Part shown: positions 1 to 64,000 of the stretch, one piece after another
How positions within the stretch are numbered: position 1 is the first letter of the stretch
Layout: every line of letters starts with the position of its first letter
DNA from: an uncultured Alphaproteobacteria bacterium
Lineage (GTDB): Bacteria; Pseudomonadota; Alphaproteobacteria; Rs-D84
Direction of reading: 5' to 3'
Length of the DNA: 64,000 nucleotides
Assembly: GCA_947175875.1 (NCBI GenBank)
Contig: CAMWON010000001.1
Span: 81,809 to 145,808 of the forward strand
Translations under genes and position numbers: made by a program
Notes under the pieces: model-generated
Database searches by the model: none
What the model saw: only the letters and a program-made list of their open reading frames with translations
Told to the model about the DNA's origin: nothing

Positions 1-1
1 G

Positions 2-910
2 CGCGGCTTTGACCAGATTTACGATTTTCTGGATAAAATCGCCGGGTTTGACCCGATGGCCGAAAATGACGCCCCCGCGGCGCAGACCGGCGCCGACGCG
101 CGCATAAAGATTGCGATACTGGGCCAGCCGAACGTCGGCAAATCTACATTGGTTAACCGCGTTCTGGGAACGCAGCGCCAGATTGTACGCGACGCCCCCG
201 GCATCACGCGCGACACGGTGAAAATTCCGGCGCGCTTTTACGGCCGCGACATTGTTTTGATGGATACAGCGGGTCTGCGCCGCAAGGCGGGCGTGACGGA
301 CGATGTCGAAACACTGTCGGCGTTAAAGTCTTTGGATGCGATTGAAAAATCCGACGTTGTGATTTTGGTTGTCGACGCCACCCGCAATATAGAAAACCAG
401 GCGCTGGGGATTGCGGCTCGCGTATTTAACGCGGGCAAGATTTTGTGCGTCGCACTGAACAAATGGGATTTGGTGCCGCCGGAATTGCGCGATGAAAAAC
501 TGTTGAAATTAAAGCACCAGTTCTCTAATTCTTTCCACCAGATTATAAAGCCGATGATATTGGCAATCTCGGCGGAAAGGGGCACCGGCGTCCAGAATAT
601 GTTCAAGCGCGTGTACCAGCAGTGGGATATTTCGGACACGGACGTCCCGACCAGCCTGTTGAACCGTATCGTGGAGCGCCTGGTGGAATCGCGCCAGCCG
701 CCGATGTCGCGTCTGAAGCGCCCGATGAAAATAAAGTTCGCGCGCCAGACGGGCCGTCATCCGATGAAAATAACGATAAACGTCGGCGGTGCGTCGGATA
801 TCCCGGAATCTTATACGCGTTATCTGCGCCGCGGAATTGCGACGGAACTGCACTGGGAACACTTGCCTGTTGTAATAGAATACCAAAAATCGGATAATCC
901 ATACGATTGA
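2..910 (+). CDS. der: GTPase Der (EngA), C-terminal portion: second GTPase domain plus KH-like domain; 5' end lies upstream of the window
   Basis: The translation has a G1 P-loop (GQPNVGKST), DTAG and NKWD motifs, and a basic C-terminal KH-like domain. The frame is open from position 2. Confidence 0.9.
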   Translation, partial: RGFDQIYDFLDKIAGFDPMAENDAPAAQTGADARIKIAILGQPNVGKSTLVNRVLGTQRQIVRDAPGITRDTVKIPARFYGRDIVLMDTAGLRRKAGVTDDVETLSALKSLDAIEKSDVVILVVDATRNIENQALGIAARVFNAGKILCVALNKWDLVPPELRDEKLLKLKHQFSNSFHQIIKPMILAISAERGTGVQNMFKRVYQQWDISDTDVPTSLLNRIVERLVESRQPPMSRLKRPMKIKFARQTGRHPMKITINVGGASDIPESYTRYLRRGIATELHWEHLPVVIEYQKSDNPYD

Positions 911-972
911 TAGGCCTGCTATCAATCTGTGGTTGTCGCGTGCAAATTGTGCTCTATCCGATGGCCGTGTGA

Positions 973-1005
973 AAAAAAAGGCGCGGGTTTATCCCGCGCC
1001 TTTTA
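973..1005. terminator. Bidirectional rho-independent terminator between der (+) and the convergent minus-strand gene
   Basis: A GC stem (AAGGCGCGGG / CCCGCGCCTT) is flanked by an A-run on one side and a T-run on the other. Confidence 0.6.
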
Positions 1006-1022
1006 ATTTGTGGTGTGGCGGA

Positions 1023-1697
1023 TTAAAAACCTTTCGGTTTTTCCATTTTCACCGTCGACACCTTTTTATTCAGCGCATCGATAACCTGGTCCGTGATGTC
1101 CAGATTTTCCGCAGACGCGCCCACGCGTGCAAAACGGCCGTCAATTACCATCGACAGGTTCTTTTTTGCAATCGTGCTTTCGATAATCGGGTCCAGATGA
1201 TTTGCCTGAACCTCGTTCAGCGCCTTTTGAAACGCCACGTCAATGCTCTGGGCGCGTTCCGTCAAATCCTGTTGCAGTTTCGCAACGCGGTTTTGATAAT
1301 CAACCACGCGGCGCTGCAGCGCGTCACGCGACAGAACGTCCTGGGATTTTTCGATTTCGGCCTTTTCTTTTTCCAGCGCCTTTTGGTCCCGTGTCAGTTC
1401 GTCACGCAGCTGTGTTTCATAGGCTTCTTTTTGTTTGCGCAAATTTTTCAGCGCGTTCGCATTTGCCTGAATCGCATCCATACGGATAACCGCAATGCGC
1501 AGGTTCGCACCGTTTGCCGCATCGGTTGTTATCGCCTCCATCGCGACGTCCAGATTGCCGGACTTTTTGCTGTTCAGCGCCGATACGGCAAATATTCCGA
1601 TAACGCCGACCGCAACAACCGCTGCGGCGACAATGCCGATTTTCTTATAGTTTCGTGCGGCGGGATTTACCGCAGCATTAGAGGTCTTGTTTGCCAT
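1023..1697 (-). CDS. OmpH/Skp-like periplasmic chaperone (N-terminal signal/anchor, long coiled-coil KEKAEIEKSQ region)
   Basis: 224 aa with an N-terminal hydrophobic segment and a Q/K/E-rich helical core typical of the Skp/OmpH family. An RBS (AAGGACGG) precedes the ATG at 1697. Confidence 0.5.
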   Translation of the reverse strand: MANKTSNAAVNPAARNYKKIGIVAAAVVAVGVIGIFAVSALNSKKSGNLDVAMEAITTDAANGANLRIAVIRMDAIQANANALKNLRKQKEAYETQLRDELTRDQKALEKEKAEIEKSQDVLSRDALQRRVVDYQNRVAKLQQDLTERAQSIDVAFQKALNEVQANHLDPIIESTIAKKNLSMVIDGRFARVGASAENLDITDQVIDALNKKVSTVKMEKPKGF

Positions 1698-1775
1698 GTT
1701 TTCCGTCCTTTGTTTTGTTGATGGGTTCAGTATAACAGTAAAAAAATAAAATGAAAAGGCGAATTTTACAGGATT

Positions 1776-2453
1776 TTAGCGTGCCGGCGCAATGCGGATT
1801 TCAATCCTGCGGTTTGTTAAACGGCCGATGTCATCCTGGGCGGCGATGGGGCGTGCCGACCCGCGCCCGACGATGAACATGCGCGCCGTTTTTACTTTTT
1901 TCTGGGCCAGAAACACCGCCGTGCGCATCGCCATGTCACCGGACAGGGCGGCCGCCGCGTTTGCGTCGCGCATCGCGTCGGTATATCCTGCAATTTCCAT
2001 AAACGTTGCGTCGTATTTGTTCAAAATCTTGGCGATTGTGTTCAGCGTGTCCGCACCGTCCGGCGATATCTCGGCAACGTCCAACTCCATTATGGCGTCG
2101 CGCACCAGTATCACGACGACGTCCGTTCCCGCGCGCTGGACCGATATGCCGGGCTTGCGCAGGGCGTCGTACAATGCAAATTCCAGATTGGCCATATAGG
2201 CAACCGCGGCGATATTGTCGTTTGTGATTTTATCGCCGTATGTCGCGGCGGCGGGCGTCTCAACCGCGTCACCCACCAGGCGCCCGCCCGCGCCCAAATA
2301 CACCGGGCGTTTTGCGACGCGTGCGGCGTCCGTCATGTCGGACATGCTGGCGCCATGCAGATATGTGCGCCATTCGGCCCGCGGCGGGCTGGTATATTGC
2401 GCGCATGATGTTGTGATAACGATTAAAAGCAGTATCGCCGCCAGTTTTTTCAT
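1776..2453 (-). CDS. OmpA-family lipoprotein (C-terminal OmpA/MotB peptidoglycan-binding domain)
   Basis: Lipoprotein signal (LLLIVITTSC). OmpA-C motifs are present: GYTDAMRDANAAAALSGDMAMRTAVFL...NRRIEIRI. Its start codon directly abuts the stop of the upstream pilin gene (TAAATG). Confidence 0.75.
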   Translation of the reverse strand: MKKLAAILLLIVITTSCAQYTSPPRAEWRTYLHGASMSDMTDAARVAKRPVYLGAGGRLVGDAVETPAAATYGDKITNDNIAAVAYMANLEFALYDALRKPGISVQRAGTDVVVILVRDAIMELDVAEISPDGADTLNTIAKILNKYDATFMEIAGYTDAMRDANAAAALSGDMAMRTAVFLAQKKVKTARMFIVGRGSARPIAAQDDIGRLTNRRIEIRIAPAR

Positions 2454-2913
2454 TTATTCCACTATAAAGGAAATCTCGTTTGTACGCGAGGAGAAACAGC
2501 TGTCCGCGGTCGTGTCCGCCGGCATGCCGTTGACGCGAATTTCATTTGCCCAGCCCGGGGCGGTGGTAATGAAATAATCACATTCGCCCGCCGACAGTTG
2601 CGTTAAATTTATAGAGAAAGTCTTGCCGTCCGCACCGGCCGTGACCGACCATGGACCACCCAATGGCGCGCGGTCCGATTTCAATGCGCCCGCCTTTATC
2701 AAATAATCGACCGAGACGCCGGAATAGTCGCCCCGCATCCCCAGCAGCAGGCGCGTGTCGCGGGCCAGCGCCTCCAGGTTTGCCGATGCGACCGCGCGCA
2801 TCTGGTTGCCGCGAATAACGTTGTACAGCGACACCGCGCTGACCGTCATTATTGCGCCGATTGCCATTATGCCGACTATTTCAATCAAAGAGCGTCCGGA
2901 TTCTTCCCGCATG
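2454..2913 (-). CDS. Type IV pilin-like / pseudopilin protein (153 aa) with a prepilin-type N-terminus
   Basis: The N-terminus MREESG|RSLIEIVGIMAIGAIMTVSAVSLYNVIRGNQ has a charged leader, then G, then E at mature position 5, followed by a long hydrophobic helix and Tyr24. An RBS (AAGGGGA) precedes the ATG at 2913. The ORF-track start further upstream would overlap dnaX and is unlikely. Confidence 0.65.
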
Positions 2914-2935
2914 GTGTTTGTCCCCTTGTGTTTGG

Positions 2936-4498
2936 TTATTTGGAAACGCCGACTATCTGTGCGTCCGCAAACAGGTTCATCGCGCTGGCGACCATCGGGT
3001 CCGCCTCCAGCTCTTCCTGTTTTTGTTCTGTTATCGTGTGGGCGTGCTGGGATTGCGCCGCGCGTTCCAGCCGCCATTCGTGCCCTGTTTTATCCGCCAG
3101 CCATGCCGCCAGGCGCGGTGCAAAATCCGCCTCGCCCTTGCGGTCGAAATATTTGATGCATCCGTCCGTAAAATCACAGACCTCAATATTGCTGCTGTAA
3201 TATGAATACAGCAGTATTTCGCGTGCCTCCTGCAACGCCGTCCCCAGTTCCGCGGCCGATGTAATCTGCAGCATCTTTTTTTGCGGCGCCCCATTTTGCG
3301 CGGGCGCCTGCGAGGGCGCACCGGTGGCGGCCGGCTTTTGTGCCGGGGCCGTGTTTTGCGCCTGTTTCATCAAATCTGAAATCGGCGGAATTTCCGCGAT
3401 ATGCATGCATCGCACGATTAGCATGTCAAAGCACTGTTTCTGATTCCCCGCCGCCTGCATTTCGGAAATGGATGCGACCAGAACCTGCCAAATTCGCGAC
3501 AGGGTGTTTAAACTGACCTTTGATATAATCTGCTGCATCTGTTCGCGCATGTCCGCGGTATATGGCGAGTTCACGCATTCCCCCGCGTGCAGCGCCGGAT
3601 GCATGCGCGTGGCCCAGTGTGTCCATTCCATCATGTCACCCAGCAGCATCGCCAAATCCGCGCCGTTTGTATAAATCTGGTCCGCACGTTCCAATGCGGC
3701 GGCCACGTCCCCGCTCAGCAGTGTTTTCATAAAATCGACAACCACGCCGCGGTCCGCGCGCTTTAACATGGCCAGAACCGCCGCCTCGTCGACATTGCCG
3801 CCTGTTTGCGCGATCGCCTGGTCCAGCAAGGACAGACCGTCGCGGACCGAGCCGTCGGCGGCGCGCGCCAGCAGTTCGTTTGCGGCGTCGTCCAGTGTCA
3901 CGCCCTCTTGCGCCGCAATCCATGCAAAATGTTTTTTTAATGTTTCGACCGGCACGCGAACCAAATCAAAACGCTGGCAGCGGGATAGAATGGTGACGGG
4001 CACCTTGCGAATTTCGGTGGTCGCCAGAATAAAGATTACGTGTGCCGGCGGCTCTTCCAGTGTTTTCAGCAGCGCGTTAAACGCCGACGTTGACAGCATG
4101 TGGACTTCGTCGATTATATAAACCTTGTACCGGCCGTTCGTCGGGCGATATTGCGCGGCGTCCAGAATGTCGCGCATATTGTCGACACCCGTGTGTGACG
4201 CGGCGTCGATTTCCAGAACGTCTATATGCTGGCCCGCGGCGATTGCGCGACAGTTTTCGCACACCCCGCACGGTGTCGCGGTGGCCTTGTCCCCCGACAG
4301 GCAGTTCAGCGCCTTTGCGAGAATACGCGCGGTACTGGTCTTGCCCGTTCCGCGAATGCCGGTAAATATGTATGCATGCGCAATGCGGCCCGTGTTAATC
4401 GCGGTGGTAAGCGTTTTTACCAGCACGTCCTGGCCGATTAAAGATTGAAAATCCTGGCTGCGGTATTTGCGTGCCAAAACGGTATAATTCGTATCCAT
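2936..4498 (-). CDS. dnaX: DNA polymerase III subunits gamma/tau
   Basis: The AAA+ clamp-loader motifs are present (GTGKTSTARILAKALNC, Zn-binding Cys cluster, DEVHMLS, SRC). The start is MDTNYTVLARKYR. Confidence 0.93.
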   Translation of the reverse strand: MDTNYTVLARKYRSQDFQSLIGQDVLVKTLTTAINTGRIAHAYIFTGIRGTGKTSTARILAKALNCLSGDKATATPCGVCENCRAIAAGQHIDVLEIDAASHTGVDNMRDILDAAQYRPTNGRYKVYIIDEVHMLSTSAFNALLKTLEEPPAHVIFILATTEIRKVPVTILSRCQRFDLVRVPVETLKKHFAWIAAQEGVTLDDAANELLARAADGSVRDGLSLLDQAIAQTGGNVDEAAVLAMLKRADRGVVVDFMKTLLSGDVAAALERADQIYTNGADLAMLLGDMMEWTHWATRMHPALHAGECVNSPYTADMREQMQQIISKVSLNTLSRIWQVLVASISEMQAAGNQKQCFDMLIVRCMHIAEIPPISDLMKQAQNTAPAQKPAATGAPSQAPAQNGAPQKKMLQITSAAELGTALQEAREILLYSYYSSNIEVCDFTDGCIKYFDRKGEADFAPRLAAWLADKTGHEWRLERAAQSQHAHTITEQKQEELEADPMVASAMNLFADAQIVGVSK

Positions 4499-4573
4499 GC
4501 AATTCTTCCTTTGGGAAAAAGCATAGCACGCACACGCCAAATTTCAACAATTAAAAAGAGTGAATTGTCGTCG

Positions 4574-4870
4574 TTATTTCAGATTTGAAATAAAATCCGG
4601 GAAAGAGTTTTCCTCGTCCGCGTCTTCTTCGGTCTCTTCCGTTGCCGGTGCGGCCGCCGCCTTTTCGGACGGTGTGCGTGTGGAATCGATTTTACCCTGT
4701 TCCGCGGCGACGATACGGCCGTAGTGTTCGGCGGTTTGCATCAGACGTTCGCGCTCGATTTCATCTGCTGTCTGGCGCGCCTGGTCCATGTACTGTTTGC
4801 GCTTTTGACGCCATTTGTGACAACGCTGAATCATCAGTCCGACCGAGGATTGGTTTTTTTTGTTTTGCAT
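4574..4870 (-). CDS. Hypothetical small protein with a basic N-half and an acidic C-terminal tail; lies upstream of and co-oriented with dnaX
   Basis: 98-aa ORF with no recognised motif. Its position suggests co-transcription with dnaX. Confidence 0.4.
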   Translation of the reverse strand: MQNKKNQSSVGLMIQRCHKWRQKRKQYMDQARQTADEIERERLMQTAEHYGRIVAAEQGKIDSTRTPSEKAAAAPATEETEEDADEENSFPDFISNLK

Positions 4871-4986
4871 CTAATTTTTCTTTATTATCAGGAAATACTT
4901 TTTTCTCTTCTGTGCCGCCTGCGATTTTTATTTGTTTACTTCCCGCGGCGACTGTCCGTGGCATAGATTAAAGCATCTGAAAACTG

Positions 4987-5016
4987 ATTGCAATATTTTT
5001 TTTCTGTTGCTATCCT
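4987..5016 (+). promoter_or_regulatory. Putative sigma70-type promoter for the pilin-like triad (TTGCAA-17-TATCCT)
   Basis: The hexamers and 17-nt spacing were read directly. It is followed by an RBS (AGGAGGGA) and a TTG start at 5042. Confidence 0.3.
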
Positions 5017-5041
5017 GACACTTATGTAGGAGGGACGAATT

Positions 5042-6397
5042 TTGTCCAGGCAAAGCGGAAATTTTTTATTACAGGCCCTGCTGGCATTGTCCCTGATTTT
5101 TGCGTTCATACCATTTTTGGCAGAGCGTCTGGCGGCGCGCGAAACAGACGCCCAGATGTATTCCGCCACGCGCCAGGTTGATGTTGCGGTGACCGCCGCG
5201 CGCATATTCATCCGTGAAAATGCGTCCAATATCGGATATGACCGGACGGTTGTCGCCGGCGCTGATTTCGGTGATTTGCTGGAACCGTACGGCCTGCCGC
5301 TGGGGTTTGTGCCGCGCACGGCCCTGGGCCAGGATATCAGCCTGATTATCAACAAGACCCCGCAGGAGGTGACGGCGTATCTTGAACTGTCGGGCGGAAA
5401 TCTGTCCGCGGTGCGTGCGGCGGAACTGGCGCGTCGCATCGGGTTCTATGCGACGCCGGTCGGTTCTGTTATAAATGTCGGCATCGCCCTGGACGAGGGG
5501 TTTTCCGACGTCGTTCGCCGCAATGAAAATAATCTGGAGGCGGGCGCCTTTTTAACCGACCTGGACATGGGCGGGTTTGTGTTTGACAATGCCGGCGCCG
5601 CAATTGCGCGAACCGGCACGTTTAATACGGCGATGATGAATACTTTGTCCGTCTCGGGAACGGAAAACGGCCGCAAGGTCCGCAACAAGATAGAGAATTT
5701 GTCCGCCACGCGCGCGGTGTTCCAAAGCAAAAGCGGCGAGGCCGCACTGTCGCTGGTTCGCGGAACGTTAACCGCGGACAGTGTCGATGCGCGAACCGTC
5801 GCGCGGTTTGGCGATGCGGGGAATTTCACTGCGGACACCGCGTCCGTGTACGAGTTTTCCATGACGGCGGGCCGTACGGGATTTTCGGGCCCGGGCGCCT
5901 GGAACGTCCGCGGCAACGTCGTGTCCGACAGAATAAATTTCAGTGTGGAGCGCCTGGACGTGTCGTCGTATATAAATGTCGCCCGCGGCCAGGACGTTTA
6001 TATAAATCCCGATGATTTGGAATACAGCGCGCGCAGCGGAATAGAAACCGACACCTTAATCGCATCCAATGTCACGATGCGCGACCAGACGTCCGACGCG
6101 TTGTCGTCTGGCGGGAACGGTGCGGTTGTTATTGACGTCCGCCCGGCCGGAACGTCTTATCTGCCGGACGCATATGTTAACAATGTCGACAACGCCGCGT
6201 TCGAGATTATCGCGGCCCCCGACGACGCGGACGGCAAGACAGTTGACTGCAAGGCGGTCGTGTCACAGCTTGACGGTTCTTATAATCAGCGCAGCCTGTC
6301 GCAGTACATAATATGCCAGTATGTGTATTGGCAGCGGCTGGAAATGCGAATGAACATAATACAGTGTCTAAAGGAAGGCCGCGGTGACTGCATTTAA
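5042..6397 (+). CDS. Large pilin-like protein 1 (451 aa), class III-signal-like N-terminus with Q at mature position 5 (GspK/PilX-like in lacking E5); TTG start
   Basis: N-terminus MSRQSG|NFLLQALLALSLIFAFIPFLAE. The body is Gly/Ala/Thr/Asp-rich. A strong RBS precedes the start. It overlaps the next gene by 14 nt. Confidence 0.55.
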   Translation: MSRQSGNFLLQALLALSLIFAFIPFLAERLAARETDAQMYSATRQVDVAVTAARIFIRENASNIGYDRTVVAGADFGDLLEPYGLPLGFVPRTALGQDISLIINKTPQEVTAYLELSGGNLSAVRAAELARRIGFYATPVGSVINVGIALDEGFSDVVRRNENNLEAGAFLTDLDMGGFVFDNAGAAIARTGTFNTAMMNTLSVSGTENGRKVRNKIENLSATRAVFQSKSGEAALSLVRGTLTADSVDARTVARFGDAGNFTADTASVYEFSMTAGRTGFSGPGAWNVRGNVVSDRINFSVERLDVSSYINVARGQDVYINPDDLEYSARSGIETDTLIASNVTMRDQTSDALSSGGNGAVVIDVRPAGTSYLPDAYVNNVDNAAFEIIAAPDDADGKTVDCKAVVSQLDGSYNQRSLSQYIICQYVYWQRLEMRMNIIQCLKEGRGDCI

Positions 6398-7601
6398 CAA
6401 AGGCGTTTTTGCAGAAGGGTCGCGTGGCGCCGGTTTAACGGAGGCGTTGCTGGCGATGGCGATTGTCGGCATCGCGGCGCCGTTTGTTTACAGCCAGGTT
6501 GCGGCCACCACGCGCAGTGCGGCCGACATTCGGACCGCGTCGCGGATTATCGATATGCGCGGGCCGGCATTGAATTATGTCCGTATGAATGGCGACGCGT
6601 GGCCGGACACGGCCCAGATACGTTTGACGCCCGAAGATTTGGCGCGGATTGCGGACGGCGCCACCGCCGGATTCATAGACAAATATACAGTGTCCGGCGC
6701 CGGTGTTACCGACATATATCTGGCGTTTGATTTGGGGACGGACCGTGTGCGCACGGCGTCCATTGCGCGCAATATCGGAATAGATGCCGCGGTTGTCGGC
6801 GACGACGGTATCGCATACGGTGCGTCGTGGGCCGTAACCGCGCCGGATTTCATGCCGGGCGATTTGATATACAGAATATCTCGTGATGTCACGGGCGAGG
6901 ATACGGCAAAATATTTGCATCGCGGAACATCGGGCGAAGACGGCCTGAATGTCATGCAGCGCGATTTGAACATGGGCGGCCACAACGTCTATGACATCGG
7001 CGGTGTTGTTGCAAAATCCGCCAAGATAAACGGTGCGACCGCCATGTTCGTCGAAACACAAAGTGTTGCGGCCGACGCGGCGTATTTTTCATCGGGCGCC
7101 AATATAGACGGCGGCGTGGCGTCATTGGGCGCGTTGCGCGTGACCGGCGACGTGACGGGCTTTCGCAATATTGTGGCGACGACGCTCAACGGTGCCGGAT
7201 ACACCACGTCGGGTCGTGTGATTACAGACCGCGCAACGGTCACAAATTCGGTCAATGTCGCACGCGATTTGACGCTGAAATCGGACACCACCCGCACAAT
7301 CAGCGGTTTTGACGGCATCACGGCCAGTACTGTTGCGACGCCGTTCATATCCGCGGACGAAATAATTTTTTATGATAATTTTGGACTGACTCTGTCGGGG
7401 GAGCTGTTAATGTCAACGACGGCGCCGCTGAAAATCGGTTCGTGGACATTCCCATCGACAACGCCGCCAAAGTTTTCAAGATTGACACTGTCGCGCGCCG
7501 AATATCCGGCCGCGGTTCGAAAAACGGAATTTGCACCGATAATGCGGCGCGGATGGATGGACGGGCTTATTGAAAATGAAACTGCGCAGAACAATTTTTA
7601 A
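6384..7601 (+). CDS. Large pilin-like protein 2 (405 aa), prepilin-type N-terminus with E5; GTG start after RBS AAGGAAGG
   Basis: N-terminus ...SRG|AGLTEALLAMAIVGIAAPFVYSQ has G-x4-E, a hydrophobic helix and a conserved P-F. It overlaps both flanking genes. Confidence 0.6.
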   Translation: MTAFNKGVFAEGSRGAGLTEALLAMAIVGIAAPFVYSQVAATTRSAADIRTASRIIDMRGPALNYVRMNGDAWPDTAQIRLTPEDLARIADGATAGFIDKYTVSGAGVTDIYLAFDLGTDRVRTASIARNIGIDAAVVGDDGIAYGASWAVTAPDFMPGDLIYRISRDVTGEDTAKYLHRGTSGEDGLNVMQRDLNMGGHNVYDIGGVVAKSAKINGATAMFVETQSVAADAAYFSSGANIDGGVASLGALRVTGDVTGFRNIVATTLNGAGYTTSGRVITDRATVTNSVNVARDLTLKSDTTRTISGFDGITASTVATPFISADEIIFYDNFGLTLSGELLMSTTAPLKIGSWTFPSTTPPKFSRLTLSRAEYPAAVRKTEFAPIMRRGWMDGLIENETAQNNF

Positions 7602-8886
7602 CGGGCCGTCTGAATGTGGCGGCATGCTGGTTGAATTGATGCTCAGCGTTGCGCTGGCCATGATTGTGATACCTTTTGTTTTCAGATATCATCAGCGCGC
7701 TGTCCGTCGTGCCGAAAATATTGCCGTTTCCCGCCAGATGGAGGGGGTGCAAAGCGCGCTGGAACGTTACATTATGGCGCATCGCGATGAATTGCTGGCG
7801 CCGGTTGGTAAAAATATAACACGTGTTGCGCTGGCGGATTTGGTGCCGTTCGGCGTGTCCGAGGATTTGGTCTCCGCCGCCGGTGACAAGTATCAGCTGC
7901 GCGTGCTAAAGGCCGCCGATTTCAACAGCCAGGCGACCCTGCAGGGTGTGGTCGTATTGAATGACGGCGACATCAGTCCGTTGCGCACGCGCGAGATAGT
8001 GAACATCGCCGGCGACCGCGCGGGTTTTCTGGATTCTGGGCGTGCATACGGTGCGTTCGGCACGTGGAACAGTGCGGCACTGGATTTGGGTCTGGGTGAC
8101 GGGGGCGGAATTGTGGAAACGACGTCCGCCCTGCGCGACAATGCAAAATATTTGTGGCGCGTGCCGTCCACGGATGCGTCCGATGCGACGATGCTGTCGG
8201 CGCTGTCGCTGGGCGGGCACGATATCGCGTCGGCGTCTTTCTTTAACAGCCGCAGCGCCCGCTTTGACGAATTGCTGTCCGTGGGTGAAATCGCCGCCGG
8301 CAACATAATTTTTCAAAACAGAACCTCGATTGATAAAAAGTTGAACGCCGTTTCGTCAACCGTGTCGGGCGCGCTGTCATCGGACTCTAAAAATATGGAC
8401 GTCGCAGGTAAGTTTTCATTGGCCGATTTGGGAAAGTTTTCGGGCTTTTCCGTGTCGGACCTGTACGTGACAAACATGACGCTATCCGGTATCAGCGTCA
8501 GTGACACCGGCGATGTCGCATTGCTTAAAATAAACCAGGCGCTGGACATGACGTCGGGTCGTATCGACGCAATGTTTGTGACGGTGGGGTTTGCGGGGTC
8601 CATAACGCCGCGCCTTGTCGTGCGCAATCGTATCGAAGATTCGATAAATTCGTCTTATTACTGGGATGCGTCGCGCGGTGTGGCGAATTTTTCAGACGTA
8701 TCCTTTGCGGAATTGTCGCGTATGGCGCCGCTGGCCCTGGCGCGCGAGGGGCGGGGCACCACGGCCGCGCAAATATTCGGCGCGGTTGCGGCAAACAAGA
8801 ATGCGACGGCGTCCGATTACATGAATGCGATAACGAAAATCCAGGAAGAGGTTCGTAAAAAATATCGCGCCTTGAATTTGCAATGA
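7576..8886 (+). CDS. Large pilin-like protein 3 (~436 aa), prepilin-type N-terminus with E5
   Basis: N-terminus MKLRRTIFNGPSECG|GMLVELMLSVALAMIVIPFVF closely resembles the G|FTLIELMIV consensus. An alternative TTG start lies at 7570. Confidence 0.65.
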   Translation: MKLRRTIFNGPSECGGMLVELMLSVALAMIVIPFVFRYHQRAVRRAENIAVSRQMEGVQSALERYIMAHRDELLAPVGKNITRVALADLVPFGVSEDLVSAAGDKYQLRVLKAADFNSQATLQGVVVLNDGDISPLRTREIVNIAGDRAGFLDSGRAYGAFGTWNSAALDLGLGDGGGIVETTSALRDNAKYLWRVPSTDASDATMLSALSLGGHDIASASFFNSRSARFDELLSVGEIAAGNIIFQNRTSIDKKLNAVSSTVSGALSSDSKNMDVAGKFSLADLGKFSGFSVSDLYVTNMTLSGISVSDTGDVALLKINQALDMTSGRIDAMFVTVGFAGSITPRLVVRNRIEDSINSSYYWDASRGVANFSDVSFAELSRMAPLALAREGRGTTAAQIFGAVAANKNATASDYMNAITKIQEEVRKKYRALNLQ

Positions 8887-8907
8887 TATGTGGTATAAGG
8901 TAAAAAT

Positions 8908-9420
8908 ATGAAAGCGGTTTGTGATTTTTGCAAGACGGAATACAGCACCCCCGCAGGGGTGCGCGGCCGTGTGCGCTGTGCGGTGTGCGGGTACGAATGG
9001 ATTATATCCCCGGCGGCGCGGCGCGGCGCATGGCTGACGTTTATTGCGGCGGCGACGGCCGCCTTGGCCGCAATAGTGTTTTCAATCGCGGTAATCACCC
9101 GGCACCAGGTCCAGACCGCGGCCGCATCCCGTCCGTTGGTTGCGACGGTCACGGATATTCATTCCGTTATTGATGCGGCGGGCGTTTCTCACTTTGTGGT
9201 ATCGGGCCGCGTTACGAACCAGTCGGCCGAGATATACGGTGTTCCCGATTTGATAATTGTATCTCGTGATGAAAACGGAAACGAGGTTTCGCGTCAAAAG
9301 TTCATGCCGTCGGCAACATTGCTGGATTCCGGCGCCTCGGTTGAATTTTCGCATACCCTGTCCGCTGCGTCGGACGGCGTGAAAAAGATAACCCTGGAAT
9401 TAAAAGACCAAACGGATTGA
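8908..9420 (+). CDS. ZitP-like protein: N-terminal MJ0042-type zinc ribbon (CxxC...CxxC), one TM helix, C-terminal DUF3426-like periplasmic domain
   Basis: The sequence runs CDFCKTEY...RVRCAVCGYEW, then the TM segment WLTFIAAATAALAAIVFSIAVI, then a beta-rich C-terminal domain. This architecture equals Caulobacter ZitP / DUF3426-family proteins. Confidence 0.7.
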   Translation: MKAVCDFCKTEYSTPAGVRGRVRCAVCGYEWIISPAARRGAWLTFIAAATAALAAIVFSIAVITRHQVQTAAASRPLVATVTDIHSVIDAAGVSHFVVSGRVTNQSAEIYGVPDLIIVSRDENGNEVSRQKFMPSATLLDSGASVEFSHTLSAASDGVKKITLELKDQTD

Positions 9421-9422
9421 AA

Positions 9423-9893
9423 ATGAAAAAGATAATATCCTCGTTTGTTTTGTGTGCCGCAATATGCGCCGGTGCGCACGGGGCGGCGACAACGGCGCCC
9501 GCGCCGCGCGTCAGCATTTTTTCCACCAGCACCGACTGGGAGGCTGTAACGGGCCTGTCGCTGCATGAATATCGCGGCAAGTTCAAATATTCCGACAACA
9601 ACAAACTGGTCGGCCGCGGTCTTGTCTTGTATTATCTGGACGGTTTTCCGTGCTATGGCCTGGGCGAAGGGGTTCGCGTATGGCTGGGGCCGCGCGGTGC
9701 CCACGACGGCGAATTGCGCGTTGCATGCGTGCATGCCCCGACCGAGATACGGTTTGCCTGGCGCAATGCGGCCCGTGACGCGGACCAGGCCGCGACCGAA
9801 GGGATTTTGACGTGTCCCGTGACCGGCGACCGTGAATTTACAATTGATTTGTCCCGCTGTACGCGTGGACCTGATTGGGACAGTTACAAATAA
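9423..9893 (+). CDS. Hypothetical secreted protein (signal peptide, 4 Cys)
   Basis: Starts MKKIISSFVLCAAICAGAHGAATTAPAP. Its ATG overlaps the upstream TGA. No recognised domain. Confidence 0.5.
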   Translation: MKKIISSFVLCAAICAGAHGAATTAPAPRVSIFSTSTDWEAVTGLSLHEYRGKFKYSDNNKLVGRGLVLYYLDGFPCYGLGEGVRVWLGPRGAHDGELRVACVHAPTEIRFAWRNAARDADQAATEGILTCPVTGDREFTIDLSRCTRGPDWDSYK

Positions 9894-10858
9894 TGACACA
9901 GTTGCGAGAGTTTATTGTTGATGAATCCGGTGCCGGCGTTCGCCTGGACAAGTTTTTGGCGACCCAAATGCCGGAGTTTTCACGCGCCCAGATTCAGGGC
10001 TTTTCGGCGTGTATCGGCGGCCGCCCGGCCAAGGGGGCGACGCGCCTGCGCGCCGGCGACGCGGTGTCGGTTGAAATTGCGGACGATGACCGCCCCGGCG
10101 ACATTGCGGCCGATAATATATCGCGCGACTTTGACCTGGACATTTTGTTCGAAGACGACGACATCATCGTCGTGAACAAGCCGCGCGGGGTTGTAATGTA
10201 CCCGTCGGCGGGAAACAAGACCGGAACACTGGTTCAGAATATTTTGGCGCACACGCATTTGTCCGCGCTGGGCGGGGCGACGCGTCCCGGCGTTGTTCAC
10301 CGCCTGGACAAGGATACCAGCGGCGTCATGGTGTTCGCAAAATCCGACGCGGCGTTTCGCGGATTGGTTCAGATATTTTCGACGCATGATTTGACGCGCA
10401 AATATGTCGCGTTCGTATGGGGAATTCCGAACTGGACCGGTGCCGACATAACGGGAAATATCGCGCGCTCGTCCCGCAACCGCCAAAAAATGAGCATGGT
10501 AAAAACCGGCGGCCGTCCGGCCCAGACAATTGTGAACGTGATGGATGTCTGGACGCGCGTCGGCGTTTCGGCGTTTCGCTGTACTTTGATGACGGGCCGC
10601 ACGCACCAGATACGCGTCCACCTGTCGGCGCATGGATTCCCGGTCTTGTGCGACCCGGTCTATGGCCGCGGCTCTGCAAGGCTGGGCAGTGTTCGAAACC
10701 CCGAATTGCTGGACTTTATAAAAACGCACAACGGCCAGATGCTGCATGCCGAGGTGTTGGAGTTCACGCACCCCGTCACAGGCGCCGCCATGCATTTCCG
10801 TGCGCCGTTGCCCGACGACATGAGTGAGCTGCGTTGCATACTTGACGATACTGAATAA
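9893..10858 (+). CDS. rluD: RluA/RluD-family 23S rRNA pseudouridine synthase
   Basis: S4-like N-terminal domain plus catalytic motifs (HRLDKDTSGVMVFAK, THQIRVHL). The ATG overlaps the upstream TAA (TAATG). Confidence 0.85.
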   Translation: MTQLREFIVDESGAGVRLDKFLATQMPEFSRAQIQGFSACIGGRPAKGATRLRAGDAVSVEIADDDRPGDIAADNISRDFDLDILFEDDDIIVVNKPRGVVMYPSAGNKTGTLVQNILAHTHLSALGGATRPGVVHRLDKDTSGVMVFAKSDAAFRGLVQIFSTHDLTRKYVAFVWGIPNWTGADITGNIARSSRNRQKMSMVKTGGRPAQTIVNVMDVWTRVGVSAFRCTLMTGRTHQIRVHLSAHGFPVLCDPVYGRGSARLGSVRNPELLDFIKTHNGQMLHAEVLEFTHPVTGAAMHFRAPLPDDMSELRCILDDTE

Positions 10859-10885
10859 AACCGCCGCTCCGTGTGATTATTTTAT

Positions 10886-10913
10886 TTGTCTGAAATTCTT
10901 TTTATGATATAAT
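10886..10913 (+). promoter_or_regulatory. Putative promoter (TTGTCT-16-TATAAT) for the giant Cys-rich protein gene
   Basis: The hexamers were read in the AT-rich intergenic stretch. An RBS (GGAG) precedes the ATG at 10940. Confidence 0.35.
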
Positions 10914-10939
10914 AAAATATAAAAGATGGAGCGAGCAGA

Positions 10940-13900
10940 ATGAGTCTCTTTAAAAAATCAATTGGTTTTCTGGCTGTTTTGACGGCATTTCCGGCGTCAT
11001 ATGCATTGACGGCACGTCCCAGTGTCATCGGCACCGCGTCGGCGCGTATGCCCACAATGACGGCGCTGATTACAAATACCGGCACGTCCGGCACGGGTTC
11101 CACCACAACATCGACGTTGCTGGCCAATGCCGAATGCATTGACGCATACACGTCTTGTATGAAGGGTGGCGACGCCTGTGGTTCTGATTTTGAAGAGTGC
11201 ACGAACAAGGTTCTGTTCCACGGCAAAATGCCTCAGTGTTTGTCCACTTTGGCCCAGTGCAGCACGGCCGGCGTGACCAGCCTGTTCGGTACCGGCACGG
11301 TAACGGCGCTGTCCACCGTTGCGACCAAGAACAGCTATGGCGAGGTGACGGATTACACATACCCCACAGACGGCAGTGTTCTGGGACAATTGATTATCGG
11401 TGCGGCGATATCGAACAAATATGACACATCCACCTGTGTAAAGCGCTATACGTCTTGCTTAAAGAAAGACAGTGTCTGCGGCAATGATTTTGAACTTTGC
11501 ACAACCGACAAAGAATTTAGAAAACAGCGCGTATTCTGCGATTCCACTTTGGCCCGTTGCCAGTCAGAGGGCCTGATAGAACTGTTCGGCTCCGCCAACA
11601 CTTCGACCACGCCCAACGCGACCAGCCGCATTGGCGAAATGATTGCCGAAGGCGCGGCATTGGCGGCTGTAAACGCGGTATCCACCTGCTACAAGGTTGT
11701 GGACCAGTGTATCTTGAACGCATGTGCGGCGAATCCGTACAAGTGCTTTGAAAACAGCACGAACACCACCGTAAATTTGGTTGAGGCCATCAACACCGGC
11801 GTCGCCACGGCGGAAAACACGGCCGCATCCACAATTGCGAACGTTACATCCGGCATGGATATCGTAACGAAATCCAACGTCGCGTCTTATATCAAGAACA
11901 GCTGTCTGGATACAATCGGATCCAACAAATACTGCTATGCCACGTTTATCGGCAACGGCCAGATGCCGACCGCGTCCCAGCTGAAGGACGAAGACAACCA
12001 GGAAGAAATCTATGACGAGGCGTATTCCGCCCGCATGAGCAGCGCCATGAAGGCCAAGATTTCCGACTTGGTCGATCAGTTTGACACCAAGGCAAAGCAA
12101 AAGTGCACCGAAACAATCAAGACATGCGTAATGCGCGTCTGCGGTTCCGGTTCTGGCGCGGCCTGCTATTCCCAGGTGTTCGGCAATCGTGACAAGTCCA
12201 TTAACAACAGCGTTACATATCCGGAACTGCAGACCGGCTGTGCGGCGGTTGTCAACACCGATGCGTATTGTAAGTATGCCGCGGCAAATCCGAATACAAC
12301 CGGCGGTTATACATATTCTTATATAAACAACGATGCGTTCAGCATTCTGTTCCCGGAATATGAATCCGGCGGCAACGACCCGATTGGCGTTATCTCTGCG
12401 TTGAACGCGACGCTGGCCAACAGCTACAGCGATGCGGCCATCGCCACGATGAAGCGCCAGTGCCAGGCGGTCGCAACCAGTTGCGTAAAATCCATGTGCG
12501 GCGCGGATTATCAGAACTGCTATCGCAACCGTACGGACGTTTATTCTTCTTTGACCAACACCGGCGATTCGTCGTTCGATAAAAGCATGAACAAGGTTGG
12601 CGGCGTTCTGGATTACACAATCGTTTTGGGCCTGTGCCTGGATACGGTTAAGAACGCGTCTGTCTGCGAAGAACATCTGGCGATTGAACGCAACAAATTG
12701 AAAATTGCAAACAACAGCAGTGCGTCCGTATGGGGCGGTGCGAACAGCACGCGCGAAGGCTGGATTGACGCCGGCTCTGCCACGGCCGTGACAGCGACCA
12801 GCGAACAGGTTGCGGCCACCGACGAAAACGGCAATGCGCTGTGCACAACCAAGGGCGGCGGCGACCAGGGCGTATGCTACAGCGTTGATGCCTCCGGCAA
12901 TATTTATGACCAGCCTGTATACATCTCATATACGACATATGTTGAATCACAGGCGGCGTCGACCCTGTTCAAGGATTTGATTTACGACCTTGAGAAAGAG
13001 GCCCAGGCGAAATATAACGCGAAATTGACGAAACAGCAGAACATGTGCATGTCGTCCAACCAGGGTGGCGTTATGGGCAATCGTGAAATGGGCAGCACGT
13101 TCCTGTGGGTAAAGCTGAAATCCAACACGGTGCCAAAGGCATACCCGGTATCGGGTTTAAAGCCGTCGCAGTTCACGGCCAGCAACGACCTGTACGGTTC
13201 ATTCTGCCGTGTCCGCGTAACACTGCAGTCCGATGACAAAAAGATTCAGGACGTTATCGCCAAGGGTACCGATTGGGCCACGGCATATTTCGCGGCGGGT
13301 GATACGTTTACCTGCGGCTCCTGGATTCCGGAAAAAGCCCTGACGCAGTTGGCGGATGCAGTGGCGGCGGATGCCCGCGCGGACGAGGCCCGTGGCAACG
13401 GCAGAACCAAGGCTTGGATGGCTGTTCTGGGAACTGTCGCCGGTGGTGCATTGGGTGGTGTCGCAACCAACAAGATGCAGGACGGCGCATTCTTGGGCGG
13501 ACTTCTGGGAACCACTGGCAGCACTAAAAGTAGTGATGTGGCGGAACAATTGGGTGTGTGTGCTGGTGCTGCACGTGGCTATCAAGATGCAAAATCTGTT
13601 GATGACAAGGCCTCTTATTTGGCTCGTGCATCACGTGCGGTTAAACAACTGCAAGGTGCTGACAAAAATAAATTCGCAACGGATAACATTTCTAGCAAAT
13701 GTGCCAGAGCCACAGATGCAAGAAGTTGTTTAAGTGATTTGTTGTATGCGGCCAGCGTTGCCCATCGGGACTATGCTGATCTTGCTGATAAAACAGTAAC
13801 TGCCGTATCTGGCACTGCACGGGCTACAGAAAAGTCCACAACAGTAAAGAGTTCCGGTCAAGTTTTGACTGCAGATAGCTTGAGAGCACAGGTTCCTCAG

Positions 13901-14515
13901 TATACAAGACATGAATTGGCCGGCGTATCATGCGAATTCAATTGTGATGCAGTTGTTTCTGGCAAATATACTGGTACCAATACAGCGGTCTGCGGAAGTG
14001 TCACACAAAAATCTTGGGTGCCTACAACCGGAAAGTATTGCATGACAGAATCTAATGGTGGAATTCAAAAAGATGCAGATGTACGTTATATTGAATATAC
14101 TTATACTGTATATTACACCGATAATGATGCTGTTGCGTATAATCAAACATTAACAAATAGTGCATCTCAGGTCACTCAACATTCTAATGATGTAGAAACA
14201 GCGCGTAAAAAAGCGAATAGTGCGATGGCTGATTTGGAACAAGCGTGTGATTTAAGCGCACTGAATTCCGACCAGGCTAAGAAAGACGCACAAAAGCGTT
14301 CCATCACAACGGCCGTCGGTGCGGGTGTTGGTGCGATTGCGGGCGGTGTGCTGGCCTATCAGGCGACCAAGAGCATCCAGGATTCCAAACTGGACAGCGT
14401 TGAAAAAGCCGCCTATGACGAATGGATGAACGAAGTCGGTAATCATATCCGTTGCTTTGTCGGTGGCGACGAGGTCGGTATGTACGGCGATATCATCAGC
14501 ACGTCGATGGAGTAA
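10940..14515 (+). CDS. Giant (1191 aa) secreted/membrane-anchored Cys-rich repeat protein of unknown function
   Basis: It has a signal peptide and duplicated CxxYTSC[ML]K...C G[SN]DFE[EL]CT...LFG modules plus further C-x5-C-x3-C motifs. Two glycine-zipper TM-like segments are present (TVAGGALGGVA..., GAGVGAIAGGVLA). A low-GC block lies at 13500-14230. Confidence 0.7.
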   Translation: MSLFKKSIGFLAVLTAFPASYALTARPSVIGTASARMPTMTALITNTGTSGTGSTTTSTLLANAECIDAYTSCMKGGDACGSDFEECTNKVLFHGKMPQCLSTLAQCSTAGVTSLFGTGTVTALSTVATKNSYGEVTDYTYPTDGSVLGQLIIGAAISNKYDTSTCVKRYTSCLKKDSVCGNDFELCTTDKEFRKQRVFCDSTLARCQSEGLIELFGSANTSTTPNATSRIGEMIAEGAALAAVNAVSTCYKVVDQCILNACAANPYKCFENSTNTTVNLVEAINTGVATAENTAASTIANVTSGMDIVTKSNVASYIKNSCLDTIGSNKYCYATFIGNGQMPTASQLKDEDNQEEIYDEAYSARMSSAMKAKISDLVDQFDTKAKQKCTETIKTCVMRVCGSGSGAACYSQVFGNRDKSINNSVTYPELQTGCAAVVNTDAYCKYAAANPNTTGGYTYSYINNDAFSILFPEYESGGNDPIGVISALNATLANSYSDAAIATMKRQCQAVATSCVKSMCGADYQNCYRNRTDVYSSLTNTGDSSFDKSMNKVGGVLDYTIVLGLCLDTVKNASVCEEHLAIERNKLKIANNSSASVWGGANSTREGWIDAGSATAVTATSEQVAATDENGNALCTTKGGGDQGVCYSVDASGNIYDQPVYISYTTYVESQAASTLFKDLIYDLEKEAQAKYNAKLTKQQNMCMSSNQGGVMGNREMGSTFLWVKLKSNTVPKAYPVSGLKPSQFTASNDLYGSFCRVRVTLQSDDKKIQDVIAKGTDWATAYFAAGDTFTCGSWIPEKALTQLADAVAADARADEARGNGRTKAWMAVLGTVAGGALGGVATNKMQDGAFLGGLLGTTGSTKSSDVAEQLGVCAGAARGYQDAKSVDDKASYLARASRAVKQLQGADKNKFATDNISSKCARATDARSCLSDLLYAASVAHRDYADLADKTVTAVSGTARATEKSTTVKSSGQVLTADSLRAQVPQYTRHELAGVSCEFNCDAVVSGKYTGTNTAVCGSVTQKSWVPTTGKYCMTESNGGIQKDADVRYIEYTYTVYYTDNDAVAYNQTLTNSASQVTQHSNDVETARKKANSAMADLEQACDLSALNSDQAKKDAQKRSITTAVGAGVGAIAGGVLAYQATKSIQDSKLDSVEKAAYDEWMNEVGNHIRCFVGGDEVGMYGDIISTSME

Positions 14516-14531
14516 ATCTCAAGAAACCAAA

Positions 14532-14558
14532 AGCGCCCCTAAATGGGGCGTTTTTATT
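14532..14558 (+). terminator. Rho-independent terminator (GCGCCCC-taaat-GGGGCG + T-run)
   Basis: Hairpin plus TTTTTATTT directly after the stop at 14515. Confidence 0.7.
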
Positions 14559-14580
14559 TGACCGGATTACATACAACTTT

Positions 14581-14615
14581 CATTGCAAAGGAGCAACGCG
14601 ACCGCAGCAATCCAG
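14581..14615. repeat. Degenerate copy of the CATTGC...GCAATCCAG hairpin repeat
   Basis: CATTGCAAAGGAGCAACGCGACCGCAGCAATCCAG shares both arms and the 3' end with the repeats at 14694 and 24679. Confidence 0.4.
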
Positions 14616-14693
14616 AGTAAAGCGGTAATGTTCATTATTTTACTGGACCGCCACGCTCCGCTCGCGGTGACAACGATTCTTGTACCCGTTGTC

Positions 14694-14724
14694 ATTGCGA
14701 GCCCGCAGGGCGTGGCAATCCAGA
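14694..14724. repeat. Hairpin repeat TTGTCATTGCGAGCCC-gca-GGGCGTGGCAATCCAG
   Basis: The 17-nt stretch TTGTCATTGCGAGCCC is identical to the copy at 24676. The inner stem is GCCC/GGGC. Confidence 0.5.
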
Positions 14725-14735
14725 CGTAATATATG

Positions 14736-15017
14736 TTATCTTGTCACCGTACGCAGAGCCTGCATTGCGACGCCAGTATATTTCAATTGATTTCGTGCGT
14801 CATAATATGCACCGTATGCGTCTATAAATGCGTTGGCGGTTGACTTTGGGCCGCTGGGCCATATCGCGTATCCCGTCGCCAGTTCTATTAACAGGCGCGT
14901 GCCACCCAACGGCCGCCATTCCAGCGGCAGATTGATTAAGTCGTCATATCCGTGACGCATCGCCACGCGACGGCACTCTGCGATAAGAGATTCCAGTTCC
15001 CGGTTGCTTATTTTCAT
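14736..15017 (-). CDS. Hypothetical small protein; 3' end of rlmN overlaps its start
   Basis: Likely start is MKISNRELESLIAECRR... No recognised motif; could be spurious. Confidence 0.3.
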   Translation of the reverse strand: MKISNRELESLIAECRRVAMRHGYDDLINLPLEWRPLGGTRLLIELATGYAIWPSGPKSTANAFIDAYGAYYDARNQLKYTGVAMQALRTVTR

Positions 15018-16123
15018 TTGTTGTTTTTCTTTGCGTTGTTCAGTCGCAGCTGGCCGCATGCGCTGCCGATGTCCGTGCCGCGTTCGCGACGAATGCGCGT
15101 GTGGATGCCATGCTGGATAAGTGTGTCTTGGAAACGATGAACCGCGTTGCCCGATGGCGATGCGAAATCACGCTCGTCCACCGCGTTCCAGGGTATTAAA
15201 TTTACCATGCAATTTTTGCCATGCAATAGCGTTGCCAATTTTTCCGCATACTCTTCCGTCGCGTTGTATAATTCCGTCTCTCCGTCCGAATTTTTGCGCC
15301 CCAGCAGTATGTATTCAATCATCAACTGGCGGTTGTGCAGATTTGTAAAATCATCGGCCGCGGCCAGAACCTCGCCCAGTTTGTATTTATTGTTAATAGG
15401 CATGATTTGACCGCGCAGTTCGTCCGTCGGCGCGTGCAGCGATATCGCCAGGTTAATCGGCCGCCCCCATTCAATAAGGCGGCGAATGCCCGGTACAATT
15501 CCGCATGTGGAAACCGTAATCCGGCGCCACCCGATGCCTAAATCTTTGTTTGCGCGCTCTATAAAATCAATAACGTTTTCCGTGTTCTGCAACGGTTCGC
15601 CCGTGCCCATGATAACAATGTGCGACACATCGCCGTTGTTTGCATCGCCGTTTGGCCGAACGTTTGTTTTATCGGCACGGTTGCGACGCAGTTCCCATTG
15701 TGCCACCAAAACCTGGGCGAATATTTCATTCGCCGTTAAATTGCGTTTCAGCCCCAGCAGCGTGCTGGCACAGAATCTGCACCCCATGGCGCATCCGGCC
15801 TGAGAGCTCACACATACACTGTTTCCGTATGTTGTCCGCATCAGCACGCATTCAATCTGCTCGCCATCCTGCATTTCCAATAAAAATTTGGTCGTTTCGC
15901 CGTCGCCGGAATCCAGGCGCCGCACAATCTTGCACGGCAATGTCTGGGCCGCGTCGTCCAAATCGCGCCGCAGGTTTTCCGGCAGATTTTTCATCGACGC
16001 AAAATCCGGTGCCCCGCGCCCCAGCCATTCGCGAATTTGGGCCGCACGAAATTTGGGCAGGCCGCGTGCCGTCACAAATTCGGCCAGTTCGGCGTCTGTA
16101 AAATTGAATAAAACGGGTTTCAT
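15014..16123 (-). CDS. rlmN: 23S rRNA (adenine2503-C2)/tRNA methyltransferase RlmN (radical SAM)
   Basis: CxxxCxxC is present (CAMGCRFCAS). The rest matches the RlmN/Cfr family. Confidence 0.92.
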   Translation of the reverse strand: MKPVLFNFTDAELAEFVTARGLPKFRAAQIREWLGRGAPDFASMKNLPENLRRDLDDAAQTLPCKIVRRLDSGDGETTKFLLEMQDGEQIECVLMRTTYGNSVCVSSQAGCAMGCRFCASTLLGLKRNLTANEIFAQVLVAQWELRRNRADKTNVRPNGDANNGDVSHIVIMGTGEPLQNTENVIDFIERANKDLGIGWRRITVSTCGIVPGIRRLIEWGRPINLAISLHAPTDELRGQIMPINNKYKLGEVLAAADDFTNLHNRQLMIEYILLGRKNSDGETELYNATEEYAEKLATLLHGKNCMVNLIPWNAVDERDFASPSGNAVHRFQDTLIQHGIHTRIRRERGTDIGSACGQLRLNNAKKNNK

Positions 16124-16944
16124 AATTTGTACCTGTCGTCATTGATGACAATAACCGCCTTGCGGCGCAGCTGCTTTAACTGCTGGTCGGCGATAAACAT
16201 GGCCTGCTTGAACATGGCGTTTTGTTTGATAATCTTGTCCAGGTCGCCGTATTCTTTTGTTTTTTTCGTCTCGCACACCAACAGGACGGAGTTATCCGCA
16301 CGCGGCGACCATGTTAATTTTGGCAGGCCGGCAACGCGGCTGCGTATGTCGGCGGATAATTCATATTGCATCGCGGTGAATTTCTGGGGGGCGCCGCCCA
16401 ACTTTTCCGCCATTTCCATCGCCGCGTCACAGCTTTTCGGTTTTGTTAATTTTTTTGCGATATCTTCCGGAATGTCTATTAAACGTACAATCGTCATTTC
16501 AATCGGCAGGCCGTGCTCGCGCGCCAGTGCCGTGCGCTCGGCCGCGATATCTTCGTCGTTTGCGGATATAGTCGGCAGTATTGTGCGCGCCACAACAATC
16601 TGCCATGCGATTTCCGCGCGCGCCGCGTTCATTGCCATTTCGCGTTCCGACGCACTCAGGTCGCCCAGATTCATGCGCTTTAATTCTTTCTTTATTTCAT
16701 CGTCCGACGGAACGGCGTTGAAATTCTTCGCATAGTTTAACTTTATGTTGTCGTCAATAATGCTCTGCAGTGCGACGCGTCGGTTGTCTGTTGCGGTGTT
16801 GCCCTGGCGCGCCATTAACTTTACGCGTGCGGTAATGTCGGTGTCCGTAATCGGCTCGCCCCCGACCGACGCGACGACAGTGGCTGCATTTGCGCCCGTC
16901 GCGGCCGCAATCAGCATCAATACTGCACATATTTTTTTCAACAT
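16120..16944 (-). CDS. SurA N-terminal-domain-like periplasmic chaperone (no parvulin domain)
   Basis: Signal peptide MLKKICAVLMLIAAATGANAA. Helical chaperone-domain-like sequence. Its position between lptD and rlmN matches the conserved lptD-surA context. Translationally coupled to rlmN. Confidence 0.6.
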   Translation of the reverse strand: MLKKICAVLMLIAAATGANAATVVASVGGEPITDTDITARVKLMARQGNTATDNRRVALQSIIDDNIKLNYAKNFNAVPSDDEIKKELKRMNLGDLSASEREMAMNAARAEIAWQIVVARTILPTISANDEDIAAERTALAREHGLPIEMTIVRLIDIPEDIAKKLTKPKSCDAAMEMAEKLGGAPQKFTAMQYELSADIRSRVAGLPKLTWSPRADNSVLLVCETKKTKEYGDLDKIIKQNAMFKQAMFIADQQLKQLRRKAVIVINDDRYKL

Positions 16945-16978
16945 TTTGTCCTCTCTTCTTTCCTTGTCTTTTTTGTCT

Positions 16979-18997
16979 TTAATATTGCTGGCCGTCAACG
17001 CTCATACCGATTCTGAACTGATATGTCGTTGTTCCCACATAGTCGTCTTTGATGGAGTTGTCGCGACGGTACTGCAAAGACATGTAATAACATGGGTGGG
17101 TATAGAAAATACCGCCTGTATGACTGTGGAATTCGCCTTCGGTAAAATTATAAATACCGTTCCATTGCAGGGCCCAGCGCTGTGACAGTTTTATTCCTGC
17201 GCCGACTGTCGCCTCGTTTATGTCATCCCCCTGTGTCTGGGCGTCTATAAAGCGCTGTGACCATATGTGGCCCAGTGAGATGTAGTTGGCGCTGGTACCG
17301 ATGCGGCCCGTCGTTTCAATATGGCGCAGCGAGAAATCCTCGCGGTCAACGCGAAAACGCGACGCCATGTCGAACCATTTCATGTTGTTGTATCCGATGC
17401 GGCCGACATAATCCGATGCACCGTTATGAAATCCGCTGTTGGGGTCGGTGTCTGCGCGGTCTTTGAAATCATACGTCTGGCCCAGAAATATCTCAAATGT
17501 ATTTCCGCTGATGTTGTTAAACGCGGCCCAGCGAACACCATAGTCGGCAAAAGTGCCGTTCTCCCACAGGTCCAGTCCGGCAAAGCGCTTGTCTGCGAAC
17601 AGTGTCGCGTCTGATAAAAACGCGCCGGCCGAGTCGTTGTTCAGCGCAAACTGGTCGCGCGACGTGTGTGCCATCGCGGTTATGCGCGCGCGGGGCTCTA
17701 TAACCTGGGACCAAGTGGCGTCCGGCCGATACAGCGGCAGGCCCCATTCCAGATATCCGCTGGGCAGGAATCTGTTTTTCAATCCCGTAAACGTTTCGCC
17801 GGTCACCATGTCCGCATGGTCGAAATTATATACGTCGTATCGCGCGGCCAAACTGGCGGTGATTCTATTGCCGCCCCACAGTGTCCATGGCGATGTTATG
17901 CGCGCATCGCCGATTACGCGCTGTGACGCAGTGCCAGAACCGGATATCCCCAGTACGTCGGCGCCGAATGTCATGTACGTTTCCTCGTATATCGGGGCGG
18001 TCTGCCATACGCCGCGAATGTTGGGCAGTATGTCGCCCGACGGCGTTGAATAGCGTCCGCCGCCACTGCTGCGCAGTTCCTGGAACACATGCGCGTCGGC
18101 GACGACATATCCCGACTGGCCGAACAGTTCCAGGCGCGCGCCGGAATCCAGATACGGCTGGGAATTATAAAATCCGTATTTCTGCAGATATGTTTTGTCG
18201 GACGTACGTTCCAGGAAAATGCTTGCGCGTGCGTATTCGCCCAGCTGAATTACATCGTCGTTGAAAATATGCCAGCGGTTTTCACCGTCCTTGTTTCGTG
18301 TGAACGAACCGCGCGTGCGATACTGCGAATGTTCCGCATTTAAGCGGTGTTCGGCCTTAAACAGCGGGTTTTCCTGGGTCAGGTATGCCAGTGTAACCGT
18401 CATGTCCTGGTATTCCGACAGATAAACATAGAACGGTATGTTTATCATCGTTCCCATTTTGTTGGTCGATTCAAAGTCGGGCATTAAAAATCCGGTCTTG
18501 TGCTTTATGCCCGGGTCCGGCATTTCAAATATCGGAAACCAGAACGCCGGCACGCCGTACACCCAGAAGACGGGATTGTAAAATCGCAGCATTCGCGTCG
18601 CCATATTGTGGCGCACGGTTGTGGCCGATATCGTCCATGCGTCGCCGTATGAATCGCATCCGTCGCATGCGGTAAATGTCGCGTCGCGCGCAATCGTCAA
18701 ATCACCTTCGCGCGTCACGCTTTCCGCATCTACATACACATGCTGGCCCAGCCATATTTTTATGTCGTCGCCGGCCAGTGCGGATCCGTCCTTGGAAATA
18801 TAGCTGTCGCGCAGGGTCATGCGCTGGCCCGACTGATTTATTATTTCTGTTTTGCCGGACGTCTGAATGGATTCTGATTTTATGTCGTATTCGATTTTGT
18901 CCGCGATGATTGTCTTTGGCTGGTCCAAATCAACCGATGCCGCGCGTGCCGCGCTGCATACAATGCCGGATAAAATCATTATACATGCGCGTTTCAT
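16979..18997 (-). CDS. lptD: LPS-assembly protein LptD (OstA/Imp)
   Basis: 672 aa with a signal peptide, an N-terminal OstA-like region and a long aromatic-rich beta-barrel C-terminus. Confidence 0.9.
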   Translation of the reverse strand: MKRACIMILSGIVCSAARAASVDLDQPKTIIADKIEYDIKSESIQTSGKTEIINQSGQRMTLRDSYISKDGSALAGDDIKIWLGQHVYVDAESVTREGDLTIARDATFTACDGCDSYGDAWTISATTVRHNMATRMLRFYNPVFWVYGVPAFWFPIFEMPDPGIKHKTGFLMPDFESTNKMGTMINIPFYVYLSEYQDMTVTLAYLTQENPLFKAEHRLNAEHSQYRTRGSFTRNKDGENRWHIFNDDVIQLGEYARASIFLERTSDKTYLQKYGFYNSQPYLDSGARLELFGQSGYVVADAHVFQELRSSGGGRYSTPSGDILPNIRGVWQTAPIYEETYMTFGADVLGISGSGTASQRVIGDARITSPWTLWGGNRITASLAARYDVYNFDHADMVTGETFTGLKNRFLPSGYLEWGLPLYRPDATWSQVIEPRARITAMAHTSRDQFALNNDSAGAFLSDATLFADKRFAGLDLWENGTFADYGVRWAAFNNISGNTFEIFLGQTYDFKDRADTDPNSGFHNGASDYVGRIGYNNMKWFDMASRFRVDREDFSLRHIETTGRIGTSANYISLGHIWSQRFIDAQTQGDDINEATVGAGIKLSQRWALQWNGIYNFTEGEFHSHTGGIFYTHPCYYMSLQYRRDNSIKDDYVGTTTYQFRIGMSVDGQQY

Positions 18998-20052
18998 TTT
19001 TTATACAGTGCAAATAAAATCCCCGCCAGCGTCGCCAATATAACCGCACCCAACGCAATAAACTGCGTTATGGACGAAACCATGTTTGATGCGGACATAA
19101 ATGTCGCCATTACAACCGCCATTGCGGCCACGGCAATCGCCGGCGCAAAGCTGGCACGGCGCCGCAATAATGAAGAGCGCAACAATATCACTGCGCACAG
19201 CGCCGCCAACACCAGGTTCATTGTCGGTCCGTACAGGCGCGAACACAGTTCCGACAGCACCGCCTTGTGCTGCTTCGGGCTGGGGGCCTCACGCAGGTCG
19301 CGGAAAAGTTCGCGCGTCGGTATGCGGCGCACGCGAAAGCTGCTGCTCATTCCCTTGTCTGCGACATTTAAATCCATGTCAAAGCTTTCAAACGTGCCGA
19401 TGGTTGTTGTACTGCCCGACGCCATCAGCGAACCGTTCGTCATAATAATCGACAGCCCGCGCAGTGTTGACACCAGCTTGCCCTTTTCGGCAAAGATTGT
19501 TATCTGGTTGTCCTCGTCGCGCGTATCCGACAGCATTACCTGTGACAAATCGTGACCGGATACCTTGTCCACGTATACGACCAGGCCGCCCGACATTTCT
19601 GTGAACGCCGCCTCTTGCAGTTTCATGTGTGCCAGACCATAGCGCAGGTTCCACTGGGTGTCGTAAAAGTTTCCCTGGGACGCGGGCACAATCCACAGGT
19701 TTAACGCAAAGTGCACCACGGTTAAAATCGTCGCCATAATCAATGCCGGCCGCGCCAGTTGCCCCGGCGACAGGGTTGACGCCGCCATAACAGTGATTTC
19801 ATTGTCTGAAATCATCTTGTTATATACCGATATCACGGCGATAAATGTCACGAACGGAATAATAATGGAAACGATAAAAGGCACCATTAACATGGTCAGG
19901 CCCAAAAAGTTCGTCAACTGTATCCCGTAATTTAGCAGAAATTTCATCATCGACATAATCTGCACCATCCAGGCCAGCCCAGTCAGAACCAGCAGCAGCA
20001 TAATGAATATCATCGCCAGCTGGCGCAAAAAATATCGGTTTATAATCTTCAT
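18994..20052 (-). CDS. lptG: LPS export ABC permease, LptF/LptG family (probably LptG given adjacency to lptD)
   Basis: N-terminus MKIINRYFLRQ with six TM segments, matching the YjgP/YjgQ family. ATGA overlap with the lptD start. Confidence 0.8.
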   Translation of the reverse strand: MKIINRYFLRQLAMIFIMLLLVLTGLAWMVQIMSMMKFLLNYGIQLTNFLGLTMLMVPFIVSIIIPFVTFIAVISVYNKMISDNEITVMAASTLSPGQLARPALIMATILTVVHFALNLWIVPASQGNFYDTQWNLRYGLAHMKLQEAAFTEMSGGLVVYVDKVSGHDLSQVMLSDTRDEDNQITIFAEKGKLVSTLRGLSIIMTNGSLMASGSTTTIGTFESFDMDLNVADKGMSSSFRVRRIPTRELFRDLREAPSPKQHKAVLSELCSRLYGPTMNLVLAALCAVILLRSSLLRRRASFAPAIAVAAMAVVMATFMSASNMVSSITQFIALGAVILATLAGILFALYKK

Positions 20053-20216
20053 CACGCCCAGTATAAAGCGCAAAAAGAAACGCGTCAAATTTTTCTTGCG
20101 TTTTCTCGATTCGGGCTCCATAATACAAATGTTCTTAAAAGTTTTTTAAGGGCGGGGTTGAAAAACCCCGCTCTTATCGTAAGAAGGCATCATAAAACAA
20201 CATAAGGAGAAAACGA

Positions 20217-21755
20217 ATGTCTTTTGTTTCAATGCCGCGCCAGGATTTGCTGTTGGCTATCGACTCGTTGGCCCAGGAAAAGCTGATTGACCGCGAGATA
20301 GTCATTGAGTCGCTGGAGGCTGCGATTGCCAAAATTGCCAAGCACAAGTATGGCGAGGAGTTTAATATCGTTGCAAACATTGACCGCAAAAACGGCGCTA
20401 TTTATGTAAAGCGCCTGTTTGACGTTATTGAATCCCCGGACGCGGCGGGCGAAGATTATGATGCCGGCACCATGCTGACGGTTGCCCAGGCGAAAAAGTA
20501 CGCCAAGAATCCGCATGTCGGCGACGTGGTCGAGGACCCCCTGCCGGAGCCGGAATTCGGTCGCATGGCGTTCCAGACGGCCAAGCAGATTATGACCGCG
20601 CGCGTTCGCGACGCAGAAAAGGGCCGCCAGTATGAAGAATTCAAAGACAATATCGGCGACATTGTGTCGGGTGTTGTAAAGCGTATTGAATTCGGCAACG
20701 TATTCGTTGACATCAACGGCAAGGCCGAGGGCTATATCAAAGGCACGGAACTGATTCCGGGCGAACGCCTGGCGGTGGGTGACCGCGTGCGCGCATTGAT
20801 TATGGACGTTGCGCGTTCAAATACCGGCCCCCAGATTTTCCTGACCCGTACACATCCGATGTTCATGGAAAAACTGTTCGTGCAGGAGGTTCCGGAAATC
20901 TATGAAGGTGTTATCAAAATCAAATCTGTTTCCCGTGCGCCGGGCTCTCATGCCAAGATTGCGGTCGAGACCCAGGACCCGTCCATCGACGCGGTTGGTA
21001 TGACGGTCGGTATCAAGGGTACCCGCATTCAGCCGGTTATCAACGAATGCCACGGCGAAAAGATTGACGTTATCCTGTATTCCGAAGACCCGGCGGTATT
21101 CATCGTCAACGCGATGCAGCCGGCCAAGGTGGCAAAGATTATCGTTGATGAAGACACGCGTACGGCCGCCGTTGTCGTGACAGAGGACCAGCAGTCGCTG
21201 GCAATCGGTCGCCGCGGCCAGAATGTTCGTCTGGCATCCCAGTTAACGGGCTGGAACATCGATGTTATGAACGAGGCCGAAGAACAGGAACGCCGTGCCA
21301 AGGAATTCAAGGAAAAGACGGAACTGTTTATAAAGGGCCTGGACGTTGATGAAATGATTGCGCACCTGTTGATTACCGAAGGTTTCCGCACAATCGAAGA
21401 AATTGCGTTCGTTGACCTTGCAGAGCTGGAATCGATAGAAGGCTTTAATGCGGAACTGGCCACAGAACTGCAGACTCGCGCCAAGTCGTACCTGGACAAG
21501 ATTGAACAGGATTATTTGGATGCCGGTCACAAAATCGGCATGTCTGACGACCTGTTGACGTTTGACTTTATCAAGCGTCCGATAATCATGAAACTGGGTG
21601 AAAACGGCATTAAGTCTTTGGCGGATTTGGCGGACCTGGCGTCCGACGAATTGGTCGAGATTTTGGGCGAAGACATGATGAGCCCGAGGCTGGCCGCCCG
21701 CGTTATCATGAAGGCGCGCGAGGTCGCATATGATATCAAGCAGGACGAAGAATAA
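20217..21755 (+). CDS. nusA: Transcription termination/antitermination factor NusA
   Basis: NusA N-terminal domain, S1 domain, two KH domains (IGRRGQNVRLASQLTGW) and C-terminal acidic repeats. RBS is AAGGAGAAAACGAATG. Confidence 0.95.
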   Translation: MSFVSMPRQDLLLAIDSLAQEKLIDREIVIESLEAAIAKIAKHKYGEEFNIVANIDRKNGAIYVKRLFDVIESPDAAGEDYDAGTMLTVAQAKKYAKNPHVGDVVEDPLPEPEFGRMAFQTAKQIMTARVRDAEKGRQYEEFKDNIGDIVSGVVKRIEFGNVFVDINGKAEGYIKGTELIPGERLAVGDRVRALIMDVARSNTGPQIFLTRTHPMFMEKLFVQEVPEIYEGVIKIKSVSRAPGSHAKIAVETQDPSIDAVGMTVGIKGTRIQPVINECHGEKIDVILYSEDPAVFIVNAMQPAKVAKIIVDEDTRTAAVVVTEDQQSLAIGRRGQNVRLASQLTGWNIDVMNEAEEQERRAKEFKEKTELFIKGLDVDEMIAHLLITEGFRTIEEIAFVDLAELESIEGFNAELATELQTRAKSYLDKIEQDYLDAGHKIGMSDDLLTFDFIKRPIIMKLGENGIKSLADLADLASDELVEILGEDMMSPRLAARVIMKAREVAYDIKQDEE

Positions 21756-21816
21756 AGACTGTATGAAACAAACGCGGGCGCGTCCCGCCACGACAACAAA
21801 ACGAGGATAAGTTTAT

Positions 21817-24201
21817 ATGGCAACATTAACACTTGGAAAATCTGTGACAATAGACCAGGTCGCAAGCAAAAAGGGCGATGCCGTTTTTGTAGAGCGCCGT
21901 CGTCGGGTCGTGGCGCCGGGCACGCGTGAGCTGCGCGAAGAGCCGAACAAACCCGCGCCCGCCCGCAATGCGGCCGACGAGAAACTGCGCGCAGTGCTGG
22001 AGGCCGCCCGCGCCCGCGAAGAAGAGCGTCGTGCCCGCGAAGCCGCCGAGGCGGCGGCGGCCGCCGCCCGCGCCGCCGAGATAGAGCGTGAAACGCGCGA
22101 GTACGAGCAGGTAAAGGAACAGCTGGCCGCGCGCGAAAACGCCGCTGCGGAAACAGAGGAAAAGCCGGCCCCGGAAAAGCCAAAGGCCGCCGCACCGCAA
22201 AAGACGTTCAGCAATCCGGCCCCGCGCCAAAATCGCGGCAGTGATGACGAAGACACACGTCCCGGCAATCGCAACGCGCACAACAAATCCAAAGATTTCA
22301 AAAAGGGCGGCAAGATTTCACTGAATGACATTGTCATGGGTGACGATGATGATGAAATCGCATTGCGCGGTGCAAATCGCCGTCGGTCCGAGGCGTCGCT
22401 GAAACGTTTCCGCGAAAAGGCGCGCGCCATGTTCACCGCCCCGCAAAAGGTTTCGCACGAGGTTGTGTTGGGCGACACCATCACGGTCAAAGATTTGGCC
22501 GCGGCAATGGCGGAAAAGGTCGGCAACGTTGTTAAAAAGTTAATGGAAATGGGCATGATGGCATCCCAGAATCAGTCCATTGATGCGGATACTGCGGAGC
22601 TGGTTGCGGCTGAATTCGGCGCGACGGTAAAACGCGTTGATGTAAAGCCGTATGCGGATATTCTGGAACGCGGCCCGAACCCGGAAAAATTAACGCCGCG
22701 TGCGCCGGTTGTAACCGTTGTGGGTCACGTTGACCATGGCAAGACATCGCTGTTGGACGCGTTCCGCAATGCGAACGTCGCCGCGCGCGAGGCCGGCGGC
22801 ATAACCCAGCACGTTTCCGCGTACGAGGTTAAATCGAAATCCGGCCCGATGATAACGTTTTTGGATACCCCGGGTCACGAAACCTTTACAGCCATGCGCG
22901 CACGTGGTGCCCAGCTGGCGGATATCGTTGTCTTGGTTGTTGCGGCCAATGATTCCATCATGCCCCAGACGATTGAGGCGATTAACCACATTCGTGCGGC
23001 CAAGGTTCCGTTCATCGTCGCAATCAACAAAATTGATTTGCCGGAGGCGAACCCGACCCGTGTCAAGACAGACCTGCTTCAGCAAGAGGTTCAGGTCGAA
23101 GAAATGGGCGGCGATATTCAGTGCGTTGAAATATCCGCCACCAAGAAGATAGGTCTGGACAAATTGGAAGACGCCATTTTGTTACAGGCGGAAATGATGG
23201 ACCTAAAGGCGGACGCCGACATGCCGGCCGTGGCATATGTGGTAGAGGCAAAAATGGAAAAGGGCCTGGGCTCTGTCGCAACGGTTTTGATGCGCCAGGG
23301 TACGCTGAAAATCGGCGACGTGTTTGTGGTCGGCGAAACATTCGGTCGCGTGCGCGGTCTGATTAATTCGTCGGGTGAACGTGTCAAATCCGTAAAGCCG
23401 GGCCAGCCGGTCGTGGTATTGGGTCTGGACGCGGTTCCGAACGCGGGTGACGAACTGCGTGTCATGGAAACGGATGCCCAGGCGCGCGAGGTCGCAGCCT
23501 ATCGTATCCAAAAGGCCAAGGACAAGGCGAACGCAATCAAGCGCTCGTCGTTGGAGGAATTGTTCGCCAAACGTGACGAGAACAAGAAATTGACACTGCC
23601 GGTTATCCTGCGTGCCGACGTTCAGGGTTCTGTTGAGGCTATTTCCGACATGTTAAAGGAAATCAATACGGACAAGGCGGCGGTTGAATTAATGTCGGCC
23701 GGTGTCGGCCAGATTACAGAGGGCGACATCCGTCTGGCCACGGCGTCCGGTGCGGTCATCATCGCGTTTAACGTTCGTGCCGATGCGGCGGTTCGCGACA
23801 TGGCGCGCAGCGGTAATGTCGATATCCGCTATCACAGCGTCGTTTACCGCATCACGGACGAGATAAAGGAAATCCTGTCGGGTAAATTGGCCCCCGAACG
23901 CCGCGAAAACTTTATCGGATACGCCGATGTTATCGCACTGTTCACGGTGGGCAAGGGCACGCGTGTGGCCGGCTGCCGCATGTCCGAGGGTGTGATAAAG
24001 AAAGACGCGTTCGTACGCCTGCTGCGCAACAATGTCGTTATCTATGACGGCAAGATTGGCGAGCTGCGTCGTGAAAAGAACGAGGTAAAGGAAGTGTCCG
24101 GCGGCGTAGAATTCGGTATGTCGTTTGACAAGTACAATGATTTGAAAGAGGGCGACCGCGTCGAATGTTATGAGGTCGAAGAGGTTCGCGCCAAATTGTA
24201 A
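21817..24201 (+). CDS. infB: Translation initiation factor IF-2
   Basis: GTPase motifs [18 protein letters not shown] and NKID, plus conserved C-terminal domains. Confidence 0.95.
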
Positions 24202-24214
24202 AATCAAAAAGCAA

Positions 24215-24238
24215 AACGCCCCACCGGGGCGTTTTTTA
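24215..24238 (+). terminator. Rho-independent terminator after infB (CGCCCCaccGGGGCG + T-run)
   Basis: Read directly from the sequence. Confidence 0.7.
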
Positions 24239-24437
24239 TTGGTTGTATTTTCCTATGGAATTTAGCGGGAAAATGGGATATAGTCCCTATTGTAATAAGG
24301 AGACTTATTATGCAGGACTAGCAATCCTGCTAGGTAGCCGCCTGTATGTGCGAGAAACATACCAGCTCTGTTAAGGGGCTGGATGGTGATGAATAATCAA
24401 TAAATCACTTGCAAGCTACTGTGCAATTGCTAGCTCC

Positions 24438-24478
24438 AGCCCCGCTAAGTCTTTTTCAGCGGGCTTTATATTTTTTTA
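24438..24478 (+). terminator. Hairpin (AGCCCCGCT...AGCGGGCT) plus T-run ending an unannotated ~200-nt transcribed or structured segment
   Basis: Imperfect stem followed by TTATATTTTTTT. Confidence 0.4.
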
Positions 24479-24481
24479 CGG

Positions 24482-24509
24482 TTGATTTTTACGGCCGTGG
24501 GAATATAAT
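24482..24509 (+). promoter_or_regulatory. Putative promoter TTGATT-16-TATAAT upstream of the structured leader of the HTH gene
   Basis: Hexamers read directly. A long leader lies between here and the ATG at 24743. Confidence 0.35.
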
Positions 24510-24678
24510 AAATGCATAATTCGTAACCCCTTGTTACGGTGCGAGGCTTAGAAACCTCACCAATAGTGCGCCTGAAACAGGCGCAGGCGCAAACTTCAAC
24601 CCCTATGGTTGGAGGCCGGGATATATTTGAATAACCGGGCAATACTATTGGATTGTTTCTAACCTCCAACCACCTTGT

Positions 24679-24713
24679 CATTGCGAGCCCCCAGCGGGGC
24701 GCGGCAATCTCAG
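24679..24713. repeat. Hairpin repeat TTGTCATTGCGAGCCCC-agc-GGGGCGCGGCAATCTCAG (third copy)
   Basis: Same flanks as 14694-14724. The inner stem has compensatory changes (GCCCC/GGGGC). Confidence 0.5.
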
Positions 24714-24742
24714 TGGTTTTTTGTTTAACAAACGGGGGGATT

Positions 24743-24979
24743 ATGACACCTGCAAGCCTATGGCGTGCGATTGATAAAATCGCCGAGCAAAACGGAAAAA
24801 GCCCGTGTGGGCTGGCCCGTATTTCAAAACTAAATCAAACAACATTTAACCCCAGCAAACGGGTGTATCCCGATGGGCGCATGCGCTGGCCTAAATTGGA
24901 AACAATTGACAAGGTATGCCGGGCAACAAATACATCAATGCTTAAATTTATGTATATTGTTGCGGAGTGCGAAAAATAA
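24743..24979 (+). CDS. Small helix-turn-helix (XRE/Cro-C1-like) DNA-binding protein
   Basis: MTPASLWRAIDKIAEQNGKSPCGLARISKLNQTTF... resembles the HTH domain of phage-repressor/S24-family regulators, but no peptidase domain is present. RBS GGGGGG. Confidence 0.55.
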   Translation: MTPASLWRAIDKIAEQNGKSPCGLARISKLNQTTFNPSKRVYPDGRMRWPKLETIDKVCRATNTSMLKFMYIVAECEK

Positions 24980-24980
24980 A

Positions 24981-25009
24981 AAATCCCGCCAAACGGCGGG
25001 GATTTTTAT
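24981..25009. terminator. Bidirectional terminator (CCCGCCaaacGGCGGG) between the HTH gene and fabZ
   Basis: Hairpin flanked by an A-run and a T-run. Confidence 0.6.
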
Positions 25010-25449
25010 TCGGATTTTTCTTTGACGTCCATCATGGCGCTGAACGTTGCCTCGGCCACTTTTTTACCGGCAACCATTGCGATGCCGTGGAATTTGAACA
25101 TGCGCATTTTGGACTGAATCAATTCCACATGCAGTTCCAGCGTATCGCCCGGATGCACCATGTGCGAGAATTTGATTTTCTCCATCGTGGTAAAGTACCC
25201 CAATGCGTTCCCGTCCGTGAATCCCAATTTGTTCAGCGCGATAAAGCACGCCGTCTGGGCCAGTGCCTCTATCTGCAGTACGCCCGGCATAATCGGCTTG
25301 CCCGGGAAATGACCCGCGCACCAGAATTCGTCGTCGCGCACATACTTGATGCCGACACCGCTGTTGTCGTTGTATTCACGTATCTCATCGACCAGGCGCA
25401 TATGTCCGCGATGAGGAATAACCTTTTCTATTTCTTTGGGCCCTAACAT
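25006..25449 (-). CDS. fabZ: 3-hydroxyacyl-ACP dehydratase FabZ
   Basis: Hot-dog fold motifs (LPHRYPFLLVD-like HRGHMRLVDEI, GHFPGKPIMPGVL). Confidence 0.93.
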   Translation of the reverse strand: MLGPKEIEKVIPHRGHMRLVDEIREYNDNSGVGIKYVRDDEFWCAGHFPGKPIMPGVLQIEALAQTACFIALNKLGFTDGNALGYFTTMEKIKFSHMVHPGDTLELHVELIQSKMRMFKFHGIAMVAGKKVAEATFSAMMDVKEKSE

Positions 25450-25469
25450 GGTTGCCTCTCCTTTTCTTT

Positions 25470-26522
25470 TTATTTTGTTGTTTTTGCCATGCGGCGCAAA
25501 ATGGCGTAATGCCGCATGAACTCGGTCCCCGGACCGGCCGGATAACCCATATACCGCTGTCCGTCCGGGATATTGCGGAATACACCGGACTGCGCACCAA
25601 CCTCTGCGTCATTTCCGATATGCACCCCATTTGCAATTCCAACATGCCCGCCCAGCAGCGCCCGGTCGCCAATAACCGTGCCGCCGGCGATTCCAACGCC
25701 CGATGCCAAAAAGCATTCCGCGCCGATAACGACACCGTGCGCAATCTGGCACAGGTTGTCAATCTTTGTCCCGTCGCCCACGCGCGTATCCGTCATTGCG
25801 CCGCGGTCAATGCATGTGTTCGCACCGACCGACACGCGGTCGCCCAAAACAACGCGGCCCGTGTGCGGGATAAATACGTTGTGCCCGTCCTGGCGGGTGT
25901 ATCCAAAACCGTCTTTGCCGATAACGGCGCCGGCGTTGATTACGCAATCCGCGCCGATTGTGGCGTTTTCAATGTGCGCGCCCGTCTGCACGATTGTGCC
26001 GCGCCCGATTGTGACGTTCGGCCCAATGTATGCACCGGGATATATTTTTACGTCCGGCTCTATCACTGCGCCGCGTTCAATTGTTGCGAACTGGGCCACG
26101 TAAACGGTTTTCTTTTTGCGAAAGAACACCGTGCGGTCGATAACCGCGCGGCGGTCGATGCCGTAACGCGGCTTTTCCTTATAAATTTCGCCCAGGATTT
26201 TTACAATGTTTCCGCGTGGGCTGTCCGTTATCAACAGTGTCGCCCCCTGTGGCGCGTGTTTCGCCATCTCGGGCTGCACCAAAATAACGGATGCGCGGGT
26301 GTTTTCCAGCACCTCTATCGGCAGAATTTTAAACGCCGCACTGTTTTGCTCGGTCGAATAAAACGCCAGCTGGCCCGGTTTTGCATCGGCAATCGGCGCC
26401 ACGCCATTAACCGGCGTCGCGGCGTCCCCGCGCAGTTCCAATCCAAATTTTTCGGCGATTTCGCCAGCGGTCGTTTTCGTGGCCTGACCGCGGCCGACTA
26501 AAGACATAATTATTCTAAACAT
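25470..26522 (-). CDS. lpxD: UDP-3-O-(3-hydroxyacyl)glucosamine N-acyltransferase LpxD
   Basis: Long array of left-handed beta-helix hexapeptide repeats plus a LpxD N-terminal domain. The start is taken at [10 protein letters not shown]. Confidence 0.9.
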
Positions 26523-26572
26523 GCGGTGATTATATCCGCAAAAAAAGAAAATAAAAGAAAATTCGTGCACAC

Positions 26573-26935
26573 CTATCGCTTGCGGGAATTTTGGGCGATA
26601 ATGCTGGACACCTGGGCCAGTGACATTGCCGACATCCGCTCAACCGTGCGCAGGCAGCCGTCTGTGGCCGAAATCTCTATCAGGCCTTCGAACATTTGAG
26701 GAATATTACGCTCCATCCGGGCCATGTGCCGCTGCTGGGCGATGGTGACAACATGCATTTTTGATACGGTGTTGCATGCCGCATCATGCAGAATGCGCAC
26801 CGCGCTGAATCGGCGGCTGGAAACACCAATCTGTTCACAGTATTTGTCCAGTGCCCGGCAAAACGACAGGTACAGCATGCTGGACGCGCTTGCAGTGTCT
26901 TTTTTATCCAAAATTTTCGGTGCTGTTTTTTTCAT
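26573..26935 (-). CDS. Hypothetical protein (120 aa) upstream of lpxD, where Skp/OmpH usually sits; no signal peptide seen
   Basis: ORF only; no recognised motif. Confidence 0.35.
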
Positions 26936-27042
26936 CAGACCCCGAAAATATCACAGCCGGGTCGTTTGTCAACCCGTTTGTTGGAAATTTTAACTTTTCC
27001 GATACGTTTTTTTATGGTAAAATTTAACGAAAGCGAGAGAAA

Positions 27043-28944
27043 ATGAAATCTTTTACACACATTTTGTTGGTGGCACTGATGCTGGGGCCGTGTGGCGCCG
27101 CGTTTGCAGCCGCACCGTTGTCAGGTACGTTGGGCAGTAATTTAACCGCCTATAATCCGAACGGCGGGGTAATGAACAATAATGAGTGGAACTCCATGAT
27201 GAACAGTCGCAGTGGGTCCGGCGCGGCCGCCACGGCGGACTTTGGAAATTGTAATTCGGTTATTCTGCGGTGTGCATCACCAAAATGTGCAAACGGCGGA
27301 TGCACGTCGATTGATGTTGCGATGCCGATTGTTGCGGGTTGCGTTGCGTCAAACGCTGCATGCAAACAGTATGGCGATGAATTGACCCAGTATATCGCGG
27401 CCCAGCTGGTTGCAAATTCAACGGCAAAAACAAACGCACAGATGGCGGCGGCGCAAAATGCCGCGGCCGAACAAAGCGCCATGCAAATGCAACAGATGCA
27501 GGCCCAGATGCAGCAGATGCAGGCGGACATGGCCGCACAGAATGCCCAGCAGATTGCGCAGTTGCAGTCTGCACTGGAAGAACAACAGCGCGCGACCGAG
27601 GCCGCCCGTGCCGAAGCGGCGGCCGCCGCCACCGCGGCGTCAAACGCCGCCCAGTCGTCTGCCACGGTTACCGCGCCGGTTTCCGCCGCCACCACCACGG
27701 CATCGTCCGGCGCCACCCCCACAACGGTTATGGAGGGGTTGTCCGAGGCGCAGCGTATCGCCGCCAATGCCGGCGTATCCGCCGATATATTGGCCCGCGA
27801 ACAGGTCGCCGGCCAGATTATGACGTCGCTGGAACGGGCCCAGGTCAATTTGAACAAGGCCAAGGCGGCGATGCAGAACGCATTTTCGTATGCCGGGTGC
27901 ACAACATCGGGCGACAACTGTGTCGGACCAAAGCGCGTGTCTGTTTTCCGCCAAAAGGCGATGGAGTTTTTCGAACCGTATGACGCGGTTCTGGACGAAT
28001 TGTATGACGCACTGGTTACGGCCCAGTCCGTCGGTGTTGATATTACCGATATTTACATGATGTTAAACGGCAGCTGTAACGTCTGGGGCGAGTATCTGTG
28101 TAATGGCGGTACGGTGTTGGATAATTCTGGTGCCGGAAATACGGAAAAAGTTTGTAAAACAACGACTGATGCAACAGGCAAAGAAACCACAACATGTGAA
28201 ACGGTCACGAAAAGTTCCACGCAGTCCGGCGGGAACATGGTTTGGGCTAAATATGATAAAGACAGCTGCCCGGTTAATGGCGGACAATCGAAAAAGTATG
28301 GTTGGTCGCGCGGTTTAAACAAGGAGTGTTATCAAGACACAACCATCCCGCCCGAAGATTCAACGGCCTGTACACTTAACCGTACACTGACGGATATGGA
28401 TTATGTTCAGCGCAATTTCCTGTTTGCCGAAGCGGGCGATATAGACGAACACGTTCGTATCGGATGCGCGTCGTCTGCGCTGGAAAACAGCAAGTTCTTC
28501 CGCAACCGCAAAAAGGGCTCCAGCATTGATATTGAGACACTGGAACGCATCGTTTCCCAGGATGCGCCGGCAATGTTCGGTTCCAACCGATTTGGCGCCT
28601 CAAGCGACCCGGCGATTGACGGTCCGAAATACTGTGCGGTCAATGCCACCAGCTATATGGATTTGCAAAAGGCGGCATCGCTGAAAAAACTGCCCGCGCG
28701 CGTCTGCGTCAGTGACAAGTCGCTGGCCGCAAATCTGTCGGCGAACGGATTGCTGTCCATGTCCGATATCGATGCGATGATAAAGGCGGGCGGAAACAGC
28801 AACAGCTCCGGCGTGACGGGTAATACGGACCCGAAATATTCGGACAAGGAAACTTGCAATAAATGGCAGGGCGAATGGAGTAATGGCGCCTGCAAGTGCG
28901 ACGGCAAAAAACAATGGTGGAACGGTGTTTGTGTTTTCAGATAA
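27043..28944 (+). CDS. Secreted Cys-rich protein (633 aa) with a Met/Gln-rich coiled-coil segment
   Basis: Signal peptide MKSFTHILLVALMLGPCGAAFA. An N-terminal Cys cluster (CNSVILRCASPKCANGGC) is followed by MQMQQMQAQMQQMQADMAAQNAQQIAQLQ and then Ala/Thr-rich and Cys-rich C-terminal domains. Confidence 0.65.
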   Translation: MKSFTHILLVALMLGPCGAAFAAAPLSGTLGSNLTAYNPNGGVMNNNEWNSMMNSRSGSGAAATADFGNCNSVILRCASPKCANGGCTSIDVAMPIVAGCVASNAACKQYGDELTQYIAAQLVANSTAKTNAQMAAAQNAAAEQSAMQMQQMQAQMQQMQADMAAQNAQQIAQLQSALEEQQRATEAARAEAAAAATAASNAAQSSATVTAPVSAATTTASSGATPTTVMEGLSEAQRIAANAGVSADILAREQVAGQIMTSLERAQVNLNKAKAAMQNAFSYAGCTTSGDNCVGPKRVSVFRQKAMEFFEPYDAVLDELYDALVTAQSVGVDITDIYMMLNGSCNVWGEYLCNGGTVLDNSGAGNTEKVCKTTTDATGKETTTCETVTKSSTQSGGNMVWAKYDKDSCPVNGGQSKKYGWSRGLNKECYQDTTIPPEDSTACTLNRTLTDMDYVQRNFLFAEAGDIDEHVRIGCASSALENSKFFRNRKKGSSIDIETLERIVSQDAPAMFGSNRFGASSDPAIDGPKYCAVNATSYMDLQKAASLKKLPARVCVSDKSLAANLSANGLLSMSDIDAMIKAGGNSNSSGVTGNTDPKYSDKETCNKWQGEWSNGACKCDGKKQWWNGVCVFR

Positions 28945-29779
28945 ATCAGAAACGAGGATAAGAAAATTACGCATCGCGCGCATTTTGACGGCGTCGCTGG
29001 TCTGTGCCGTGTTGACCGGGCCGGCACTGGCCGACGATGGCTGCGAGAACGAGTCCAATGACCGTATCGCACCGGAATTGGCATTGTGCAGTGTTCATGC
29101 ATATAACATCGGCATATCCACAAACCCGGCCGGCGCAGACAAGCAGCTGATGAAGGAAATCGTCGCGCTGAAAACCACCATTATCACCCAGCAGATGAAT
29201 AAACAATACGAATACATGGATGCCATGATTCGCCGCTTTAAGACCCAGCTGGAAAAAGCGGTTCTGACGACCAAGCTCCAGGCGGCCGGTGCCGCGCCGA
29301 CCAATACTGGGGGCTCTTCATCGTCCGGCGGGTCTTCTTATGGCGGCTCCGGCGGGAGTGGTGGCGGCCGCGCCAACAACGGCCTGGCCAATGCCGAAGA
29401 CTGTATGAACTCATATACGAATTATTCGGATACGTATCAGTGTCTGTTGCGCAATGTCGCAAAAATATCGTCTGCGGTGACATCGGGCGATTTGGGAATG
29501 GCGCGTCGCCAACTGGCCACCGATTTGACAACATTGGGCAGTTATAACCGTTTGGCCATAAGCTGTGGCCAGAATCAACAGAATTGCAGCGTGAACGTGC
29601 CGTGTCAGAACGCATTGTCGGAAAAAGATGCCAATGGTAAAAATACAACATGTGCAACCGCCAAAAGCAGTGGCGGCCGTCGTGACGATATCACCGCGTG
29701 TATCGGCCAGATGCGCGCATGTATTGTTGCAAATAACGAGGCTTTGTCGAATAATTCGAACCAGCAGTCACGCCCGTAA
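28925..29779 (+). CDS. Secreted protein with a Gly/Ser-rich linker and a Cys-rich C-terminus; start uncertain (GTG 28925/28931 or TTG 28985)
   Basis: Signal-like ...RKLRIARILTASLVCAVLTGPALA then DDGCENE. GGSSSSGGSSYGGSGGSGGG linker. 11 Cys in total. Confidence 0.5.
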   Translation: MFVFSDKSETRIRKLRIARILTASLVCAVLTGPALADDGCENESNDRIAPELALCSVHAYNIGISTNPAGADKQLMKEIVALKTTIITQQMNKQYEYMDAMIRRFKTQLEKAVLTTKLQAAGAAPTNTGGSSSSGGSSYGGSGGSGGGRANNGLANAEDCMNSYTNYSDTYQCLLRNVAKISSAVTSGDLGMARRQLATDLTTLGSYNRLAISCGQNQQNCSVNVPCQNALSEKDANGKNTTCATAKSSGGRRDDITACIGQMRACIVANNEALSNNSNQQSRP

Positions 29780-29832
29780 AAAATTCTGGACAAGCGGAAA
29801 AAAATACTTTAATATATGCTCCGCACGGTTTC

Positions 29833-29909
29833 GGATGTTTAGCTCAGTTGATTAGAGCATCTCGTTTACACCGAGAGGGTCGGGGGTTTGAGTCCCTCAA
29901 CATCCACCA
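29833..29909 (+). tRNA. tRNA-Val (anticodon TAC)
   Basis: Cloverleaf with acceptor stem GGATGTT/AACATCC, anticodon loop TTTACAC, T-arm GGGGGTTTGAGTCCCTC and an encoded CCA. Confidence 0.9.
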
Positions 29910-29916
29910 AAAATAC

Positions 29917-29940
29917 AACGCCCATTACGGGCGTTTTATT
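29917..29940 (+). terminator. Terminator after tRNA-Val (GCCCattacGGGC + T-run)
   Basis: Read directly. Confidence 0.6.
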
Positions 29941-30016
29941 TTTGATAATTTTTCCCTTTGATTTTCATTCGTATTGTATATAGTTGTGCGGCTTTAACAA
30001 AAAATGGACATGGAAA

Positions 30017-30280
30017 ATGAAAGAAAAGACAAAACAGGATATCAAGGAATGGTTTCAATTATTGGGCTTGGCCGCGGCCGGTGGGATAGTCGTGTTTCAC
30101 GTGAACTCCTTTTTTAAACCGTCTACCGCCAACAAGGACGCCGCCACACACGGCATAGAGCGTATTATTGAAAAGGCCGACACCATCGTTCCGCGCGACA
30201 GCATAACGGCAATGAACCGTATGCGCGCCGCCCAGGAAGTGTTTTTTGACAGTATGCGCCACAATCTGCCGACGCGTTAA
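30017..30280 (+). CDS. Small single-TM membrane protein, hypothetical
   Basis: MKEKTKQDIKEWFQLLGLAAAGGIVVF... lies in an AT-rich stretch after the tRNA. Confidence 0.35.
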   Translation: MKEKTKQDIKEWFQLLGLAAAGGIVVFHVNSFFKPSTANKDAATHGIERIIEKADTIVPRDSITAMNRMRAAQEVFFDSMRHNLPTR

Positions 30281-30355
30281 TAAGGCAAAATATAATTTTG
30301 TTTTTATAAAAAATATTGTAAAATATTTTTCGTGTTAAGAGTTTAAGGAGAAAAC

Positions 30356-31003
30356 ATGAAACAAATTGCTATTTTTGTCGCGGCGGCGGCTGTTCTGGCC
30401 GGGTGCACGACTGTGAACCCCTATACGGGCCAGTCCCAGACGTCCAAGGCCGTATGGGGCACCGCAATTGGTACCGCGGCCGGTGCGGCGACAGGTGCGC
30501 TGGTATCCAAAAATCATGGCGCGGGTGCGATTGTGGGCGGTCTGGCCGGTGCGGCTGTTGGTGGCGGCGTCGGATATTATCTGGACGTTCAAGAGGCGGA
30601 ACTTCGCCAAGAATTGGCATCGACCGGTGTTGGGGTTGAGCGTACCAATGACAGCATTCGTTTGATTATGCCGGGCAATATCACGTTTAAGACCGATTCT
30701 TCGGATATCAACGCCAATTTCTATGCGACGTTGAATTCCGTGGCCAAGGTTTTAAAGAAATACAGCAATTCAACCGTAATGGTTTCCGGCTACACCGACA
30801 GCACGGGCAGCATGGAATACAACCAGAACTTGTCGCGCAGTCGTGCGTCGGCGGTCGCCGCATACCTGCAGGGCCAGGGTGTCGCTGCCAACCGGTTTGA
30901 AATTTTGGGCATGGGCCCGTCAAACCCGATTGCGTCGAACGACACGGCCGCGGGTCGCGCCCAGAACCGTCGCGTGGAAATCAAGATTATTCCGAACAAA
31001 TAA
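30356..31003 (+). CDS. OmpA-family lipoprotein (glycine-zipper N-region plus OmpA C-terminal domain)
   Basis: Lipobox LAGCTT. Gly-zipper GTAIGTAAGAATGALV...GGLAGAAVGGGVGYY. OmpA-C motifs (SGYTDSTGSMEYNQNLSRSRASAVAAYL...NRRVEIKI). Confidence 0.8.
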   Translation: MKQIAIFVAAAAVLAGCTTVNPYTGQSQTSKAVWGTAIGTAAGAATGALVSKNHGAGAIVGGLAGAAVGGGVGYYLDVQEAELRQELASTGVGVERTNDSIRLIMPGNITFKTDSSDINANFYATLNSVAKVLKKYSNSTVMVSGYTDSTGSMEYNQNLSRSRASAVAAYLQGQGVAANRFEILGMGPSNPIASNDTAAGRAQNRRVEIKIIPNK

Positions 31004-31021
31004 TCTTTGCGCTTGCAAAAA

Positions 31022-31049
31022 AACAGCCGCCCTATGGCGGTTGTTTTTT
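31022..31049 (+). terminator. Terminator (AACAGCCGCC-ctat-GGCGGTTGTT + T-run)
   Basis: Read directly. Confidence 0.6.
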
Positions 31050-31111
31050 AGCCATGATAAAATCCCCCACAAATCTCTTTCAGCTTTTTGGTGCCGCAGG
31101 GATTGATAATA

Positions 31112-31951
31112 TTATGCCGCGAATTTAAGAAGCCGGTCGTCGTTTGCAATAACGGCATATCGATTGCGAATAAATATGCGGCGATATAAAGGCCGGCCGT
31201 TTAGTATCACCCCTGTTTTTGTCGTTGTAAAATCTTTGTCCATCCCCAGTACTTCAAATTTATCGGAATCGTAATCCAGCAAAAATGTAACGGGCACCCC
31301 CATTATTCCTGTATAGTCCGTCGGTATTTCTTTTATCTTGTTAACATTTATCGCATCGGCGTTATCGTATTTTGGATAATGTGCTTCATGCCCGTAATAT
31401 CGGCTGTGCGGCGCGCGGGCATTCTTTTTGCGATTTGTCGCCAGATTTGTGAACCAGCATATGTTGCCAAACTTTTTTAAGCGCCCGTCGGGATGTATAA
31501 ATACTCTGGGATACGTGCAGCCGGTGCGCACCTTGTTGGCGCGTATCAAAGAAAATGTCTGTTCGTATGCGACGGCGTTCATGTTTCCGATAATCAAAAA
31601 ACGTTTGTCATGCGCGGCCAGCAGGTCCATAAATTCCCGAAACAAGGAAAAAGGCGGATTTGTGACGATGACGTCCGCCCGTTTCAGCAATTCAACCGAT
31701 GCCGCACTGCGAAAGTCATCCCCGCCCCGGCCGCCGCTGAACCACACGTCACGGATTTTGCCGGCGGCCTTTAATTCCATAAAGTATTTCACAAACGCAC
31801 TGTCCGCGGTGTCACAGTTGCAATAAATGGTCTTATTAAAAAAATGCGACAGGTAATTGTCGCATTCTTTCCGTACATCCTCGTAACGCGTATAAAATTC
31901 GTCATTTTTGACCGCGCGGGCCCGGTGCAAGTTTGCGCTTTTTGCTGACAT
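31112..31951 (-). CDS. Orphan N6-adenine DNA methyltransferase of the EcoRI-methylase-like family
   Basis: N-terminal KNDEFYTRYEDV motif and catalytic IVTNPPFS (D/N-PP-F) motif. GC is lower than neighbouring genes. No adjacent restriction endonuclease. Confidence 0.65.
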   Translation of the reverse strand: MSAKSANLHRARAVKNDEFYTRYEDVRKECDNYLSHFFNKTIYCNCDTADSAFVKYFMELKAAGKIRDVWFSGGRGGDDFRSAASVELLKRADVIVTNPPFSLFREFMDLLAAHDKRFLIIGNMNAVAYEQTFSLIRANKVRTGCTYPRVFIHPDGRLKKFGNICWFTNLATNRKKNARAPHSRYYGHEAHYPKYDNADAINVNKIKEIPTDYTGIMGVPVTFLLDYDSDKFEVLGMDKDFTTTKTGVILNGRPLYRRIFIRNRYAVIANDDRLLKFAA

Positions 31952-32103
31952 GGTGCCTCTCTCCTGTTTAAATAAAAAAAAAGCCCCGCAAATGCGGGGA
32001 AATAAAAAACGGACAGATTTACCTGTCCGCGGATATGAATACTATATCAAAAATCGCCCCAAAAAGCAATAGAAAACGCCCCGACCGGGGCGTTTATGCA
32101 TTT

Positions 32104-33450
32104 TTACGGGCACTGGGCCAGCTGGTTTAACACATTTTGTACGTCTGTGTTAATGGATACCGTTATCTCGCGCTGCAGGCCGTCTATATATGTATAGTCG
32201 AATTTAGACTCGGCAAATTCCGGTGCGGCCGCATATGCGTCGCGGAACGGGGCCAGCATCGCCGTAAACCACTGGCGCCCACGGCACAGACATCCGTTTC
32301 GAACGTCCGCCGCAACGGCTGCGGTGGCGGTGTTGGGGTATTTTGCGTCAAATTCCGCATCCGTCATCATCAGACAGCGGTTGCCCAGACCGTAAAAGTT
32401 CGCGTCATCGGCCAGGAATTTGTAAACCAGGCCGTCGGATGCGCCGGCTTTCTTTAAAGAATACGCCATTCCGTCGGTACAACATGCCTGGGCGCTGCGC
32501 ATCAGCATCTTGTATCTGTCCAGCAGCGGTGCCGCCGTCGGGTCGGTCGCGGTAATGTTTTTGTTGCATTTCGCTTTTGCGATAAACGCATCCAGCAATT
32601 CCGGGCGCAGTTTATTGCTGCGCGGGGCGACTGTTTCGCGAACCATGGGCTTGCGCCGCCATATTTCACATTCCGTTTCAGAATCAAACGGGCATCCGTC
32701 GCCGCCAAAGGCAATCGCGATTACGTTTGTCATATCCTGGGCCACATATTGGGGCTTTGGCGCCGGCATGTTCATGTTGTTCACGACCAGCGTGTCCGTC
32801 CACAGGTTCTCGGCCGGCTTTTGCGGGGCCAATAATTCTTCAACGCGCGCGCGCGTGGTGGCCGCATCGGCCATGTTTTGATTATACAGCTCTATCGCAT
32901 CCACTGATTCGGTTGCCACCGCCGGTGCGGTGCCGTATTGTGCAAAGACCGATTCGGCCGGACTGTCAATCTCGCGCAGGTAAATTTCCGGCGCCGGTTC
33001 CAGATACCAGTCGCTGAAATCCTTTTTCTTGTAATTTACAATCGAATCGTCCCAAATCGGCACGCCGTCGCGCCAATCGACCGTTTTGTCGTATCCGCGG
33101 GCCTTGTAATTGCCGTTTGTCCCGTCATACAGGGCGGGGCGGGTGTCTTCCGGCACCGGCTTTATGCTTAATGTCTTTATATTACGCATCGGCACCGCGC
33201 CTGCATATATATATTGCGGTCGTGGCGCGTATGCCGGCGCCGACGGTACGGTGTTCATAACCGGGGCCGCAGGCTGGACGGCCGTAACAGTCGTCGTTTC
33301 CTCTATCACGCCCAGAACCGTCGGCTCTGCCGCAACCGGTGCAATATCACAACCGGCGCCGACACATTCCGAGCCGTGCGCCATCGCCACCGGACACATC
33401 AGCGCCAGGGACGTCAAAATAACAAGTCTTCCTTTCATAATACGAATCAT
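32104..33450 (-). CDS. Secreted hypothetical protein (~445 aa, 14 Cys)
   Basis: Signal peptide M(IRIM)KGRLVILTSLALMCPVAMA. The ORF-track start at 33585 has no SD and runs through a repeat-rich leader, so the downstream start is preferred. Confidence 0.5.
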   Translation of the reverse strand: MIRIMKGRLVILTSLALMCPVAMAHGSECVGAGCDIAPVAAEPTVLGVIEETTTVTAVQPAAPVMNTVPSAPAYAPRPQYIYAGAVPMRNIKTLSIKPVPEDTRPALYDGTNGNYKARGYDKTVDWRDGVPIWDDSIVNYKKKDFSDWYLEPAPEIYLREIDSPAESVFAQYGTAPAVATESVDAIELYNQNMADAATTRARVEELLAPQKPAENLWTDTLVVNNMNMPAPKPQYVAQDMTNVIAIAFGGDGCPFDSETECEIWRRKPMVRETVAPRSNKLRPELLDAFIAKAKCNKNITATDPTAAPLLDRYKMLMRSAQACCTDGMAYSLKKAGASDGLVYKFLADDANFYGLGNRCLMMTDAEFDAKYPNTATAAVAADVRNGCLCRGRQWFTAMLAPFRDAYAAAPEFAESKFDYTYIDGLQREITVSINTDVQNVLNQLAQCP

Positions 33451-33709
33451 ATCACAAAAAAGGGCCTTTTTAAAACATAAAAATGCCAAAAAGACGAATC
33501 GAATGACCGAATCAGGTATATTTGGGGTTCTTATATGCCTCCTCTGAATCGGTTTTTTCGCCGAATCCGAATCAATTTTTGCCAAAAAAAGCCCCCGGCC
33601 AAAAAAAAATTAAAAAAAATCATCAGGTAAAAAATCCCGGATTTCCGGCGATTTTTCCTAAAAAATGGGCCGGCCCAAAATTTTTTTGAAATTATTTTTG
33701 AAATTGCGC

Positions 33710-33738
33710 TTGACTTTTCCCAAGTTTGACCGCATACT
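33710..33738 (+). promoter_or_regulatory. Candidate rRNA operon promoter (TTGACT-17-CATACT) with an upstream A/T-rich UP-like element (33681-33705)
   Basis: Read directly about 320 nt upstream of the 16S 5' end. A palindromic terminator-like TGGGCCGGCCCA + T-run lies just upstream. Confidence 0.4.
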
Positions 33739-34059
33739 GTGCGGGCTCTCAAGTTGAGATGAAACGAAAAAAGAAATCTCAACCTCTAGGAAATTCGGCG
33801 GTTCGCAGGTAATTCTGAAAGAAATCGCAACATTGTGAATAAAAGCAGCTCATCAAAAATTCAAGAAGGGATGTGCAGACAGTTGAATTTGGAAATATCC
33901 AAACTTTGACTAAGTCAAATGTGCATATCCTAGACAGGTAGTAGGTTTACATATTAAACCTCGTTAAAAACTTGTCTTGCGAATAATTATATGTAAAGAC
34001 GAACTGATATTAAATGTCAGTGTTGTTTATGCACAGGACTTAAACCACAAGTTTTTTAG

Positions 34060-35560
<1,501 letters not shown>

Positions 35561-35645
35561 ATAGAGAATACCGTTTCCACGAAAACGGTCAAATCCAAAG
35601 CGACTGTCTGAACATCTCTTTTTGAAAATGGGTAAAATTCTGCTG

Positions 35646-35722
35646 GGTCAGTAGTTCAGTTGGTTAGAATGCCGCTCTGATACAGCGGAGGTCGAAGATT
35701 CGAGTTCTTCCTGACCCACCAC
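35646..35722 (+). tRNA. tRNA-Ile (anticodon GAT) in the 16S-23S spacer
   Basis: GGGTCAG...CTGACCC acceptor stem, anticodon loop CTGATAC, encoded CCA. Confidence 0.9.
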
Positions 35723-36021
35723 TTAAATTGATGAGGTTGGAATCAAAAACAAGTGTTTGTTTTTGATTCCAGATGTTCTGATGAATATCTTCGGAATCTG
35801 CTTTTATTAGCAATCATTGTAAATCGGTTTTTAATGTCGTAAATCAAACTTTATGGAAACATGACTTTTGATTTATTGAACATCGTAATCTCAAAAATCT
35901 TTCTAAATAGAGTAATCACGAAAGTGATAATTCAATTAGAGAAGCAAGAATCAACTTAAATGCTTAAAAAACTCATTAAGTTCTTTTGATTGTGTTTGAA
36001 GACTTTCTCTTCAAGCATAAG

Positions 36022-38775
<2,754 letters not shown>

Positions 38776-38849
38776 TCGTTTGACTTATGTCAGACGATTG
38801 CTTGAAGAGAACGTTGACATTGATTCTTGAATCATGTATTATGATGTTC

Positions 38850-38975
38850 GCTGGATTTATTCTGGTGATTATTGAGCGGGAGCCACCCTCTGTTCCATTC
38901 CGAACCAGACAGGGAAACCCCGTATCGCCGATGGTACTTTGGCTTAAGCCACGGAAGAGTAGGTCGTCGCCAGAG
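38850..38975 (+). rRNA. rrf: 5S ribosomal RNA (approximate ends)
   Basis: Conserved CCGAAC...GCCGATGGTAC...GAGAGTAGGTCGTCGCCAG core. Confidence 0.8.
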
Positions 38976-39007
38976 TAAATCCAGTTTCCGATATTAAAAA
39001 CCGATTC

Positions 39008-39033
39008 CACCGCCCATTGGGCGGTTTTTTTTA
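39008..39033 (+). terminator. rRNA operon terminator (CCGCCCattGGGCGG + T8)
   Basis: Read directly. Confidence 0.7.
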
Positions 39034-39078
39034 TTGCTTTTTTTATATCAGAGGATTAAGCTAAAACAAGTTTATTGG

Positions 39079-40158
39079 GAGATATTTATGACGAAAGTAA
39101 TAGCAATGTTTAATCAAAAGGGTGGTGTGGCGAAAACCACGAATACGTTTCAGTTGGGTTGGAAGTTGGCCCGGTTAGGTAAACGTGTTTTATTGGTTGA
39201 TGCTGATCCGCAATGTAATTTAACTGGTCTTGCCTTGGGCATCGGTGATTATGATACCCTGTTCGGATTTTACGACAGTAAAAGAAATAATGATATATTT
39301 TCTGCTTTAGCTCCTGTCTTTAACATGAGTGATATAGAAGGGAATGATATCAGGTCTTATGAAACAACACAGATAATCAAAAATGATAATTTACGTTTGT
39401 TGGCGGGACATGTAAAATTAGCTGAATTTGATATGCAAGTCGCAACGGCGATAACAAGTAGCGCGGGTTTGCCGGTTTTACGTGCGTTGATTGGGGCTTT
39501 TAATAAATTGATTCGCGGAGCTGCGGAAAGAATGGGGGCAGATATTGTGATAATTGATATGAGCCCCAGCATTTCTGCTACAAATATGTGCTTGTTTATG
39601 GGGGCGGATTATTTCATTGTTCCAACTTCTCCTGACTTTTATTGTTATCAAGCAATAGATTCTTTGAGTGAAGTTTTTCCGAAGTGGTCGAAAACGATGT
39701 CAGAATTTAAAAATAATGGAGCGTTACCAAGAGCAAATCCGAAAATGCTTGGTGTGATTTCTTCAAATTATCGTGTTTATACTACCGATAAAAACGCGGA
39801 ACAAAAAACAATGGCGGCAGCATATAAAAAGTGGGACGAAAAGATACGCAATATAATTTTAGCTAAATTGGTTCCGGTGCTTGCTAAAGAGTCAATGATA
39901 ATAGATGAAGCTATTTTCCGTAAGGCCGTGAATTATGATACACCTTATAATTTAGCAAATATACAGGATGTCAATACATTGATAGCAAAATCGCAAGAGT
40001 TATCTAAGCCGGTTTATGAAATTGTTGAAAAAGAATACGGAACCGGAGCGCAGTGGTCGCATATGCAAAAAGGTAAAGAGGTTGGTGCAAAAATAGTTGT
40101 GGAGGAGGTTGACAAGGTATACACAAATATGGCTCAGGCTATTTTAGCTATGATATAA
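39079..40158 (+). CDS. ParA/MinD-family P-loop ATPase (360 aa, extended) in an AT-rich island
   Basis: Deviant Walker A MFNQKGGVAKTT, LLVDADPQ and IIDMSPS motifs. About 38% GC versus about 55% in flanks. Confidence 0.75.
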   Translation, partial: EIFMTKVIAMFNQKGGVAKTTNTFQLGWKLARLGKRVLLVDADPQCNLTGLALGIGDYDTLFGFYDSKRNNDIFSALAPVFNMSDIEGNDIRSYETTQIIKNDNLRLLAGHVKLAEFDMQVATAITSSAGLPVLRALIGAFNKLIRGAAERMGADIVIIDMSPSISATNMCLFMGADYFIVPTSPDFYCYQAIDSLSEVFPKWSKTMSEFKNNGALPRANPKMLGVISSNYRVYTTDKNAEQKTMAAAYKKWDEKIRNIILAKLVPVLAKESMIIDEAIFRKAVNYDTPYNLANIQDVNTLIAKSQELSKPVYEIVEKEYGTGAQWSHMQKGKEVGAKIVVEEVDKVYTNMAQAILAMI

Positions 40159-40349
40159 AGACCTTCGTCCAGTACCAGCCTCAATGGGGCGGGTTTTACA
40201 GTTAAATATTCGCTTAAGAAATGCCCGGGCGTATATCATTGCCGCGTAAATAATACGGTGGATTATGACAAGGCCGTAAAGCGCTTTAACCGCTGCCGTG
40301 GCATATTAAAGCGTCGCGAGACCATAAGCCGAACGCGGGGGAAATAATC

Positions 40350-40589
40350 GTGCCGGATATAATCACAAATATAGATATGCTGCATACCACCCCCATGGGA
40401 ATGATGCGGATACGTCGTAATCTTGGCATAGGTGTCCACAACGTGGTTGAATATTGCCGTGCGCGCATACTGTCGCCGGAATCCGCAATAGAACGCCGTG
40501 GTAAAAATTGGTATATATTGTTGCCTGATTGCGCGATTACGGTTAATGCGTCGTCTTACACAATCATTACGGCGCACAAAGTCCGCTGA
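40350..40589 (+). CDS. DUF3781-like small protein
   Basis: IDMLHTTPMGMMRIRRNLGI...RRGKNWYILLPDCAITVNASSYTIITAHKV matches the DUF3781 signature from memory. GTG start with RBS GGGGGA. Confidence 0.5.
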   Translation: MPDIITNIDMLHTTPMGMMRIRRNLGIGVHNVVEYCRARILSPESAIERRGKNWYILLPDCAITVNASSYTIITAHKVR

Positions 40590-40669
40590 CCAATTATTTT
40601 ATTGCAATCTATGTAATCTGTAATACACTTTGGGGCCAGAGAGGGAATGCAACAAAAGGGTAAGTTGTT

Positions 40670-41080
40670 ATGAAAAAGATATTCCTTGTCTCTGTTCTTT
40701 CCATTTTTTGTGCGGGCGTCGCGTTGGCGTCGGATATGCTGCCGGCGGGCGGTTATTATGAAACCGAAAGCGCCGATTGCGACATGAACGCAATGCGGGC
40801 CGAATTGGACCGTGCCACGGCTGCGCGTCGTGCGGTAATCACGGTTGTGCGCTGCACGCCGCGTGCGGCGGACCGGGATATGGCGCTGGACGCGTCCTAT
40901 GACGCGGAATATGCGACGTTTGATGATGGTTGCATGGATTGCGCCGCCCCGATAGAGCGCGTGATAGACCGCCGCGTATATGTTGAAGAAACGGTTCTGC
41001 AGTATCGTCCGGTTCTGCGCTATGTCCCGGCTGGAACATATTCGCGCACACGCCGTGTATGCAACGAATGCGATATGTAA
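40670..41080 (+). CDS. Secreted hypothetical protein (136 aa, 6 Cys incl. C-terminal CNECDM)
   Basis: Signal peptide MKKIFLVSVLSIFCAGVALA. RBS-like AAGGGTAAG. Confidence 0.5.
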   Translation: MKKIFLVSVLSIFCAGVALASDMLPAGGYYETESADCDMNAMRAELDRATAARRAVITVVRCTPRAADRDMALDASYDAEYATFDDGCMDCAAPIERVIDRRVYVEETVLQYRPVLRYVPAGTYSRTRRVCNECDM

Positions 41081-41191
41081 AATAGTCTTGCACAACCGGC
41101 GCAAAAGCGCTAAACTTTGCATATAAACATATGCCTAAAAAAAACCACCGATAAAAACGGTGGTTTTTAATTTATAAAAAATCCCAGACTT

Positions 41192-41773
41192 ATGCATTTT
41201 TTTATTCCCCCTATTATGCCTAAGGAAAACGGTCCTTTTTTTGCGGCGCTATTTACTGCGGGCGGTGTAAATGGTGAAGATTTATCTTGTGCCGATTGCT
41301 ACAAGTGTGTTCAGTATGCCGGGTCGAGTTGTGTAAGATGTGTGTATGATTCGAACTATTGTGAAGTTTTGGAGTTCCCAGATGAGGAATGTCAGGGGGG
41401 GGCACAGTGGGACAGCATACAGCGCAAATGCGTCTGCCCTGATACTATTGCGGCGGTTTGTTTCAACCCGTGGGAGTTTTTTGATTCTTCCGACAGTGTA
41501 TGCGGCTGCGCCGGTGTGGCGTGTATATCCGGCAAATATCCTGTGGCGGCCAATACTTGCGCCGATTGTCCGTCGCCGGATTTCACATTGTCGTCCTGCA
41601 GTGTTCAAAGCAGCGTTGGTTATGCAACGGATACGGAAATGCTTATTGGCGGATATAACGGCTGTTATATCCCCGGTGGCTGTGCGGGCAAAGACGATAC
41701 CGGTACGTTCGAACTGATTGCGGATTGTAAGTACAGTACGGCACTGGAAGCCGTAGAGGACGTGGATTACTAA
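41192..41773 (+). CDS. Cys-rich hypothetical protein (193 aa, 20 Cys)
   Basis: CADCYKCVQYAGSSCVRCVYDSNYCEV...CVCPD...CGCAGVACISG...CADCPSPD pattern. The N-terminal signal is weak. Confidence 0.45.
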   Translation: MHFFIPPIMPKENGPFFAALFTAGGVNGEDLSCADCYKCVQYAGSSCVRCVYDSNYCEVLEFPDEECQGGAQWDSIQRKCVCPDTIAAVCFNPWEFFDSSDSVCGCAGVACISGKYPVAANTCADCPSPDFTLSSCSVQSSVGYATDTEMLIGGYNGCYIPGGCAGKDDTGTFELIADCKYSTALEAVEDVDY

Positions 41774-42279
41774 ATCTGAACGCCCATAAAGTATTTTGCG
41801 GCGACACCGATTATAAAAGATGCCGTCGCCACACCGGCACATATCAGCAGCATTTCCGCAAAGCGTTTCATAAACGGCCGGTGTGACACGCGCCCGATGG
41901 CACAGTTGAATCCGAATATTATCAGCACCGCAATTACCCCCATCATGCCCAGCGCCCAAAATCTGTCGGGGATTACGGCAAACGGGAACAGCAGGGCCGC
42001 ACTGGTCCCGACATACATAATTCCGGTGTACAGTGCCGCATTCAGCGCCCGTGGGTTTTCGTCCGCGCGCTGGGCCTGGTAATTGGCGGCGGCCATGGAC
42101 AGGCTGGCCGCGACGGCGGCGATTGCGCCCGTCATGATGATTATCTTTCGGTCCGCGATTGCAAACGTCAGGCCCGCGATAATTCCGCTTAATTCCACCA
42201 GTGCGTCATGCATCCCCAGCACCAGCGCCCCCGTATATTCAAAATGCCTTTTATTCTTCATATCCATTGATTTTACCAT
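41770..42279 (-). CDS. VIT1/CCC1-family membrane protein (putative Fe/Mn transporter)
   Basis: LVLGMHDALVELSGIIAGL motif plus several TM helices. Confidence 0.7.
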   Translation of the reverse strand: MVKSMDMKNKRHFEYTGALVLGMHDALVELSGIIAGLTFAIADRKIIIMTGAIAAVAASLSMAAANYQAQRADENPRALNAALYTGIMYVGTSAALLFPFAVIPDRFWALGMMGVIAVLIIFGFNCAIGRVSHRPFMKRFAEMLLICAGVATASFIIGVAAKYFMGVQI

Positions 42280-42337
42280 GCCGCGTTTTTGCGTGCCCCA
42301 AGATTGATATCCTGGCCGATTATGGTATGATTACGGT

Positions 42338-42874
42338 ATGCGTATGGCAAGAAAGGATTTTGTCGGCGACCCGATGACAGTGGCGCGGCGATTGGTCGGC
42401 GCATATCTGTGCCGCCGTATGGCGGATGGCACGGTTGTCCGCGCGCTTATATCGGAACTGGAACTCTACACCCAGGCCGAGCGCGGATGTCACGCGTATA
42501 ACGGATGTACCGCGCGAAATGATGCGATGTTTATGCCTGGCGGTCACGCGTATGTATATTTGTGTTATGGCCTGCATAATATGCTAAATATCGTTGTGGG
42601 TGATGCCGATTATGCCGCGGCCGTCTTAATTCGTGCATTGGAAATGCCCGGATGCGCGGGGCCGGGGCGATTAACAAAAACGCTGGGGATTACGCGCGCG
42701 GATAACAAGATGGATTTATGTTCGCCGGATTGCGCCATGTGGTTGGAGCCGCGTGCGGCTTGCCCGAAAATTGTCTGCGGGCCGCGTATCGGGATAGATT
42801 ATGCCGGGCCGGACGCGGCGTTGCCGTGGCGCCTGGGCCTGGCGGACAGTCCGCATCTCAGTCGGCCCTTTTAA
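42338..42874 (+). CDS. mpg: DNA-3-methyladenine glycosylase (Mpg/AAG family)
   Basis: ARRLVGAYL...ELELYTQAERGCHAYNGCTARNDAMFMPGGHAYVYLCYGLHNMLNIV matches the MPG-family core. Confidence 0.85.
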   Translation: MRMARKDFVGDPMTVARRLVGAYLCRRMADGTVVRALISELELYTQAERGCHAYNGCTARNDAMFMPGGHAYVYLCYGLHNMLNIVVGDADYAAAVLIRALEMPGCAGPGRLTKTLGITRADNKMDLCSPDCAMWLEPRAACPKIVCGPRIGIDYAGPDAALPWRLGLADSPHLSRPF

Positions 42875-43443
42875 TTGATTTCAACCGCACCCCGTCGGGC
42901 GACGGTTATTTTGTCGCCGTCCAATATTGCAACAGTGCTGGGGCGGCCGCCCATTTTTTCATATGCGTTGTCTATAACAATTATGTCGGGAAACGTCGCG
43001 CGAATTTCATCGGCCGTTTTCAGCGGTTCCATCCCCGATATGTTTGCCGACGAAGTCGCCAGACAATGCCCGTCAATAACGGCGCACAAATCCTGAAACG
43101 GTTTGTATGCCGGCACGCGCACGCCGCCGAATACGAATGTGTCCGCGCCCGCCACCGGCACCCCCAGTGTTAATGCGCCCGGCCAGTACTGCGCCGCCAA
43201 TTCAAACGCGGCCGCCGGATATCCGTTCATATACGGTCTGATGTGTGCCGCGCTGTCCGACATGATAATCAAATGCTTTTCATGCGGGCGCCGCTTTATC
43301 TCGAACAGTGCGTCCGCCCCGCGCCGCGTCGGCAGCGCCCCCAGCCCCCACACCGTGTCCGTCGGGAATGCGATGACGCCACCCGCCTTTAAGTGCGCGT
43401 TCAGTCGCTTGATAAAATCCAAATCGTTCAAATCTGTGTTCAT
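42871..43443 (-). CDS. tsaC: L-threonylcarbamoyladenylate synthase (TsaC/YrdC family)
   Basis: YrdC-domain motifs (GGVIAFPTDTVWGLG, ...SSANISG). Confidence 0.85.
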   Translation of the reverse strand: MNTDLNDLDFIKRLNAHLKAGGVIAFPTDTVWGLGALPTRRGADALFEIKRRPHEKHLIIMSDSAAHIRPYMNGYPAAAFELAAQYWPGALTLGVPVAGADTFVFGGVRVPAYKPFQDLCAVIDGHCLATSSANISGMEPLKTADEIRATFPDIIVIDNAYEKMGGRPSTVAILDGDKITVARRGAVEIN

Positions 43444-43447
43444 GTGA

Positions 43448-44005
43448 TTAAAAGCTGTAGCTTGCGGACAGACCTGTAAAATTAAACCCGCGGTTTATTT
43501 CCGTGAAATCGCCGTTAGAGAAATGCAGCGTAAAAAATTCGGCGCGCCAGTTGTCGGATATGTTTTTTCCGATAAAGAACTTTTCCCCGAACACCAGGCG
43601 GCTGGCGACATATCTGTCGTGTGAATCGCGCATATACGGCCCGATGCCGCCGCCGATATAAAATCCGCGCCACGATATTGGCGCCACGTCCCATGATATC
43701 CCGACGCCCAGGAATGACAGCCCGCGTGATGAATTGTAGCCGAAGTTTTGCACCACATTGAAATTCTGGCGCGCCGGCAGACGGAACAGAGTCATCGGCT
43801 GGCTGTACTGGGCCATTATCATGGTCTGGGGCATTATGTCCCATTCAAACGGATTGACCAGCTTAAACAGGCTGCCCGGACCGGTCCCCTGGCCGACGTA
43901 CATTGTAACGGAATTTTGGTGCGATGCACCGAACATCGGGTTCATGCCGGCATTTGCCGTCACTGGAATCGCACAGGCGATAAACATACACGTAATTTTC
44001 TTCAT
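43448..44005 (-). CDS. Outer-membrane acyloxyacyl hydrolase, PagL-like (lipid A deacylase family), putative
   Basis: Signal peptide, an aromatic-rich beta-barrel-like sequence, and a C-terminal HFSNG motif resembling the PagL catalytic His/Ser region. Confidence 0.45.
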   Translation of the reverse strand: MKKITCMFIACAIPVTANAGMNPMFGASHQNSVTMYVGQGTGPGSLFKLVNPFEWDIMPQTMIMAQYSQPMTLFRLPARQNFNVVQNFGYNSSRGLSFLGVGISWDVAPISWRGFYIGGGIGPYMRDSHDRYVASRLVFGEKFFIGKNISDNWRAEFFTLHFSNGDFTEINRGFNFTGLSASYSF

Positions 44006-44214
44006 ACCCCGATTATACAACATTGCAATCGATGTATCAAATAAAGTTGACATTATAAGGATTTTTTCCTTTTTGCAGTATCGCGCACGCGGGTTTTCTT
44101 ATTTACAGAGCTGTCTGAAAATGTTATAATTGCTACAAACAGACGAGGAGGCGCGGTCTCCTACGTCCTGAAAACAGTAGGTTTCCGGGCTTTCCCGGAT
44201 ACAGGGAGTTATTT

Positions 44215-46302
44215 ATGAAAAACCGTAATTTCGGGGATGTTTTCAAAAATGTGGTCGGCACAATGTTTTTGCTGGCCGGCGCCGGGTTTGTTTGTTCGAC
44301 CCTGTTGTCGATGCGCGCCGTGTTCGCAGATCCGATTGCACCGACGGCGGGTGTCGCCACGGGGCAGGTATCGTCGCAGCGCGGTGCAACCGCGCGCACA
44401 TCCGGCCGCACCGCCTCGTCGCGTACAAACGCATCCACGGTTGCACGCACAACATCGGCGCCGGCCGCCGCGCGCAGCGTGACCGGCCGTCCGGTTGTCG
44501 CATCGCGCACCACTGCCGCCGCCACGCCGTCTGCAACAACGCAATCGCGCAGTGTGACGTCCCGCACGACCACGTCGGGTCGTAATACCGCATCGCGTAC
44601 CGGAAACGCATCGCGCAGTGTTGTTGCCCGCACCGCCACAAACAGCAACGCCCGCGTCTCTTTGACCGGCAGTGCAATCCGCGGCAGCAAGGCCAACACC
44701 ACATCGACCGCGTACACATATCTGACCAATAAGCTATACACCGGCAACTATTCGAATATTATCGACCCGACGACCGGTCTTATCTCGGCCGATGCATATA
44801 ACAACTGTCTGGAATCGTACTACACCTGCATGGACGAAATCTGCACGGCGCGTAACGCGGCACAGCGCAGATGCGCCTGCGCCGGCCGTGTAAAGGCATT
44901 TGCAGAGGCGGAAACGGCGCTGGAATCCGCGAACGAGGAATTGATTAAAGTATCGGGCGAGCTGGCATTGCTGATTGCGACCAAGGGCAAGGATGTTAGT
45001 CAGGCGTTCCAGTTGACCGATGCGGAAAAAGTTATGAACTGTGTTTCTTGGCGTGATGCAAGTAAGAACGGTACTGCCTCTGAGACGGATTTTGGCGATT
45101 GGTGCGCGGCGCACGGAATTTACGACAATTCCTGCAGCAACAAAAGCGCCCCGTCATATTGTAAGTCAACCGGAAACACGTTTGACTTTGATATCGCGGA
45201 TTTGGACGGCACGGGCAGTGATATTTTGGCCTCGCTTCAGTCTTGGGCCAATGCAAAGGAACAGACGCTGACCATCATTACAAATGATGATGATAATCTG
45301 TTTGATTCGGCTTTGAACCTGTCGGGTGTTGTAAACGGTCTGACCGGAATCACGGGTTCTTTGGCGTCCAGTGACAATTTGAAAGATTCCTTGGCCGAAA
45401 CATGGGGCTATGAATTGTTCGAATACGCGCACAACAACGTCTGCAACCGCGTTTTGGACTCCTGCTTTAACGGTATTTACGAGGCGTGCGGCACACCGCC
45501 GTCCACAGGACGCAAGTGCAGCAACGGCGCCGCCCAGTGCCCGTATAACTATAACAGCATGGTATCCGTTTCCAACACCGGTACATATGAATTGAACTTT
45601 GTCACCGGCAACAGCGGCTATACGTCTTCGAATTCCGCAACGTGTTTCGGATACACGTCGTCTTCCGGCGATCCGTACTCCAACCTGCGCGGACCGGTTG
45701 CCGATGCTCGTCGCAGTATTCTGCAGAAATATGCGCTGGATGCGAACGCCGATTGCGACGCATACGGCGAACAGCTGCGTGCGACCGCCCAGAACATCGG
45801 CTATCAGAAAGTCGCCGCGCAACAGGCACTGCAGAAAAAGCGTCTGGAATTCGCCCAGGAAGAGGTTACCACAATTGCCTCCGAATATCGCAGCGCAATC
45901 AGCAATTTCAACGAATGCTTGGCGGAACTGTATGACTGCTATACGACCCAGGAAACATCCAACAAGTCCTGGAGCACCAGCCGCATAAAGACATACTGCA
46001 GCCAGGTGTCGAATGCGCCGCATTGCTATGAACAGATGATTTGCAGCAGCCCGAACAGCACGCTGCAGGCCGTCATCAACAAAGACGACGATGCGACCAA
46101 GGTTTGTGAAAATACGACCGAGTACAAGACGAACACCTGCCGCAATATCATAACGATTGCCGAAATCTTAAGCGGCTCGTACGCCAGTGGCGCGGTCGAA
46201 GGTTCGGCGGTTCAATTGCGCGAGGCCTGCCTGCAAAAGAACGGTATTGAAGGCGTGCGTGATTGGAAAAAGTCCACCACGGATGAAAATGAGGGCTGGT
46301 AA
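44215..46302 (+). CDS. Secreted protein (695 aa) with an N-terminal Arg/Ser/Thr-rich degenerate tandem-repeat tract and a Cys-rich C-terminal region
   Basis: Signal peptide. Repeats run (S/T)R(T/S)... x ~12. Cys clusters include C-x3-YYTCMDEIC and C-x5-C-x3-C-x3-C, resembling the 10940 protein. Confidence 0.65.
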   Translation: MKNRNFGDVFKNVVGTMFLLAGAGFVCSTLLSMRAVFADPIAPTAGVATGQVSSQRGATARTSGRTASSRTNASTVARTTSAPAAARSVTGRPVVASRTTAAATPSATTQSRSVTSRTTTSGRNTASRTGNASRSVVARTATNSNARVSLTGSAIRGSKANTTSTAYTYLTNKLYTGNYSNIIDPTTGLISADAYNNCLESYYTCMDEICTARNAAQRRCACAGRVKAFAEAETALESANEELIKVSGELALLIATKGKDVSQAFQLTDAEKVMNCVSWRDASKNGTASETDFGDWCAAHGIYDNSCSNKSAPSYCKSTGNTFDFDIADLDGTGSDILASLQSWANAKEQTLTIITNDDDNLFDSALNLSGVVNGLTGITGSLASSDNLKDSLAETWGYELFEYAHNNVCNRVLDSCFNGIYEACGTPPSTGRKCSNGAAQCPYNYNSMVSVSNTGTYELNFVTGNSGYTSSNSATCFGYTSSSGDPYSNLRGPVADARRSILQKYALDANADCDAYGEQLRATAQNIGYQKVAAQQALQKKRLEFAQEEVTTIASEYRSAISNFNECLAELYDCYTTQETSNKSWSTSRIKTYCSQVSNAPHCYEQMICSSPNSTLQAVINKDDDATKVCENTTEYKTNTCRNIITIAEILSGSYASGAVEGSAVQLREACLQKNGIEGVRDWKKSTTDENEGW

Positions 46303-46332
46303 ACCCGACCGAATATCCGTAAAAATTAAAAA

Positions 46333-46357
46333 ATCCCCCCAATCGGGGGATTTTTTA
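46333..46357 (+). terminator. Terminator (TCCCCCCaatcGGGGGA + T-run)
   Basis: Read directly. Confidence 0.7.
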
Positions 46358-46490
46358 TGGCAAAAATGCATGTTTTGCATAAAATTTTATGCAAAACGCT
46401 TGACTTGGGCGCAAAATAGGATAATATTTGCATAAACTTTTAGGCGTACGCATATGCGTATAAACAAAAATAACAAAAAAGAGAAAGAAT

Positions 46491-46790
46491 ATGAGCGATT
46501 TTGCAATCTTTCAGACCGGTGGCAAACAGTACCGTGTAAAGGCGGGCGACATTATCAAGGTTGAAAAACTGAATGCCGAAGGCAAGGTGGAGTTTGACCA
46601 GGTATTGATGTCCGGTGATAAAATCGGTGCGCCGTTTATTGACGGGGCAAAGGTTGTTGCCGAAGTTGTTGAACAGAAACGCGCGGATAAAATCTTGGTG
46701 TTCAAGAAAAAGCGTCGTCAGAACTATCGTCGCACGGCGGGACATCGTCAGTTTATCACGGTTTTGAAAATCACAGAAATCAAAGGCTAA
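46491..46790 (+). CDS. rplU: 50S ribosomal protein L21
   Basis: [20 protein letters not shown]... is the canonical L21 sequence. Confidence 0.93.
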
Positions 46791-46822
46791 TTTCTGCATA
46801 AGAAATTAAAGGAGCTAAAACT

Positions 46823-47089
46823 ATGGCACATAAGAAAGCAGGTTCGGCATCTTCGAACGGACGCGATTCAGCGGGACGTCGTTTGGGCGTTAAAAAAGGC
46901 GGCGGCAGCCGTGTTATCCCGGGCAACATCATTATTCGTCAGCGCGGCACGGCCGTGCATCCGGGCAAGAATGTCGGTATGGGCAAAGACCACACGCTGT
47001 TTGCGAAAATTGCCGGTATCGTAACATTCAAAAAGGGCAACGGCGACCGCAAGACGGTACACGTTGTTCCGGAAGAAGAAGCGAAATAA
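46823..47089 (+). CDS. rpmA: 50S ribosomal protein L27
   Basis: [25 protein letters not shown]...HPG is the canonical L27 sequence. Confidence 0.95.
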
Positions 47090-47097
47090 CGCAAAAC

Positions 47098-47126
47098 ACA
47101 ATCCCGCCAATCGGCGGGATTTTTTA
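47098..47126 (+). terminator. Terminator (ATCCCGCCaatcGGCGGGAT + T-run)
   Basis: Read directly. Confidence 0.7.
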
Positions 47127-47193
47127 TTTATATCATCCGATGTGCATAACAGAACTTGCAAACAGGAAATATTTGTCTTAGAATTTCCGCATC

Positions 47194-49257
47194 ATGAAAT
47201 TCAAAAAATTTTTACGCATTCTGTTAAACATAATATTCTGGTGCTTTACCGCGGCGGTTGCGGCATTGGCTGCGCTGGTGCTGATATACGGGCATGATTT
47301 GCCGGACTATAAAAAGTTGGCGACATACGCACCGCCCGTGGCGACGCGCCTGTATGCGTCCGACGGGTCTTTGTTAATCGAGTACGCCGAAGAACGCCGT
47401 GTGTTCATTGATTTTGCAGATATGCCGCCGCAATTGGTAAACGCGTTCATTGCGGCCGAAGACCAGAACTTTTGGACGCATCCCGGCATCGACATGCAGG
47501 GCATAATCCGCGCGGTTGCAAACAATACGCTGGGGGTGCTGGGGTTCCATGCGAATTTTTCGGGCGCATCCACAATCACACAGCAGGTGGCCAAAAATTT
47601 CTTTTTGACGTCGGAACGCACCCTGTCGCGCAAAATAAAAGAGGCGATACTAGCCCTGCGGCTGGAGCGTACTTTTTCCAAGCAGCATATAATGACGCTG
47701 TATTTGAATCAGATATTTTTGGGCGCGCGCGCATATGGTGTTGGTTCGGCGGCGCTGATGTATTTTAACAAGCCGGTCGCGGAATTGTCGTTGGCCGAAT
47801 GCGCGTTTCTGGCCTCGCTGCCAAAGGCGCCGAATAACCGCGACCGTGCGGTCGAACGTCGCAATTATGTTCTGCGCCGTATGGTGGAAGAGGGGTATAT
47901 CACCAAAGACCAAGCGGCCGAGGCCGCGGCCGAAGAGCTGAATATCAACAGCGGCTTTACCGCCCAGATGGAGCCGGAGTTCCAGTATTTCGCCGAAGAC
48001 GTCCGTCGCCAGCTGTTGGGGACAATCGGCCGCGAGCAGCTGTATAACGAGGGGCTGTACATCAAAACGACAATCGTACCTGAATATCAGCGCGCGGCGT
48101 CGGCGGCGTTGAACAAGGCGCTGGATACATATAACAACGGCCGCGGCGGCAAGGAAAAGCTGCAGGGGGCGATTATTGTCATGAATCCGCACACGGGACG
48201 CGTTCTGGCCATGGCCGGCGGGCGCAGCTTTGCGGAAAGCTCTTTCAATCGCGTAACCCAGGCGTATCGCCAGGTGGGCTCCACAATAAAGCCGTTCGTG
48301 TATCTGGCGGCGCTGGAGCGCGGCATGTCGCCAGAGGCATTGTTGCTGGACGCGCCGATTGTAGGTGTTCGTGAAAACAACATGATTTGGAAGCCAGAAA
48401 ATTATGACAAGAAATTTTTGGGCGACGTGCCGTTGCGTCTGGCGCTGGAAACATCGCGCAACGTGCCGGCGGTGCGTCTGGTTGAACAAATCGGCGTTCG
48501 TGACGCCATTGACGCCGCCCAGCGTTTTGGTGTGTATCCGGCCGATATGAAGAATATGAACCTGTCTTTGGCACTGGGGTCGGGCGAAACGACATTGGCG
48601 CGTCTGGTCACGGGATATGCGGCGTTTATAAACGGCGGCCGCGCAATAGAGCCAAAGTTTGTCGATTATATAGAAGACAGATACGGCCGCCTGGTCGGTG
48701 GCACTGCACCGGAAATGGTGGAATGGTCCGAAGATTTGTTGCCGCCGGCCGCGGACGATGCCGGTGACGCATTGTCCGATCCGCAGAGTCTGTATCAGAT
48801 AGTCTCCATCCTGCAGGGTGCGGTGGAACGCGGCACGGGCAAGCAGGCGCGTGTTGCCGGCCATACCATCGCGGGCAAGACCGGAACAACAAACGATGTA
48901 AAGGACGTATGGTTTGTCGGATTCTCCAAAAATTTAATTACGGGCGTTTATCTGGGCTATGACACGCCGCGCCCGCTGGGGCGTGGCGCCGGCAGCCATA
49001 TGGCCGCCCTGGCGTTTGCGGACTTTATGACAGTCGCACTTGCCCCGGAAAAGAATCAACCGTTTGCGGTGCCCGACGGATTAACGTTTATGCGTGTTAA
49101 CCGGCGCAGCGGCGCGTCCGCCGCGTCCGACCCCGACGGCGTGATTATAACCGAGGCGTTCAAGCCCGGCCAGCGTCCCAACCCCGCGCCGCGCCGCGCC
49201 GCATCCGGTGACGGCCAGGCGCCGGCCGCATCGGCGGTTGTCGGTGGTGTATTTTAA
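47194..49257 (+). CDS. mrcA: Class A penicillin-binding protein (PBP1A-type transglycosylase/transpeptidase)
   Basis: N-terminal TM, GT51 motifs (EDQNFWTHPGID, GASTITQQ, RKIKEA) and transpeptidase motifs (SxxK region, KTGTT). Confidence 0.88.
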   Translation: MKFKKFLRILLNIIFWCFTAAVAALAALVLIYGHDLPDYKKLATYAPPVATRLYASDGSLLIEYAEERRVFIDFADMPPQLVNAFIAAEDQNFWTHPGIDMQGIIRAVANNTLGVLGFHANFSGASTITQQVAKNFFLTSERTLSRKIKEAILALRLERTFSKQHIMTLYLNQIFLGARAYGVGSAALMYFNKPVAELSLAECAFLASLPKAPNNRDRAVERRNYVLRRMVEEGYITKDQAAEAAAEELNINSGFTAQMEPEFQYFAEDVRRQLLGTIGREQLYNEGLYIKTTIVPEYQRAASAALNKALDTYNNGRGGKEKLQGAIIVMNPHTGRVLAMAGGRSFAESSFNRVTQAYRQVGSTIKPFVYLAALERGMSPEALLLDAPIVGVRENNMIWKPENYDKKFLGDVPLRLALETSRNVPAVRLVEQIGVRDAIDAAQRFGVYPADMKNMNLSLALGSGETTLARLVTGYAAFINGGRAIEPKFVDYIEDRYGRLVGGTAPEMVEWSEDLLPPAADDAGDALSDPQSLYQIVSILQGAVERGTGKQARVAGHTIAGKTGTTNDVKDVWFVGFSKNLITGVYLGYDTPRPLGRGAGSHMAALAFADFMTVALAPEKNQPFAVPDGLTFMRVNRRSGASAASDPDGVIITEAFKPGQRPNPAPRRAASGDGQAPAASAVVGGVF

Positions 49258-49311
49258 TTTCGAATCGCTTTTCTTTGTGGTATAATTGCCCCCGTACGGG
49301 GGCGATTTGAT

Positions 49312-49617
49312 ATGAAAAAAGTATTTTTATTTTCTGTTATTTGTGCATCGTTGGCCGCCTGTGACGGCGAAAAAAAATCCGACGTTATTGTTCAGCAGTG
49401 CGGTGATTATACCGTTGAAATAACATTGGATGATACGGGCGACAAAATAAACGCCGTTCTTAACGGTGATGCGGTTGAACTGGCAAATGTTGTCGCGGCG
49501 TCCGGGGCGAAATTCGACGGTGTTTTAAACGATACCGCCGTCACTTTGTGGAACAAGGGCGAAATGTGGACGATGATTTTAGACGGCGACATGATTGTTG
49601 AATGCGTCGCTAAATAA
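49312..49617 (+). CDS. mliC: MliC-family lipoprotein (membrane-bound inhibitor of C-type lysozyme), putative
   Basis: Lipobox LAAC, two Cys, and the ...AASGAKFDG...LWNKGEMWTMILDGDMIVEC pattern typical of MliC/PliC (SGxxY, KGDEA). Confidence 0.6.
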   Translation: MKKVFLFSVICASLAACDGEKKSDVIVQQCGDYTVEITLDDTGDKINAVLNGDAVELANVVAASGAKFDGVLNDTAVTLWNKGEMWTMILDGDMIVECVAK

Positions 49618-49672
49618 GATTTATTTTCCTTAAATTGTATGATAAAATGGTCGGCATAAGAAGGAGATTTTT

Positions 49673-50761
49673 ATGCTGACCGATTTTTTTCTGTCCCGTG
49701 GAGTGTATTTTTTTGCCAGTGGCTGGACGCAGTTTGCCGCCGCGTTCGGACTGGCTTTTTTGATAATGTTCCTGTTTGGGCGTCCGTTTGTGGCGGCCAT
49801 GCGCGCCTGGCAGAAAAAGGGTCAGCCGATAAGTGAAAACGTTCCCGAATCCCATCGCAAGAAAGCGGGCACGCCGACAATGGGCGGTCTGCTGGTCTTG
49901 ATTGCGATATTGGCGGCGTCGCTGCTGTTTATGCCGCTGCGCAGCAGTGTTGCATGGATTGCGCTGGCCTCTCTTGTCATGTTCGGGGCAATCGGTTTTG
50001 CGGACGATTATAAAAAGGTCGCCAGCCAGTCGAAAAAGGCCTCGAACGGTCTGTCGCCGGCAATGCGCCTGGGGCTGGAAGGGTTGTGTGTCATCGTTTT
50101 GGCGTATTTGATTAACCGTACGATGCCGCCATATATTCCGGCCTATTCATTGGCGATTGGCGCGGGGATTATATTGCCGCTGGGGCTGTTGTACTATGTG
50201 TTTGCGTATTTTGTAATATGCGGTTCGGCCAATGCAACGAATATTACGGACGGCCTGGACGGAATGCTGGCGAAACTGTATATGCCGGTGCTGGTCGTGC
50301 TGGTTGTGGCGCTTTATGGCGCGACGCGCATCGGATTTATGGATACGGTTATGTTTTTACCCTCCGCATCCGGTCTGTATGCGGTTTTGGGCGCGGCTTT
50401 TGGCGCGGTGCTGGGATTCCTGTGGTATAATTCCAAGCCTGCCTCCATCTTCATGGGCGACGTCGGGTCGTTGGCGCTGGGCGGATTTATGGGTACGGTT
50501 GCGATGCTGTTGAAATCGGAAATCATTATGGGCGTTGCCGCCGGAATGATGGTTTTGATTTTGCTGTCGTCGTTTATCCAGACAATGTTCTTTAAAATCA
50601 CACGCCGTGCCACGGGAACGGGCCGCCGAATTTTTCTGCGTGCGCCGCTGCATCATCATTTTGAAGAACTCGGCTGGTCCGAAACCAAAATTGTGGAGCG
50701 TTTCTTTATCGTCTCCATACTGTTTTCGGGACTGGCGCTGGTGCTGTTGAAATTTGCATAA
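49673..50761 (+). CDS. mraY: Phospho-N-acetylmuramoyl-pentapeptide transferase
   Basis: MraY motifs (KKAGTPTMGG, NATNITDGLDG) and 10 TM helices. Confidence 0.95.
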   Translation: MLTDFFLSRGVYFFASGWTQFAAAFGLAFLIMFLFGRPFVAAMRAWQKKGQPISENVPESHRKKAGTPTMGGLLVLIAILAASLLFMPLRSSVAWIALASLVMFGAIGFADDYKKVASQSKKASNGLSPAMRLGLEGLCVIVLAYLINRTMPPYIPAYSLAIGAGIILPLGLLYYVFAYFVICGSANATNITDGLDGMLAKLYMPVLVVLVVALYGATRIGFMDTVMFLPSASGLYAVLGAAFGAVLGFLWYNSKPASIFMGDVGSLALGGFMGTVAMLLKSEIIMGVAAGMMVLILLSSFIQTMFFKITRRATGTGRRIFLRAPLHHHFEELGWSETKIVERFFIVSILFSGLALVLLKFA

Positions 50762-50764
50762 GGA

Positions 50765-51919
50765 ATGCGGGCGCCCGGAATGTTTAAGCGAAGCGAAGAA
50801 AGCAAGTTAACCAGTTGGTATTTTGAGATTGACCGCCGCCTGCTTGGGTGCGTGCTGTTGCTGGTGTTTATCGGGATGCTGTTTGTTGTCTCGGCCGGTT
50901 CCGTGTCGGCCGAGCGTATCGGCCAGCCGTGGCATTATTTCATGCTTAAAATGATGCCTTTCTATATCATCGGCCTGATTACGTTGTTCGCGGCCAGCAT
51001 GCTTAATAAAAAATGGGTACTGCGCATCAGTGTGCTGAACGTTGCGGCGGGACTTGCGCTGTTGCCGCTGACGGTTGTAATGCCCCATGTGATTAAGGGG
51101 TCAAAGCGTTTCGTGTCTTTGATGGGCTTTAACGTTATGCCGGCCGATATTATGAAGCCCGGATTTATTATTCTAACGGCGTGGTTCTTGGCGCGCATGT
51201 CTGAAAAGTTTGGCGCGGGCATGTTCACAAATCGCGATGCATGGCGTCCCACCTGGCTAAGCTGGTGGACATATCTGGCGGTATTTGTGCCGTCGTTGCT
51301 TATTATCTTTTCGCACCCGGACGTTGGTACGGCGATGCTGTATCTGGCCGTGCTGGGGGCGATGCTGTTTATCGCGGGACTGCCGTGGAAACTGTTTGCA
51401 GGGGTTATCGCGCTTATTCCGCTGGGGATAACGGCCGCGTTCTTTACAATGGGCCACGTTCATCGTCGAATCATGACGCTTATTACCGGCGACGGTGACA
51501 ATTATCAGGTGACCCAGTCGGTCCAGTCGATTCAGCACGGTGGCCTGCTGGGCAGTGGCGACGACGCGTTTGTTAAGCAGTCTTTGCCCGACGCGCACAC
51601 GGACTTTATATTTGCGGCCATCGCCGAAGACGTGGGCGCCATAATCGCGTGCGGATTGCTGTGCCTGCTGCTGTATGTTTTGAAAAGATTGACCACCGAT
51701 GCGATTGATGCGCGCGACCCGTTTGTGTTCTATGCGACCGGCGGCGCGGCGGCGTTGTTCGGCACCCAGGTTTGTATCAACTTGATGACCACATTGCATT
51801 TGTTCGCGCCAAAGGGAATGACTCTGCCGTTTATTTCATACGGCGGCAGCTCGTTTGTTGCGTTCTGCCTGCTGTTCGGAATGATTCTGGCGGTTGTGCG
51901 CGAAGACAAATGGAAATAA
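50765..51919 (+). CDS. ftsW: SEDS-family peptidoglycan polymerase FtsW
   Basis: FtsW/RodA motifs (TDFIFAAIAEDVGAI..., PKGMTLPFISYGGSS). Located between mraY and murG. Confidence 0.88.
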   Translation: MRAPGMFKRSEESKLTSWYFEIDRRLLGCVLLLVFIGMLFVVSAGSVSAERIGQPWHYFMLKMMPFYIIGLITLFAASMLNKKWVLRISVLNVAAGLALLPLTVVMPHVIKGSKRFVSLMGFNVMPADIMKPGFIILTAWFLARMSEKFGAGMFTNRDAWRPTWLSWWTYLAVFVPSLLIIFSHPDVGTAMLYLAVLGAMLFIAGLPWKLFAGVIALIPLGITAAFFTMGHVHRRIMTLITGDGDNYQVTQSVQSIQHGGLLGSGDDAFVKQSLPDAHTDFIFAAIAEDVGAIIACGLLCLLLYVLKRLTTDAIDARDPFVFYATGGAAALFGTQVCINLMTTLHLFAPKGMTLPFISYGGSSFVAFCLLFGMILAVVREDKWK

Positions 51920-51934
51920 TACGGGGGAAGAAAT

Positions 51935-52981
51935 ATGAAAATATGGATTGCGACAGGCGGTACCGGCGGACACGTGTTTCCGGCGTTAAGCGTGGCGGAG
52001 GCCTTGGCCGCCGCAGGGCACAAGATAACGATTTCATGTGACGGACGCGTTCGCGAAATGGTTTCGCGGGGCGCGCCGGCCGGCGCGCGCCGCGTTCACA
52101 TATGGGCCTCTGGCGTCGGTGCAAAAAGCAAACTGCGCCAGATGTATGCGCTGGGCAAGATTGGTGTGTCCGCGTCGGCGTTGGCGTTGCGCTTCATGTT
52201 TTCGCGGCCCGACCGTGTTGTTGCATTCGGCGGATATGCGTCCGTTCCGGCTGTGTTTGCCGCGCATCTGTGGCGCGTGCCGACATACCTGCATGAACAA
52301 AACGCCGCAATCGGCCGCGCGAACAAGTTTGCCATGCGCTGGGTCAAAACATTGATGACCAGTTTCCCCAGCGTTGCCGGAATCCCCGCTGGCACGTCTG
52401 CGCACGTGATATACACAGGCTTGCCGGTGCGCCGTGAATTTTTGGATGCGTCAAATTCCCCGTTGACGCACGGGGGGCGGATTCTGGTGACGGGCGGCTC
52501 GCTGGGGGCGCAGATTTTGGATGATGTTGTTCCCGGTGCGATTGCCGCGATGAAGAACAAGAAAATATTCGTCACGCACCAGACGCGTCCGGAAAATGTC
52601 GCGCGTCTGCAAAAATTTTATGCGGACAATAAAATCCGTGCCAACGTTTTGTCGTTTGTTCACGATATGGCGTCGCGCATAATCGATGCGGACCTAATCA
52701 TCGGTCGCAGCGGCGCCAGCACGGTTGTCGAATTACAGACGGTCGGCCGTCCGGCGATATTGGTCCCGCTTGGCATAAACCCGGACCAGGCGGCAAACGC
52801 CGCGGCGTTCGCGAAAAACGGCGGCGGATTCGCCGTGGAGCAGTCAAAGTTCACAGCGCGCTGGTTGACGGCAACATTGAACGAGCTGTTTGACAATCCG
52901 TCGCGTCTGGACAAAATGGCGGCCAAGGCATTTGTACCCAACGATGCCGTCGATAATATTGTCTCCGCGATATTAAAATAA
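51935..52981 (+). CDS. murG: UDP-GlcNAc:lipid I N-acetylglucosaminyltransferase MurG
   Basis: GGTGGHVFPAL G-loop and C-terminal GASTVVE motif. Confidence 0.93.
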   Translation: MKIWIATGGTGGHVFPALSVAEALAAAGHKITISCDGRVREMVSRGAPAGARRVHIWASGVGAKSKLRQMYALGKIGVSASALALRFMFSRPDRVVAFGGYASVPAVFAAHLWRVPTYLHEQNAAIGRANKFAMRWVKTLMTSFPSVAGIPAGTSAHVIYTGLPVRREFLDASNSPLTHGGRILVTGGSLGAQILDDVVPGAIAAMKNKKIFVTHQTRPENVARLQKFYADNKIRANVLSFVHDMASRIIDADLIIGRSGASTVVELQTVGRPAILVPLGINPDQAANAAAFAKNGGGFAVEQSKFTARWLTATLNELFDNPSRLDKMAAKAFVPNDAVDNIVSAILK

Positions 52982-53051
52982 TATGAAACGCATTTTTCTG
53001 CTTGCTTGCGATTCGTCATTTGTTCTATGATGCAATTGGAAGGAAAGGAAT

Positions 53052-54389
53052 ATGCGGCGAATTACAGTTTCTGTTTTGTCGATTTTCATTGCATTGCCGG
53101 CATTGGGGGGATCGCGTCTGCCTGTTGTTAACATCGGGGCGGCGGGTGTTTCCGCACGTGCCGCATTCGGCGAGGATGTGGGCCCAAAAACGGCCAAGGT
53201 GACCGCCGCGCGGTCGGAAAATACGCCGGCTGTCACGGTTGCGCCTGCACCGAAAAAGACGGTTGTTGCACGCAATGCAAAGAAAGCGGCCCCTGTGAAA
53301 CAGGCGGCGGCACCCTCGGTTGATAGCGGCCAGAAAATTGCCGCGTCCGATGTTTTGGTCCCGCACCGCCCCAGTTCCGATTTGTGGGCAAAAACGGACA
53401 GCCCGCTGCGCATGCCGACAAAAGATGAAATTTCTGTCGTGCGCGCCGATTATGATTTGCCCGAAGAAAGTTTGGATGCCGCCCCGCGTCGCGCCATGAT
53501 TGCAAGTGCGGATACGCCCGCGCCGCGTACGGGCGCCCTGGACGCAGAGATAGAGCGTCTGGTTGAACTGCAGCGCCGTGCGGATGCGTCGGTCGCCGCG
53601 CCAAAGGTTGCATCGCGCGCCGCATCGTCGTCGCGTGTTATTGCGGCGCCCATTGCGGATGAGGTTCCGGAAAAGACCGCGGCTGTTAAATCGCGTCCGG
53701 CCCCGTCGCCGGTTGTCGCGGACGATGCGGACACGCGTGTTGCAACGCGCCGCATGGTTGTCCCGATGCAGGACGACGTGATTGTGCGTGCGGTTGAAAA
53801 GACCGCATCGCCACGCATTGCGGCGGTGCGCGACGACATGGCGTCTTTGTCGCCGTCCGAACTGCGCAAGGCGTTCCGTAAAACATATTTGTCGGAAAAC
53901 AAGCATTTATCCACATATCAGATTGACGACCGCTTTGATGTCGCCAGCGACATGACATCATCAATAGAAGGATTTACCGCAAAGCGCGATTTGTCCGAGT
54001 CCGGCGGTGTTCGCCCCTTGGAAATCAAGATAAAGTTCCGCGGTGACGATTCGGCCCTGTCGCGTGACAATTATAATCTGTTGACGGAATATGCCGGCAT
54101 CGTGGTCAGCAATCCAAAGCGCGCGATTCAGGTATCCATCCCCCAGCGTGCAACAACAAACATGACCGACCGCAAACTGGCGGCGCGCCGTCTGGCGATT
54201 GTGGAACAGGTTCTGCGTGATACCGGCGTGTCCGAGCAGCGTATCATGCCCGTATTGTCCCAGCGTGACGAAGAAGGATTTGTTCTGCGCATTATCTCCA
54301 GCGACCAGTACGAAACATTAAGCAAGCAAAAGCGCGACATGTTCGGCGACACAATCGACAAGAAAACGTACACCAGCATGTCTTGGTAA
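53052..54389 (+). CDS. Secreted Ala/Pro-rich protein with a degenerate C-terminal OmpA-like (peptidoglycan-binding) domain, putative
   Basis: Signal peptide. The C-terminus is ...FRGDDSALSRDNYNLLTEYAGIVVSNPKRAIQVSIPQ...DRKLAARRLAIVEQVLRDTGVSEQRI (OmpA-C-like pattern lacking the GHTD motif). Confidence 0.4.
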   Translation: MRRITVSVLSIFIALPALGGSRLPVVNIGAAGVSARAAFGEDVGPKTAKVTAARSENTPAVTVAPAPKKTVVARNAKKAAPVKQAAAPSVDSGQKIAASDVLVPHRPSSDLWAKTDSPLRMPTKDEISVVRADYDLPEESLDAAPRRAMIASADTPAPRTGALDAEIERLVELQRRADASVAAPKVASRAASSSRVIAAPIADEVPEKTAAVKSRPAPSPVVADDADTRVATRRMVVPMQDDVIVRAVEKTASPRIAAVRDDMASLSPSELRKAFRKTYLSENKHLSTYQIDDRFDVASDMTSSIEGFTAKRDLSESGGVRPLEIKIKFRGDDSALSRDNYNLLTEYAGIVVSNPKRAIQVSIPQRATTNMTDRKLAARRLAIVEQVLRDTGVSEQRIMPVLSQRDEEGFVLRIISSDQYETLSKQKRDMFGDTIDKKTYTSMSW

Positions 54390-55111
54390 TTATGATTGCC
54401 CGCGGCGTAGAAAAGATTGTTGAATTTTTATTTCCTCCGGCGTGTCCAGTATGTGGCGCGCCGGTGTCTTTACACGGTGAATTGTGCGCCGATTGTTTCG
54501 GATGTTTTGAATGGATAGATTCACCAAAGTGCTCGCGTTGCGGTTATCCGATGGTGTTTGCCGCCGACGGCACAGCCACATGCCCGGCGTGCGCGCGTGA
54601 TGAATTCGGTCTGGAATGGCTGCGCAGTGCGTGCCGCTATGACGAAATGTCGCGCAGTGTAATGCTGCCGTTTAAACACGGGGGACGGATAAAGTATGCA
54701 CGTTTTATGGCGCGTGCAATGATATGGTCGCTGCGCGACGTGCCGGCGGATTGTGATATTGTAATGCCGGTGCCGTTGGCGCGTCCGCGTCTGATTCACA
54801 GAACATACAACCAGGCGACGCTGCTGGCACGGCCCATTGCGCATGCGATGAACGTGCCGCTGGACGTTGACAGTGTGCGTCGCCGTCATCGTCCCGACAT
54901 GGGGCACATGACCCCGCGCCAGCGAAAAGAAAACATACGCGGCGTGTTCACGGTTGTGCGTCCGGACCGCGTGCGGGGACGTAAAATATTGCTGGTTGAC
55001 GACGTATATACGAGTGGTGCTACATTGTCGGAACTGCGCCGCGTATTGCTGCGTGCCGGGGCAAAATCGGTATGCGGGGTCACGTTCTGCCGCGTTGTCC
55101 GTACGGTATAG
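54383..55111 (+). CDS. comF: ComF-family protein (double zinc ribbon plus phosphoribosyltransferase domain)
   Basis: CPVCGAP...CADC...CSRCGYP...CPAC ribbons, then PRTase motif ILLVDDVYTSGAT. Confidence 0.8.
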   Translation: MVIMIARGVEKIVEFLFPPACPVCGAPVSLHGELCADCFGCFEWIDSPKCSRCGYPMVFAADGTATCPACARDEFGLEWLRSACRYDEMSRSVMLPFKHGGRIKYARFMARAMIWSLRDVPADCDIVMPVPLARPRLIHRTYNQATLLARPIAHAMNVPLDVDSVRRRHRPDMGHMTPRQRKENIRGVFTVVRPDRVRGRKILLVDDVYTSGATLSELRRVLLRAGAKSVCGVTFCRVVRTV

Positions 55112-55176
55112 TCGCCGCTTGAATTTTGAATTTATTCTGATACGATTAAAAAGTTTAATTTTTACAGGGGAATGAT

Positions 55177-55698
55177 ATGAAAAAAGTGTTTATGTTGGCG
55201 GTCGCGCTGATGTGTGCGGTGCGCCTTGGAAATGCGGCGCCTTTGACGGGCCTGTACCAGACGATTGATGACAAGACGGGCCAGCCGAAATCGGTTGTCG
55301 CGCTGTATGAATACACCGACGGCGATGATACGGAATTGGCGGGGCGCATTGTCGCATTATACGGCGTCGACGGCAAAATATCCGAGACCATTGCGGCCCC
55401 GGTAAAGGTTGCGGATAAAATCAAGGGCGCGCCGAAATTCGTCGGCCTGGACATAATATGGGGCATGGAATGGGACGCGGATGACAACCGTTACGAAGAC
55501 GGCAAGATTATGGACCCGACATCGGGCAAGGTTTATTCGTCCGTCATCTGGTCCGATGCGCCGGGTGCGTTGAACGTGCGCGGAAAAATCGGCCCGATTG
55601 GCCGCACCCAGAAATGGCGCGCATTATCCGCATCGGACACGCCGTCTGCACTGAAAGATATTGATACGTCGAAATGGACACCGAATACAGGGAAATAA
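55177..55698 (+). CDS. DUF2147-family periplasmic protein
   Basis: Signal peptide. ...LTGLYQTIDDKTGQPKSVV...IMDPTSGKVYSS...LNVRGKIGPIGRTQKWRA matches the DUF2147 signature (GRTQTW). Confidence 0.65.
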   Translation: MKKVFMLAVALMCAVRLGNAAPLTGLYQTIDDKTGQPKSVVALYEYTDGDDTELAGRIVALYGVDGKISETIAAPVKVADKIKGAPKFVGLDIIWGMEWDADDNRYEDGKIMDPTSGKVYSSVIWSDAPGALNVRGKIGPIGRTQKWRALSASDTPSALKDIDTSKWTPNTGK

Positions 55699-55701
55699 GA
55701 A

Positions 55702-58107
55702 ATGAACATAGAACTCGGAAAAAACATTAACGCGCGCGAAATTGAAACCCGTATACAGGCGTTCTGGGATTCAAACGCATTTTGGGAAAATGATGTAAAA
55801 TCGGATAAACCCGCATTTTGCATAATGATGCCCCCGCCGAACGTGACAGGTAATCTGCACATGGGGCACGCATTGGACAATGTTTTGACCGATATTGTAT
55901 GCCGGTACAAGCGCATGGCGGGTTACGACGTATTGTGGCAGCCGGGGACGGACCATGCCTCCATCGCGATGCAGCTGATGGTGGAGCGTGATTTGTCAAA
56001 GCGCGGTATAAATCCGCGCGCGTTGACCAAGCCGGAATTGCTGGACGCCGCATGGGCGTACAAGGCGGACAAGGGCGGCCAGATTGTGGGCCAGCTGCAT
56101 ACGCTGGGCACGACACCCGCCTGGAGCCGTCAGCGTTTCACGATGGACGAAGGGCTGTCGCGCGCGGTTATAAAAATGTTTGTTAAAATGTACCGCGAGG
56201 GCCTGATATACAAGGCGCGCCGCCTGGTCAACTGGTGCCCGAAACAGCAGACCTCCATCTCTGACCTGGAGGTTGATGTCCGTGATGAAAAGGGCGAGTT
56301 TTATTACTTTAAGTATCCGTTAAAGGACGGCGGATTCATAGAGATTGCAACAACGCGTCCCGAAACCCTGTTCGGCGACCAGGCGATTGCCATTCATCCG
56401 GAAAACGAGAAATTGAAACACTTGATTGGCAAAACGGCGATTATACCGCTGACCGATATCGAGATTCCGGTTATCGCCGATGTTCATGCCGACCCGGAAA
56501 AGGGTACCGGTGCGGTGAAAATCACGCCCGCCCACGACAAGGACGACTGGGAGGTGGGGCTGCGCCATAATTTGACGCCGGTATGTGTTTTGACGGGCGA
56601 CGCAAAGATGCTGGATATAGATGTGGTGCCGGAAAAGTATCGCGGCATGGACCGATTTGCGGCGCGCGCGGAAATTATCAAGGATATCGAGGCGGCTGGT
56701 CTGTTGATAAAAATTGACGACAAGGTTATTCCGACGCCCTATTCGGAACGCGGAAACGTCGTTGTCGAATACATGGTCCGCGACGAATGGTTTGTTGATG
56801 CGAAAAAGTTGGCCGCCCCTGCGATAAAGGCAGTGGAGGAGGGCAAGATTAAATTCATGCCGGAACACCGTTACAATCTGTTCATGTCGTGGATGAAAGA
56901 TATTCATGAATGGTCCATCTCGCGCCAGTTGTGGTGGGGCCACCAGATTCCGGCATGGTATGACGAAGATGGCAATATCTATGTCGCCGAAAGCGAAGAA
57001 GAGGCCACGGCCCAGTCCGGCGGCAAGAAATTGACGCGCGACACGTCGTGCCTGGATACATGGTTCTCGTCCGGTATGTGGCCGTTCTCGACATTGGGCT
57101 GGCCGGAAAAGACGCCGGAATTGGAAAAATATTATCCGACGGATTTATTGTACACCGGTCCGGACATCATATTCTTCTGGGTTGCGCGCATGGTAATGCT
57201 GGGGATTTATATCATGGGCGACGTTCCGTTCAGAACGGTTAATCTGCACGGTCTGGTCCGCGATGCTAAGGGCCAGAAAATGTCCAAGACCAAGGGTAAC
57301 GGTACGGACCCGCTGGACACGGTTGAAAAGTTCGGTGCGGACGCGCTGCGCTATTGGATTGCGACGGCCCCGATTGGCACCGACATTCGTTACAGTGATG
57401 ACGAGGTAAAGCGCGGCAGCAAATTGCTGACGAAACTGTGGAACGCGTCGAAATATGTTCTGATGAATTTGACGGATTTCGAACCCGCGACCGCCGCGCC
57501 GGTGCCGGTCGCCGAGCGCTTTATCGAAGACCGCTGGGTCTTGCATGAATTAAACAAGGCCATTGCGGACACGCGCCGTCATCTGGACAAATACGACAAC
57601 TATAATTCACGCGCGGCGATTGACACGTTCTTTTACGACGTCTTCTGCGACCAGTATCTGGAATATATCAAAGACCGTTTCTGGTCGCCGGAAAATTACG
57701 GCCCGGCGTCAAAGCTGTCGGCCCAGTGGACGTTGTTTGAGGTATTGCGTGCCATCATCGGTCTGTATGCGCCGTTTATCCCGTTTGTAACCGAAGAACT
57801 GTGGCAGAAAATATATCGCCCGACCGAGGGTGGCGAAACCCTGCATTTGACCGCGTATCCGACGGAGGATGCCGCGCGTGATACGGACGTCTCAAAAATG
57901 CAAATCGCCCAAGATGTTATCAAGGCTGTTCGCGCCCTGCGTACCGAGCGCAAGGTTGGCAACGGTGCCAAGCTGGAACGCTTGACAATTCCGGCCGCAA
58001 CGCCGTCCGAATTGTTCGGCGTGATAAAGTCCGGCGCGCGCGCGATTGATATTGCAGCCATCGGTGACGTGGTTGACTTTGTTGTTGCTCAGAACACACA
58101 GGGGTAA
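55702..58107 (+). CDS. valS: Valine--tRNA ligase (bacterial type, short form lacking the C-terminal coiled coil)
   Basis: PPPNVTGNLHMGHA (HIGH) and KMSKTKGN (KMSKS) motifs. The editing domain is present. Confidence 0.92.
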   Translation: MNIELGKNINAREIETRIQAFWDSNAFWENDVKSDKPAFCIMMPPPNVTGNLHMGHALDNVLTDIVCRYKRMAGYDVLWQPGTDHASIAMQLMVERDLSKRGINPRALTKPELLDAAWAYKADKGGQIVGQLHTLGTTPAWSRQRFTMDEGLSRAVIKMFVKMYREGLIYKARRLVNWCPKQQTSISDLEVDVRDEKGEFYYFKYPLKDGGFIEIATTRPETLFGDQAIAIHPENEKLKHLIGKTAIIPLTDIEIPVIADVHADPEKGTGAVKITPAHDKDDWEVGLRHNLTPVCVLTGDAKMLDIDVVPEKYRGMDRFAARAEIIKDIEAAGLLIKIDDKVIPTPYSERGNVVVEYMVRDEWFVDAKKLAAPAIKAVEEGKIKFMPEHRYNLFMSWMKDIHEWSISRQLWWGHQIPAWYDEDGNIYVAESEEEATAQSGGKKLTRDTSCLDTWFSSGMWPFSTLGWPEKTPELEKYYPTDLLYTGPDIIFFWVARMVMLGIYIMGDVPFRTVNLHGLVRDAKGQKMSKTKGNGTDPLDTVEKFGADALRYWIATAPIGTDIRYSDDEVKRGSKLLTKLWNASKYVLMNLTDFEPATAAPVPVAERFIEDRWVLHELNKAIADTRRHLDKYDNYNSRAAIDTFFYDVFCDQYLEYIKDRFWSPENYGPASKLSAQWTLFEVLRAIIGLYAPFIPFVTEELWQKIYRPTEGGETLHLTAYPTEDAARDTDVSKMQIAQDVIKAVRALRTERKVGNGAKLERLTIPAATPSELFGVIKSGARAIDIAAIGDVVDFVVAQNTQG

Positions 58108-58112
58108 TTCTA

Positions 58113-58843
58113 TGGAGCAGAAACTGGTTGAAAAGCGCATCCTGCAGGCATATCAGTGCGACCGTTACGGCAACGTGCGGCCATTGATATTAATGAACGA
58201 GCTGCAGGGTTGCGCCGACCGGCATGCCGAGATGCTGGGTTGTGGCCGCACATATCTGCTGGAAAATAATCTGGCGTGGGTTGTGACGCATTATCTGGTG
58301 GATATTATCGAGCTCCCGCGCGAGAACGAAGAGCTGACATTTACCACATGGCCGTCATGCCAGGATGCATTGCGCGCCACGCGTGATTTTGAGGTTCGCG
58401 GCGCCGACGGCCGTTTGATGGTGCGTGCCACCTCACAATGGATTTTGATTGATATGTCGACGCGTCGTCCGCTGCGCCTGGAAGAGCATTTGCCCGAATG
58501 GCCGATATGCACGTCGCGTGCATGGGATCGCACGTTTGAAAAATTTGCGGATTTCGCCCCGCGCAAGACGCATGTGATGAAGTGTCGTTTTGACGATATC
58601 GACGTGAACCAGCATATAAACAATGCGGTCTATGCCGTATGGGCGACGGAAAGCGTTGGGTATGAATACCGCAACCAGCATGCATTGCGTCGGTTGGAGT
58701 TAAACTTTAAAAAAGAAATAAAACCCGACACCCCGGAGATTATGGTTGACGTTATTATCGAAGGCGACATGTCGTATCATAAAATCCGTACGGGTGACGT
58801 AGAGCATGCATCGGTAATCTGCACCTGGATGCCGAATGAATAA
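58113..58843 (+). CDS. Acyl-ACP thioesterase family protein
   Basis: Double hot-dog fold with a conserved DxNxHINNAVY motif. Confidence 0.75.
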
Positions 58844-58870
58844 AAAAATTCGGAATGGATTTACGGAATA

Positions 58871-58899
58871 AAAAAATCGCCCGACCGGGCGATTTTTTA
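58871..58899. terminator. Bidirectional terminator (TCGCCCGaccGGGCGA) between the thioesterase gene and rpmH
   Basis: Hairpin with flanking A-run and T-run. Overlaps the rpmH stop. Confidence 0.65.
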
Positions 58900-59049
58900 G
58901 TTTGCCGCCGAAACGGCCAAACGTTTGCGACCTGCGGCGCGGCGGCTGTTCAATACAGCGCGGCCACCCTTTGTCGCCATTCTTGCGCGGAAACCATGCG
59001 TGCGTACGCGACGGGTTTTCGACGGTTGATAAGTACGTTTTGTTGCCAT
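58897..59049 (-). CDS. rpmH: 50S ribosomal protein L34 (not in the supplied ORF track because it is under 60 aa)
   Basis: The minus-strand translation [50 protein letters not shown] is canonical L34. Confidence 0.9.
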
Positions 59050-59104
59050 AACTAAATCCTTTTGCGTGCGTATTTAACCACAGGTTTTTACAAAATGCAA
59101 CCAT

Positions 59105-59200
59105 TTATTTAGATTTTATCAGCCCCAGCTTTTTAAAACCTTCCAGCATCAGATAGTATGCGAACAGGGCGGCAAACAGGCGCCAGAATGGTAAAAACAT
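59105..59200 (-). CDS. Putative 31-aa hydrophobic peptide (MFLPFWRLFAALFAYYLMLEGFKKLGLIKSK)
   Basis: Short ORF found by hand. It lies 10 nt downstream of the preceding small ORF, with an RBS-like TAAGGAT. Confidence 0.2.
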   Translation of the reverse strand: MFLPFWRLFAALFAYYLMLEGFKKLGLIKSK

Positions 59201-59210
59201 GGTTGTATCC

Positions 59211-59396
59211 TTATTTTTGTTTCGATTTTGTGCGCTCTATCGCCATCTTGGTTGCTTTGTGTATGTCGATTATGCGGTTTATCATCCACAGGGATGTAAG
59301 CAGGTTCGCGCGCAATCCCTTGCAGTTGCGGAATTGAATCAACATGTGGCGAAATTCATCGCGGATTTCCAGTAATGCATTGTCCAGCTGTGTCAT
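59211..59396 (-). CDS. Hypothetical 61-aa protein upstream of rpmH
   Basis: ORF only; no recognised motif. Confidence 0.3.
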   Translation of the reverse strand: MTQLDNALLEIRDEFRHMLIQFRNCKGLRANLLTSLWMINRIIDIHKATKMAIERTKSKQK

Positions 59397-59533
59397 GATT
59401 GAATCCTTTGTTGTCTTTATGTGTAATATACCACAAACGATAAATTTGTCAACTTTAAATTTCGGGTTTATGTCTTGACCGAAAGCCTAAATTTTTGCTA
59501 TTGTTTGCATGTAAAATAAGGGGAAAAGTAAGT

Positions 59534-62260
59534 ATGTCTGAAATTATAAACGAAAGCGCCGAGATTAAGGTTCCACAGTCTTCTTTGGAACATGAAATGC
59601 GGACCAGCTTTCTGGACTATGCGATGTCGGTTATCGTTGACCGCGCGCTGCCGGATGTTCGCGACGGGTGCAAGCCTGTACACCGCAGAATTCTGTATGT
59701 TATGAACGATGTTGCCCCGGCGACCAAGCCTACGGTAAAATCTGCGCGTATCGTCGGTGACGTTATGGGTAAATATCACCCTCATGGTGACAGCTCTATT
59801 TACGAGGCGATGGCCCGCATGGCCCAGGATTTTTCCATGGGTGAAATGCTGGTCCAGGGCCAGGGTAACTTTGGTTCGCGCGACGGCGACAAACCCGCCG
59901 CCATGCGTTATACTGAGGCACGCTTGTCAAAACTGGGCGCGTCATTGATGGACGACATGGAAAAAGACACGGTTGACTGGATGCCGAACTTTGACGGCTC
60001 GTTACAGGAACCGGTCGTATTGCCCACAAAATTCCCAAACTTTTTGGTCAATGGTGGCAGTGGTATCGCCGTTGGTATGGCGACAAACGTTCCGACCTAT
60101 AATTTGGGCGAGGTTTGCAACGGTATCCTGGCCATTCTGGACAACCGTGAAATTTCCGATGATGAACTGTTCGGTATCATACCCGGTCCCGATTTCCCCA
60201 CGGGTGCCGTTATCATGGGGCGCGCCGGTGCGTACAAGGCGCACACCACGGGCCGCGGTTCCATTATCGTTCGTGCAAAAACGCATATGGAGGAATTTCG
60301 CGACCACCAGGCCATAATCGTTGACGAGATTCCGTACCAGGTCAACAAGGCCCAGATGATTATCAAAATCGCGGAGCTGATAAAAGACAAGCGCATCGAG
60401 GGTATTTCCGAAATCCGCGATGAATCGTCAAAAGAGGGGCTGCGCATCGTTATTGAATTAAAGCGCGACGCGATTGCCGACGTTGTTTTGAACCATTTGT
60501 TCCAGTATACGGAAATGCAGACGAATTTCCCTGTGAACATGATGGCGCTGAACCGTGGGCGTCCGATGCTGTTCAATATTCGTGGCGTTCTGGATGCCTT
60601 TATCGAATTCCGTGGCGAGGTTATACGCCGCCGCACAATATTTGATTTGAACAAGGCGCGCGCCCGTGCACATACGTTGCTGGGGCTGTCCGTGGCGGTC
60701 GGAAATCTGGACGAGGTTATTGAGTTAATCAAATCATCCCCGAATCCGGAGGCGGCGCGCACCGCGCTGGTATCGCGCGGCTGGCGGGCGTCGGATATCG
60801 AAACGTATATTCAGTTGATTGACGATCCGAACACCGAATATGAAAACGGAATGTTTCATATGTCAGAAGACCAGGCGCGCGCAATTTTGGAATTGCAGCT
60901 GCATCGCTTAACCGGACTGGAGCGTGACAAGATTCACGAAGATCTGGTGTCATTGGGTGGGCAGATAAAAGACCTGTTGGAAATATTGGGCAGCGCCGCG
61001 CGCATCATGCAGATTATCCGCGATGAAACGACAATGGTTCGCGACAACTGGGCGTCGCCCCGTCGCACCGAAATATCGGACGCGGAAATCGACATTGATA
61101 TAGAGGATTTGATTGCCCGCGAAGACATGGTTATAACCGTGACAAATACCGGCTATATCAAGCGTGTTGCGCTGGATACATATCGTGCGCAAAAGCGCGG
61201 CGGCAAGGGCCGCAACGCCATGGCGACAAAAGAGGACGATTATGTCGTTCAGGTGTTTGTCGCGAACACGCACACGCCGTTGCTGTTCTTCAGCTCCAAG
61301 GGCATCTGCTATAAATTAAAAACATACAAACTGCCAGAGGCGGCGGCCGCGGCCAAGGGACGTCCGCTGGTCAATCTGTTGCCGCTTGCGGCGGGTGAAA
61401 CGATTACGGCGATACTGCCGGTATCCGACGAAGATGTCGAACGTGTTCGCGCATCCGGCAAGGAACATTTCTTGATGTTCGCAACCGCATCGGGCACTGT
61501 GCGCCGCAACCGCATGTCTGATTTCGATTCCATCCGTGCGAACGGCAAGATTGCAATGAAACTGGACGAAGGCGACAGCCTGATATCCGTTCTGCCATGC
61601 AGCGAGGACCAGGATGTGTTCTTATCCACATACCGCGGCCGCTGCATCCGGTTCCCGGTCACCGAAATCCGTATATTTGCGGGCCGCAACTCAACGGGTG
61701 TGCGCGGAATAACGCTGGCGTCCGACGACCGCATTATCGGTATGGCGATGCTGACACAGGGCGAGGCTGATGCCGCCGTTCGCGCCGCATACATAAAGCA
61801 GTCGCGTGCCGCACGTCGCGCCGCCACCGGAATAGAGGAAGAGGCCGACGCCGAAGAAGAGGCGACGACACTGGTATTGGATGATGCCAAGATGCAGGAA
61901 ATGGCCGCCGCGGAAGAATTTATTTTGACCATATCCGAAAACGGCTTTGGAAAACGCACCAGCAGCTATGAATACCGTACGACGCATCGCGGTGGAAACG
62001 GTTTTGCAAACATCAAACTGGGCGGGAAAAATACCGCGGTTGCAGGCTCGTTCCCGGTTGCAGATGATCATGACATAATCATGGTGACAAACGGCGGTAA
62101 AATCATCCGCACGCCGGTGCGTGATGTTCGCATCGCGGGTCGCGCGACGGCGGGTGTAACATTGCTGCGTACGGCGGAAAATGAAAAGGTGGTCTCTGCC
62201 ATCTCCATCGAAAAAGATGACAGCGCCGAAGAAGAAGCCGTAATGGAAACTGACGAATAA
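59534..62260 (+). CDS. gyrA: DNA gyrase subunit A
   Basis: N-terminus [14 protein letters not shown]..., active-site region [10 protein letters not shown], six C-terminal beta-pinwheel repeats and an acidic tail. Start chosen at MSEII. Confidence 0.95.
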
Positions 62261-62271
62261 GCGGGGCCGGC

Positions 62272-62649
62272 ATGGATAATAACGAGTATTTTGCATCAAT
62301 AAACGAGGTGTCAAAACGCCTGTCTGTGCCGGCGCATACCCTGCGCTATTGGGAAAAGCAGTTCCCGGTAATAATCCGCCCGACAACAGGTTCCGGCGGT
62401 CGGCGTTATTATCGCGCGGAAACGGTTCAGCGTTTGGAGGCAATCAAAGATTTGCTGTATAACCGCGGCATGACGATTGCGGGTGTCAAAAAAATGATTC
62501 GCGACGGCGCGCTGACCGACACGGCGGCGATATCTGTTGCGGTGCCCGCGCCCGCACCCCAGGCGGCGCCGGCCGGCATTTCGTCCGCCGATGTCGATGT
62601 GGTTCTGTCGTTGTTGCAGACCGCGCGCGATATGCTGGACGACAAATAA
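62272..62649 (+). CDS. MerR-family transcriptional regulator
   Basis: The N-terminal HTH YFASINEVSKRLSVPAHTLRYWEKQF matches the MerR signature. Confidence 0.8.
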   Translation: MDNNEYFASINEVSKRLSVPAHTLRYWEKQFPVIIRPTTGSGGRRYYRAETVQRLEAIKDLLYNRGMTIAGVKKMIRDGALTDTAAISVAVPAPAPQAAPAGISSADVDVVLSLLQTARDMLDDK

Positions 62650-62680
62650 AAAACGCCCCGTCGGGGCGGTTTTTATTTTT
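62650..62680. terminator. Bidirectional terminator (CGCCCCGtcGGGGCG + T-run)
   Basis: Read directly. Overlaps the stop of the convergent lipoprotein gene. Confidence 0.65.
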
Positions 62681-63494
62681 GGCGCATGCGCGCGGCCAGT
62701 GCGTTGCGCTGTTCGCGCAGTGTGTTTCGCTCTGCCGTTAAAGAATCGATGCGGTGTTTAATGCGCGGGGCAAAGTGTGCCTCTATGCTCGTATAAATGC
62801 TGTCGTTGACCCTGCAAAAATGTTCAAAATTTTTTATTTCCTGCTCATTCTTGTCAAATTCAATTTTGCTTTGGTGGCGTTTGAGTTTGCGTGCGATATC
62901 CTGGCGTGCAATTGACTCAATTGACTCTTCATATTGACGGCAGTAACGGTCCAGACGCGGATTGTTAAAGCGAATATAGCCGAGTTCATTTATGATATGA
63001 AACGGTGGCTCAAACAAAGAGTAGTCCAAATCAAAGCTTACATTATACAAATCCTGCAGTGTTCCGCGACCGGAGATAATGTTATTGGCTGCTTCTTCGT
63101 TCCATTTGTAATGGAAGTCGCGCAGCTGGTCCTTAAGCTGTTTCAAATCGGCTTTTGACAAAAATGCGCTCAGCGGATATGCCTGTGCCACCTTTTTTTT
63201 GTCGATGTTTATAATACTGTCGCTTAGTGCCGCATTGCGTAAGCGCAGACTGTCTATCCGCGGGGCGTCTTGATTTATCACGTCTTGCAGCGCCTGCAGC
63301 ATTCTATTGCGTGCAACGGAATCTGTGGCCTCGTTTTTTATTTGCGTGCTGTCTATCTGGGCCTCGATACGCTCAATTTCCTTGTCCATTTTATTCAGGC
63401 GCTCTTTCGGCGATGTGCATGCATTCGCCATCATCGCGATAAAGGCAACCAATGCCGTATGTTTTGCGTGTACTGCCAGATTGTTGAGTTTCAT
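62673..63494 (-). CDS. Hypothetical lipoprotein (coiled-coil rich) in a lower-GC segment
   Basis: Lipobox ...IAMMANAC. Lys/Glu-rich helical sequence. No recognised domain. Confidence 0.5.
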   Translation of the reverse strand: MKLNNLAVHAKHTALVAFIAMMANACTSPKERLNKMDKEIERIEAQIDSTQIKNEATDSVARNRMLQALQDVINQDAPRIDSLRLRNAALSDSIINIDKKKVAQAYPLSAFLSKADLKQLKDQLRDFHYKWNEEAANNIISGRGTLQDLYNVSFDLDYSLFEPPFHIINELGYIRFNNPRLDRYCRQYEESIESIARQDIARKLKRHQSKIEFDKNEQEIKNFEHFCRVNDSIYTSIEAHFAPRIKHRIDSLTAERNTLREQRNALAARMRQK

Positions 63495-63630
63495 TGTTGT
63501 TCTGCTCCTCTATGCCCTTTTTGTAATTTGTAATAAGTTTTATACTATATTAGTACAAAAATGCCGTCTGTCAAGTAGTGTGTTAACTTTTTCTTGCGGA
63601 TTTTGTTTAGATAATTTATCTTGCCATATT

Positions 63631-64000
63631 ATGGGGCAAAAATCTATAAGACGTTTTTTTACCAATATCGTTTGCGGTTTTGTATACAGCAAGGATGGCC
63701 GCAAAAAACTGCGGGTGGTTTTAAATTCGCCCGTGTTGGAATATGTTCGCTTTATCCGCGCCGATACCGGATTGCGCATGCCGCGTCTGCGTTTTTTTGT
63801 GGGATACCAGGCGCGCAGCCTTTTGATTGGCGTCAATAACCGCTGGATTTACAAGTTTCCGTTGCGCCGCGACAATTATCGTGAATTGGCCTTGCGGGAA
63901 CAGCGGATAATTCGTGCCCTGGCGCCGATTTCATCAATTCCTATTCCCGATGTTCGTCTGATAGAGTACAAGGGCATGCTGGTCCGCAAATACGATTTTG
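63631..64000 (+). CDS. Partial CDS (runs off the window end), possibly a phosphotransferase/kinase-like (APH-fold) protein
   Basis: Frame 1 is open from the ATG at 63631 to the window end (MGQKSIRRFFTNIVCGFVYSKDG...LIEYKGMLVRKYDF). It is not in the ORF track because it has no stop. The function call is weak. Confidence 0.3.
   Translation, partial: MGQKSIRRFFTNIVCGFVYSKDGRKKLRVVLNSPVLEYVRFIRADTGLRMPRLRFFVGYQARSLLIGVNNRWIYKFPLRRDNYRELALREQRIIRALAPISSIPIPDVRLIEYKGMLVRKYDF

Follow-up and report, generated by a model that had tools for sequence, protein, structure and literature searches.

The window analyzed here is a 64-kb stretch of DNA from an uncultured alphaproteobacterium of the Rs-D84 ("Ca. 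Enterousia"-type) lineage. Read on the minus strand, it contains the gene order dnaX, a pilin-family gene, an ompA-like gene, and an OmpH/Skp gene. Three large genes with pilin-like N-termini, here called the triad, lie on the plus strand on the other side of dnaX. The features are listed below; an arrow marks the predicted cleavage site.

1023..1697, minus strand: OmpH/Skp periplasmic chaperone (Pfam OmpH)
1776..2453, minus strand: OmpA-domain lipoprotein, 225 aa (Pfam OmpA, YiaD-like)
2451..2456, minus strand: TAAATG stop/start junction of the pilin and OmpA-like genes (read from the sequence)
2454..2912, minus strand: 152-aa type IV pilin-family protein, candidate polymerising subunit (alignment, AF2 model, Foldseek, remote relatives)
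2496..2582, minus strand: Cys111...Cys139 pair with a D-region-like loop between (both Cys invariant; putative disulfide)
2820..2912, minus strand: class-III (prepilin-type) signal with leader MREESG, predicted cleavage after Gly6, mature RSLIE, and Glu at +5
2936..4498, minus strand: dnaX (DNA polymerase III tau/gamma), 520 aa from the ATG at 4498 and also 520 aa in the source record
4574..4870, minus strand: DUF4167-like gene, 98 aa, between dnaX and the triad (weak Pfam DUF4167 match, 4e-4)
5042..6397, plus strand: triad A, 451 aa, N-terminus (S/R)G↓NFLLQALL, Gln at +5 (conserved N-terminus, motif scan)
6384..7601, plus strand: triad B, 405 aa, N-terminus RG↓A(G/S)xTE, Glu at +5 (conserved N-terminus, motif scan)
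7570..8886, plus strand: triad C, ~436 aa, N-terminus RG↓SMLVELLL, Glu at +5 (conserved N-terminus, motif scan, PDB profile)
8908..9420, plus strand: zinc-ribbon/DUF3426-like membrane protein (weak family matches only)
9417..9893, plus strand: secreted protein, 158 aa (weak family matches only)

The TAA stop codon of dnaX (2936–2938) is separated by 23 nt from the ATG of the pilin gene (2912–2910), which is preceded by the purine-rich sequence AAGGGGA. The TAA of the pilin gene (2456–2454) is followed directly by the ATG of the ompA-like gene (2453–2451), so that the TAAATG is exact. No terminator-like sites were found at or between these two junctions. The interval from the ompA-like gene to the OmpH ORF is 78 nt, and a sigma-70-like site lies near the OmpH/Skp gene at 1757..1729. 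The dnaX–pilin–ompA order was kept in all 84 orthologous loci. The dnaX/pilin gap ranged from −1 to +28 nt, with a 1-nt overlap in 44 of the 84 species, and the pilin and ompA genes were within 4 nt of each other in 79 (a gap of 0 in 52, −1 in 12, and +1 in 10).

The initial annotation had treated the pilin and lipoprotein as an unusual, translationally coupled pair. The junction is real and well conserved, but it is little evidence of a partnership, as overlaps occur at the dnaX/pilin junction too and among unrelated neighbors in the window (rlmN/surA, surA/lptD, lptD/lptG). Coupled stop and start codons are common in this compact Rs-D84 genome. Nor does the tight pilin–ompA adjacency imply a complex, because dnaX likewise never separates from the pilin gene. 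The dnaX–pilin–ompA unit is an unusually stable case, in which the pilin gene is hard-wired into an essential replication operon.

In the canonical arrangement, dnaX is followed by ybaB and recR. Here, dnaX is intact (DNA_pol3_delta2, 2e-44; DNA_pol3_gamma3; and the alphaproteobacterial DUF3646 tail), and it is two unrelated envelope genes that directly follow it. The proposal that these genes replace ybaB–recR stands insofar as the pilin and ompA genes, and not ybaB or recR, lie behind dnaX in 84 of 84 loci. On the other hand, ybaB is displaced rather than lost: a search with an Rs-D84 YbaB fragment placed it 1–10 kb downstream in 12 of the 84 loci, one of which (L043) reads dnaX–pilin–ompA–pnp–ybaB. 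In the 64-kb window, tblastn with E. coli queries and the partial Rs-D84 YbaB detected neither ybaB nor recR. The E. coli queries were weak, giving no match even where a YbaB gene exists, and the failure to find recR refers to such a query only.

The third minus-strand gene is OmpH/Skp-like, as first annotated (Pfam OmpH 8e-16, 59 bits against a cut-off of 32.4). It adjoins the dnaX–pilin–ompA unit in only 66 of the 84 loci, and on a 1.04-Mb Rs-D84 scaffold (L092) skp leads into lpxD–fabZ. It is probably an ordinary lpxD–fabZ-linked housekeeping chaperone outside the pilin system.

The pilin ORF opens with MREESGRSLIEIVGIMAIGAIM at the ATG at 2912–2910. A prepilin-type protein of 153 aa had been noted behind dnaX; the pilin-family character with Gly at −1, Glu at +5, and Tyr24 is borne out, and the length is corrected to 152 aa. 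A longer, 207-aa ORF starting at 3077 overlaps dnaX, and we rejected this start, and with it a chance ORF, as the orthologues all begin M-R/K-x-E-S-G and are 152–153 aa long. The family is present in 193 species-level genomes at a fixed length and a median identity of 58%, and this conservation marks the ORF as a real, selected gene. Its N-terminus reads SG↓RSLIEIVGIMAIGAIMTVSAVSLY, with Gly at −1 and Glu at +5 followed by ~20 hydrophobic residues, and the hydrophobic helix, as read from the sequence, spans 22 residues up to mature Tyr24. In an alignment of 29 orthologues, G6, R7, E11, Y30, C111, and C139 were invariant; these include G(−1), E(+5), and mature Tyr24. The Gly, the Glu, and both Cys were also invariant in 52 distant relatives. 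This pattern suggests cleavage after Gly6.

Three features are atypical for a type IV pilin: the Arg at +1, the 6-residue leader, and the small size. Arg(+1) departs from the hydrophobic residue (Phe, Met, Leu, and similar) usual at this position in prepilins; it was invariant in the orthologues and present in 124 of 149 representatives of the family. The leader is non-basic, leaving a mature protein of 146 aa, and the leaders of the distant relatives have a median length of 9 aa. The N_methyl models (PF07963/TIGR02532) did not match the protein at E ≤ 1. Annotation pipelines label the four pilin-like genes of the locus "hypothetical", with no Pfam domain, and the N-terminal motif strings did not occur in the literature searched.

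Does the 152-aa protein fold as a pilin? Structure prediction had been suggested in the initial annotation, and the AF2 model (pLDDT 74) is a pilin fold, a lollipop made of a long N-terminal helix (residues 6–60) and a four-strand sheet. In a Foldseek search of this model against the PDB, the top 19 matches were all type IV pilins, with CofA (2.5e-4, TMq 0.69), TcpA (4.8e-4), and PilS (4.5e-2) ranking above any type IVa pilin. A family profile searched against the PDB likewise picked up TcpA (E 0.056) and the N-terminus of a geopilin (E 0.0037), with the cleavage sites in register: the G↓R of our protein falls on the G↓F of geopilin. Direct matches to family models were weaker: Pfam PilS scored 18.3 bits, below its cut-off of 22, NCBIfam PRK10557 matched the N-terminus weakly (E 0.036), and Pfam T2SSG did not match.

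The profile search retrieved 479 representatives at E ≤ 1e-3. Among the 52 distant relatives, Pfam PilS matched 33 (best 4e-19), Bundlin 27 (best 4e-21), and N_methyl 21, and ComP_DUS gave weak matches in 2. One relative (P0182, E 6e-11 to the pilin profile) carries precomputed Bundlin and PilS matches. By sequence, the link to the Pfam type IVb families runs only through such remote relatives. By its motif, its fold, and this remote homology, the 152-aa protein is a member of the type IV pilin family. Furthermore, the Arg(+1) type IVb-like pilins form a large, previously unannotated clade of at least 124 clusters at 50% identity, a branch common in host-associated, uncultured Alphaproteobacteria. 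In the seven genomic contexts of distant relatives, all were orphan genes in housekeeping neighborhoods.

The resemblance to type IVb major pilins (V. cholerae TcpA, ETEC CofA, Salmonella/R64 PilS, EPEC bundlin BfpA) extends to the G(−1)/E(+5) class-III signal, a +1 residue other than Phe, the long alpha1 helix, the antiparallel sheet, and the C-terminal Cys pair. The differences lie in the leader (6 residues here versus ~15–30), the mature length (146 aa versus ~170–200), and the genomic setting, as type IVb pilin genes sit with assembly genes, whereas this one sits inside the dnaX operon with dnaX, ompA, and skp as neighbors. The most variable part of the protein is the Cys111–Cys139 segment (entropy 1.66 bits). 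Unlike in exposed major pilins, conservation is highest in the alpha-beta loop, and no region is hypervariable.

The gene that abuts the pilin gene encodes, as initially annotated, a lipoprotein with an OmpA-like domain: Pfam OmpA matched residues 127–209 of the 225 aa (6e-11, 43 bits against a cut-off of 27.2), and the orthologues carry L[SA][AG]C lipoboxes. NCBIfam YiaD matched at 1e-26 (94 bits, below its cut-off of 175), and the best matches among solved structures were YiaD (2k1s, 8.5e-16) and P. aeruginosa PA0833 (6jfw, 6e-13). Orthology to Pal was rejected, as the score was 23 bits and the cut-off is 125. Like E. coli YiaD and PA0833, the protein combines a lipoprotein signal with a C-terminal OmpA-like domain that keeps the GYTD Asp; it differs from them in having no glycine zipper and a new conserved N-terminal motif, C-x-PYxSPxRxxWxxYLxGASFxDM, specific to the clade. 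On sequence grounds, it is best described as a diverged YiaD-family paralogue. A canonical YiaD-like paralogue is encoded elsewhere in the window, at 30356..31003. In OmpA-C-like domains, the conserved Asp and Arg (GxTD ... LSxxRA) contact the diaminopimelate of peptidoglycan. Alignment with YiaD, PA0833, and other solved domains placed a Met at the position of this Arg (LSGDMA); every orthologue reads LSxDMA here, having lost both the Arg and the Asn before it. Peptidoglycan anchoring by the lipoprotein is uncertain because this Arg is absent.

The triad proteins share the prepilin-type N-terminus. A scan of window ORFs of at least 100 aa for the motif G-x4-[E/Q]-14-hydrophobic returned 5 matches, compared with 0.52 in shuffles, and four of the five were the N-termini of the 152-aa pilin and the three triad proteins. 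The three conserved triad G(−1)/[E/Q](+5) N-termini lie within 6 kb of the pilin gene, and there are no others in the 64 kb. Two of the triad proteins, B and C, are paralogous (E 1e-7, with 27% identity across 235 aa), and triad A matched no Pfam or NCBIfam family. For triad C, the only PDB matches of a profile were N-termini of pilins (E 0.02), and its AF2 model (pLDDT 44) was confident only in the N-terminal helix and the first sheet; by these comparisons, it is the N-terminus that suggests a pilin nature for triad C. Three proteins of 400–450 aa with pilin-type N-termini close to a small pilin presumably represent the format of the large type IVb tip or initiator minor pilins CofB, TcpB, and R64 PilV, which we take as a lead only. 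Unlike in those systems, the proteins here are three different ones, one of them with Gln at +5, and no sequence or structural match to CofB, TcpB, or PilV was obtained.

The triad lies on the strand opposite the pilin gene, as had been reported, but the divergent pair is the DUF4167-like gene and triad A, since the former lies in between. The further suggestion of one regulon split over both strands around dnaX finds no support in the synteny: in three loci (L039, L073, L084), the triad block has been rearranged away from dnaX–pilin–ompA, with the DUF4167 gene moving along with it, and in five more the block is absent within 10 kb. The two small genes at 8908..9893 are syntenic with the triad in ~70 of the 84 loci.

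Pfam scans of the 64-kb window, covering all ORFs of at least 140 aa not inside a longer ORF, with the unassigned ones read by eye, revealed no assembly ATPase, platform protein, prepilin peptidase, or secretin, and no look-alikes of PilB, PilC, PilD, or PilQ. Machinery genes were likewise not found in the 10-kb flanks, and regular-expression searches of 1.5 Mb of orthologous loci gave 0 matches to the Walker A and His boxes of PilB/VirB11 or to the GxGDxK motif of PilD. The share of a genome covered was only ~8%. A "major pilin" role of the 152-aa protein is plausible but unproven because the assembly machinery was not found. The overlap with dnaX is also odd for an abundant major pilin because the dnaX product is expected to be of low abundance.

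What might such a protein do? We consider it fairly probable that it represents an unannotated, type IVb-like branch of the pilin family and is assembled as a pilus or pseudopilus, with the triad priming or tipping the filament. The class-III signal would insert the pilin into the inner membrane, a prepilin peptidase would cut it after Gly6, and the N-terminal helix bearing Glu5 would drive its polymerisation. The three triad proteins would prime or tip the filament, and triad A, which has no Glu5, may be the terminal subunit. The YiaD-type lipoprotein could be an envelope partner of the filament or merely a co-transcribed envelope gene, and genome compaction may have locked the pilin gene into the dnaX transcription unit. 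In an organism with a presumed partner-dependent lifestyle, the filament would plausibly serve in attachment to a partner cell or in uptake or secretion across the envelope.

A less probable, indeed unlikely, reading is a periplasmic pseudopilus of the type II secretion kind, with the 152-aa protein as its putative GspG-like major subunit and the triad as a GspI/J/K-like tip, which would drive folded surface proteins rich in disulfides through the outer membrane. The size and degree of conservation of the pilin are typical of pseudopilins, and it shares a similar size, a conserved sequence, and the weak PRK10557 match with GspG and E. coli Ppd. Its conservation peaks in the alpha-beta loop, and one of the minor subunits is without Glu5; GspK also has no Glu5. 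Weak expression as part of the dnaX operon would be in keeping with a pseudopilin, and many large, Cys-rich secreted proteins encoded in the window have no known export route. However, the protein has a Cys pair likely to form a disulfide, it most closely resembles type IVb pilins and not GspG in both structure and family matches, and T2SSG did not match. No gsp genes lie nearby, GspD, GspE, and GspF were not seen in the window or in the scans of orthologous loci, and the triad proteins, at 400–450 aa, are far above GspI or GspJ in size.

It is more doubtful still that the protein is a relic or repurposed pilin fold without a motor, anchored in the inner membrane and forming a static periplasmic link in the envelope with the OmpA-like lipoprotein. 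The machinery results would fit this, and the published Rs-D84 survey (PMC12306168) reports type IV pili for a different lineage only and none for Rs-D84. Arg(+1), the short non-basic leader, the highly conserved periplasmic loop, and the constant company of pilin and ompA in 84 of 84 loci point in the same direction. On the other hand, it is difficult to see why Gly(−1) should be invariant and Glu(+5) buried unless cleavage and helix–helix assembly take place, the equally constant company of dnaX means that the adjacency need not reflect a complex, and the apparent absence of machinery rests on ~8% of a genome.

A bolder and improbable extension is that Rs-D84 has a quartet of one small Arg(+1) subunit and three subunits of 400–450 aa that operates without the canonical prepilin peptidase, ATPase, and platform, which were either lost or never present. 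This would be a new mode of action, for example, a motor-less tether or conduit spanning the envelope together with the co-translated OmpA-like lipoprotein, and expression from the dnaX operon would keep it in step with replication. If true, the structure could be the contact organelle of partner-dependent cells. Finally, a competence pseudopilus that scavenges DNA for nucleotides, with its place in a replication operon being functional, is very unlikely: Rs-D84 lacks nucleotide biosynthesis according to the same survey (PMC12306168), a ComF-like gene lies at 54383..55111, and some pilin relatives adjoin DNA-repair or replication genes (uvrC, dnaA, dnaN), with DprA present in one context (L085), but ComF homologues are widespread in non-competent bacteria, neither ComEC, ComEA, nor a secretin was seen in the window, housekeeping adjacency is expected in compact genomes, and the weak ComP_DUS matches concern only 2 of the 52 relatives.

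The reading of a type IVb-like filament subunit also bears on the biology of the lineage. In the survey, Rs-D84 ("Ca. Enterousia") bacteria are described as widespread in the guts of animals and humans, with no respiratory chain, genomes under ~1 Mb, and many biosynthetic pathways missing, and dependence on a partner cell has been proposed (PMC12306168). The conserved dnaX–pilin–ompA unit points to an overlooked pilus-like apparatus in these cells, and the four conserved pilin-like genes are a concrete candidate for a cell-contact, uptake, or secretion apparatus of Rs-D84. Furthermore, in the light of the Arg(+1) clade, how specific the prepilin peptidase is becomes a testable question.

Could the short reading frame directly behind dnaX encode a pilin, as the initial annotation proposed? 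The genes concerned are arranged as follows.

4498 to 2936, minus strand: dnaX, with Pfam DNA_pol3_delta2, DNA_pol3_gamma3, ATPase lid and an alphaproteobacterial DUF3646 tail
2912 (ATG) to 2454, minus strand: 152-codon pilin ORF, with an AAGGGGA Shine-Dalgarno-like stretch in front
1776..2453, minus strand: 225-aa OmpA-domain ORF (OmpA, 43 bits; cut-off 27.2)
1023..1697, minus strand: 224-aa OmpH-domain ORF, skp (OmpH, 59 bits; cut-off 32.4)
4574..4870, minus strand: DUF4167-like gene, between dnaX and the triad
5042..8886, plus strand: triad, three large (400–450 aa) pilin-like proteins, A, B and C

The dnaX TAA precedes the pilin ATG by 23 bases, the pilin TAA abuts the OmpA-like ATG in an exact TAAATG junction, and 78 nt lie between the OmpA-like and OmpH ORFs. 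The junction and both domain assignments were as initially described, and the protein is 152 aa long, not 153. Pilin and triad do lie on opposite strands, but, because the DUF4167-like gene separates dnaX from the triad, the divergent intergenic region is that between DUF4167 and triad A rather than between dnaX and the triad.

The N-terminus of the 152-aa protein, MREESG↓RSLIEIVGIMAIGAIMTVSAVSLY (the arrow marks the predicted cleavage after Gly6), follows the prepilin pattern save at +1, and G6, R7, E11, Y30 (mature Tyr24), C111 and C139 are invariant in an alignment of 29 orthologues. Direct family searches gave weak support for a pilin: Pfam PilS_N scored 18.3 bits, under its cut-off of 22, NCBIfam PRK10557 matched at E 0.036, and the Pfam/NCBIfam search returned no N_methyl match. 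A pilin-family profile run against PDB sequences matched geopilin N-termini (E 0.0037) and TcpA (E 0.056), both aligned in register at the cleavage site. The AlphaFold model (pLDDT 74, pTM 0.63) shows a pilin fold, with residues 6–60 in a helix and four strands in a sheet. When this model was run against the PDB with Foldseek, the 19 best matches were all type IV pilins, headed by CofA (E 2.5e-4, TMq 0.69), TcpA and PilS, which are of type IVb. Furthermore, the profile matched 479 of 1.84 billion representatives at E<=1e-3, and 52 distant relatives (19–32% identity) have G(−1), E(+5) and both cysteines in common with the protein; among these, Pfam matched PilS in 33 (best 4e-19), Bundlin in 27 (best 4e-21) and N_methyl in 21. 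Taking together the motif, the PDB profile matches, the modelled fold and the remote relatives, we therefore place the protein in the type IV pilin superfamily, as a divergent member closest to type IVb. The initial pilin call was correct, and both fold and homology through remote relatives now back it.

The protein is a previously unannotated variant of type IV pilins, set apart by its invariant Arg at +1, its non-basic leader of 6 residues and a small mature form (146 aa). Arg occupies +1 (G↓RS[LM][IV]E) in 124 of 149 family representatives at 50% identity, and these motif strings were found in no paper of the literature searched. In an entropy profile of 82 distinct orthologues, the Cys–Cys segment was the most variable part (1.66 bits) and the alpha-beta loop, residues 61–87, the most conserved (0.77 bits), exceeding even the membrane helix. 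This pattern fits a constrained interaction surface and differs from that of exposed major pilins, where immunity or phages drive hypervariability. It also contrasts with a related lineage (L085:8377-11145, GCA_017642585.1), in which five tandem pilin paralogues between uvrC and rluD all have the same leader (MKKQTKKQQSG↓RSMIEM) while their globular domains have diverged. Arg(+1) relatives stand divergent from an adjoining uvrC in four loci of uncultured Alphaproteobacteria or 'Rickettsiales' MAGs (L085, L087, L091 and L093).

The dnaX, pilin and OmpA-like genes are adjacent in all 84 orthologous loci. The ompA start abuts the pilin stop (gap 0) in 52 loci, overlaps it by 1 nt in 12 and comes 1 nt after it in 10; from the dnaX stop to the pilin start the gap is −1 in 44 and 28 nt at most. 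We found no terminator-like site at or between the dnaX/pilin and pilin/ompA junctions in the window, and a sigma-70-like site (1757..1729) in front of skp. The skp gene adjoins in only 66 of the 84 loci, and on a 1.04-Mb Rs-D84 scaffold (L092:1837-4116) the order dnaX-pilin-ompA-skp-lpxD-fabZ places it in its usual outer-membrane-biogenesis context; lpxD in the window sits elsewhere (25470..26570, minus strand). The triad block is adjacent in 71–77 loci, was rearranged together with DUF4167 in L039, L073 and L084, and was not found within 10 kb in five. No ybaB was detected in the 64-kb window, whereas in 12 of the 84 loci it lies 1–10 kb downstream on either strand, as in L043 (dnaX-pilin-ompA-pnp-ybaB). 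The pilin and OmpA genes do stand where dnaX-ybaB-recR had been expected, but ybaB is displaced rather than lost. In a 63%-identical relative (L002:16936-19185; also L003 and L004), the dnaX-pilin cluster is followed, ~7 kb downstream, by a gene for a type IV secretion coupling protein of the VirD4/TraG type, and ybaB lies just past that gene.

With this constant adjacency set against variable skp, triad and ybaB positions, the stable unit is dnaX-pilin-ompA; triad linkage is common but breakable, and the inference of a single regulon does not hold, nor does the inclusion of OmpH/Skp in the system. Stop/start overlap is ordinary in this genome (triad A/B, triad B/C, rlmN/surA, surA/lptD and lptD/lptG, and also dnaX/pilin), so a pilin-lipoprotein complex cannot be argued from overlap alone, and translational coupling fails as a sign of partnership.

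Does the lipoprotein anchor to peptidoglycan, as was suggested? Its orthologues have canonical lipoboxes followed, after the Cys, by a clade-specific motif (PYxSPxRxxWxxYLxGASFxDM), and the nearest solved structures of its C-terminal domain are E. coli YiaD (2k1s, E 8.5e-16) and PA0833. Aligned with solved OmpA-like domains, this domain retains the GYTD Asp, but every orthologue has Met (LSGDMA) at the position of the LSxxRA Arg; the lipoprotein and OmpA-domain assignments stand, and peptidoglycan binding is consequently uncertain. A YiaD-type paralogue (30356..31003, plus strand) is a canonical glycine-zipper/OmpA lipoprotein with LSRSRA intact. Between murG and a ComF-like gene, a 445-aa secreted protein (53052..54389, plus strand) with no Pfam match has a C-terminus that looks OmpA/MotB-like by eye (LAARRLAIVEQVLRDTGV).

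A motif scan of the 64 kb found pilin-like N-termini in the 152-aa protein and the three triad proteins only. The triad N-termini are kept across species: (S/R)G↓NFLLQALL in A, with Gln at +5, RG↓ASxTEVLL in B and RG↓SMLVELLL in C. B and C are paralogues (E 1e-7). None has a family match in Pfam or NCBIfam; pilin N-termini were the only PDB matches of the triad C profile (E 0.02), and the triad C AlphaFold model is unreliable past its first third. The lone subunit without Glu5 is the terminal one in the tip complexes of type II secretion systems and type IV pili, and by analogy triad A would be a candidate tip subunit. Overlapping the triad operon end, a zinc-ribbon/DUF3426-like membrane protein and a 158-aa secreted protein (8908..9893, plus strand) are syntenic with the triad in about 70 of 84 relatives. 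Large Cys-rich signal-peptide proteins without a Pfam family are encoded at 10940..14515, 27043..28944, 28883..29779, 32104..33585 (minus strand), 41192..41773 and 44215..46302; they are possibly surface proteins or secretion substrates, and a 1191-aa member moves with the triad block in most relatives. The window also carries the following.

34059..38975, plus strand: complete rRNA operon (16S, spacer tRNA at 35645..35718, 23S, 5S)
39034..40158, plus strand: ParA/MinD-type ATPase gene, directly after the rRNA operon
31112..31951, minus strand: EcoRI-type adenine methyltransferase (Pfam 4e-71), with no restriction enzyme identified nearby in the window

The 152-aa protein is encoded identically on MAG GCA_029060095.1 (contig JAIDUQ010000001.1), and of the species-representative genomes scanned, 193 encode the family, all from uncultured gut Alphaproteobacteria and many labelled Candidatus Enterousia. 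A 2025 paper (PMC12306168) placed Enterousia in the GTDB order Rs-D84 and described genomes under ~1 Mb that lack flagella and respiration and encode few biosynthetic pathways; it proposed a symbiont or parasite lifestyle, and the only type IV pilus genes that it reported belong to another lineage.

How, then, might such a pilin work? A PilB/GspE-type ATPase, a PilC/GspF platform, a prepilin peptidase and a secretin were found neither in the 64-kb window nor in the 10-kb flanks, and no such assembly machinery came to light when 1.5 Mb of related loci were scanned for motifs or in the surroundings of seven distant relatives (orphan genes, four beside uvrC), the DNA searched being only about 8% of a genome. 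A T2SS-like periplasmic pseudopilus exporting the genome's many Cys-rich secreted proteins strikes us as unlikely, and a motor-less, repurposed pilin fold working with the OmpA-like lipoprotein as distinctly doubtful. A competence pseudopilus is very improbable: the ComF-like gene (54383..55111, plus strand; double zinc ribbon and phosphoribosyltransferase domain) could be relevant if the pilin set served DNA uptake, but homologues of ComF are common among bacteria.

The main argument that processing and assembly may still operate is an indirect one, namely that Gly(−1) and the membrane-buried Glu(+5) are invariant in three separate protein families. We consider it fairly probable that the 152-aa protein polymerises into a type IV filament. 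The protein would be cleaved after Gly6 and assembled via its Glu5 helix, the triad would prime or tip the filament, and the filament would serve contact, uptake or secretion in these presumably partner-dependent cells.

Follow-up and report, generated by a model that had tools for sequence, protein, structure and literature searches.

What is the function of three large, overlapping genes with pilin-like N termini in a 64-kb stretch of DNA (hereafter the window) where they are surrounded by housekeeping and envelope genes? The source organism belongs to Rs-D84, an order of common but uncultured gut Alphaproteobacteria, the Candidatus Enterousia group. Rs-D84/Enterousia genomes are smaller than about 1 Mb, standard nutrient transporters are absent from them, and a partner-dependent lifestyle has been proposed; a published genome survey attributes type IV pilus genes to the UBA9783 lineage only and not to Rs-D84 (PMC12306168).

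Three Overlapping Genes Encode Proteins with Pilin-Like N Termini

Both the coordinates and the overlaps of the three co-directional open reading frames, as given by an earlier sequence-only reading of this DNA, were verified. Gene 1 (5042-6397, + strand) begins at a TTG preceded by the purine-rich, Shine-Dalgarno-like stretch GGAGGG and encodes 451 aa, while gene 2 (6384-7601, +) begins at a GTG with another such stretch, AAGGAAGG, upstream, encodes 405 aa, and overlaps gene 1 by 14 nt (6384-6397). Gene 3 (+) can be read either from a TTG at 7570 (7570-8886, 438 aa, 32-nt overlap with gene 2) or from an ATG at 7576 (7576-8886, 436 aa, 26-nt overlap), the latter being the position at which most orthologues begin. 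The mature parts of the products are indeed rich in Gly, Ala, Ser, Thr, and Asp, which together make up 42-49% of their residues.

The N termini had been quoted exactly, and the signature read from them (Gly at -1, Glu at +5, or Gln in protein 1, and Pro at +18) holds across alignments of 51-52 orthologues per gene at 56-90% identity. All three proteins present a short charged leader and about 20 hydrophobic residues, as in class III signals. Protein 1 has a 6-residue leader (MSRQSG/NFLLQ, the slash marking the putative cleavage site), with G6, N7, F8, Q11 (+5), and P24 (+18) invariant, and carries four invariant cysteines at its C terminus (C403, C425, C442, and C450); the substitution of Gln for Glu at position 5 is a fixed feature of this paralogue. 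Protein 2 has a 15-residue leader (...GSRG/AGLTE) with invariant G15, E20 (+5), and P33 (+18), a KYLHRG...LNVMQRDLNMGGHNV motif, and a repeat-like C-terminal half, and protein 3 (MKLRRTIFNGPSECG/GMLVE) has invariant E22 (+5), P35 (+18), and F36, G17 in at least 90% of orthologues, and a YLWRVPS...ATMLSALSLGGHDIASA motif. Such N-terminal conservation lies far beyond chance. Methylated pilins typically have Phe or Met at +1, unlike these proteins (N, A, and G here and R in the short pilin described below).

In the predicted structures, an N-terminal α1 helix packs on an antiparallel β-sheet, as expected of a pilin fold, in which this helix has about 53 residues; pLDDT falls below 50 in both models over a central ~170-220 residues and likewise over the C-terminal halves. 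The Foldseek comparison recommended by the sequence-only reading was carried out for the protein 3 model against the PDB and returned no significant match, and the best PDB sequence match of the protein 3 profile is geopilin (E 0.015).

The Triad Proteins Are Remote Homologs of PilV

Type IVb pili, notably those of IncI plasmids such as R64 and TP114, carry PilV as a large minor pilin that acts as an adhesin. Direct Pfam and NCBIfam scans assign none of the triad proteins to a family (no match at E ≤ 1), and the earlier reading had likewise found no family recognizable; that claim does not survive profile comparison, in which all three proteins are remotely homologous to the N-terminal constant region of PilV (Shufflon_N, PF04917). 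A search of 1.84 billion proteins with the protein 3 family profile yielded 367 representatives and recovered authentic PilV "shufflon" proteins at E 5e-13 to 2e-9. Among 46 distant relatives of this family, 13 match Shufflon_N (best E 3.8e-74), and eight such relatives match annotated PilV in phmmer at E 1e-37 to 1e-85. When the three triad families were compared with a PilV alignment, hhalign gave probabilities of 99.85% (E 8.9e-31), 99.15% (E 4e-19; the protein 2 family, over 238 columns), and 96.2% (E 2.2e-9), and the protein 3 family aligned with a single annotated PilV at 96.4% (E 1.1e-9). Within this last alignment, the PilV motif YLYR...NRMNTAINMNGNNL is matched to YLWRVPS...ATMLSxLNLGGHDI of the protein 3 family, and P18 is common to the triad and to the plasmid PilV that we retrieved (VSLLEVLLVIGIMVMVIPKVY). 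The only two plasmid matches obtained by tblastn are both annotated pilV. The triad families are also related to one another, with the protein 3 family aligning to the protein 2 family at 98.2% (E 2.9e-14) and to the remaining family, A3, at 93%.

Standard models miss this relationship: Shufflon_N matches none of the 51 protein 3 orthologues at E ≤ 1 and PF04917 no window protein, while N_methyl (PF07963) matches one of the 51, at E 0.77, and none of the triad proteins at E ≤ 1. With 0 of 51 orthologues recognized, the family exposes a blind spot of the Pfam and NCBIfam pilin models. As judged by these profile comparisons, the triad proteins are mutual paralogues that belong remotely to the PilV family, and they therefore represent a known pilus system in an unannotated form rather than a new kind of machine. 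Nor are they larger than known minor pilins, as had been thought: the plasmid PilV proteins that we fetched measure 399-401 aa and the crystallized TcpB and CofB chains 390 and 496 residues. The parallel drawn with GspI/J/K holds as an analogy but not as homology, since the Pfam and NCBIfam models of type II secretion system (T2SS) GspI/J/K and Tad TadE/F/G give no match at E ≤ 1, which leaves the generic pilin fold as the sole common feature.

A Short Pilin and a Conserved Gene Neighborhood

About 2 kb from the triad, a short type IV pilin of 152 aa (2454-2912, - strand; MREESG/RSLIE) is present where the sequence-only reading had placed it, and its position is kept in every related locus examined. 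Orthologues were found as 74 distinct sequences out of 77 related loci; G6 and E11 are invariant in an alignment of 22 of them, and the protein carries an invariant cysteine pair (C111 and C139). In the PDB, its profile finds geopilin (E 0.0056) and, over residues 8-121, TcpA (E 0.02), and its match to Pfam PilS_N (PF08805; E 0.0024) is below the cutoff, marking it as a candidate PilS-like major pilin. The stop of the pilin gene abuts the start of a gene for an OmpA-family peptidoglycan-binding lipoprotein (1776-2453, -; Pfam OmpA, 43 bits; YiaD-like NCBIfam model, E 1e-26), an adjacency kept in loci L001, L008, L078, and L178 that suggests that the lipoprotein may be part of the pilus system. 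On the other side, gene 3 is followed, after a 21-nt gap, by two small genes that overlap by 4 nt and are always found 3' of the triad, an arrangement kept in L001, L008/L009, and L178. The first (8908-9420, +) encodes a transmembrane zinc-ribbon protein with weak resemblance to FxLYD/DUF3426 (FxLYD, E 6e-4; Zn_ribbon_4, E 0.038) and the second (9417-9893, +) a secreted protein of 158 aa; both are only possible members of the system. Elsewhere in the window lies a ComF-like gene (54383-55111).

Species-representative genomes contain 158 stretches that encode a protein 3 relative. Wherever the genes of a related locus were listed, the order of the triad and the short pilin is identical and the triad block adjoins dnaX at the same chromosomal place; the housekeeping neighbors vary between species, while the triad and pilin block stays intact. 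The triad ranks among the best-conserved lineage-specific genes of Rs-D84/Enterousia. Furthermore, a PilV-like triad occurs in a second lineage (L006), with proteins of 1203, 1150, and 1092 aa that all match PilV by tblastn (3/3; E 1e-10 to 1e-15).

The Lineage Encodes a Type IVb Assembly Operon

The sequence-only reading had reported no pilus machinery, which holds for the window, where Pfam models detect no T2SSE ATPase, T2SSF platform protein, secretin, or A24 peptidase among 38 ORFs, but not for the lineage, where an R64-type pilO-pilP-pilQ(ATPase)-pilR(platform) operon is found in the loci of relatives, outside the window. In one Candidatus Enterousia sp. genome (contig JAZSAG010000045.1), three genes lie directly beside the OmpH-OmpA-pilin-dnaX-triad cluster and encode PAP_PilO (32 bits, cutoff 26.7), a 233-aa protein, and a T2SSE ATPase (183 bits). 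With this Enterousia ATPase as the query, 99 metagenome loci were found, 80 of which were kept (73-92% identity), and in most of these 80 fetched loci conserved tblastn matches place pilO and pilP just 5' of the ATPase gene. In L097, TIGR03021 recognizes the pilP product (44.6 bits, cutoff 34.65), and downstream of the ATPase gene comes a T2SSF platform gene (98 bits); the resulting PilO2 (PAP_PilO)-PilP-ATPase-platform order, seen in L078 and L097, is the same as the IncI2 pilO2-pilP-ATPase-platform order. The ATPase loci have a GC content of 35-51%, versus 52.5% for the window, and have no sequence in common with it. Plasmid tblastn queries for a secretin (PilN), an A24 prepilin peptidase (PilU), and a lytic transglycosylase (PilT) gave no match in the window and ~2.66 Mb of related loci.

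Proposed Function and Alternative Explanations

A minor-pilin or tip role, already favored by the sequence-only reading, remains the best interpretation, and we consider it likely that the three fixed PilV paralogues serve a chromosomal type IVb pilus, one without a shufflon, as its minor pilins and make up its tip adhesin or initiation complex. In such a model, the class III signals would insert the proteins into the inner membrane, a prepilin peptidase would cut them after the conserved Gly, and the N-terminal helix would allow them to be built into a pilus made mainly of the short PilS-like pilin and assembled by an R64-type PilO/PilP/PilQ(ATPase)/PilR(platform) machine whose genes would lie at another place in the genome. 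The common N-terminal ~200-290 residues would constitute the pilin domain and the three unrelated C-terminal halves the functional modules, presumably for binding; whereas the C terminus of plasmid PilV is switched by DNA inversion (the shufflon), three full-length variants would here be hard-wired in one operon. All three paralogues would most likely share the pilus tip, where they would jointly serve in initiation and as adhesin, with the Q5 paralogue as the distal subunit, which would need no E5 salt bridge, although both the tip location and the heterotrimer are put forward here as conjecture. For gut bacteria with reduced genomes and a probable dependence on partners, such a pilus would likely serve to attach them to partner or host cells.

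A short periplasmic pseudopilus (endopilus) in place of a surface pilus, in which PilOPQR and the short pilin would power the secretion of proteins or the uptake of DNA across the envelope as in the T2SS or competence systems and the triad would cap or prime the piston, is in our view unlikely. It is in keeping with the absence of a secretin near either gene cluster, though that absence concerns a small part of the genome, and with the ComF-like gene in the window and the missing nutrient transporters. One triad subunit lacks E5, as does GspK, which caps the tip complex of the T2SS. The sequences, however, are homologous to PilV, a protein of adhesive type IVb pili, and not to the GspH/I/J/K or ComG families, the accessory genes PilO2/PAP_PilO and PilP are type IVb-specific, and C-terminal parts of at least ~200 residues per subunit would be unusual at the tip of a periplasmic piston. 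It is also conceivable, but quite improbable, that the triad consists of PilV-derived periplasmic or envelope proteins that are anchored in the inner membrane by an uncleaved N-terminal helix and are no longer pilus subunits. The neighboring OmpH/Skp, OmpA lipoprotein, LpxD, LptD, LptFG, and SurA-like genes belong to envelope biogenesis, the triad identity across the lineage (56-97%) is like that of housekeeping genes, and both the atypical +1 residues and the negative peptidase search would fit. Yet Gly(-1) and E5, residues with no role beyond prepilin processing and filament packing, are invariant, the lineage retains an assembly ATPase, platform protein, PilO, PilP, and short pilin despite genomes below 1 Mb, and the block persists where its housekeeping neighbors differ between species.

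Elsewhere, PilV, PilO2, and PilP typically occur on conjugative plasmids and islands, and the genes could thus be a mobile-element leftover, namely the captured thin-pilus genes of an integrated IncI-like conjugative element. This origin seems highly improbable given that no relaxase, type IV secretion system, integrase, or shufflon repeats lie nearby, that the cluster has the same GC content as its surroundings, that identity to plasmid PilV is only ~25-30%, and that the block stands at the same place next to dnaX in the listed related loci, with protein 3 relatives as widespread as described above. That the N termini are ordinary Sec signal peptides or anchors with a coincidental resemblance to pilins, as the want of a direct N_methyl or other pilin-model match could suggest, is effectively refuted by the PilV profile homology (96-99.9% probability) and the invariant G(-1)/E5/P18 pattern.

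The type IVb pilus reading gives three large "hypothetical" proteins a name and a testable function. It also adds a core chromosomal system to the PilV-type type IVb pili, most of which are known from conjugative plasmids and islands, and suggests a way in which cells with metabolic dependencies may attach to partner or host cells. Its boldest form can be offered only tentatively: the paralogues might form the obligate heterotrimeric tip of a chromosomal type IVb pilus that serves partner-dependent, sub-megabase Alphaproteobacteria as a cell-to-cell attachment organelle. Such a pilus would be analogous to the host-holding pili of Patescibacteria and provide a hard-wired alternative to a shufflon, and its assembly might do without a canonical PilN secretin or PilU peptidase.

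Comparison with Known Systems

The closest counterpart is PilV of the IncI1/IncI2 plasmids R64 and TP114 and of PAPI-1-type islands, whose homology to the triad spans the N-terminal ~200-290 residues. Both have the same G/xxxxE...P18 leader and helix and the motif LYR...NxM...LxMGGNxIxN, are similar in size, and co-occur with a short PilS-like pilin and a PilO2, PilP, ATPase, and platform set. The distance that renders the triad invisible to Pfam and NCBIfam is nonetheless considerable: its C-terminal domains are unrelated to those of plasmid PilV and, unlike the latter, one paralogue carries Q5. Whereas plasmid PilV is a single gene with invertible C-terminal cassettes on a conjugative element, the triad comprises three full-length tandem paralogues in a genome-reduced alphaproteobacterium, in a core chromosomal system dispersed over separate loci for triad, pilin, and assembly operon. 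Positions 4800-9500 contain no family of high-identity inverted repeats, Rci recombinase and sfx repeats are absent, and no recombinase is found among the neighbors of the triad.

The GspI/GspJ/GspK tip complex of the T2SS pseudopilus and the PilI/J/K-type T4a initiation complexes resemble the triad in having minor pilin genes in a row, one of them without E5, and in their proposed role in priming and capping the filament, but there is no homology to GspI, J, or K and the accessory genes are of the type IVb and not the T2SS type. TcpB of the Vibrio cholerae TCP and CofB of ETEC CFA/III are, like the triad proteins, large minor pilins in which a pilin domain is joined to extra C-terminal domains, albeit with no detected sequence homology to the triad. 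CofB is a tip-located homotrimer according to literature cited in PMC9045228, and TcpB initiates pilus assembly and retraction (PMC5207764); a three-subunit tip therefore has a precedent. While TcpB and CofB are single genes giving rise to homotrimers, the triad provides three different paralogues, and the occurrence of PilV-like tandem triads in at least two lineages points to a fixed three-subunit tip comparable with the CofB homotrimer.

Three tandem genes encode proteins with a pilin-type N-terminus

The sequence-only reading described three tandem overlapping genes near the start of the window, and these are borne out at 5042-8886, all on the plus strand, with the lengths and overlaps claimed. 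Gene 1 (5042-6397, +; protein 1, 451 aa) starts with TTG, gene 2 (6384-7601, +; protein 2, 405 aa) with GTG and gene 3 (7570-8886, +; protein 3, 438 aa) with TTG, an ATG at 7576 being the start position in most orthologues and giving a protein of 436 aa. The first two genes overlap by 14 nt and the last two by 26 nt from ATG 7576 or 32 nt from TTG 7570, with purine-rich ribosome-binding stretches upstream of the triad starts. Each gene has approximately 850-930 public homologues, unnamed, equal in length and 56-98% identical, which derive from uncultured gut Alphaproteobacteria.

The N-terminal strings read from the DNA proved exact, and alignments of 51-52 orthologues reveal invariant G6, N7, F8, Q11 and P24 in protein 1, invariant G15, E20 and P33 in protein 2, and invariant E22, P35 and F36 in protein 3, where G17 is found in at least 90%. 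This invariance indicates strong selection on Gly(-1), E5 (Q5 in protein 1) and Pro18, in agreement with the pilin-type signature initially proposed. The four C-terminal cysteines of protein 1 are likewise all invariant, and glycine, alanine, serine, threonine and aspartate make up 42-49% of the mature parts of the triad proteins, matching the compositional bias noted earlier.

AlphaFold models of proteins 3 and 1 are alike and score poorly overall (mean pLDDT 55-56), with the central 170-220 residues left unmodelled in both. The N-terminal domain is nonetheless predicted with confidence as a small antiparallel sheet following a helix (pLDDT 70-89), and the expected N-terminal pilin helix appears as a continuous stretch of 53-54 residues (17-70 in protein 3, 8-60 in protein 1). 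In fold comparisons the protein 3 model scored 7.5 with PilM, 6.9 with CofA, 6.2 with EpsI, 6.1 with TcpA, 5.5 with TcpB, 5.4 with PilS and 5.1 with CofB; a Foldseek search of the same model against the PDB gave no significant match. Sequence-profile searches of the PDB returned a weak geopilin match for the protein 3 family and nothing meaningful for the other two.

The triad proteins as distant members of the PilV superfamily

Profile-profile comparison with hhalign aligned the protein 3 and protein 2 families at 98.2% probability (E 2.9e-14) and the protein 1 and protein 3 families at 93% (E 2.8e-7), by which measure the three families are paralogues across their N-terminal 225-280 residues. 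Searched against 1.84 billion representative proteins, the protein 3 profile retrieved only 367 relatives, many of them longer (500-1200 aa) and sharing the N-terminal region only. Among 46 distant relatives, 13 matched the Pfam model PF04917 Shufflon_N (best E 3.8e-74), which describes the N-terminal constant region of PilV, the large tip adhesin of type IVb (R64-type) pili. Eight distant relatives matched NCBI-annotated PilV in phmmer (E 1e-37 to 1e-85), and the same eight are found by the protein 3 profile at library-wide E values of 5e-13 to 2e-9.

Against a PilV alignment, most members of which were chosen among the protein 3 profile's own matches, with their PilV identity independently established, hhalign gave 99.85% for the protein 3 family (E 8.9e-31, 291 columns), 99.15% for protein 2 (E 4e-19) and 96.2% for protein 1 (E 2.2e-9). 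Two further results are independent of how these members were chosen: the protein 3 family aligned with a single annotated PilV at 96.4% (E 1.1e-9), and a tblastn search of 72,556 plasmids with protein 3 of the window gave just two matches, each annotated as pilV (E 9e-4 and 3e-3). The hallmark motif is aligned as well (PilV YLYR...NRMNTAINMNGNNL; protein 3 YLWRVPS...ATMLSxLNLGGHDI), and Pro18 is common to the triad proteins and IncI2 PilV.

The decisive evidence for the link to PilV is the sequence profile, which places the triad proteins as remote members of the PilV superfamily. The notion of giant prepilins that form an undescribed class does not stand. The companion statement that they match no recognisable family holds for direct Pfam and NCBIfam scans, which assigned none, and fails at the level of profile homology; because their scores lie under the curated PF04917 threshold, the proteins do not pass the strict Pfam membership test. 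Tad and T2SS membership is ruled out, as no model matches. Neither a strong inverted-repeat family nor a recombinase was found around the triad, which rules out a shufflon, the invertible C-terminal cassettes of PilV.

The triad lies in a conserved chromosomal block with a short pilin

The triad belongs to a block that begins on the minus strand with OmpH, an OmpA-lipoprotein, a short pilin and dnaX, continues through a small ORF between dnaX and the triad, and on the plus strand has, after the triad, genes for a membrane protein with a zinc ribbon, a small secreted protein, RluD and, last, a large Cys-rich protein. All related loci examined retain it, including those of a divergent clade with triad proteins of 531, 455 and 653 aa. 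The conserved type IV pilin ORF (2454-2912, -) lies approximately 23 nt after dnaX, and its stop abuts the start of the OmpA-family peptidoglycan-binding lipoprotein gene (1776-2453, -), a tight arrangement kept across the lineage. Its N-terminus reads M-x-x-E-S-G/RSLIE, with an invariant cysteine pair. The short pilin resembles PilS_N (E 0.0024, under the cutoff), geopilin and TcpA only weakly; hhalign of its family against a Stutzerimonas plasmid major pilin gave a probability of only 4.5%, which makes that comparison uninformative.

Two genes always follow the triad, encoding a zinc-ribbon, transmembrane, FxLYD/DUF3426-like protein (8908-9420, +) and a 158-aa secreted protein (9417-9893, +). 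The first starts 21 nt after gene 3 and shares 4 nt with the second, which in turn overlaps the RluD-like gene, so that the stretch from the triad through the latter looks like a single operon. The 1191-aa Cys-rich protein (10940-14515, +), which has no assigned family, begins with a sequence resembling a signal peptide and has a C-terminal region resembling a glycine zipper. As every related locus has a counterpart of 1039-1239 aa 3' of the triad, the protein may share the triad's surface apparatus.

A separate lineage (locus L006:10001-20383) encodes three consecutive PilV-like proteins of 1203, 1150 and 1092 aa, all with G/GxLxE...P18 (E5 and P18) and with tblastn matches to PilV at E 1e-10 to 1e-15, in a housekeeping context adjoining a class I tRNA synthetase gene. 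Tandem PilV-like triads are hence a recurring design.

Elsewhere in the window, an EcoRI-type adenine methyltransferase gene (31112-31951, -; PF13651, 240 bits) adjoins a 493-aa ORF without a family (32104-33585, -), and the pair, which may form a restriction-modification system, lies just 5' of a complete rRNA operon (34059-38975, +) comprising 16S, tRNA-Ile(GAT), 23S and 5S; neither ARAGORN nor Rfam found a tRNA-Ala in its spacer. For four putative plus-strand genes Pfam gave no match at E<=1e-3: 27043-28944 (633 aa), 28883-29779 (298 aa), 44215-46302 (695 aa) and 53052-54389 (445 aa).

The Rs-D84 lineage encodes an R64-type assembly core

Pfam scans of 38 window ORFs detected housekeeping and envelope genes only, confirming that no assembly ATPase, platform protein, secretin or A24 peptidase is encoded in the 64 kb; the 10 kb upstream likewise hold housekeeping genes only. 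When plasmid pil genes were used as tblastn queries against all related loci collected, matches were confined to the ATPase, the platform and PilV, with none in any related locus for PilN, PilT-transglycosylase, PilU-A24, PilO2, PilP or PilS; PilN secretin, PilU A24 peptidase and transglycosylase were found neither in the window nor in these loci.

In the Candidatus Enterousia contig JAZSAG010000045.1 (locus L078), three genes lie directly beyond OmpH and adjoin the OmpA-pilin-dnaX-triad block, encoding a PAP_PilO protein (PF06864, 32 bits against a cutoff of 26.7), a secreted coiled-coil protein of 233 aa and a T2SSE ATPase (183 bits). A metagenome scan with this ATPase returned 99 loci, 80 of which were kept (73-92% identity), and most of the 80 carry pilO and the gene for the 233-aa protein immediately 5' of the ATPase. 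The operon of locus L097 encodes, in order, a 137-aa lipoprotein, PilO (42 bits), PilP (TIGR03021, 44.6 bits against a cutoff of 34.65), a T2SSE ATPase (208 bits) and a T2SSF platform (98 bits). Because this matches the IncI2 order pilO2-pilP-ATPase-platform, an R64-type type IVb assembly core is, by gene content and order, established for the Rs-D84 lineage, from loci other than the window's own genome. The window shares no nucleotide or protein overlap with the 80 ATPase loci, whose GC content is 35-51% vs 52.5% for the window. The 137-aa lipoprotein (L097:7444-7857 and 49 other ATPase loci), which has a LALAAC lipobox and no family and lies directly 5' of pilO, may be a pilotin-like or accessory part of the type IVb operon.

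A proposed heteromeric pilus tip and its alternatives

Starting from the PilV homology, the pilin fold, the invariant processing and packing residues, the co-conserved short pilin and the type IVb core in the lineage, we propose that the triad proteins would be processed at the conserved Gly and incorporated in small numbers into a pilus made of the short pilin, where they would most likely sit together at the tip. The common N-terminal domain would serve filament integration, and the three unrelated C-terminal halves would confer function. Plasmid PilV variants are adhesins for recipient cell-surface receptors, exchanged by DNA inversion (PMC9045228), and TcpB sets off both the assembly and the retraction of the pilus (PMC5207764). 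Three paralogues in a fixed set could unite PilV-type adhesion and TcpB-type initiation in a heteromeric tip. GspK, the capping subunit of T2SS tip complexes, lacks E5, and by analogy the Q5 paralogue, protein 1, would be distal in the tip.

The window's lineage comprises Candidatus Enterousia and relatives in the order Rs-D84, with genomes below approximately 1 Mb, no respiration or TCA cycle and a proposed partner-dependent lifestyle (PMC12306168). For cells that depend on partners and have genomes of <1 Mb, attachment to other cells would be the most economical function. An endopilus for secretion or DNA uptake is the foremost alternative, though an unlikely one; a ComF-like protein with a double zinc ribbon and a phosphoribosyltransferase domain (54383-55111, +) would matter if the pilus acts in DNA uptake. 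We consider it rather less probable that the pilin-like N-termini belong to repurposed membrane-anchored proteins. Origin as a plasmid remnant is very improbable, and the GC profile of the window shows no trace of a mobile element; ordinary signal peptides, set beside the conserved Gly(-1), E5/Q5 and Pro18, are the least credible reading of all. A literature search on RF32 and type IV pili yielded nothing relevant.

Comparison with known systems

The triad proteins would work much as PilV, TcpB and CofB do. Unlike in the PilV family, the shufflon from which Shufflon_N takes its name is absent from the triad. New here are a chromosomal, core and dispersed organisation, the presence of three tandem paralogues, one of them with an invariant Q5, the unrelated C-terminal domains, and the host itself, a genome-reduced alphaproteobacterial order without earlier reported pili.

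Follow-up and report, generated by a model that had tools for sequence, protein, structure and literature searches.

A compact ZitP-class membrane protein encoded behind pilin-like genes in reduced-genome alphaproteobacteria of the order Rs-D84

Does a short gene that lies directly behind three large pilin-like genes encode a pilus-positioning protein of the ZitP type, or does its neighborhood point to some other role in the cell envelope? The question is raised by positions 8908..9420 (+ strand) of a 64,000-nucleotide stretch of DNA, here called the window, from an uncultured alphaproteobacterium of the order Rs-D84 (Candidatus Enterousia relatives). Rs-D84 bacteria are believed to live in dependence on other cells, and no organelle of motility or attachment is known from them. 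To our knowledge, ZitP is the sole studied member of the widespread class of membrane proteins that combine a zinc ribbon, a transmembrane segment and a DUF3426 domain; no other member has a known function, and a DUF3426 ligand (CpaM) is known only for the Caulobacter protein. In ZitP, the zinc ribbon binds PopZ and the DUF3426 domain recruits CpaM (PMC5182065, PMC5182063). The initial annotation of the gene as ZitP-like, pilus-related and possibly polar is partly supported by the analysis reported here. The encoded protein is a ZitP-class protein in compact form, for which PopZ binding and the control of a pilus, as in ZitP, are candidate functions.

The open reading frame has an ATG start, its translation begins MKAVCDFCKTEYSTPAGVRGRVRCAVCGYEW, and the 170-residue product comprises a zinc ribbon, a transmembrane helix and a DUF3426-like β-sandwich. 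It is a gene rather than a chance reading frame, a possibility that was ruled out because the sequence is conserved across homologs: 411 were found at E ≤ 1e-3 by a word-indexed search, 731 representatives matched when 1.8 billion were searched exhaustively, and 129 species-level genomes hold a relative. The AlphaFold2 (AF2) model of the protein has a mean pLDDT of 86 and consists of four short strands in the ribbon (residues 2–33), a helix (residues 39–74) and six strands (residues 77–165). The CxxC zinc ribbon, single transmembrane segment and β-rich C-terminal domain recognised in the initial annotation are borne out by the translation, by this model and by the family profiles. The product is thus a bitopic protein of the inner membrane that belongs to the ZitP class; from the analogy with ZitP and the absence of a signal peptide, we infer that its ribbon faces the cytoplasm and its sandwich the periplasm.

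The putatively cytoplasmic zinc ribbon (residues 1–33; 8908..9006, + strand) is defined by invariant columns and family HMM matches. Its four cysteines are arranged as C5-x2-C8 and C24-x2-C27, and W31 lies four residues past the last of them. All five residues are invariant in an alignment of 25 family sequences with 54–87% identity; in more distant short forms, outside the core clade, the tryptophan is changed to phenylalanine or lost in several. The spacing between the cysteine pairs is X15 in 82 of 82 short forms, as compared with X19 in the two canonical proteins that were fetched. Pfam Zn_ribbon_4 matches the window protein at E 0.038 with 14.4 bits, under the cut-off of 30.3, and TIGR02098 was not reported for it at E ≤ 0.1 in the NCBIfam scan, whereas among the 25 family members all match Zn_ribbon_4 (best E 7e-8) and 22 match TIGR02098 (best E 2e-7).

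The ribbon is joined by a spacer of only ~8 residues, which corresponds to a 36-column gap facing the canonical linker in the hhalign alignment, to the predicted transmembrane segment (approximately residues 42–64; 9031..9099, + strand), a hydrophobic stretch, WLTFIAAATAALAAIVFSIAVIT, inside the AF2 helix. The probable periplasmic domain (residues 77–165; 9136..9402, + strand) is a six-stranded DUF3426/FxLYD-like β-sandwich with a pLDDT of ~90 in which G-x-[VI]-x-N ... [VI]P, the core motif of DUF3426, is retained. Here too, the window protein alone is below the curated cut-offs (DUF3426, E 0.022 and 15.2 bits against 27.7; NCBIfam FxLYD_dom, 19.6 bits against 23), and the domain assignment holds at the family and profile level only: of 25 relatives, 22 match DUF3426 (with a best E of no more than 1e-4) and 23 match FxLYD_dom (best E 6e-6), and in a profile-profile comparison the region aligns over the whole DUF3426 domain of canonical proteins with 99.8% probability. 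The proposed check of the gene with the TIGR02098 and DUF3426 models falls short for the protein by itself and gives matches in 22 of 25 relatives with each model, those to DUF3426 being modest. Foldseek matches of the AF2 model in the PDB tell nothing of function because all are generic Ig-like sandwiches (DUF1425, ApaG and the Wzt CBD; E ≥ 2e-3).

When the family profile was compared with the PDB, the top match was the ZitP zinc finger (NMR structure 2nb9; E 0.0049), with ZitP W35 aligned with W31, and GltJ (7zok) was close behind (E 0.0057). Aligned by hhalign with 14 canonical alphaproteobacterial proteins, all of which match Zn_ribbon_4, Zn_ribbon_5 and DUF3426 at E ≤ 0.01, the family gave 99.8% and E 2.5e-28 over 170 columns. 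Past the short forms, the exhaustive search reached proteins of 200–330 residues (E 1e-10 to 1e-6) that align in two stretches, the zinc ribbon and the C-terminal domain. Because the first PDB match of the family profile is 2nb9 with the tryptophan aligned, the 170-residue protein is, at the level of profile comparison, homologous to the ZitP-type class, which goes beyond mere resemblance. The 2nb9 match and the hhalign result support the ZitP architecture that had been proposed. The compact subfamily (~155–180 residues) is found in reduced-genome alphaproteobacteria of animal and termite guts (the order Rs-D84 with Candidatus Enterousia, and relatives), and the genomes that keep it have ~900 genes.

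Caulobacter crescentus ZitP (CCNA_02298) shares with the short form an N-terminal MJ0042-type CxxC...CxxC ribbon that starts at residue 1, a tryptophan four residues after the last cysteine, a basic residue right before the third cysteine (in most short-form members), a single transmembrane segment, a putatively periplasmic sandwich that is DUF3426-type by profile comparison, and an alphaproteobacterial host. As was noted at the outset, the protein is short: ZitP is reported at 245–311 residues as compared with 170 (PMC5182065, PMC5182063). As compared with canonical ZitP-like proteins, the short form lacks four residues of the zinc loop, a cytoplasmic linker of ~40–60 residues and a juxtamembrane periplasmic segment. 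In ZitP, the cysteine pairs are separated by X19, and a linker of ~65 residues includes the R93/A94 region that pilus function requires (PMC5182063); the short form has X15 and no such linker, so its transmembrane segment begins at residue ~42 rather than 106, and both domains of the window protein score under Pfam cut-offs. The determinants of PopZ binding seem to have been kept in part. The cysteines and W31, the counterpart of the W35 that ZitP needs to bind PopZ, are present. Of three basic PopZ-contact residues that were compared, R27 corresponds to lysine or arginine in 70 of 84 sequences, but the other two are lost: the position of R24 holds a basic residue in just 2 of the 84 and that of R34 in just 5; ZitP K18 is not mappable onto the short form because of the four-residue deletion in the zinc loop.

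Myxococcus xanthus GltJ (AgmX) has a ribbon of the same family with an equivalent profile score. Like the short form, it is a membrane protein with a zinc ribbon at its N terminus, in its case one that lies in the cytoplasm and serves as a switch of an envelope-spanning surface-motility machine (PMC11135422). It differs in being deltaproteobacterial, in having a long linker, a GYF domain and other periplasmic parts, in having isoleucine in place of the tryptophan after the last cysteine, and in binding MglB and its own linker, not PopZ. Generic proteobacterial DUF3426 (PF11906) and FxLYD (NF038353) proteins share the three-part architecture and the sandwich core motif; the short form stands apart from them as a tightly conserved subfamily in a gene context of its own.

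That context begins with three genes on the + strand: gene 1 (5042..6397; 451 residues), gene 2 (6384..7601; 405 residues) and gene 3 (7570..8886; 438 residues by a TTG start), the last of which ends exactly 21 nucleotides before the 170-residue gene, the spacing given in the initial annotation. Their N termini, SG-NFLLQALLAL...PF in gene 1, RG-AGLTEALLAMAIV...PF in gene 2 and CG-GMLVELMLSVAL...PF in gene 3, place G(−1), E/Q(+5), a hydrophobic run and P(+18)F(+19) in register across three paralog families. In gene 2 the corresponding G15, E20 and P33 are invariant in 20 orthologs; in gene 1 the +5 residue is glutamine in the core clade and glutamate in the divergent locus L089, and the C terminus is Cys-rich. 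Genes 2 and 3 are paralogs (27% identity over 235 residues, E 8e-9). No Pfam family was matched by the three window proteins, but in L089 the gene 1 ortholog scores above the cut-off for Pfam Shufflon_N (29.5 bits against 27.5, over residues 53–226) and the gene 3 ortholog reaches 24 bits (E 3e-5), under the same cut-off. The Pfam N_methyl HMM gave one match among 18 triad sequences (E 0.15). Weak NCBIfam matches of the triad include GspG (the best, E 3.4e-4), GspK, GspH, ComGE and prepilin-peptidase-dependent proteins, and those of gene 2 fall to pseudopilin families. The AF2 model of the gene 2 product has a long N-terminal helix (residues 18–56) and an α/β domain (residues 59–167, pLDDT 70–89) in a model with an overall mean of only 53; its best pilin-related Foldseek match is the XcpGHIJK pseudopilus (probability 0.66, E ~1), for a model of which half is of low confidence, and a pilin fold is not confirmed by it. 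Neither the gene 2 family profile nor the L089 gene 1 ortholog matched anything in the PDB. With the in-register pilin-type N termini and the Shufflon_N match in L089, the earlier description of the three proteins as pilin-like is credible, and they appear to be PilV/Shufflon_N-like.

PilV-type minor pilins of type IVb pili (Shufflon_N, PF04917) have the prepilin-like N terminus common to the triad and resemble it in size (400–500 residues) and in that one distant triad ortholog passes the Shufflon_N cut-off over ~175 residues. They differ in the +1 residue, which is Asn, Ala or Gly in the triad instead of Phe or Met, and in the glutamine at +5 of gene 1; moreover, the triad locus has no shufflon, pilus ATPase, platform protein, prepilin peptidase or secretin nearby. 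The triad proteins are also about as large as TcpB and CofB, which are among the large minor pilins of type IVb systems.

On the other side of the 170-residue gene is p156 (9423..9893, + strand), which encodes a small secreted Cys-containing protein with a signal-peptide-like N terminus and of no known family. Its ATG lies 2 nucleotides past the stop of the 170-residue gene; a mechanically assigned TTG start at 9417 would give a 4-nucleotide overlap. The next gene is rluD (9875..10858, + strand; likely ATG at 9893), an RluA-family 23S rRNA pseudouridine synthase (TIGR00005, E 6e-70; PF00849), and from gene 1 through rluD all gaps and overlaps are of 21 nucleotides or fewer. The string is flanked by a divergent, conserved 98-residue gene upstream of the triad (4574..4870, − strand; present in 75 of 83 loci) and, as context only, by a gene for a 1191-residue protein of unknown function (10940..14515, + strand; position conserved in 65 of 83 loci) whose sole family signal is a weak glycine-zipper match at the C terminus. 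This last gene probably has its own promoter: ahead of it, at 10886–10913, is the strongest promoter-like site in the region, from a promoter and terminator scan where the number of sites was no higher than in shuffled sequences; the scan gave no terminator between gene 3 and the 170-residue gene.

All 83 fetched loci have the triad, the 170-residue gene, p156 and rluD in one order (49–98% identity). Gene 3 and p156 are present in 83 of 83 and gene 1 in 80, the contigs of the remaining three stopping short of it. The same string is found in the divergent loci L087 and L093 despite differing flanks. A metagenome scan with the P0222 subgroup added one locus; the 22 divergent short forms that were aligned are too divergent for a scan of the collection. 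In L089 the triad lies behind lpxB and lpxA-like genes, at a distance of 3 kb and in the opposite orientation, and no p156 adjoins the short-form gene. In L091, L092 and L096, the order is lptD, a surA-like gene, the short-form gene, a p156 homolog and rluD, with an lptFG, lptD and surA-like string directly 5′ of the short-form gene (in L091 the surA-like gene overlaps it by 4 nucleotides) and no triad within 8 kb; in L091 and L092 a homolog of the 98-residue gene sits downstream of rluD. In the window, lptD, a surA-like gene and lptFG lie ~6–10 kb downstream on the − strand (16120–20121). The linkage to pilin-like genes, which the initial annotation proposed to check in related genomes, holds in the 83 loci, L087 and L093; the triad is displaced in L089 and is absent within 8 kb in L091, L092 and L096. 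Because the linkage fails in these last four, the adjacency of the triad could simply be how genes are ordered in this clade, whose genomes show high synteny in general: housekeeping dnaX and rluD also hold the same positions across loci.

Across the relatives, p156 and rluD outlast the pilin-like genes as neighbors. Downstream of every full-length short-form gene examined there is rluD, wherever the contig extends that far, and p156 homologs, which are also present in L087, L093, L091, L092 and L096, make it the farthest-kept neighbor apart from rluD. The 645 homologs of p156 are unnamed and lineage-specific and have no Pfam match; marginal C-type-lectin matches in the PDB (E ~0.3) were set aside. 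The two canonical ZitP-like genes that were examined are located amid housekeeping genes and, unlike the short form, have neither PilV-like genes nor p156 nor rluD beside them.

No gene for PopZ, CpaM, a prepilin peptidase, a pilus ATPase, a platform protein, a secretin or Tad/type IV pilus machinery was found within the 64-kb window, and the 20-kb loci likewise contain no CpaM-like gene or Tad/Cpa pilus. A regular-expression search for the N- and C-terminal motifs of PopZ in the six frames of the window, which is a weak test, gave no match. A ParA-like gene (39034–40158) was considered as CpaE/TadZ and rejected, being a generic partition-type ATPase. In a survey of Rs-D84 genomes, type IV pili are reported only for another lineage and not for this order (PMC12306168).

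The reading we prefer, to which we give an even chance, is by analogy with ZitP and Myxococcus GltJ: the 170-residue protein would act as a transmembrane adaptor that links a cytoplasmic landmark to periplasmic neighbors and so places a pilin-like structure. The conserved tryptophan face of the ribbon would dock on a cytoplasmic landmark or regulator, PopZ being the obvious candidate, and the sandwich would recruit or position periplasmic partners encoded by neighboring genes, p156 first and, in lineages with the triad adjacent, the pilin-like proteins as well. The outcome would be a pilin-like surface or attachment structure set at a defined site of the envelope. That the protein is instead a strict ZitP ortholog, which binds PopZ, recruits a CpaM-like deacetylase via DUF3426 and places a Tad/Cpa-type pilus at the pole, is unlikely. 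The pairing of W35 with the invariant W31 in the best PDB match, the mostly basic R27 equivalent, the alphaproteobacterial ZitP-like proteins that are the nearest longer relatives and the ZitP and PopZ orthologs reported from Rickettsia (PMC5182065) would all be expected of such an ortholog, but the X15 spacing and the non-basic R24 and R34 equivalents would not, given that R24A/R27A abolishes PopZ binding in Caulobacter (PMC5182065). The R93/A94 region required for pilus function is missing with the linker (PMC5182063), the ribbon of GltJ, which is no PopZ binder, scores equal to that of ZitP (PMC11135422), the window has no PopZ, CpaM or cpa genes, and the neighboring pilin-like genes are of the PilV/Shufflon_N (type IVb) kind, not Flp/Tad-like.

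The gene order also bears on a reading that we regard as possible though rather doubtful, namely that the protein is a general factor of envelope or outer-membrane biogenesis. The unit would then be the 170-residue gene and p156 in an old lptD/surA-like/rluD neighborhood, and the triad would have been inserted upstream later, on the branch that led to Rs-D84, and would not be tied to the unit directly in function. It would account for rluD being adjacent, or nearly so, wherever the contig reaches it, for p156 in every divergent lineage examined but L089, for the position of the short-form gene directly behind the lptFG, lptD and surA-like string in L091, L092 and L096, for the presence of the same genes only ~6–10 kb away in the window and for the housekeeping surroundings of the two canonical DUF3426 proteins examined. 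It agrees less well with a triad that stays contiguous in the core clade, in L087 and in L093, three groups that diverged separately and have differing flanks, and that is still within 3 kb in L089, and with the action of the only experimentally studied relative in the class on a pilus system (PMC5182063). A membrane-anchored, zinc-binding signaling protein of the anti-sigma type, with its zinc domain in the cytoplasm, a transmembrane segment and a sensor domain outside, was also considered, since 10 of 25 family members have weak NCBIfam anti-sigma matches (best E 0.0073) and the overall topology is like that of membrane anti-sigma factors. The matches are far under the cut-off (13.5 bits against 100) and lie on the transmembrane region, none of the loci examined has an ECF sigma factor gene next to the short-form gene, and the ribbon is of the MJ0042/ZitP and not the zf-HC2 type; this assignment is highly improbable and was rejected.

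A further reading, which is speculative and which we think improbable, is that the string encodes an undescribed minimal surface-attachment apparatus of three giant PilV-like proteins, a linker-less ZitP-like adaptor and a small secreted Cys-rich protein in Rs-D84, gut alphaproteobacteria with sub-megabase genomes and an obligate need for partners. The ZitP-like protein would then stand in for the set of proteins that normally handle alignment and localisation: it would itself connect a cytoplasmic landmark with a tip or adhesin complex of pilin-like proteins, and a canonical type IV pilus motor might be dispensable.

The compact subfamily represents a naturally minimised version of the ZitP class, and its gene order names candidate partners for both domains: it is consistently encoded beside the gene for a small secreted protein and, in most lineages, also beside PilV-like genes. 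If the link to the triad is functional, it would be a pointer to an attachment device of Rs-D84 bacteria; if it is not, the association with p156, rluD and the lptD and surA-like genes would suggest a role in envelope biogenesis for DUF3426 proteins.

The short-form ZitP-like gene (window 8908–9420, forward strand) starts with ATG and encodes a 170-residue product, short beside Caulobacter ZitP, as the initial annotation had it, and beside longer relatives of 200–330 residues. The N terminus, MKAVCDFCKTEYSTPAGVRGRVRCAVCGYEW, contains two CxxC pairs with 15 residues between them, and the zinc ribbon is followed by a hydrophobic stretch at about residues 42–64 and a C-terminal half rich in β-formers. 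The AlphaFold2 model, built with 25 homologs (mean pLDDT 86), comprises a four-stranded ribbon (residues 2–33), a single long helix (residues 39–74), and a six-stranded sandwich (residues 77–165); sequence and model thus bear out the architecture of ribbon, one transmembrane helix, and β-rich domain proposed initially. A word-indexed search gave 411 homologs and an exhaustive search 731 cluster representatives at E ≤ 1e-3; relatives are present in 129 species-level genomes, and the four cysteines and W31 are invariant in the alignment down to 54% identity. On these homolog counts and invariant residues, the ORF is clearly a real gene. Homologs are annotated at source as "zinc-ribbon domain-containing," "FxLYD domain-containing," or "hypothetical," and no literature on the short form was found.

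The window protein by itself falls below every curated cut-off checked in Pfam and NCBIfam: it scores 15.2 bits against DUF3426 (E 0.022; cut-off 27.7), 14.4 bits against Zn_ribbon_4 (E 0.038; cut-off 30.3), and 19.6 bits against FxLYD_dom (cut-off 23), with no TIGR02098 match at E ≤ 0.1. Among 25 short-form family members, however, Zn_ribbon_4 matches all 25 (best E 7e-8), FxLYD 23 (6e-6), and TIGR02098 and DUF3426 22 each (2e-7 and 1e-4, respectively). The TIGR02098/DUF3426 search proposed in the initial annotation is therefore negative for the single protein and positive for its family, and the C-terminal domain, although it misses DUF3426 at the Pfam threshold, matches it at the profile level. 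The exhaustive search ranks short forms (~150–196 residues; E below ~1e-10) first, followed by the proteins of 200–330 residues, which are matched twice, at an N-terminal ribbon and a C-terminal domain. All 14 longer proteins tested match Zn_ribbon_4, Zn_ribbon_5, and DUF3426 at E ≤ 0.01; those with names include an alphaproteobacterial "DUF3426 domain-containing protein" and an MJ0042-type protein of Polycladidibacter. Profile-profile alignment of the short forms with these proteins spans both domains (99.8% probability, E 2.5e-28, 170 columns) and, taken with the family-level matches, identifies the window protein as a homolog of the ZitP class in both domains.

Caulobacter ZitP has the cysteine spacing CXXC-X19-CXXC, binds PopZ in a manner requiring W35 and a basic patch (K18, R24, R27, and R34), and has a transmembrane segment at residues 106–127 and a DUF3426 domain (residues 128–245) that recruits CpaM; the R93/A94 region is necessary for pilus function (PMC5182065, PMC5182063). 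In the short forms the spacing is X15 (82/82), and by the profile-profile alignment they lack the cytoplasmic linker and a juxtamembrane periplasmic segment of the ZitP class. The tryptophan is retained in the family (replaced by Phe or lost in some more distant short forms) and the R27 equivalent is Lys or Arg in 70 of 84 sequences, whereas at the positions of R24 and R34 a basic residue occurs in just 2 and 5 of 84, respectively. Against PDB sequences, the best match of the family profile is the ZitP zinc finger (2nb9, E 0.0049), with W31 aligned to W35, and directly after it comes the zinc ribbon of Myxococcus xanthus GltJ (7zok, E 0.0057). GltJ matches as well as ZitP, although its ribbon binds another ligand and its organism lacks PopZ (PMC11135422), so sequence is insufficient to infer PopZ binding.

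Upstream lie three slightly overlapping ORFs of 451, 405, and 438 residues (genes 1–3; window 5042–8886, forward strand), the last ending, as first reported, 21 nt before the ZitP-like gene. The string continues through p156 (9423–9893), a gene for a 156-residue secreted protein, to the pseudouridine synthase gene rluD, with no gap or overlap above 21 nt. Genes 2 and 3 are 27% identical over 235 residues (E 8e-9), gene 1 shows similarity at the N terminus, and the three are, as judged from these similarities, paralogs. In register across them are G(−1), E/Q(+5), a hydrophobic helix, and P(+18)F(+19), and a further motif, YL-R-x(8-10)-N/T-M-x(3)-L-x-M-G-G-x-x-[IV], extends to the distant relative L089 (585–4774). 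No Pfam family matches any of the three window proteins, but the gene 1 ortholog in L089 exceeds the Shufflon_N (PilV) cut-off (29.5 versus 27.5 bits); the gene 3 ortholog there scores 24 bits, and weak NCBIfam matches across the set include several pilin and pseudopilin families. In L089, the YL-R motif lies close to where the Shufflon_N match (residues 53–226) ends. The AlphaFold2 model of gene 2 has a long N-terminal helix, a confident α/β domain, and an unreliable C-terminal half, and Foldseek gave no clear fold match with it. Gene 1 orthologs end in a conserved segment with four cysteines, DCK...IICQY...IQCL...GDC, which resembles the disulfide regions of pilins. The label "pilin-like" is reasonable but not fully proven.

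In a core clade of 83 loci (49–98% identity), the order is a 98-residue gene on the reverse strand, genes 1–3, the ZitP-like gene, p156, and rluD, invariant wherever the contig extends far enough; the position of dnaX is also conserved, which makes this a syntenic clade. L087 and L093 (~29% identity) have the same string with different outer flanks. In L089 (~21%), rluD directly follows the ZitP-like gene, p156 is missing, and the triad, with its internal order kept, lies 3 kb off on the opposite strand behind lpxB and lpxA-like genes. In L091/L092 and L096, which share 35% identity, the order is lptFG, lptD, surA-like, ZitP-like gene, p156 homolog, and rluD, and no triad was found within 8 kb. 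The triad linkage, for which the initial annotation proposed a synteny check, is thus real and predates the core clade. A deeper association, the deepest here, is that with rluD and, in every divergent lineage examined except L089, with p156. The window's own surA-like, lptD, and lptFG genes (16120–20121, reverse strand; compare L091 3997–8004 and L096 3733–7944) lie ~6–10 kb downstream of the ZitP-like gene; the block, a few kilobases away here, is directly upstream of that gene in a distant lineage. These arrangements suggest an ancestral order lptD, surA-like, ZitP-like gene, p156, rluD, rearranged later. Of two canonical ZitP-like genes, the one in L094 adjoins genes for a response regulator and an ABC ATPase, and the one in L095 lies among ribosomal and tRNA-synthetase genes. 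A VirD4/TraG-like type IV secretion coupling gene 6–9 kb from the cluster in some relatives (L002 18575–20501; L093 262–2481) is consistent with a Rickettsiales-like T4SS in the lineage.

Elsewhere in the window, a gene for a 1191-residue protein (10940–14515, forward strand) keeps its position after rluD in 65 of the 83 loci, and the region's best promoter-like site (10886–10913) is just 5' of it. The protein has no family assignment, and its one match, weak and C-terminal, is glycine-zipper/OsmB-like. The complete rRNA operon (34059–38975; 16S, tRNA-Ile, 23S, 5S) has only tRNA-Ile in its spacer, tRNA-Ala not being detected there. Just upstream (31112–33585, reverse strand), an EcoRI_methylase-family gene (279 residues) adjoins a 444–493-residue protein of no family, and the two may be a restriction-modification pair. 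A ParA-like gene after the operon was considered as a pilus-related ATPase and rejected as a generic partition ATPase. Several large ORFs, of 633, 298, 695, and 445 residues (27043–29779, 44215–46302, 53052–54389), were assigned to no family by Pfam or NCBIfam; the 445-residue one is inside the mraY-ftsW-murG cell-wall cluster, in what we take to be the slot expected for murC.

We give an even chance to the reading that the protein is a compact ZitP-class transmembrane adaptor, in which the zinc ribbon would dock onto a cytoplasmic partner and the DUF3426 sandwich would engage periplasmic partners encoded alongside, namely p156 and, where adjacent, the PilV-like proteins. Its main rival, possible but rather doubtful, is that the ZitP-like gene and p156 form an envelope-biogenesis accessory pair to which the triad is incidentally adjacent. 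The p156 product, which is small, secreted, and cysteine-containing, has 645 homologs and is unnamed and without a family assignment. Its only matches in the PDB sequences are marginal, to C-type lectin domains (E ~0.3), and its gene remains beside the ZitP-like gene in lineages without an adjacent triad. The strict ZitP/PopZ/CpaM reading of the initial annotation appears unlikely; the tryptophan that it calls for is present, two of the three basic-patch residues compared are lost in most sequences, and no PopZ-like, CpaM-like, prepilin peptidase, pilus ATPase, platform, or secretin gene was found within the 64-kb window. An anti-sigma-like role for this membrane-spanning protein seems very improbable.

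The window matches contig JAIDUQ010000001.1 of GCA_029060095.1, the MAG of an uncultured alphaproteobacterium. Related loci come from Candidatus Enterousia, Alphaproteobacteria, or Rickettsiales MAGs of animal guts and rumen, some apparently from termite guts. Enterousia belongs to order Rs-D84, with genomes mostly <1 Mb, no flagella, and a presumed dependence on partner cells; the study describing them reports type IV pili for another lineage only, not Rs-D84 (PMC12306168). The short form by itself would not surprise a specialist. For a protein class that is still poorly understood, however, its operon points to possible partners of each domain, and it may also mark the device by which a gut lineage obligately dependent on partners attaches.

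Follow-up and report, generated by a model that had tools for sequence, protein, structure and literature searches.

A low-GC3 block in a cysteine-rich gene of Candidatus Enterousia is probably a hypervariable, allelic domain of an envelope protein

The 64,000-nucleotide stretch of DNA analysed here (the window) contains a gene encoding 1191 amino acids (10940-14515, forward strand), within which one segment, 13527-14278 (amino acids 863-1113), differs from the remainder in composition and in its variation between strains. The protein appears to belong to the envelope of a Candidatus Enterousia species, and its gene is conserved, single-copy and syntenic. We consider it likely that the block is the only hypervariable domain of this protein and that the variation there is allelic at the level of the population. 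Strain comparisons indicate that many very old allele classes coexist inside each species and that homologous recombination has exchanged sub-segments among mosaic alleles, while both glycine-zipper flanks and the remaining gene stay conserved. The low GC3 does not mark an event particular to this genome. Mosaic hypervariable regions with atypical GC are well known in surface proteins, and we read the block as this familiar type of strain-to-strain surface variation, not as a foreign insert.

Architecture and setting of the gene

The gene at 10940-14515 encodes 44 cysteines and is without a Pfam or NCBIfam family. A search found 882 homologues with organism titles of Candidatus Enterousia/Rs-D84 gut Alphaproteobacteria, and the family is uncharacterised and confined to these bacteria. 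A promoter-like site (10886-10913, forward strand; TTGTCT, a 16-nt spacer and TATAAT with an upstream TG), identified by consensus scan only, lies 27 nt upstream of the ATG. Downstream, a GC-rich hairpin, gcgcccctaaatggggcg, followed by the T-run ttttta (14534-14550) was read from the sequence as a probable intrinsic terminator with its T-run on the forward strand; a scan assigned the hairpin to the reverse strand. A convergent gene follows.

All regions of the protein are encoded on the forward strand. Hydropathy (residues 7-25 are hydrophobic) indicated a probable Sec signal peptide (10940-11005), which, reading by eye, would be cleaved between PASYA and L. The conserved and mostly helical N-terminal region (11006-13411) contains 35 of the cysteines; here conspecific strains share 95-99% identity, with dN/dS of 0.05-0.15. 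Two glycine-zipper-like hydrophobic segments, also recognized by hydropathy, form the conserved flanks of the block: AWMAVLGTVAGGALGGVATNK...GAFLGGLLGTTG on the left (amino acids 825-862, 13412-13525), where pLDDT was <50, and SITTAVGAGVGAIAGGVLAYQ on the right (amino acids 1121-1141, 14300-14362). A conserved C-terminal tail of ~50 residues with normal high GC3 (14363-14515) completes the protein. The second glycine-zipper segment scored 13.8 bits against Pfam PF13488 (Gly-zipper_Omp), below the cut-off of 25, and for NCBIfam OsmB the score of 15.1 bits fell far short of the cut-off (98).

In all strains the neighbours are core housekeeping genes (RluD-like, RlmN, LptD, LptFG, NusA and IF2), and the gene sits as a single copy in the syntenic core chromosome. 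Neither mobile genes nor a tRNA nor flanking repeats were found at the locus.

Synonymous composition shifts within the block

GC3 was measured in 60-codon windows along the gene. Values of 0.50-0.77 over codons 1-850 dropped to 0.17-0.33 between ~13520 and ~14240 and returned to 0.58-0.62 over the final ~280 nt. GC1 and GC2 were nearly constant along the gene, indicating that the compositional shift sits in synonymous positions. At fourfold-degenerate sites, GC was 0.30 within amino acids 863-1113 (37/122) and 0.68 in the remainder of the gene (326/478; Fisher p = 4e-14). The codon switches were from GCG/GCC to GCT/GCA for alanine, from ACG/ACC to ACA for threonine and from AAG to AAA for lysine, and the block also favours CAA, AAT, TAT and GAT. 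In 100-codon windows the other 38 long open reading frames of the window had a mean GC3 of 0.64 (sd 0.076), placing the block (0.22-0.32) 4-5.5 sd under this mean; only one other gene in the window, at 39034-40158, reached GC3 as low.

These measurements bear out an earlier note on this DNA, which had described a low-GC block with GCT/GCA/ACA/AAA codons that starts right after the first glycine zipper and gives way to high-GC usage for the last ~280 nt of the gene. Its total GC figures of ~42% for the block and ~57% for the rest need adjusting to 43.1% (13527-14278) and 54.1%. Deviant composition relative to the host is one mark of a horizontally acquired island, and the block carries this mark.

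Variation between strains is concentrated in the block

When a conspecific strain was aligned over 23.3 kb, median identity was 94% and only 300-nt windows overlapping the block fell below 80%; a second conspecific strain gave the same result. Within 13527-14278 the alignment broke down. Homology breakpoints were located at 13526 and 14279-14300, and these refined the limits of the block to 13527-14278. Proteins sharing 95-99% identity over amino acids 1-853 were either 28-44% identical in the block or unalignable there, the latter being the case for two conspecifics compared with the window. In another species, with a backbone sharing 65% identity, the block was 34% identical to that of the window, as close as the conspecific alleles. 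Among 121 proteins, the blocks formed 77 clusters at 70% identity and ranged from 84 to 280 amino acids, with indels, and each backbone species held 2-6 of the clusters. Between allele classes dS was saturated (>1 or undefined), compared with 0.17-0.26 in the backbone.

The block was homologous, though highly diverged, at the same position in every orthologue, and was present with both flanks in all 85 loci compared. Cys874 is invariant and Cys1103 is kept in at least 90% of family sequences, giving a near-invariant cysteine pair close to the two ends of the block, and a YTYTVYY-type motif is common to the long alleles. The block of protein P0001 was 79% identical to that of the window, and an allele of 79% identity with identical flanks was found in an independent sample (L004). 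Near-identical blocks in different species were seen once among 206 sequences (P0106/P0120), suggesting that import between species is either rare or under-sampled.

The earlier note had interpreted the block as a horizontally acquired cassette or domain swap. One recent import of a foreign low-GC cassette into this genome would account for boundaries that are sharp in both composition and homology. It is at odds, however, with the homology of the window block to other alleles, with the close allele at the same place in L004, with a position that is variable and AT-shifted in orthologues genus-wide, and with a locus free of mobile genes, tRNA and flanking repeats. Moreover, a search of 1.84 billion representatives found the block domain in no other protein family. 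A single recent import is thus largely refuted, and we regard it as very unlikely. What stands is the other suggestion of that note, a variable region of an apparently envelope or surface protein that is reshuffled by recombination: the breakpoints, alleles and mosaics bear it out.

Several more specific origins were also considered and rejected. A genomic island was set aside since all 85 loci contain the block with both flanks, in housekeeping synteny and without flanking repeats. A polymorphic toxin was rejected because the block is not C-terminal, being followed by a conserved 78-amino-acid region and then by the terminator hairpin and convergent gene. The block had no match in PHROGs, and scanning IMG/VR viral contigs with the family alignment gave no relative, results that led us to reject a phage origin, including derivation from a phage receptor-binding protein. 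A Neisseria origin was rejected as the lone DUS-like 10-mer fits chance, one or more such matches having turned up in 17 of 100 shuffles.

Block alleles are mosaics

Comparison with individual strains resolved the block into at least four sub-segments whose nearest relatives differ. Sub-segment A (13527-13800) was 85-98% identical to L004 and unalignable to L001, L002 and L005. Sub-segment B (13801-13929) was diverged from all compared strains, with 44-63% identity to L004. Sub-segment C (13930-14112) was 82-92% identical to L001, 72-85% identical to L004 and unlike L002. Sub-segment D (14113-14278) was 63-92% identical to L004 and 35-52% identical to the others. These patterns indicate that the sub-segments recombine independently of each other.

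L001 and L002, which derive from different samples, differ only by one cleanly exchanged piece of ~180 nt with 37-56% identity; on both sides identity was ~95-100%, and 98-100% within the block. The piece corresponds to sub-segment C, the L001 version of which is 90% like that of the window. Between the window and L001, sub-segment C gave dS of 0.107 and dN of 0.132, a dN/dS of ~1.2 that derives from only 180 sites. Sub-segment A gave a dN/dS of 0.08 between the window and L004.

All sequences compared are metagenome assemblies, so some mosaics could be assembly chimeras of co-resident strains. The block itself might also have been pieced together from reads of several organisms, since chimeras readily form where hypervariable regions are assembled and the data consist entirely of metagenome-assembled genomes or contigs. 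Yet the block keeps an intact reading frame and has a confidently predicted fold, the same architecture occurs in >200 independent assemblies, and the 79%-identical allele with identical flanks came from an independent sample; such an artefact is very unlikely indeed.

Confinement of variation to one segment of one gene is also what a diversity-generating retroelement or other local mutator would produce by hypermutating the block. Here, however, the differences are segment swaps, and the ~750-nt tract with indels, encoding 84-280 amino acids, is unlike the variable regions of such elements. Additionally, the window contained no second, template-repeat-like copy of block sequence, the longest match being 12 nt. 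We give this mechanism next to no weight.

Low GC3 recurs across the genus

Of 85 orthologous loci, 73 had a block GC3 below that of the backbone (Wilcoxon p = 5e-13), indicating that low GC3 is a standing property of the locus and not an acquisition event. The earlier note had named the same composition throughout orthologues as a result that would tell against its reading, and this recurrence does so. The AT shift was strongest in high-GC species: where backbone GC3 was ≥0.55, means were 0.36 in the block and 0.61 in the backbone, whereas in low-GC species block and backbone GC3 were similar. Regressed on backbone GC3, block GC3 gave a slope of 0.41, compared with 0.81 for a C-terminal control. 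Block alleles ranged in GC3 from ~0.2 to 0.55 (mean 0.36) in hosts spanning 0.27 to 0.68; because the alleles keep to this range irrespective of host GC, the block is visibly AT-rich only in high-GC lineages such as the present one.

The same observations bear on whether rare codons were selected to slow translation for membrane insertion or folding, with the variability being incidental. The trough lies exactly between two hydrophobic segments and recurs in orthologues, as this would predict. However, low-GC species lack the rare-codon contrast, the edges of the trough match the homology breakpoints and not the hydrophobic segments, and both the saturated dS and the mosaicism are left unexplained. 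We therefore judge selection for slow translation to be highly improbable.

Under the allelic model, the low GC3 of the block would be a consequence of its separate history. Alleles may belong to a pool that is common to, or inherited from, a mostly low-GC genus. Alternatively, sequence too diverged to recombine may escape GC-biased gene conversion and drift towards an AT-rich mutational equilibrium. Both causes are possible, and the present data fit either.

The block is predicted to fold as a discrete domain

An AlphaFold2 model of amino acids 796-1191 gave pLDDT of ~90-97 over most of the block, with three short dips to ~65-80, and predicts a discrete domain composed of a helical bundle and a β-sheet. 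The model of the whole protein was weak (pLDDT 63.6, pTM 0.34) and was used for secondary structure only. Foldseek searches of the PDB with both models produced no match with E <0.3; the overlaps were with generic four-helix bundles (cytochrome b562) and, very poorly (rmsd ~31 Å), with SipD/IpaD, and no fold was assigned. Searching PDB sequences with a profile produced insignificant matches only (E ≥0.09), Pfam contained no relative of the block, and metagenome contigs scanned with the block peptide yielded none.

The signal peptide, the eight cysteines of the block with their near-invariant pair, and the folded domain suggest that the block is exposed outside the cytoplasm, although the topology is ambiguous. 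With a cleaved signal peptide, a single membrane pass at the first glycine zipper would place the block in the cytoplasm. A cytoplasmic location conflicts with the eight cysteines, unless the first glycine zipper is a re-entrant hairpin.

Searches for donor copies

The earlier note had raised the possibility of silent cassette copies of the low-GC segment, and none was detected in the sequence searched. Neither tblastn with 121 alleles nor blastn with the block DNA found a second copy in the 64-kb window, ~93% of the genome lying outside it. No block-like sequence was present outside the main open reading frame in 87 loci totalling 775 kb, and the search of 1.84 billion representatives returned one full-length family member only, with no short cassette open reading frames. 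Over the sequence searched, these results argue against programmed antigenic variation of the kind seen in Anaplasma Msp2/P44, Neisseria PilE/pilS and VlsE, in which silent cassettes of the same ~1 Mb genome would overwrite the block segment by segment through gene conversion. Segmental gene conversion does occur in Anaplasma (PMC2789410), and the present host is likewise an alphaproteobacterium with a reduced genome, whose alleles are short-segment mosaics with conserved flanks. On balance we consider programmed variation improbable.

Discussion

The block invites comparison with several characterized systems. In the central region of enterobacterial flagellin (fliC) and in O-antigen loci, conserved ends enclose an allelic, recombining, low-GC middle whose serotype-like allele classes predate the backbone of the species, as in the block. 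The protein, fold and organism are unrelated, however, and the trough of the block scales with host GC across the genus. Anaplasma Msp2/P44 and Neisseria PilE share with it a central hypervariable region, conserved flanks and segmental mosaics, but they depend on silent pseudogenes that act as donors within one genome, of which the sequence available here holds none, and the variation observed here is between strains and not within a clone. Glycine-zipper outer-membrane lipoproteins (PF13488; OsmB, SlyB/PCP and the Rickettsia 17-kDa antigen) have similar GxxxG-rich hydrophobic segments. They are small, in contrast to the present protein of 1191 amino acids, in which two such segments bracket a variable domain.

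The Wolbachia surface protein WSP offers a further parallel. Its hypervariable segments are described as shuffled between strains by recombination, generating very many alleles (Baldo et al. 2010, PMC2843615). WSP resembles the present case in that its host is a symbiotic alphaproteobacterium of reduced genome size and its gene is single-copy, with conserved flanks (PMC2843615). WSP also lacks silent cassettes, and none was found here in the sequence searched. WSP is described there as an eight-stranded β-barrel with four short hypervariable loops, whereas the present protein has one contiguous domain of 84-280 amino acids, containing helices and a sheet, between two glycine-zipper segments of a 1191-amino-acid cysteine-rich chain. 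No sequence or fold relationship between the block and WSP was found.

In the mechanism that we favour, new variants of the domain would be formed by recombination with incoming DNA, mostly from other strains and now and then from other species, anchored in the conserved flanks and in stretches of similarity inside the block. Variability would be held by diversifying or frequency-dependent selection exerted by phages, host immunity or partner cells.

A more detailed reading can be offered only tentatively. The block may be the recognition module of an undescribed class of envelope protein with which these obligate gut Alphaproteobacteria of reduced genome meet the host, a partner cell or phages, and in which a disulfide-closed helical scaffold between two glycine-zipper membrane hairpins tolerates wholesale replacement and the insertion of a β-subdomain. 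Its AT-rich third positions would then be the footprint of a long-term balanced polymorphism escaping GC-biased gene conversion.

Candidatus Enterousia (order Rs-D84) comprises uncultured gut bacteria with genomes below ~1 Mb and unknown partners (PMC12306168). The block domain is the only strain-hypervariable part of the 23 kb compared, making it the best current candidate for a surface that faces phages, host immunity or partner cells, as well as a ready marker for strain typing. With a GC3 of ~0.36 in hosts ranging from 0.27 to 0.68, it also provides an internal control for what keeps bacterial GC high, one that would test recombination-linked GC-biased gene conversion against selection. 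If the recognition-module reading is true, a natural experiment on how bacteria maintain their GC content would be contained within this one gene.

A low-GC segment within a core chromosomal gene

The low-GC stretch lies within a single long ORF (window 10940-14515, + strand) encoding 1191 amino acids. In sliding windows of 60 codons GC3 was 0.50-0.77 across the first ~850 codons, dropped to 0.17-0.33 from ~nt 13520 to 14240 and was back at about 0.6 in the final ~280 nt; GC1 and GC2 were nearly flat across the gene. Fourfold-degenerate GC was 0.30 (37/122) for aa 863-1113 versus 0.68 (326/478) in the other parts of the gene (Fisher p = 4e-14), total GC was 43.1% in this block versus 54.1% in the remaining gene, and GCT/GCA replaced GCG/GCC, ACA replaced ACG/ACC and AAA replaced AAG. 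In 100-codon windows the block GC3 of 0.22-0.32 fell 4-5.5 sd under the mean of the 38 other long ORFs in the window (0.64, sd 0.076). The earlier note's observation of a low-GC block with different codon usage is correct and highly significant, and its coordinates were essentially right. Rare-codon pausing, weighed by specific tests as a reason for this composition, is disfavoured.

Only one other gene in the window had an equally low GC3: a ParA/MinD-like ATPase gene at 39034-40158 (+) (AAA_31, E = 3e-30; GC 37.5%, GC3 0.34), which may be acquired. It lies directly 3' of the 5S rRNA of a complete rRNA operon at 34059-38975 (+), comprising 16S, a single spacer tRNA (35645-35718), 23S and 5S.

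The 1191-aa protein matched no Pfam or NCBIfam family, its sole traces there being sub-threshold glycine-zipper matches at aa 1115-1144. All 882 homologues come from gut metagenome-assembled Alphaproteobacteria, for which GTDB genome records give Candidatus Enterousia, of order Rs-D84 and with a genome size of about 0.75-1 Mb (PMC12306168). Enterousia-type genes on contigs recorded as Bacteroides fragilis and Muribaculaceae (locus L020 on CAVGNU010000002.1, and protein P0091) are probably mis-binned. In every strain examined the locus is syntenic core chromosome, with an RluD-like pseudouridine synthase upstream and RlmN, a SurA-like gene, LptD, LptF/G, NusA and IF2 downstream. A promoter-like site (10886-10913) and a terminator hairpin (14534-14550) flank the gene.

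The protein has a hydrophobic N-terminus resembling a signal peptide and about 800 aa of mostly helical N-terminal sequence with 35 Cys. The block, with its 8 Cys, lies between two hydrophobic segments rich in glycine, at aa 825-862 and 1121-1141. At aa 66-207 (window 11135-11560) there are two tandem ~100-aa modules of identical Cys spacing (C-x6-C-x6-C-x6-C-x12-C-x6-C), and three C-x6-C-x4-C-x6/7-C motifs follow in the N-terminal region; these look like disulfide-stapled helical hairpins.

Three successive ORFs just upstream (5042-6397, 6384-7601 and 7570-8886, +; 405-451 aa) had no Pfam match. Judged by eye only, their N-termini resemble prepilin/pseudopilin leaders (G|AGLTEALLAMAIVGIAAPF, G|GMLVELMLSVALAMIVIPF), and they may encode large pilin-like proteins. 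One exact copy of the Neisseria DNA-uptake sequence GCCGTCTGAA at 7605-7614 is compatible with chance, at least one match having occurred in 17/100 shuffles. Downstream of the gene, the intergenic region 14560-14735 differs or is rearranged among conspecifics, with identity down to 0-70%; conspecific locus L002 carries additional sequence there, and an imperfect inverted repeat lies at 14652-14673 / 14741-14762.

Hypervariability between strains

In segment-wise BLAST, proteins sharing 95-99% identity with the window protein across aa 1-853 were 82-100% identical to it over aa 1098-1191, whereas their blocks were 28-44% identical or unalignable; only one protein, P0001, reached 79% block identity. 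Conspecific DNA loci showed ~94% identity until 13526, lost all similarity, and regained it at 14279-14300. In comparisons over 23.3 kb (L002) and 15.5 kb (L004), the only 300-nt windows below 80% identity were those overlapping the block. The dip in composition and the loss of homology are therefore one object, window 13527-14278. Among 121 family members, block length ranged from 84 to 280 aa and the blocks formed 77 clusters at 70% identity. Each backbone "species" held several clusters, with 6 among 11 sequences in the window's own. The proposed variable region was borne out.

Mosaicism and age of the alleles

Aligned as DNA with MAFFT, five conspecific alleles resolved into at least four sub-segments with differing nearest relatives. 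Compared with L004, the window was 85-98% identical at 13504-13800, 44-63% at 13800-13930, 72-85% at 13930-14140, about 63% at 14113-14200 and 90% or more thereafter. Compared with L001, it was dissimilar until 13900, 82-92% identical at 13930-14112 and 35-52% until 14290. L001 and L002, from different samples, were ~95-100% identical either side of the swap and 98-100% inside the block, with just 37-56% identity over roughly 13930-14082, a clean ~180-nt replacement. The mosaic and this replacement confirm that the block is recombined, as had been suggested; an assembly artefact, also weighed by specific tests, is disfavoured.

By the Nei-Gojobori method, backbone dS was 0.17-0.26 and dN/dS 0.05-0.15, whereas between block allele classes dS was saturated (>1 or undefined) and dN was 0.5-1.3. 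Segment C (13930-14112), the one recently shared with L001, gave dS 0.107 and dN 0.132, and segment A (13527-13800) against L004 gave dN/dS 0.08. The block of P0080, a protein with only 65% backbone identity, was 34% identical to the window's, which makes it as similar as conspecific alleles are, and the blocks of conspecifics P0008 and P0010 were unalignable to the window's; the allele classes are therefore either far older than the backbone of the species or not linked to it.

Just ahead of the first glycine zipper, aa 796-825 (window 13324-13413) showed a conspecific dS of 0.5-3.2 versus ~0.2 for the backbone, with dN about 0.05 and normal GC3. This could be neutral diversity hitch-hiking beside a balanced polymorphism.

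Evidence against a foreign insert, and the predicted fold

The first block Cys (aa 874) is invariant across alleles and the closing one (aa 1103) is conserved in at least 90%. A beta segment rich in Cys and a YTYTVYY-type motif are common to the long alleles; in the short ones, of about 90-105 aa, only the helical part seems to be kept. With the block as query, phmmer returned one match among 1.84 billion representative proteins, a fellow family member, and no relative was found in PHROG, viral contigs, PDB sequences or Foldseek. No repeats flanking the block were found. This evidence argues against a foreign insert. That this genome acquired the cassette horizontally, or underwent a domain swap, is unsupported, since orthologues show the same shift towards AT, and a single HGT event, weighed by specific tests, is disfavoured.

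AlphaFold2, run on residues 796-1191 together with 37 homologues of the long-allele type, modelled a four-stranded sheet and four long helices. pLDDT was about 90-97 for most of aa ~865-1115, ~65-80 at three short stretches and below 50 in both glycine-zipper segments; the block is thus predicted to be a discrete folded domain and no disordered linker. Its eight Cys and conserved terminal Cys pair suggest an oxidising, extracytoplasmic location. The topology is ambiguous, as the block would be cytoplasmic if the signal peptide were cleaved and the first zipper crossed the membrane once. A re-entrant hairpin, such as small glycine-zipper outer-membrane lipoproteins have, would reconcile the two.

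Possible origins of the low GC

GC3 was compared across 85 loci, nearly all from distinct species. GC3 spanned 0.27-0.68 in the backbone and 0.21-0.56, with a mean of 0.36, in the block, and at 73/85 loci the block had the lower value (Wilcoxon p = 5e-13). Block GC3 followed the host weakly (slope 0.41, r 0.49), whereas GC3 of the C-terminal control kept close to the host's (slope 0.81, r 0.86). A trough in this segment therefore characterises the whole genus, the gap being about 0.25 in high-GC species against 0.04-0.07 in the others; it is conspicuous here because the window's species is among the GC-richest of the genus (window GC 52.5%, conspecific loci 53-55%).

Two non-exclusive causes fit the data, which do not separate them. 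The alleles may belong to a pool that is common to the largely low-GC genus or inherited from it. Proteins P0106 and P0120, with backbones 78% and blocks 98% identical, support such a pool, but as the only clear cross-species sharing among 206 sequences they do so weakly. In the second, segments too diverged for heteroduplex formation may escape GC-biased gene conversion, which Lassalle et al. 2015 reportedly proposed for bacteria, and the block would then relax to an AT-biased mutational equilibrium.

Proposed mechanism and significance

New block variants would arise by homologous recombination with other strains' DNA, with the glycine-zipper flanks, which are conserved, and patches inside the block as anchors. 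Diversifying or frequency-dependent selection, acting on a putatively exposed recognition surface, would keep them. The alleles have sharp conserved flanks and no nearby donors. Silent cassettes that feed a programmed conversion, as known from Anaplasma Msp2, are a possible but unlikely alternative. In a search for such copies, which the earlier note had proposed, none of the block alleles had a second copy in the 64-kb window, about 7% of the genome, nor in the 775 kb of orthologous loci once the main ORF was set aside. A DGR as source of the variation and a polymorphic toxin reading of the gene were likewise weighed by specific tests and are disfavoured. The closest documented analogue of these recombining alleles is the Wolbachia surface protein, which has shuffled hypervariable regions (PMC2843615) and is likewise single-copy in a reduced-genome alphaproteobacterium; it is, however, a beta-barrel and unrelated.

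The block is a well-known kind of feature, here in an uncultured lineage and in a protein family yet to be characterised. It marks what is likely the surface through which Candidatus Enterousia interacts, and block versus backbone offers a neat within-gene test of the forces on GC content.
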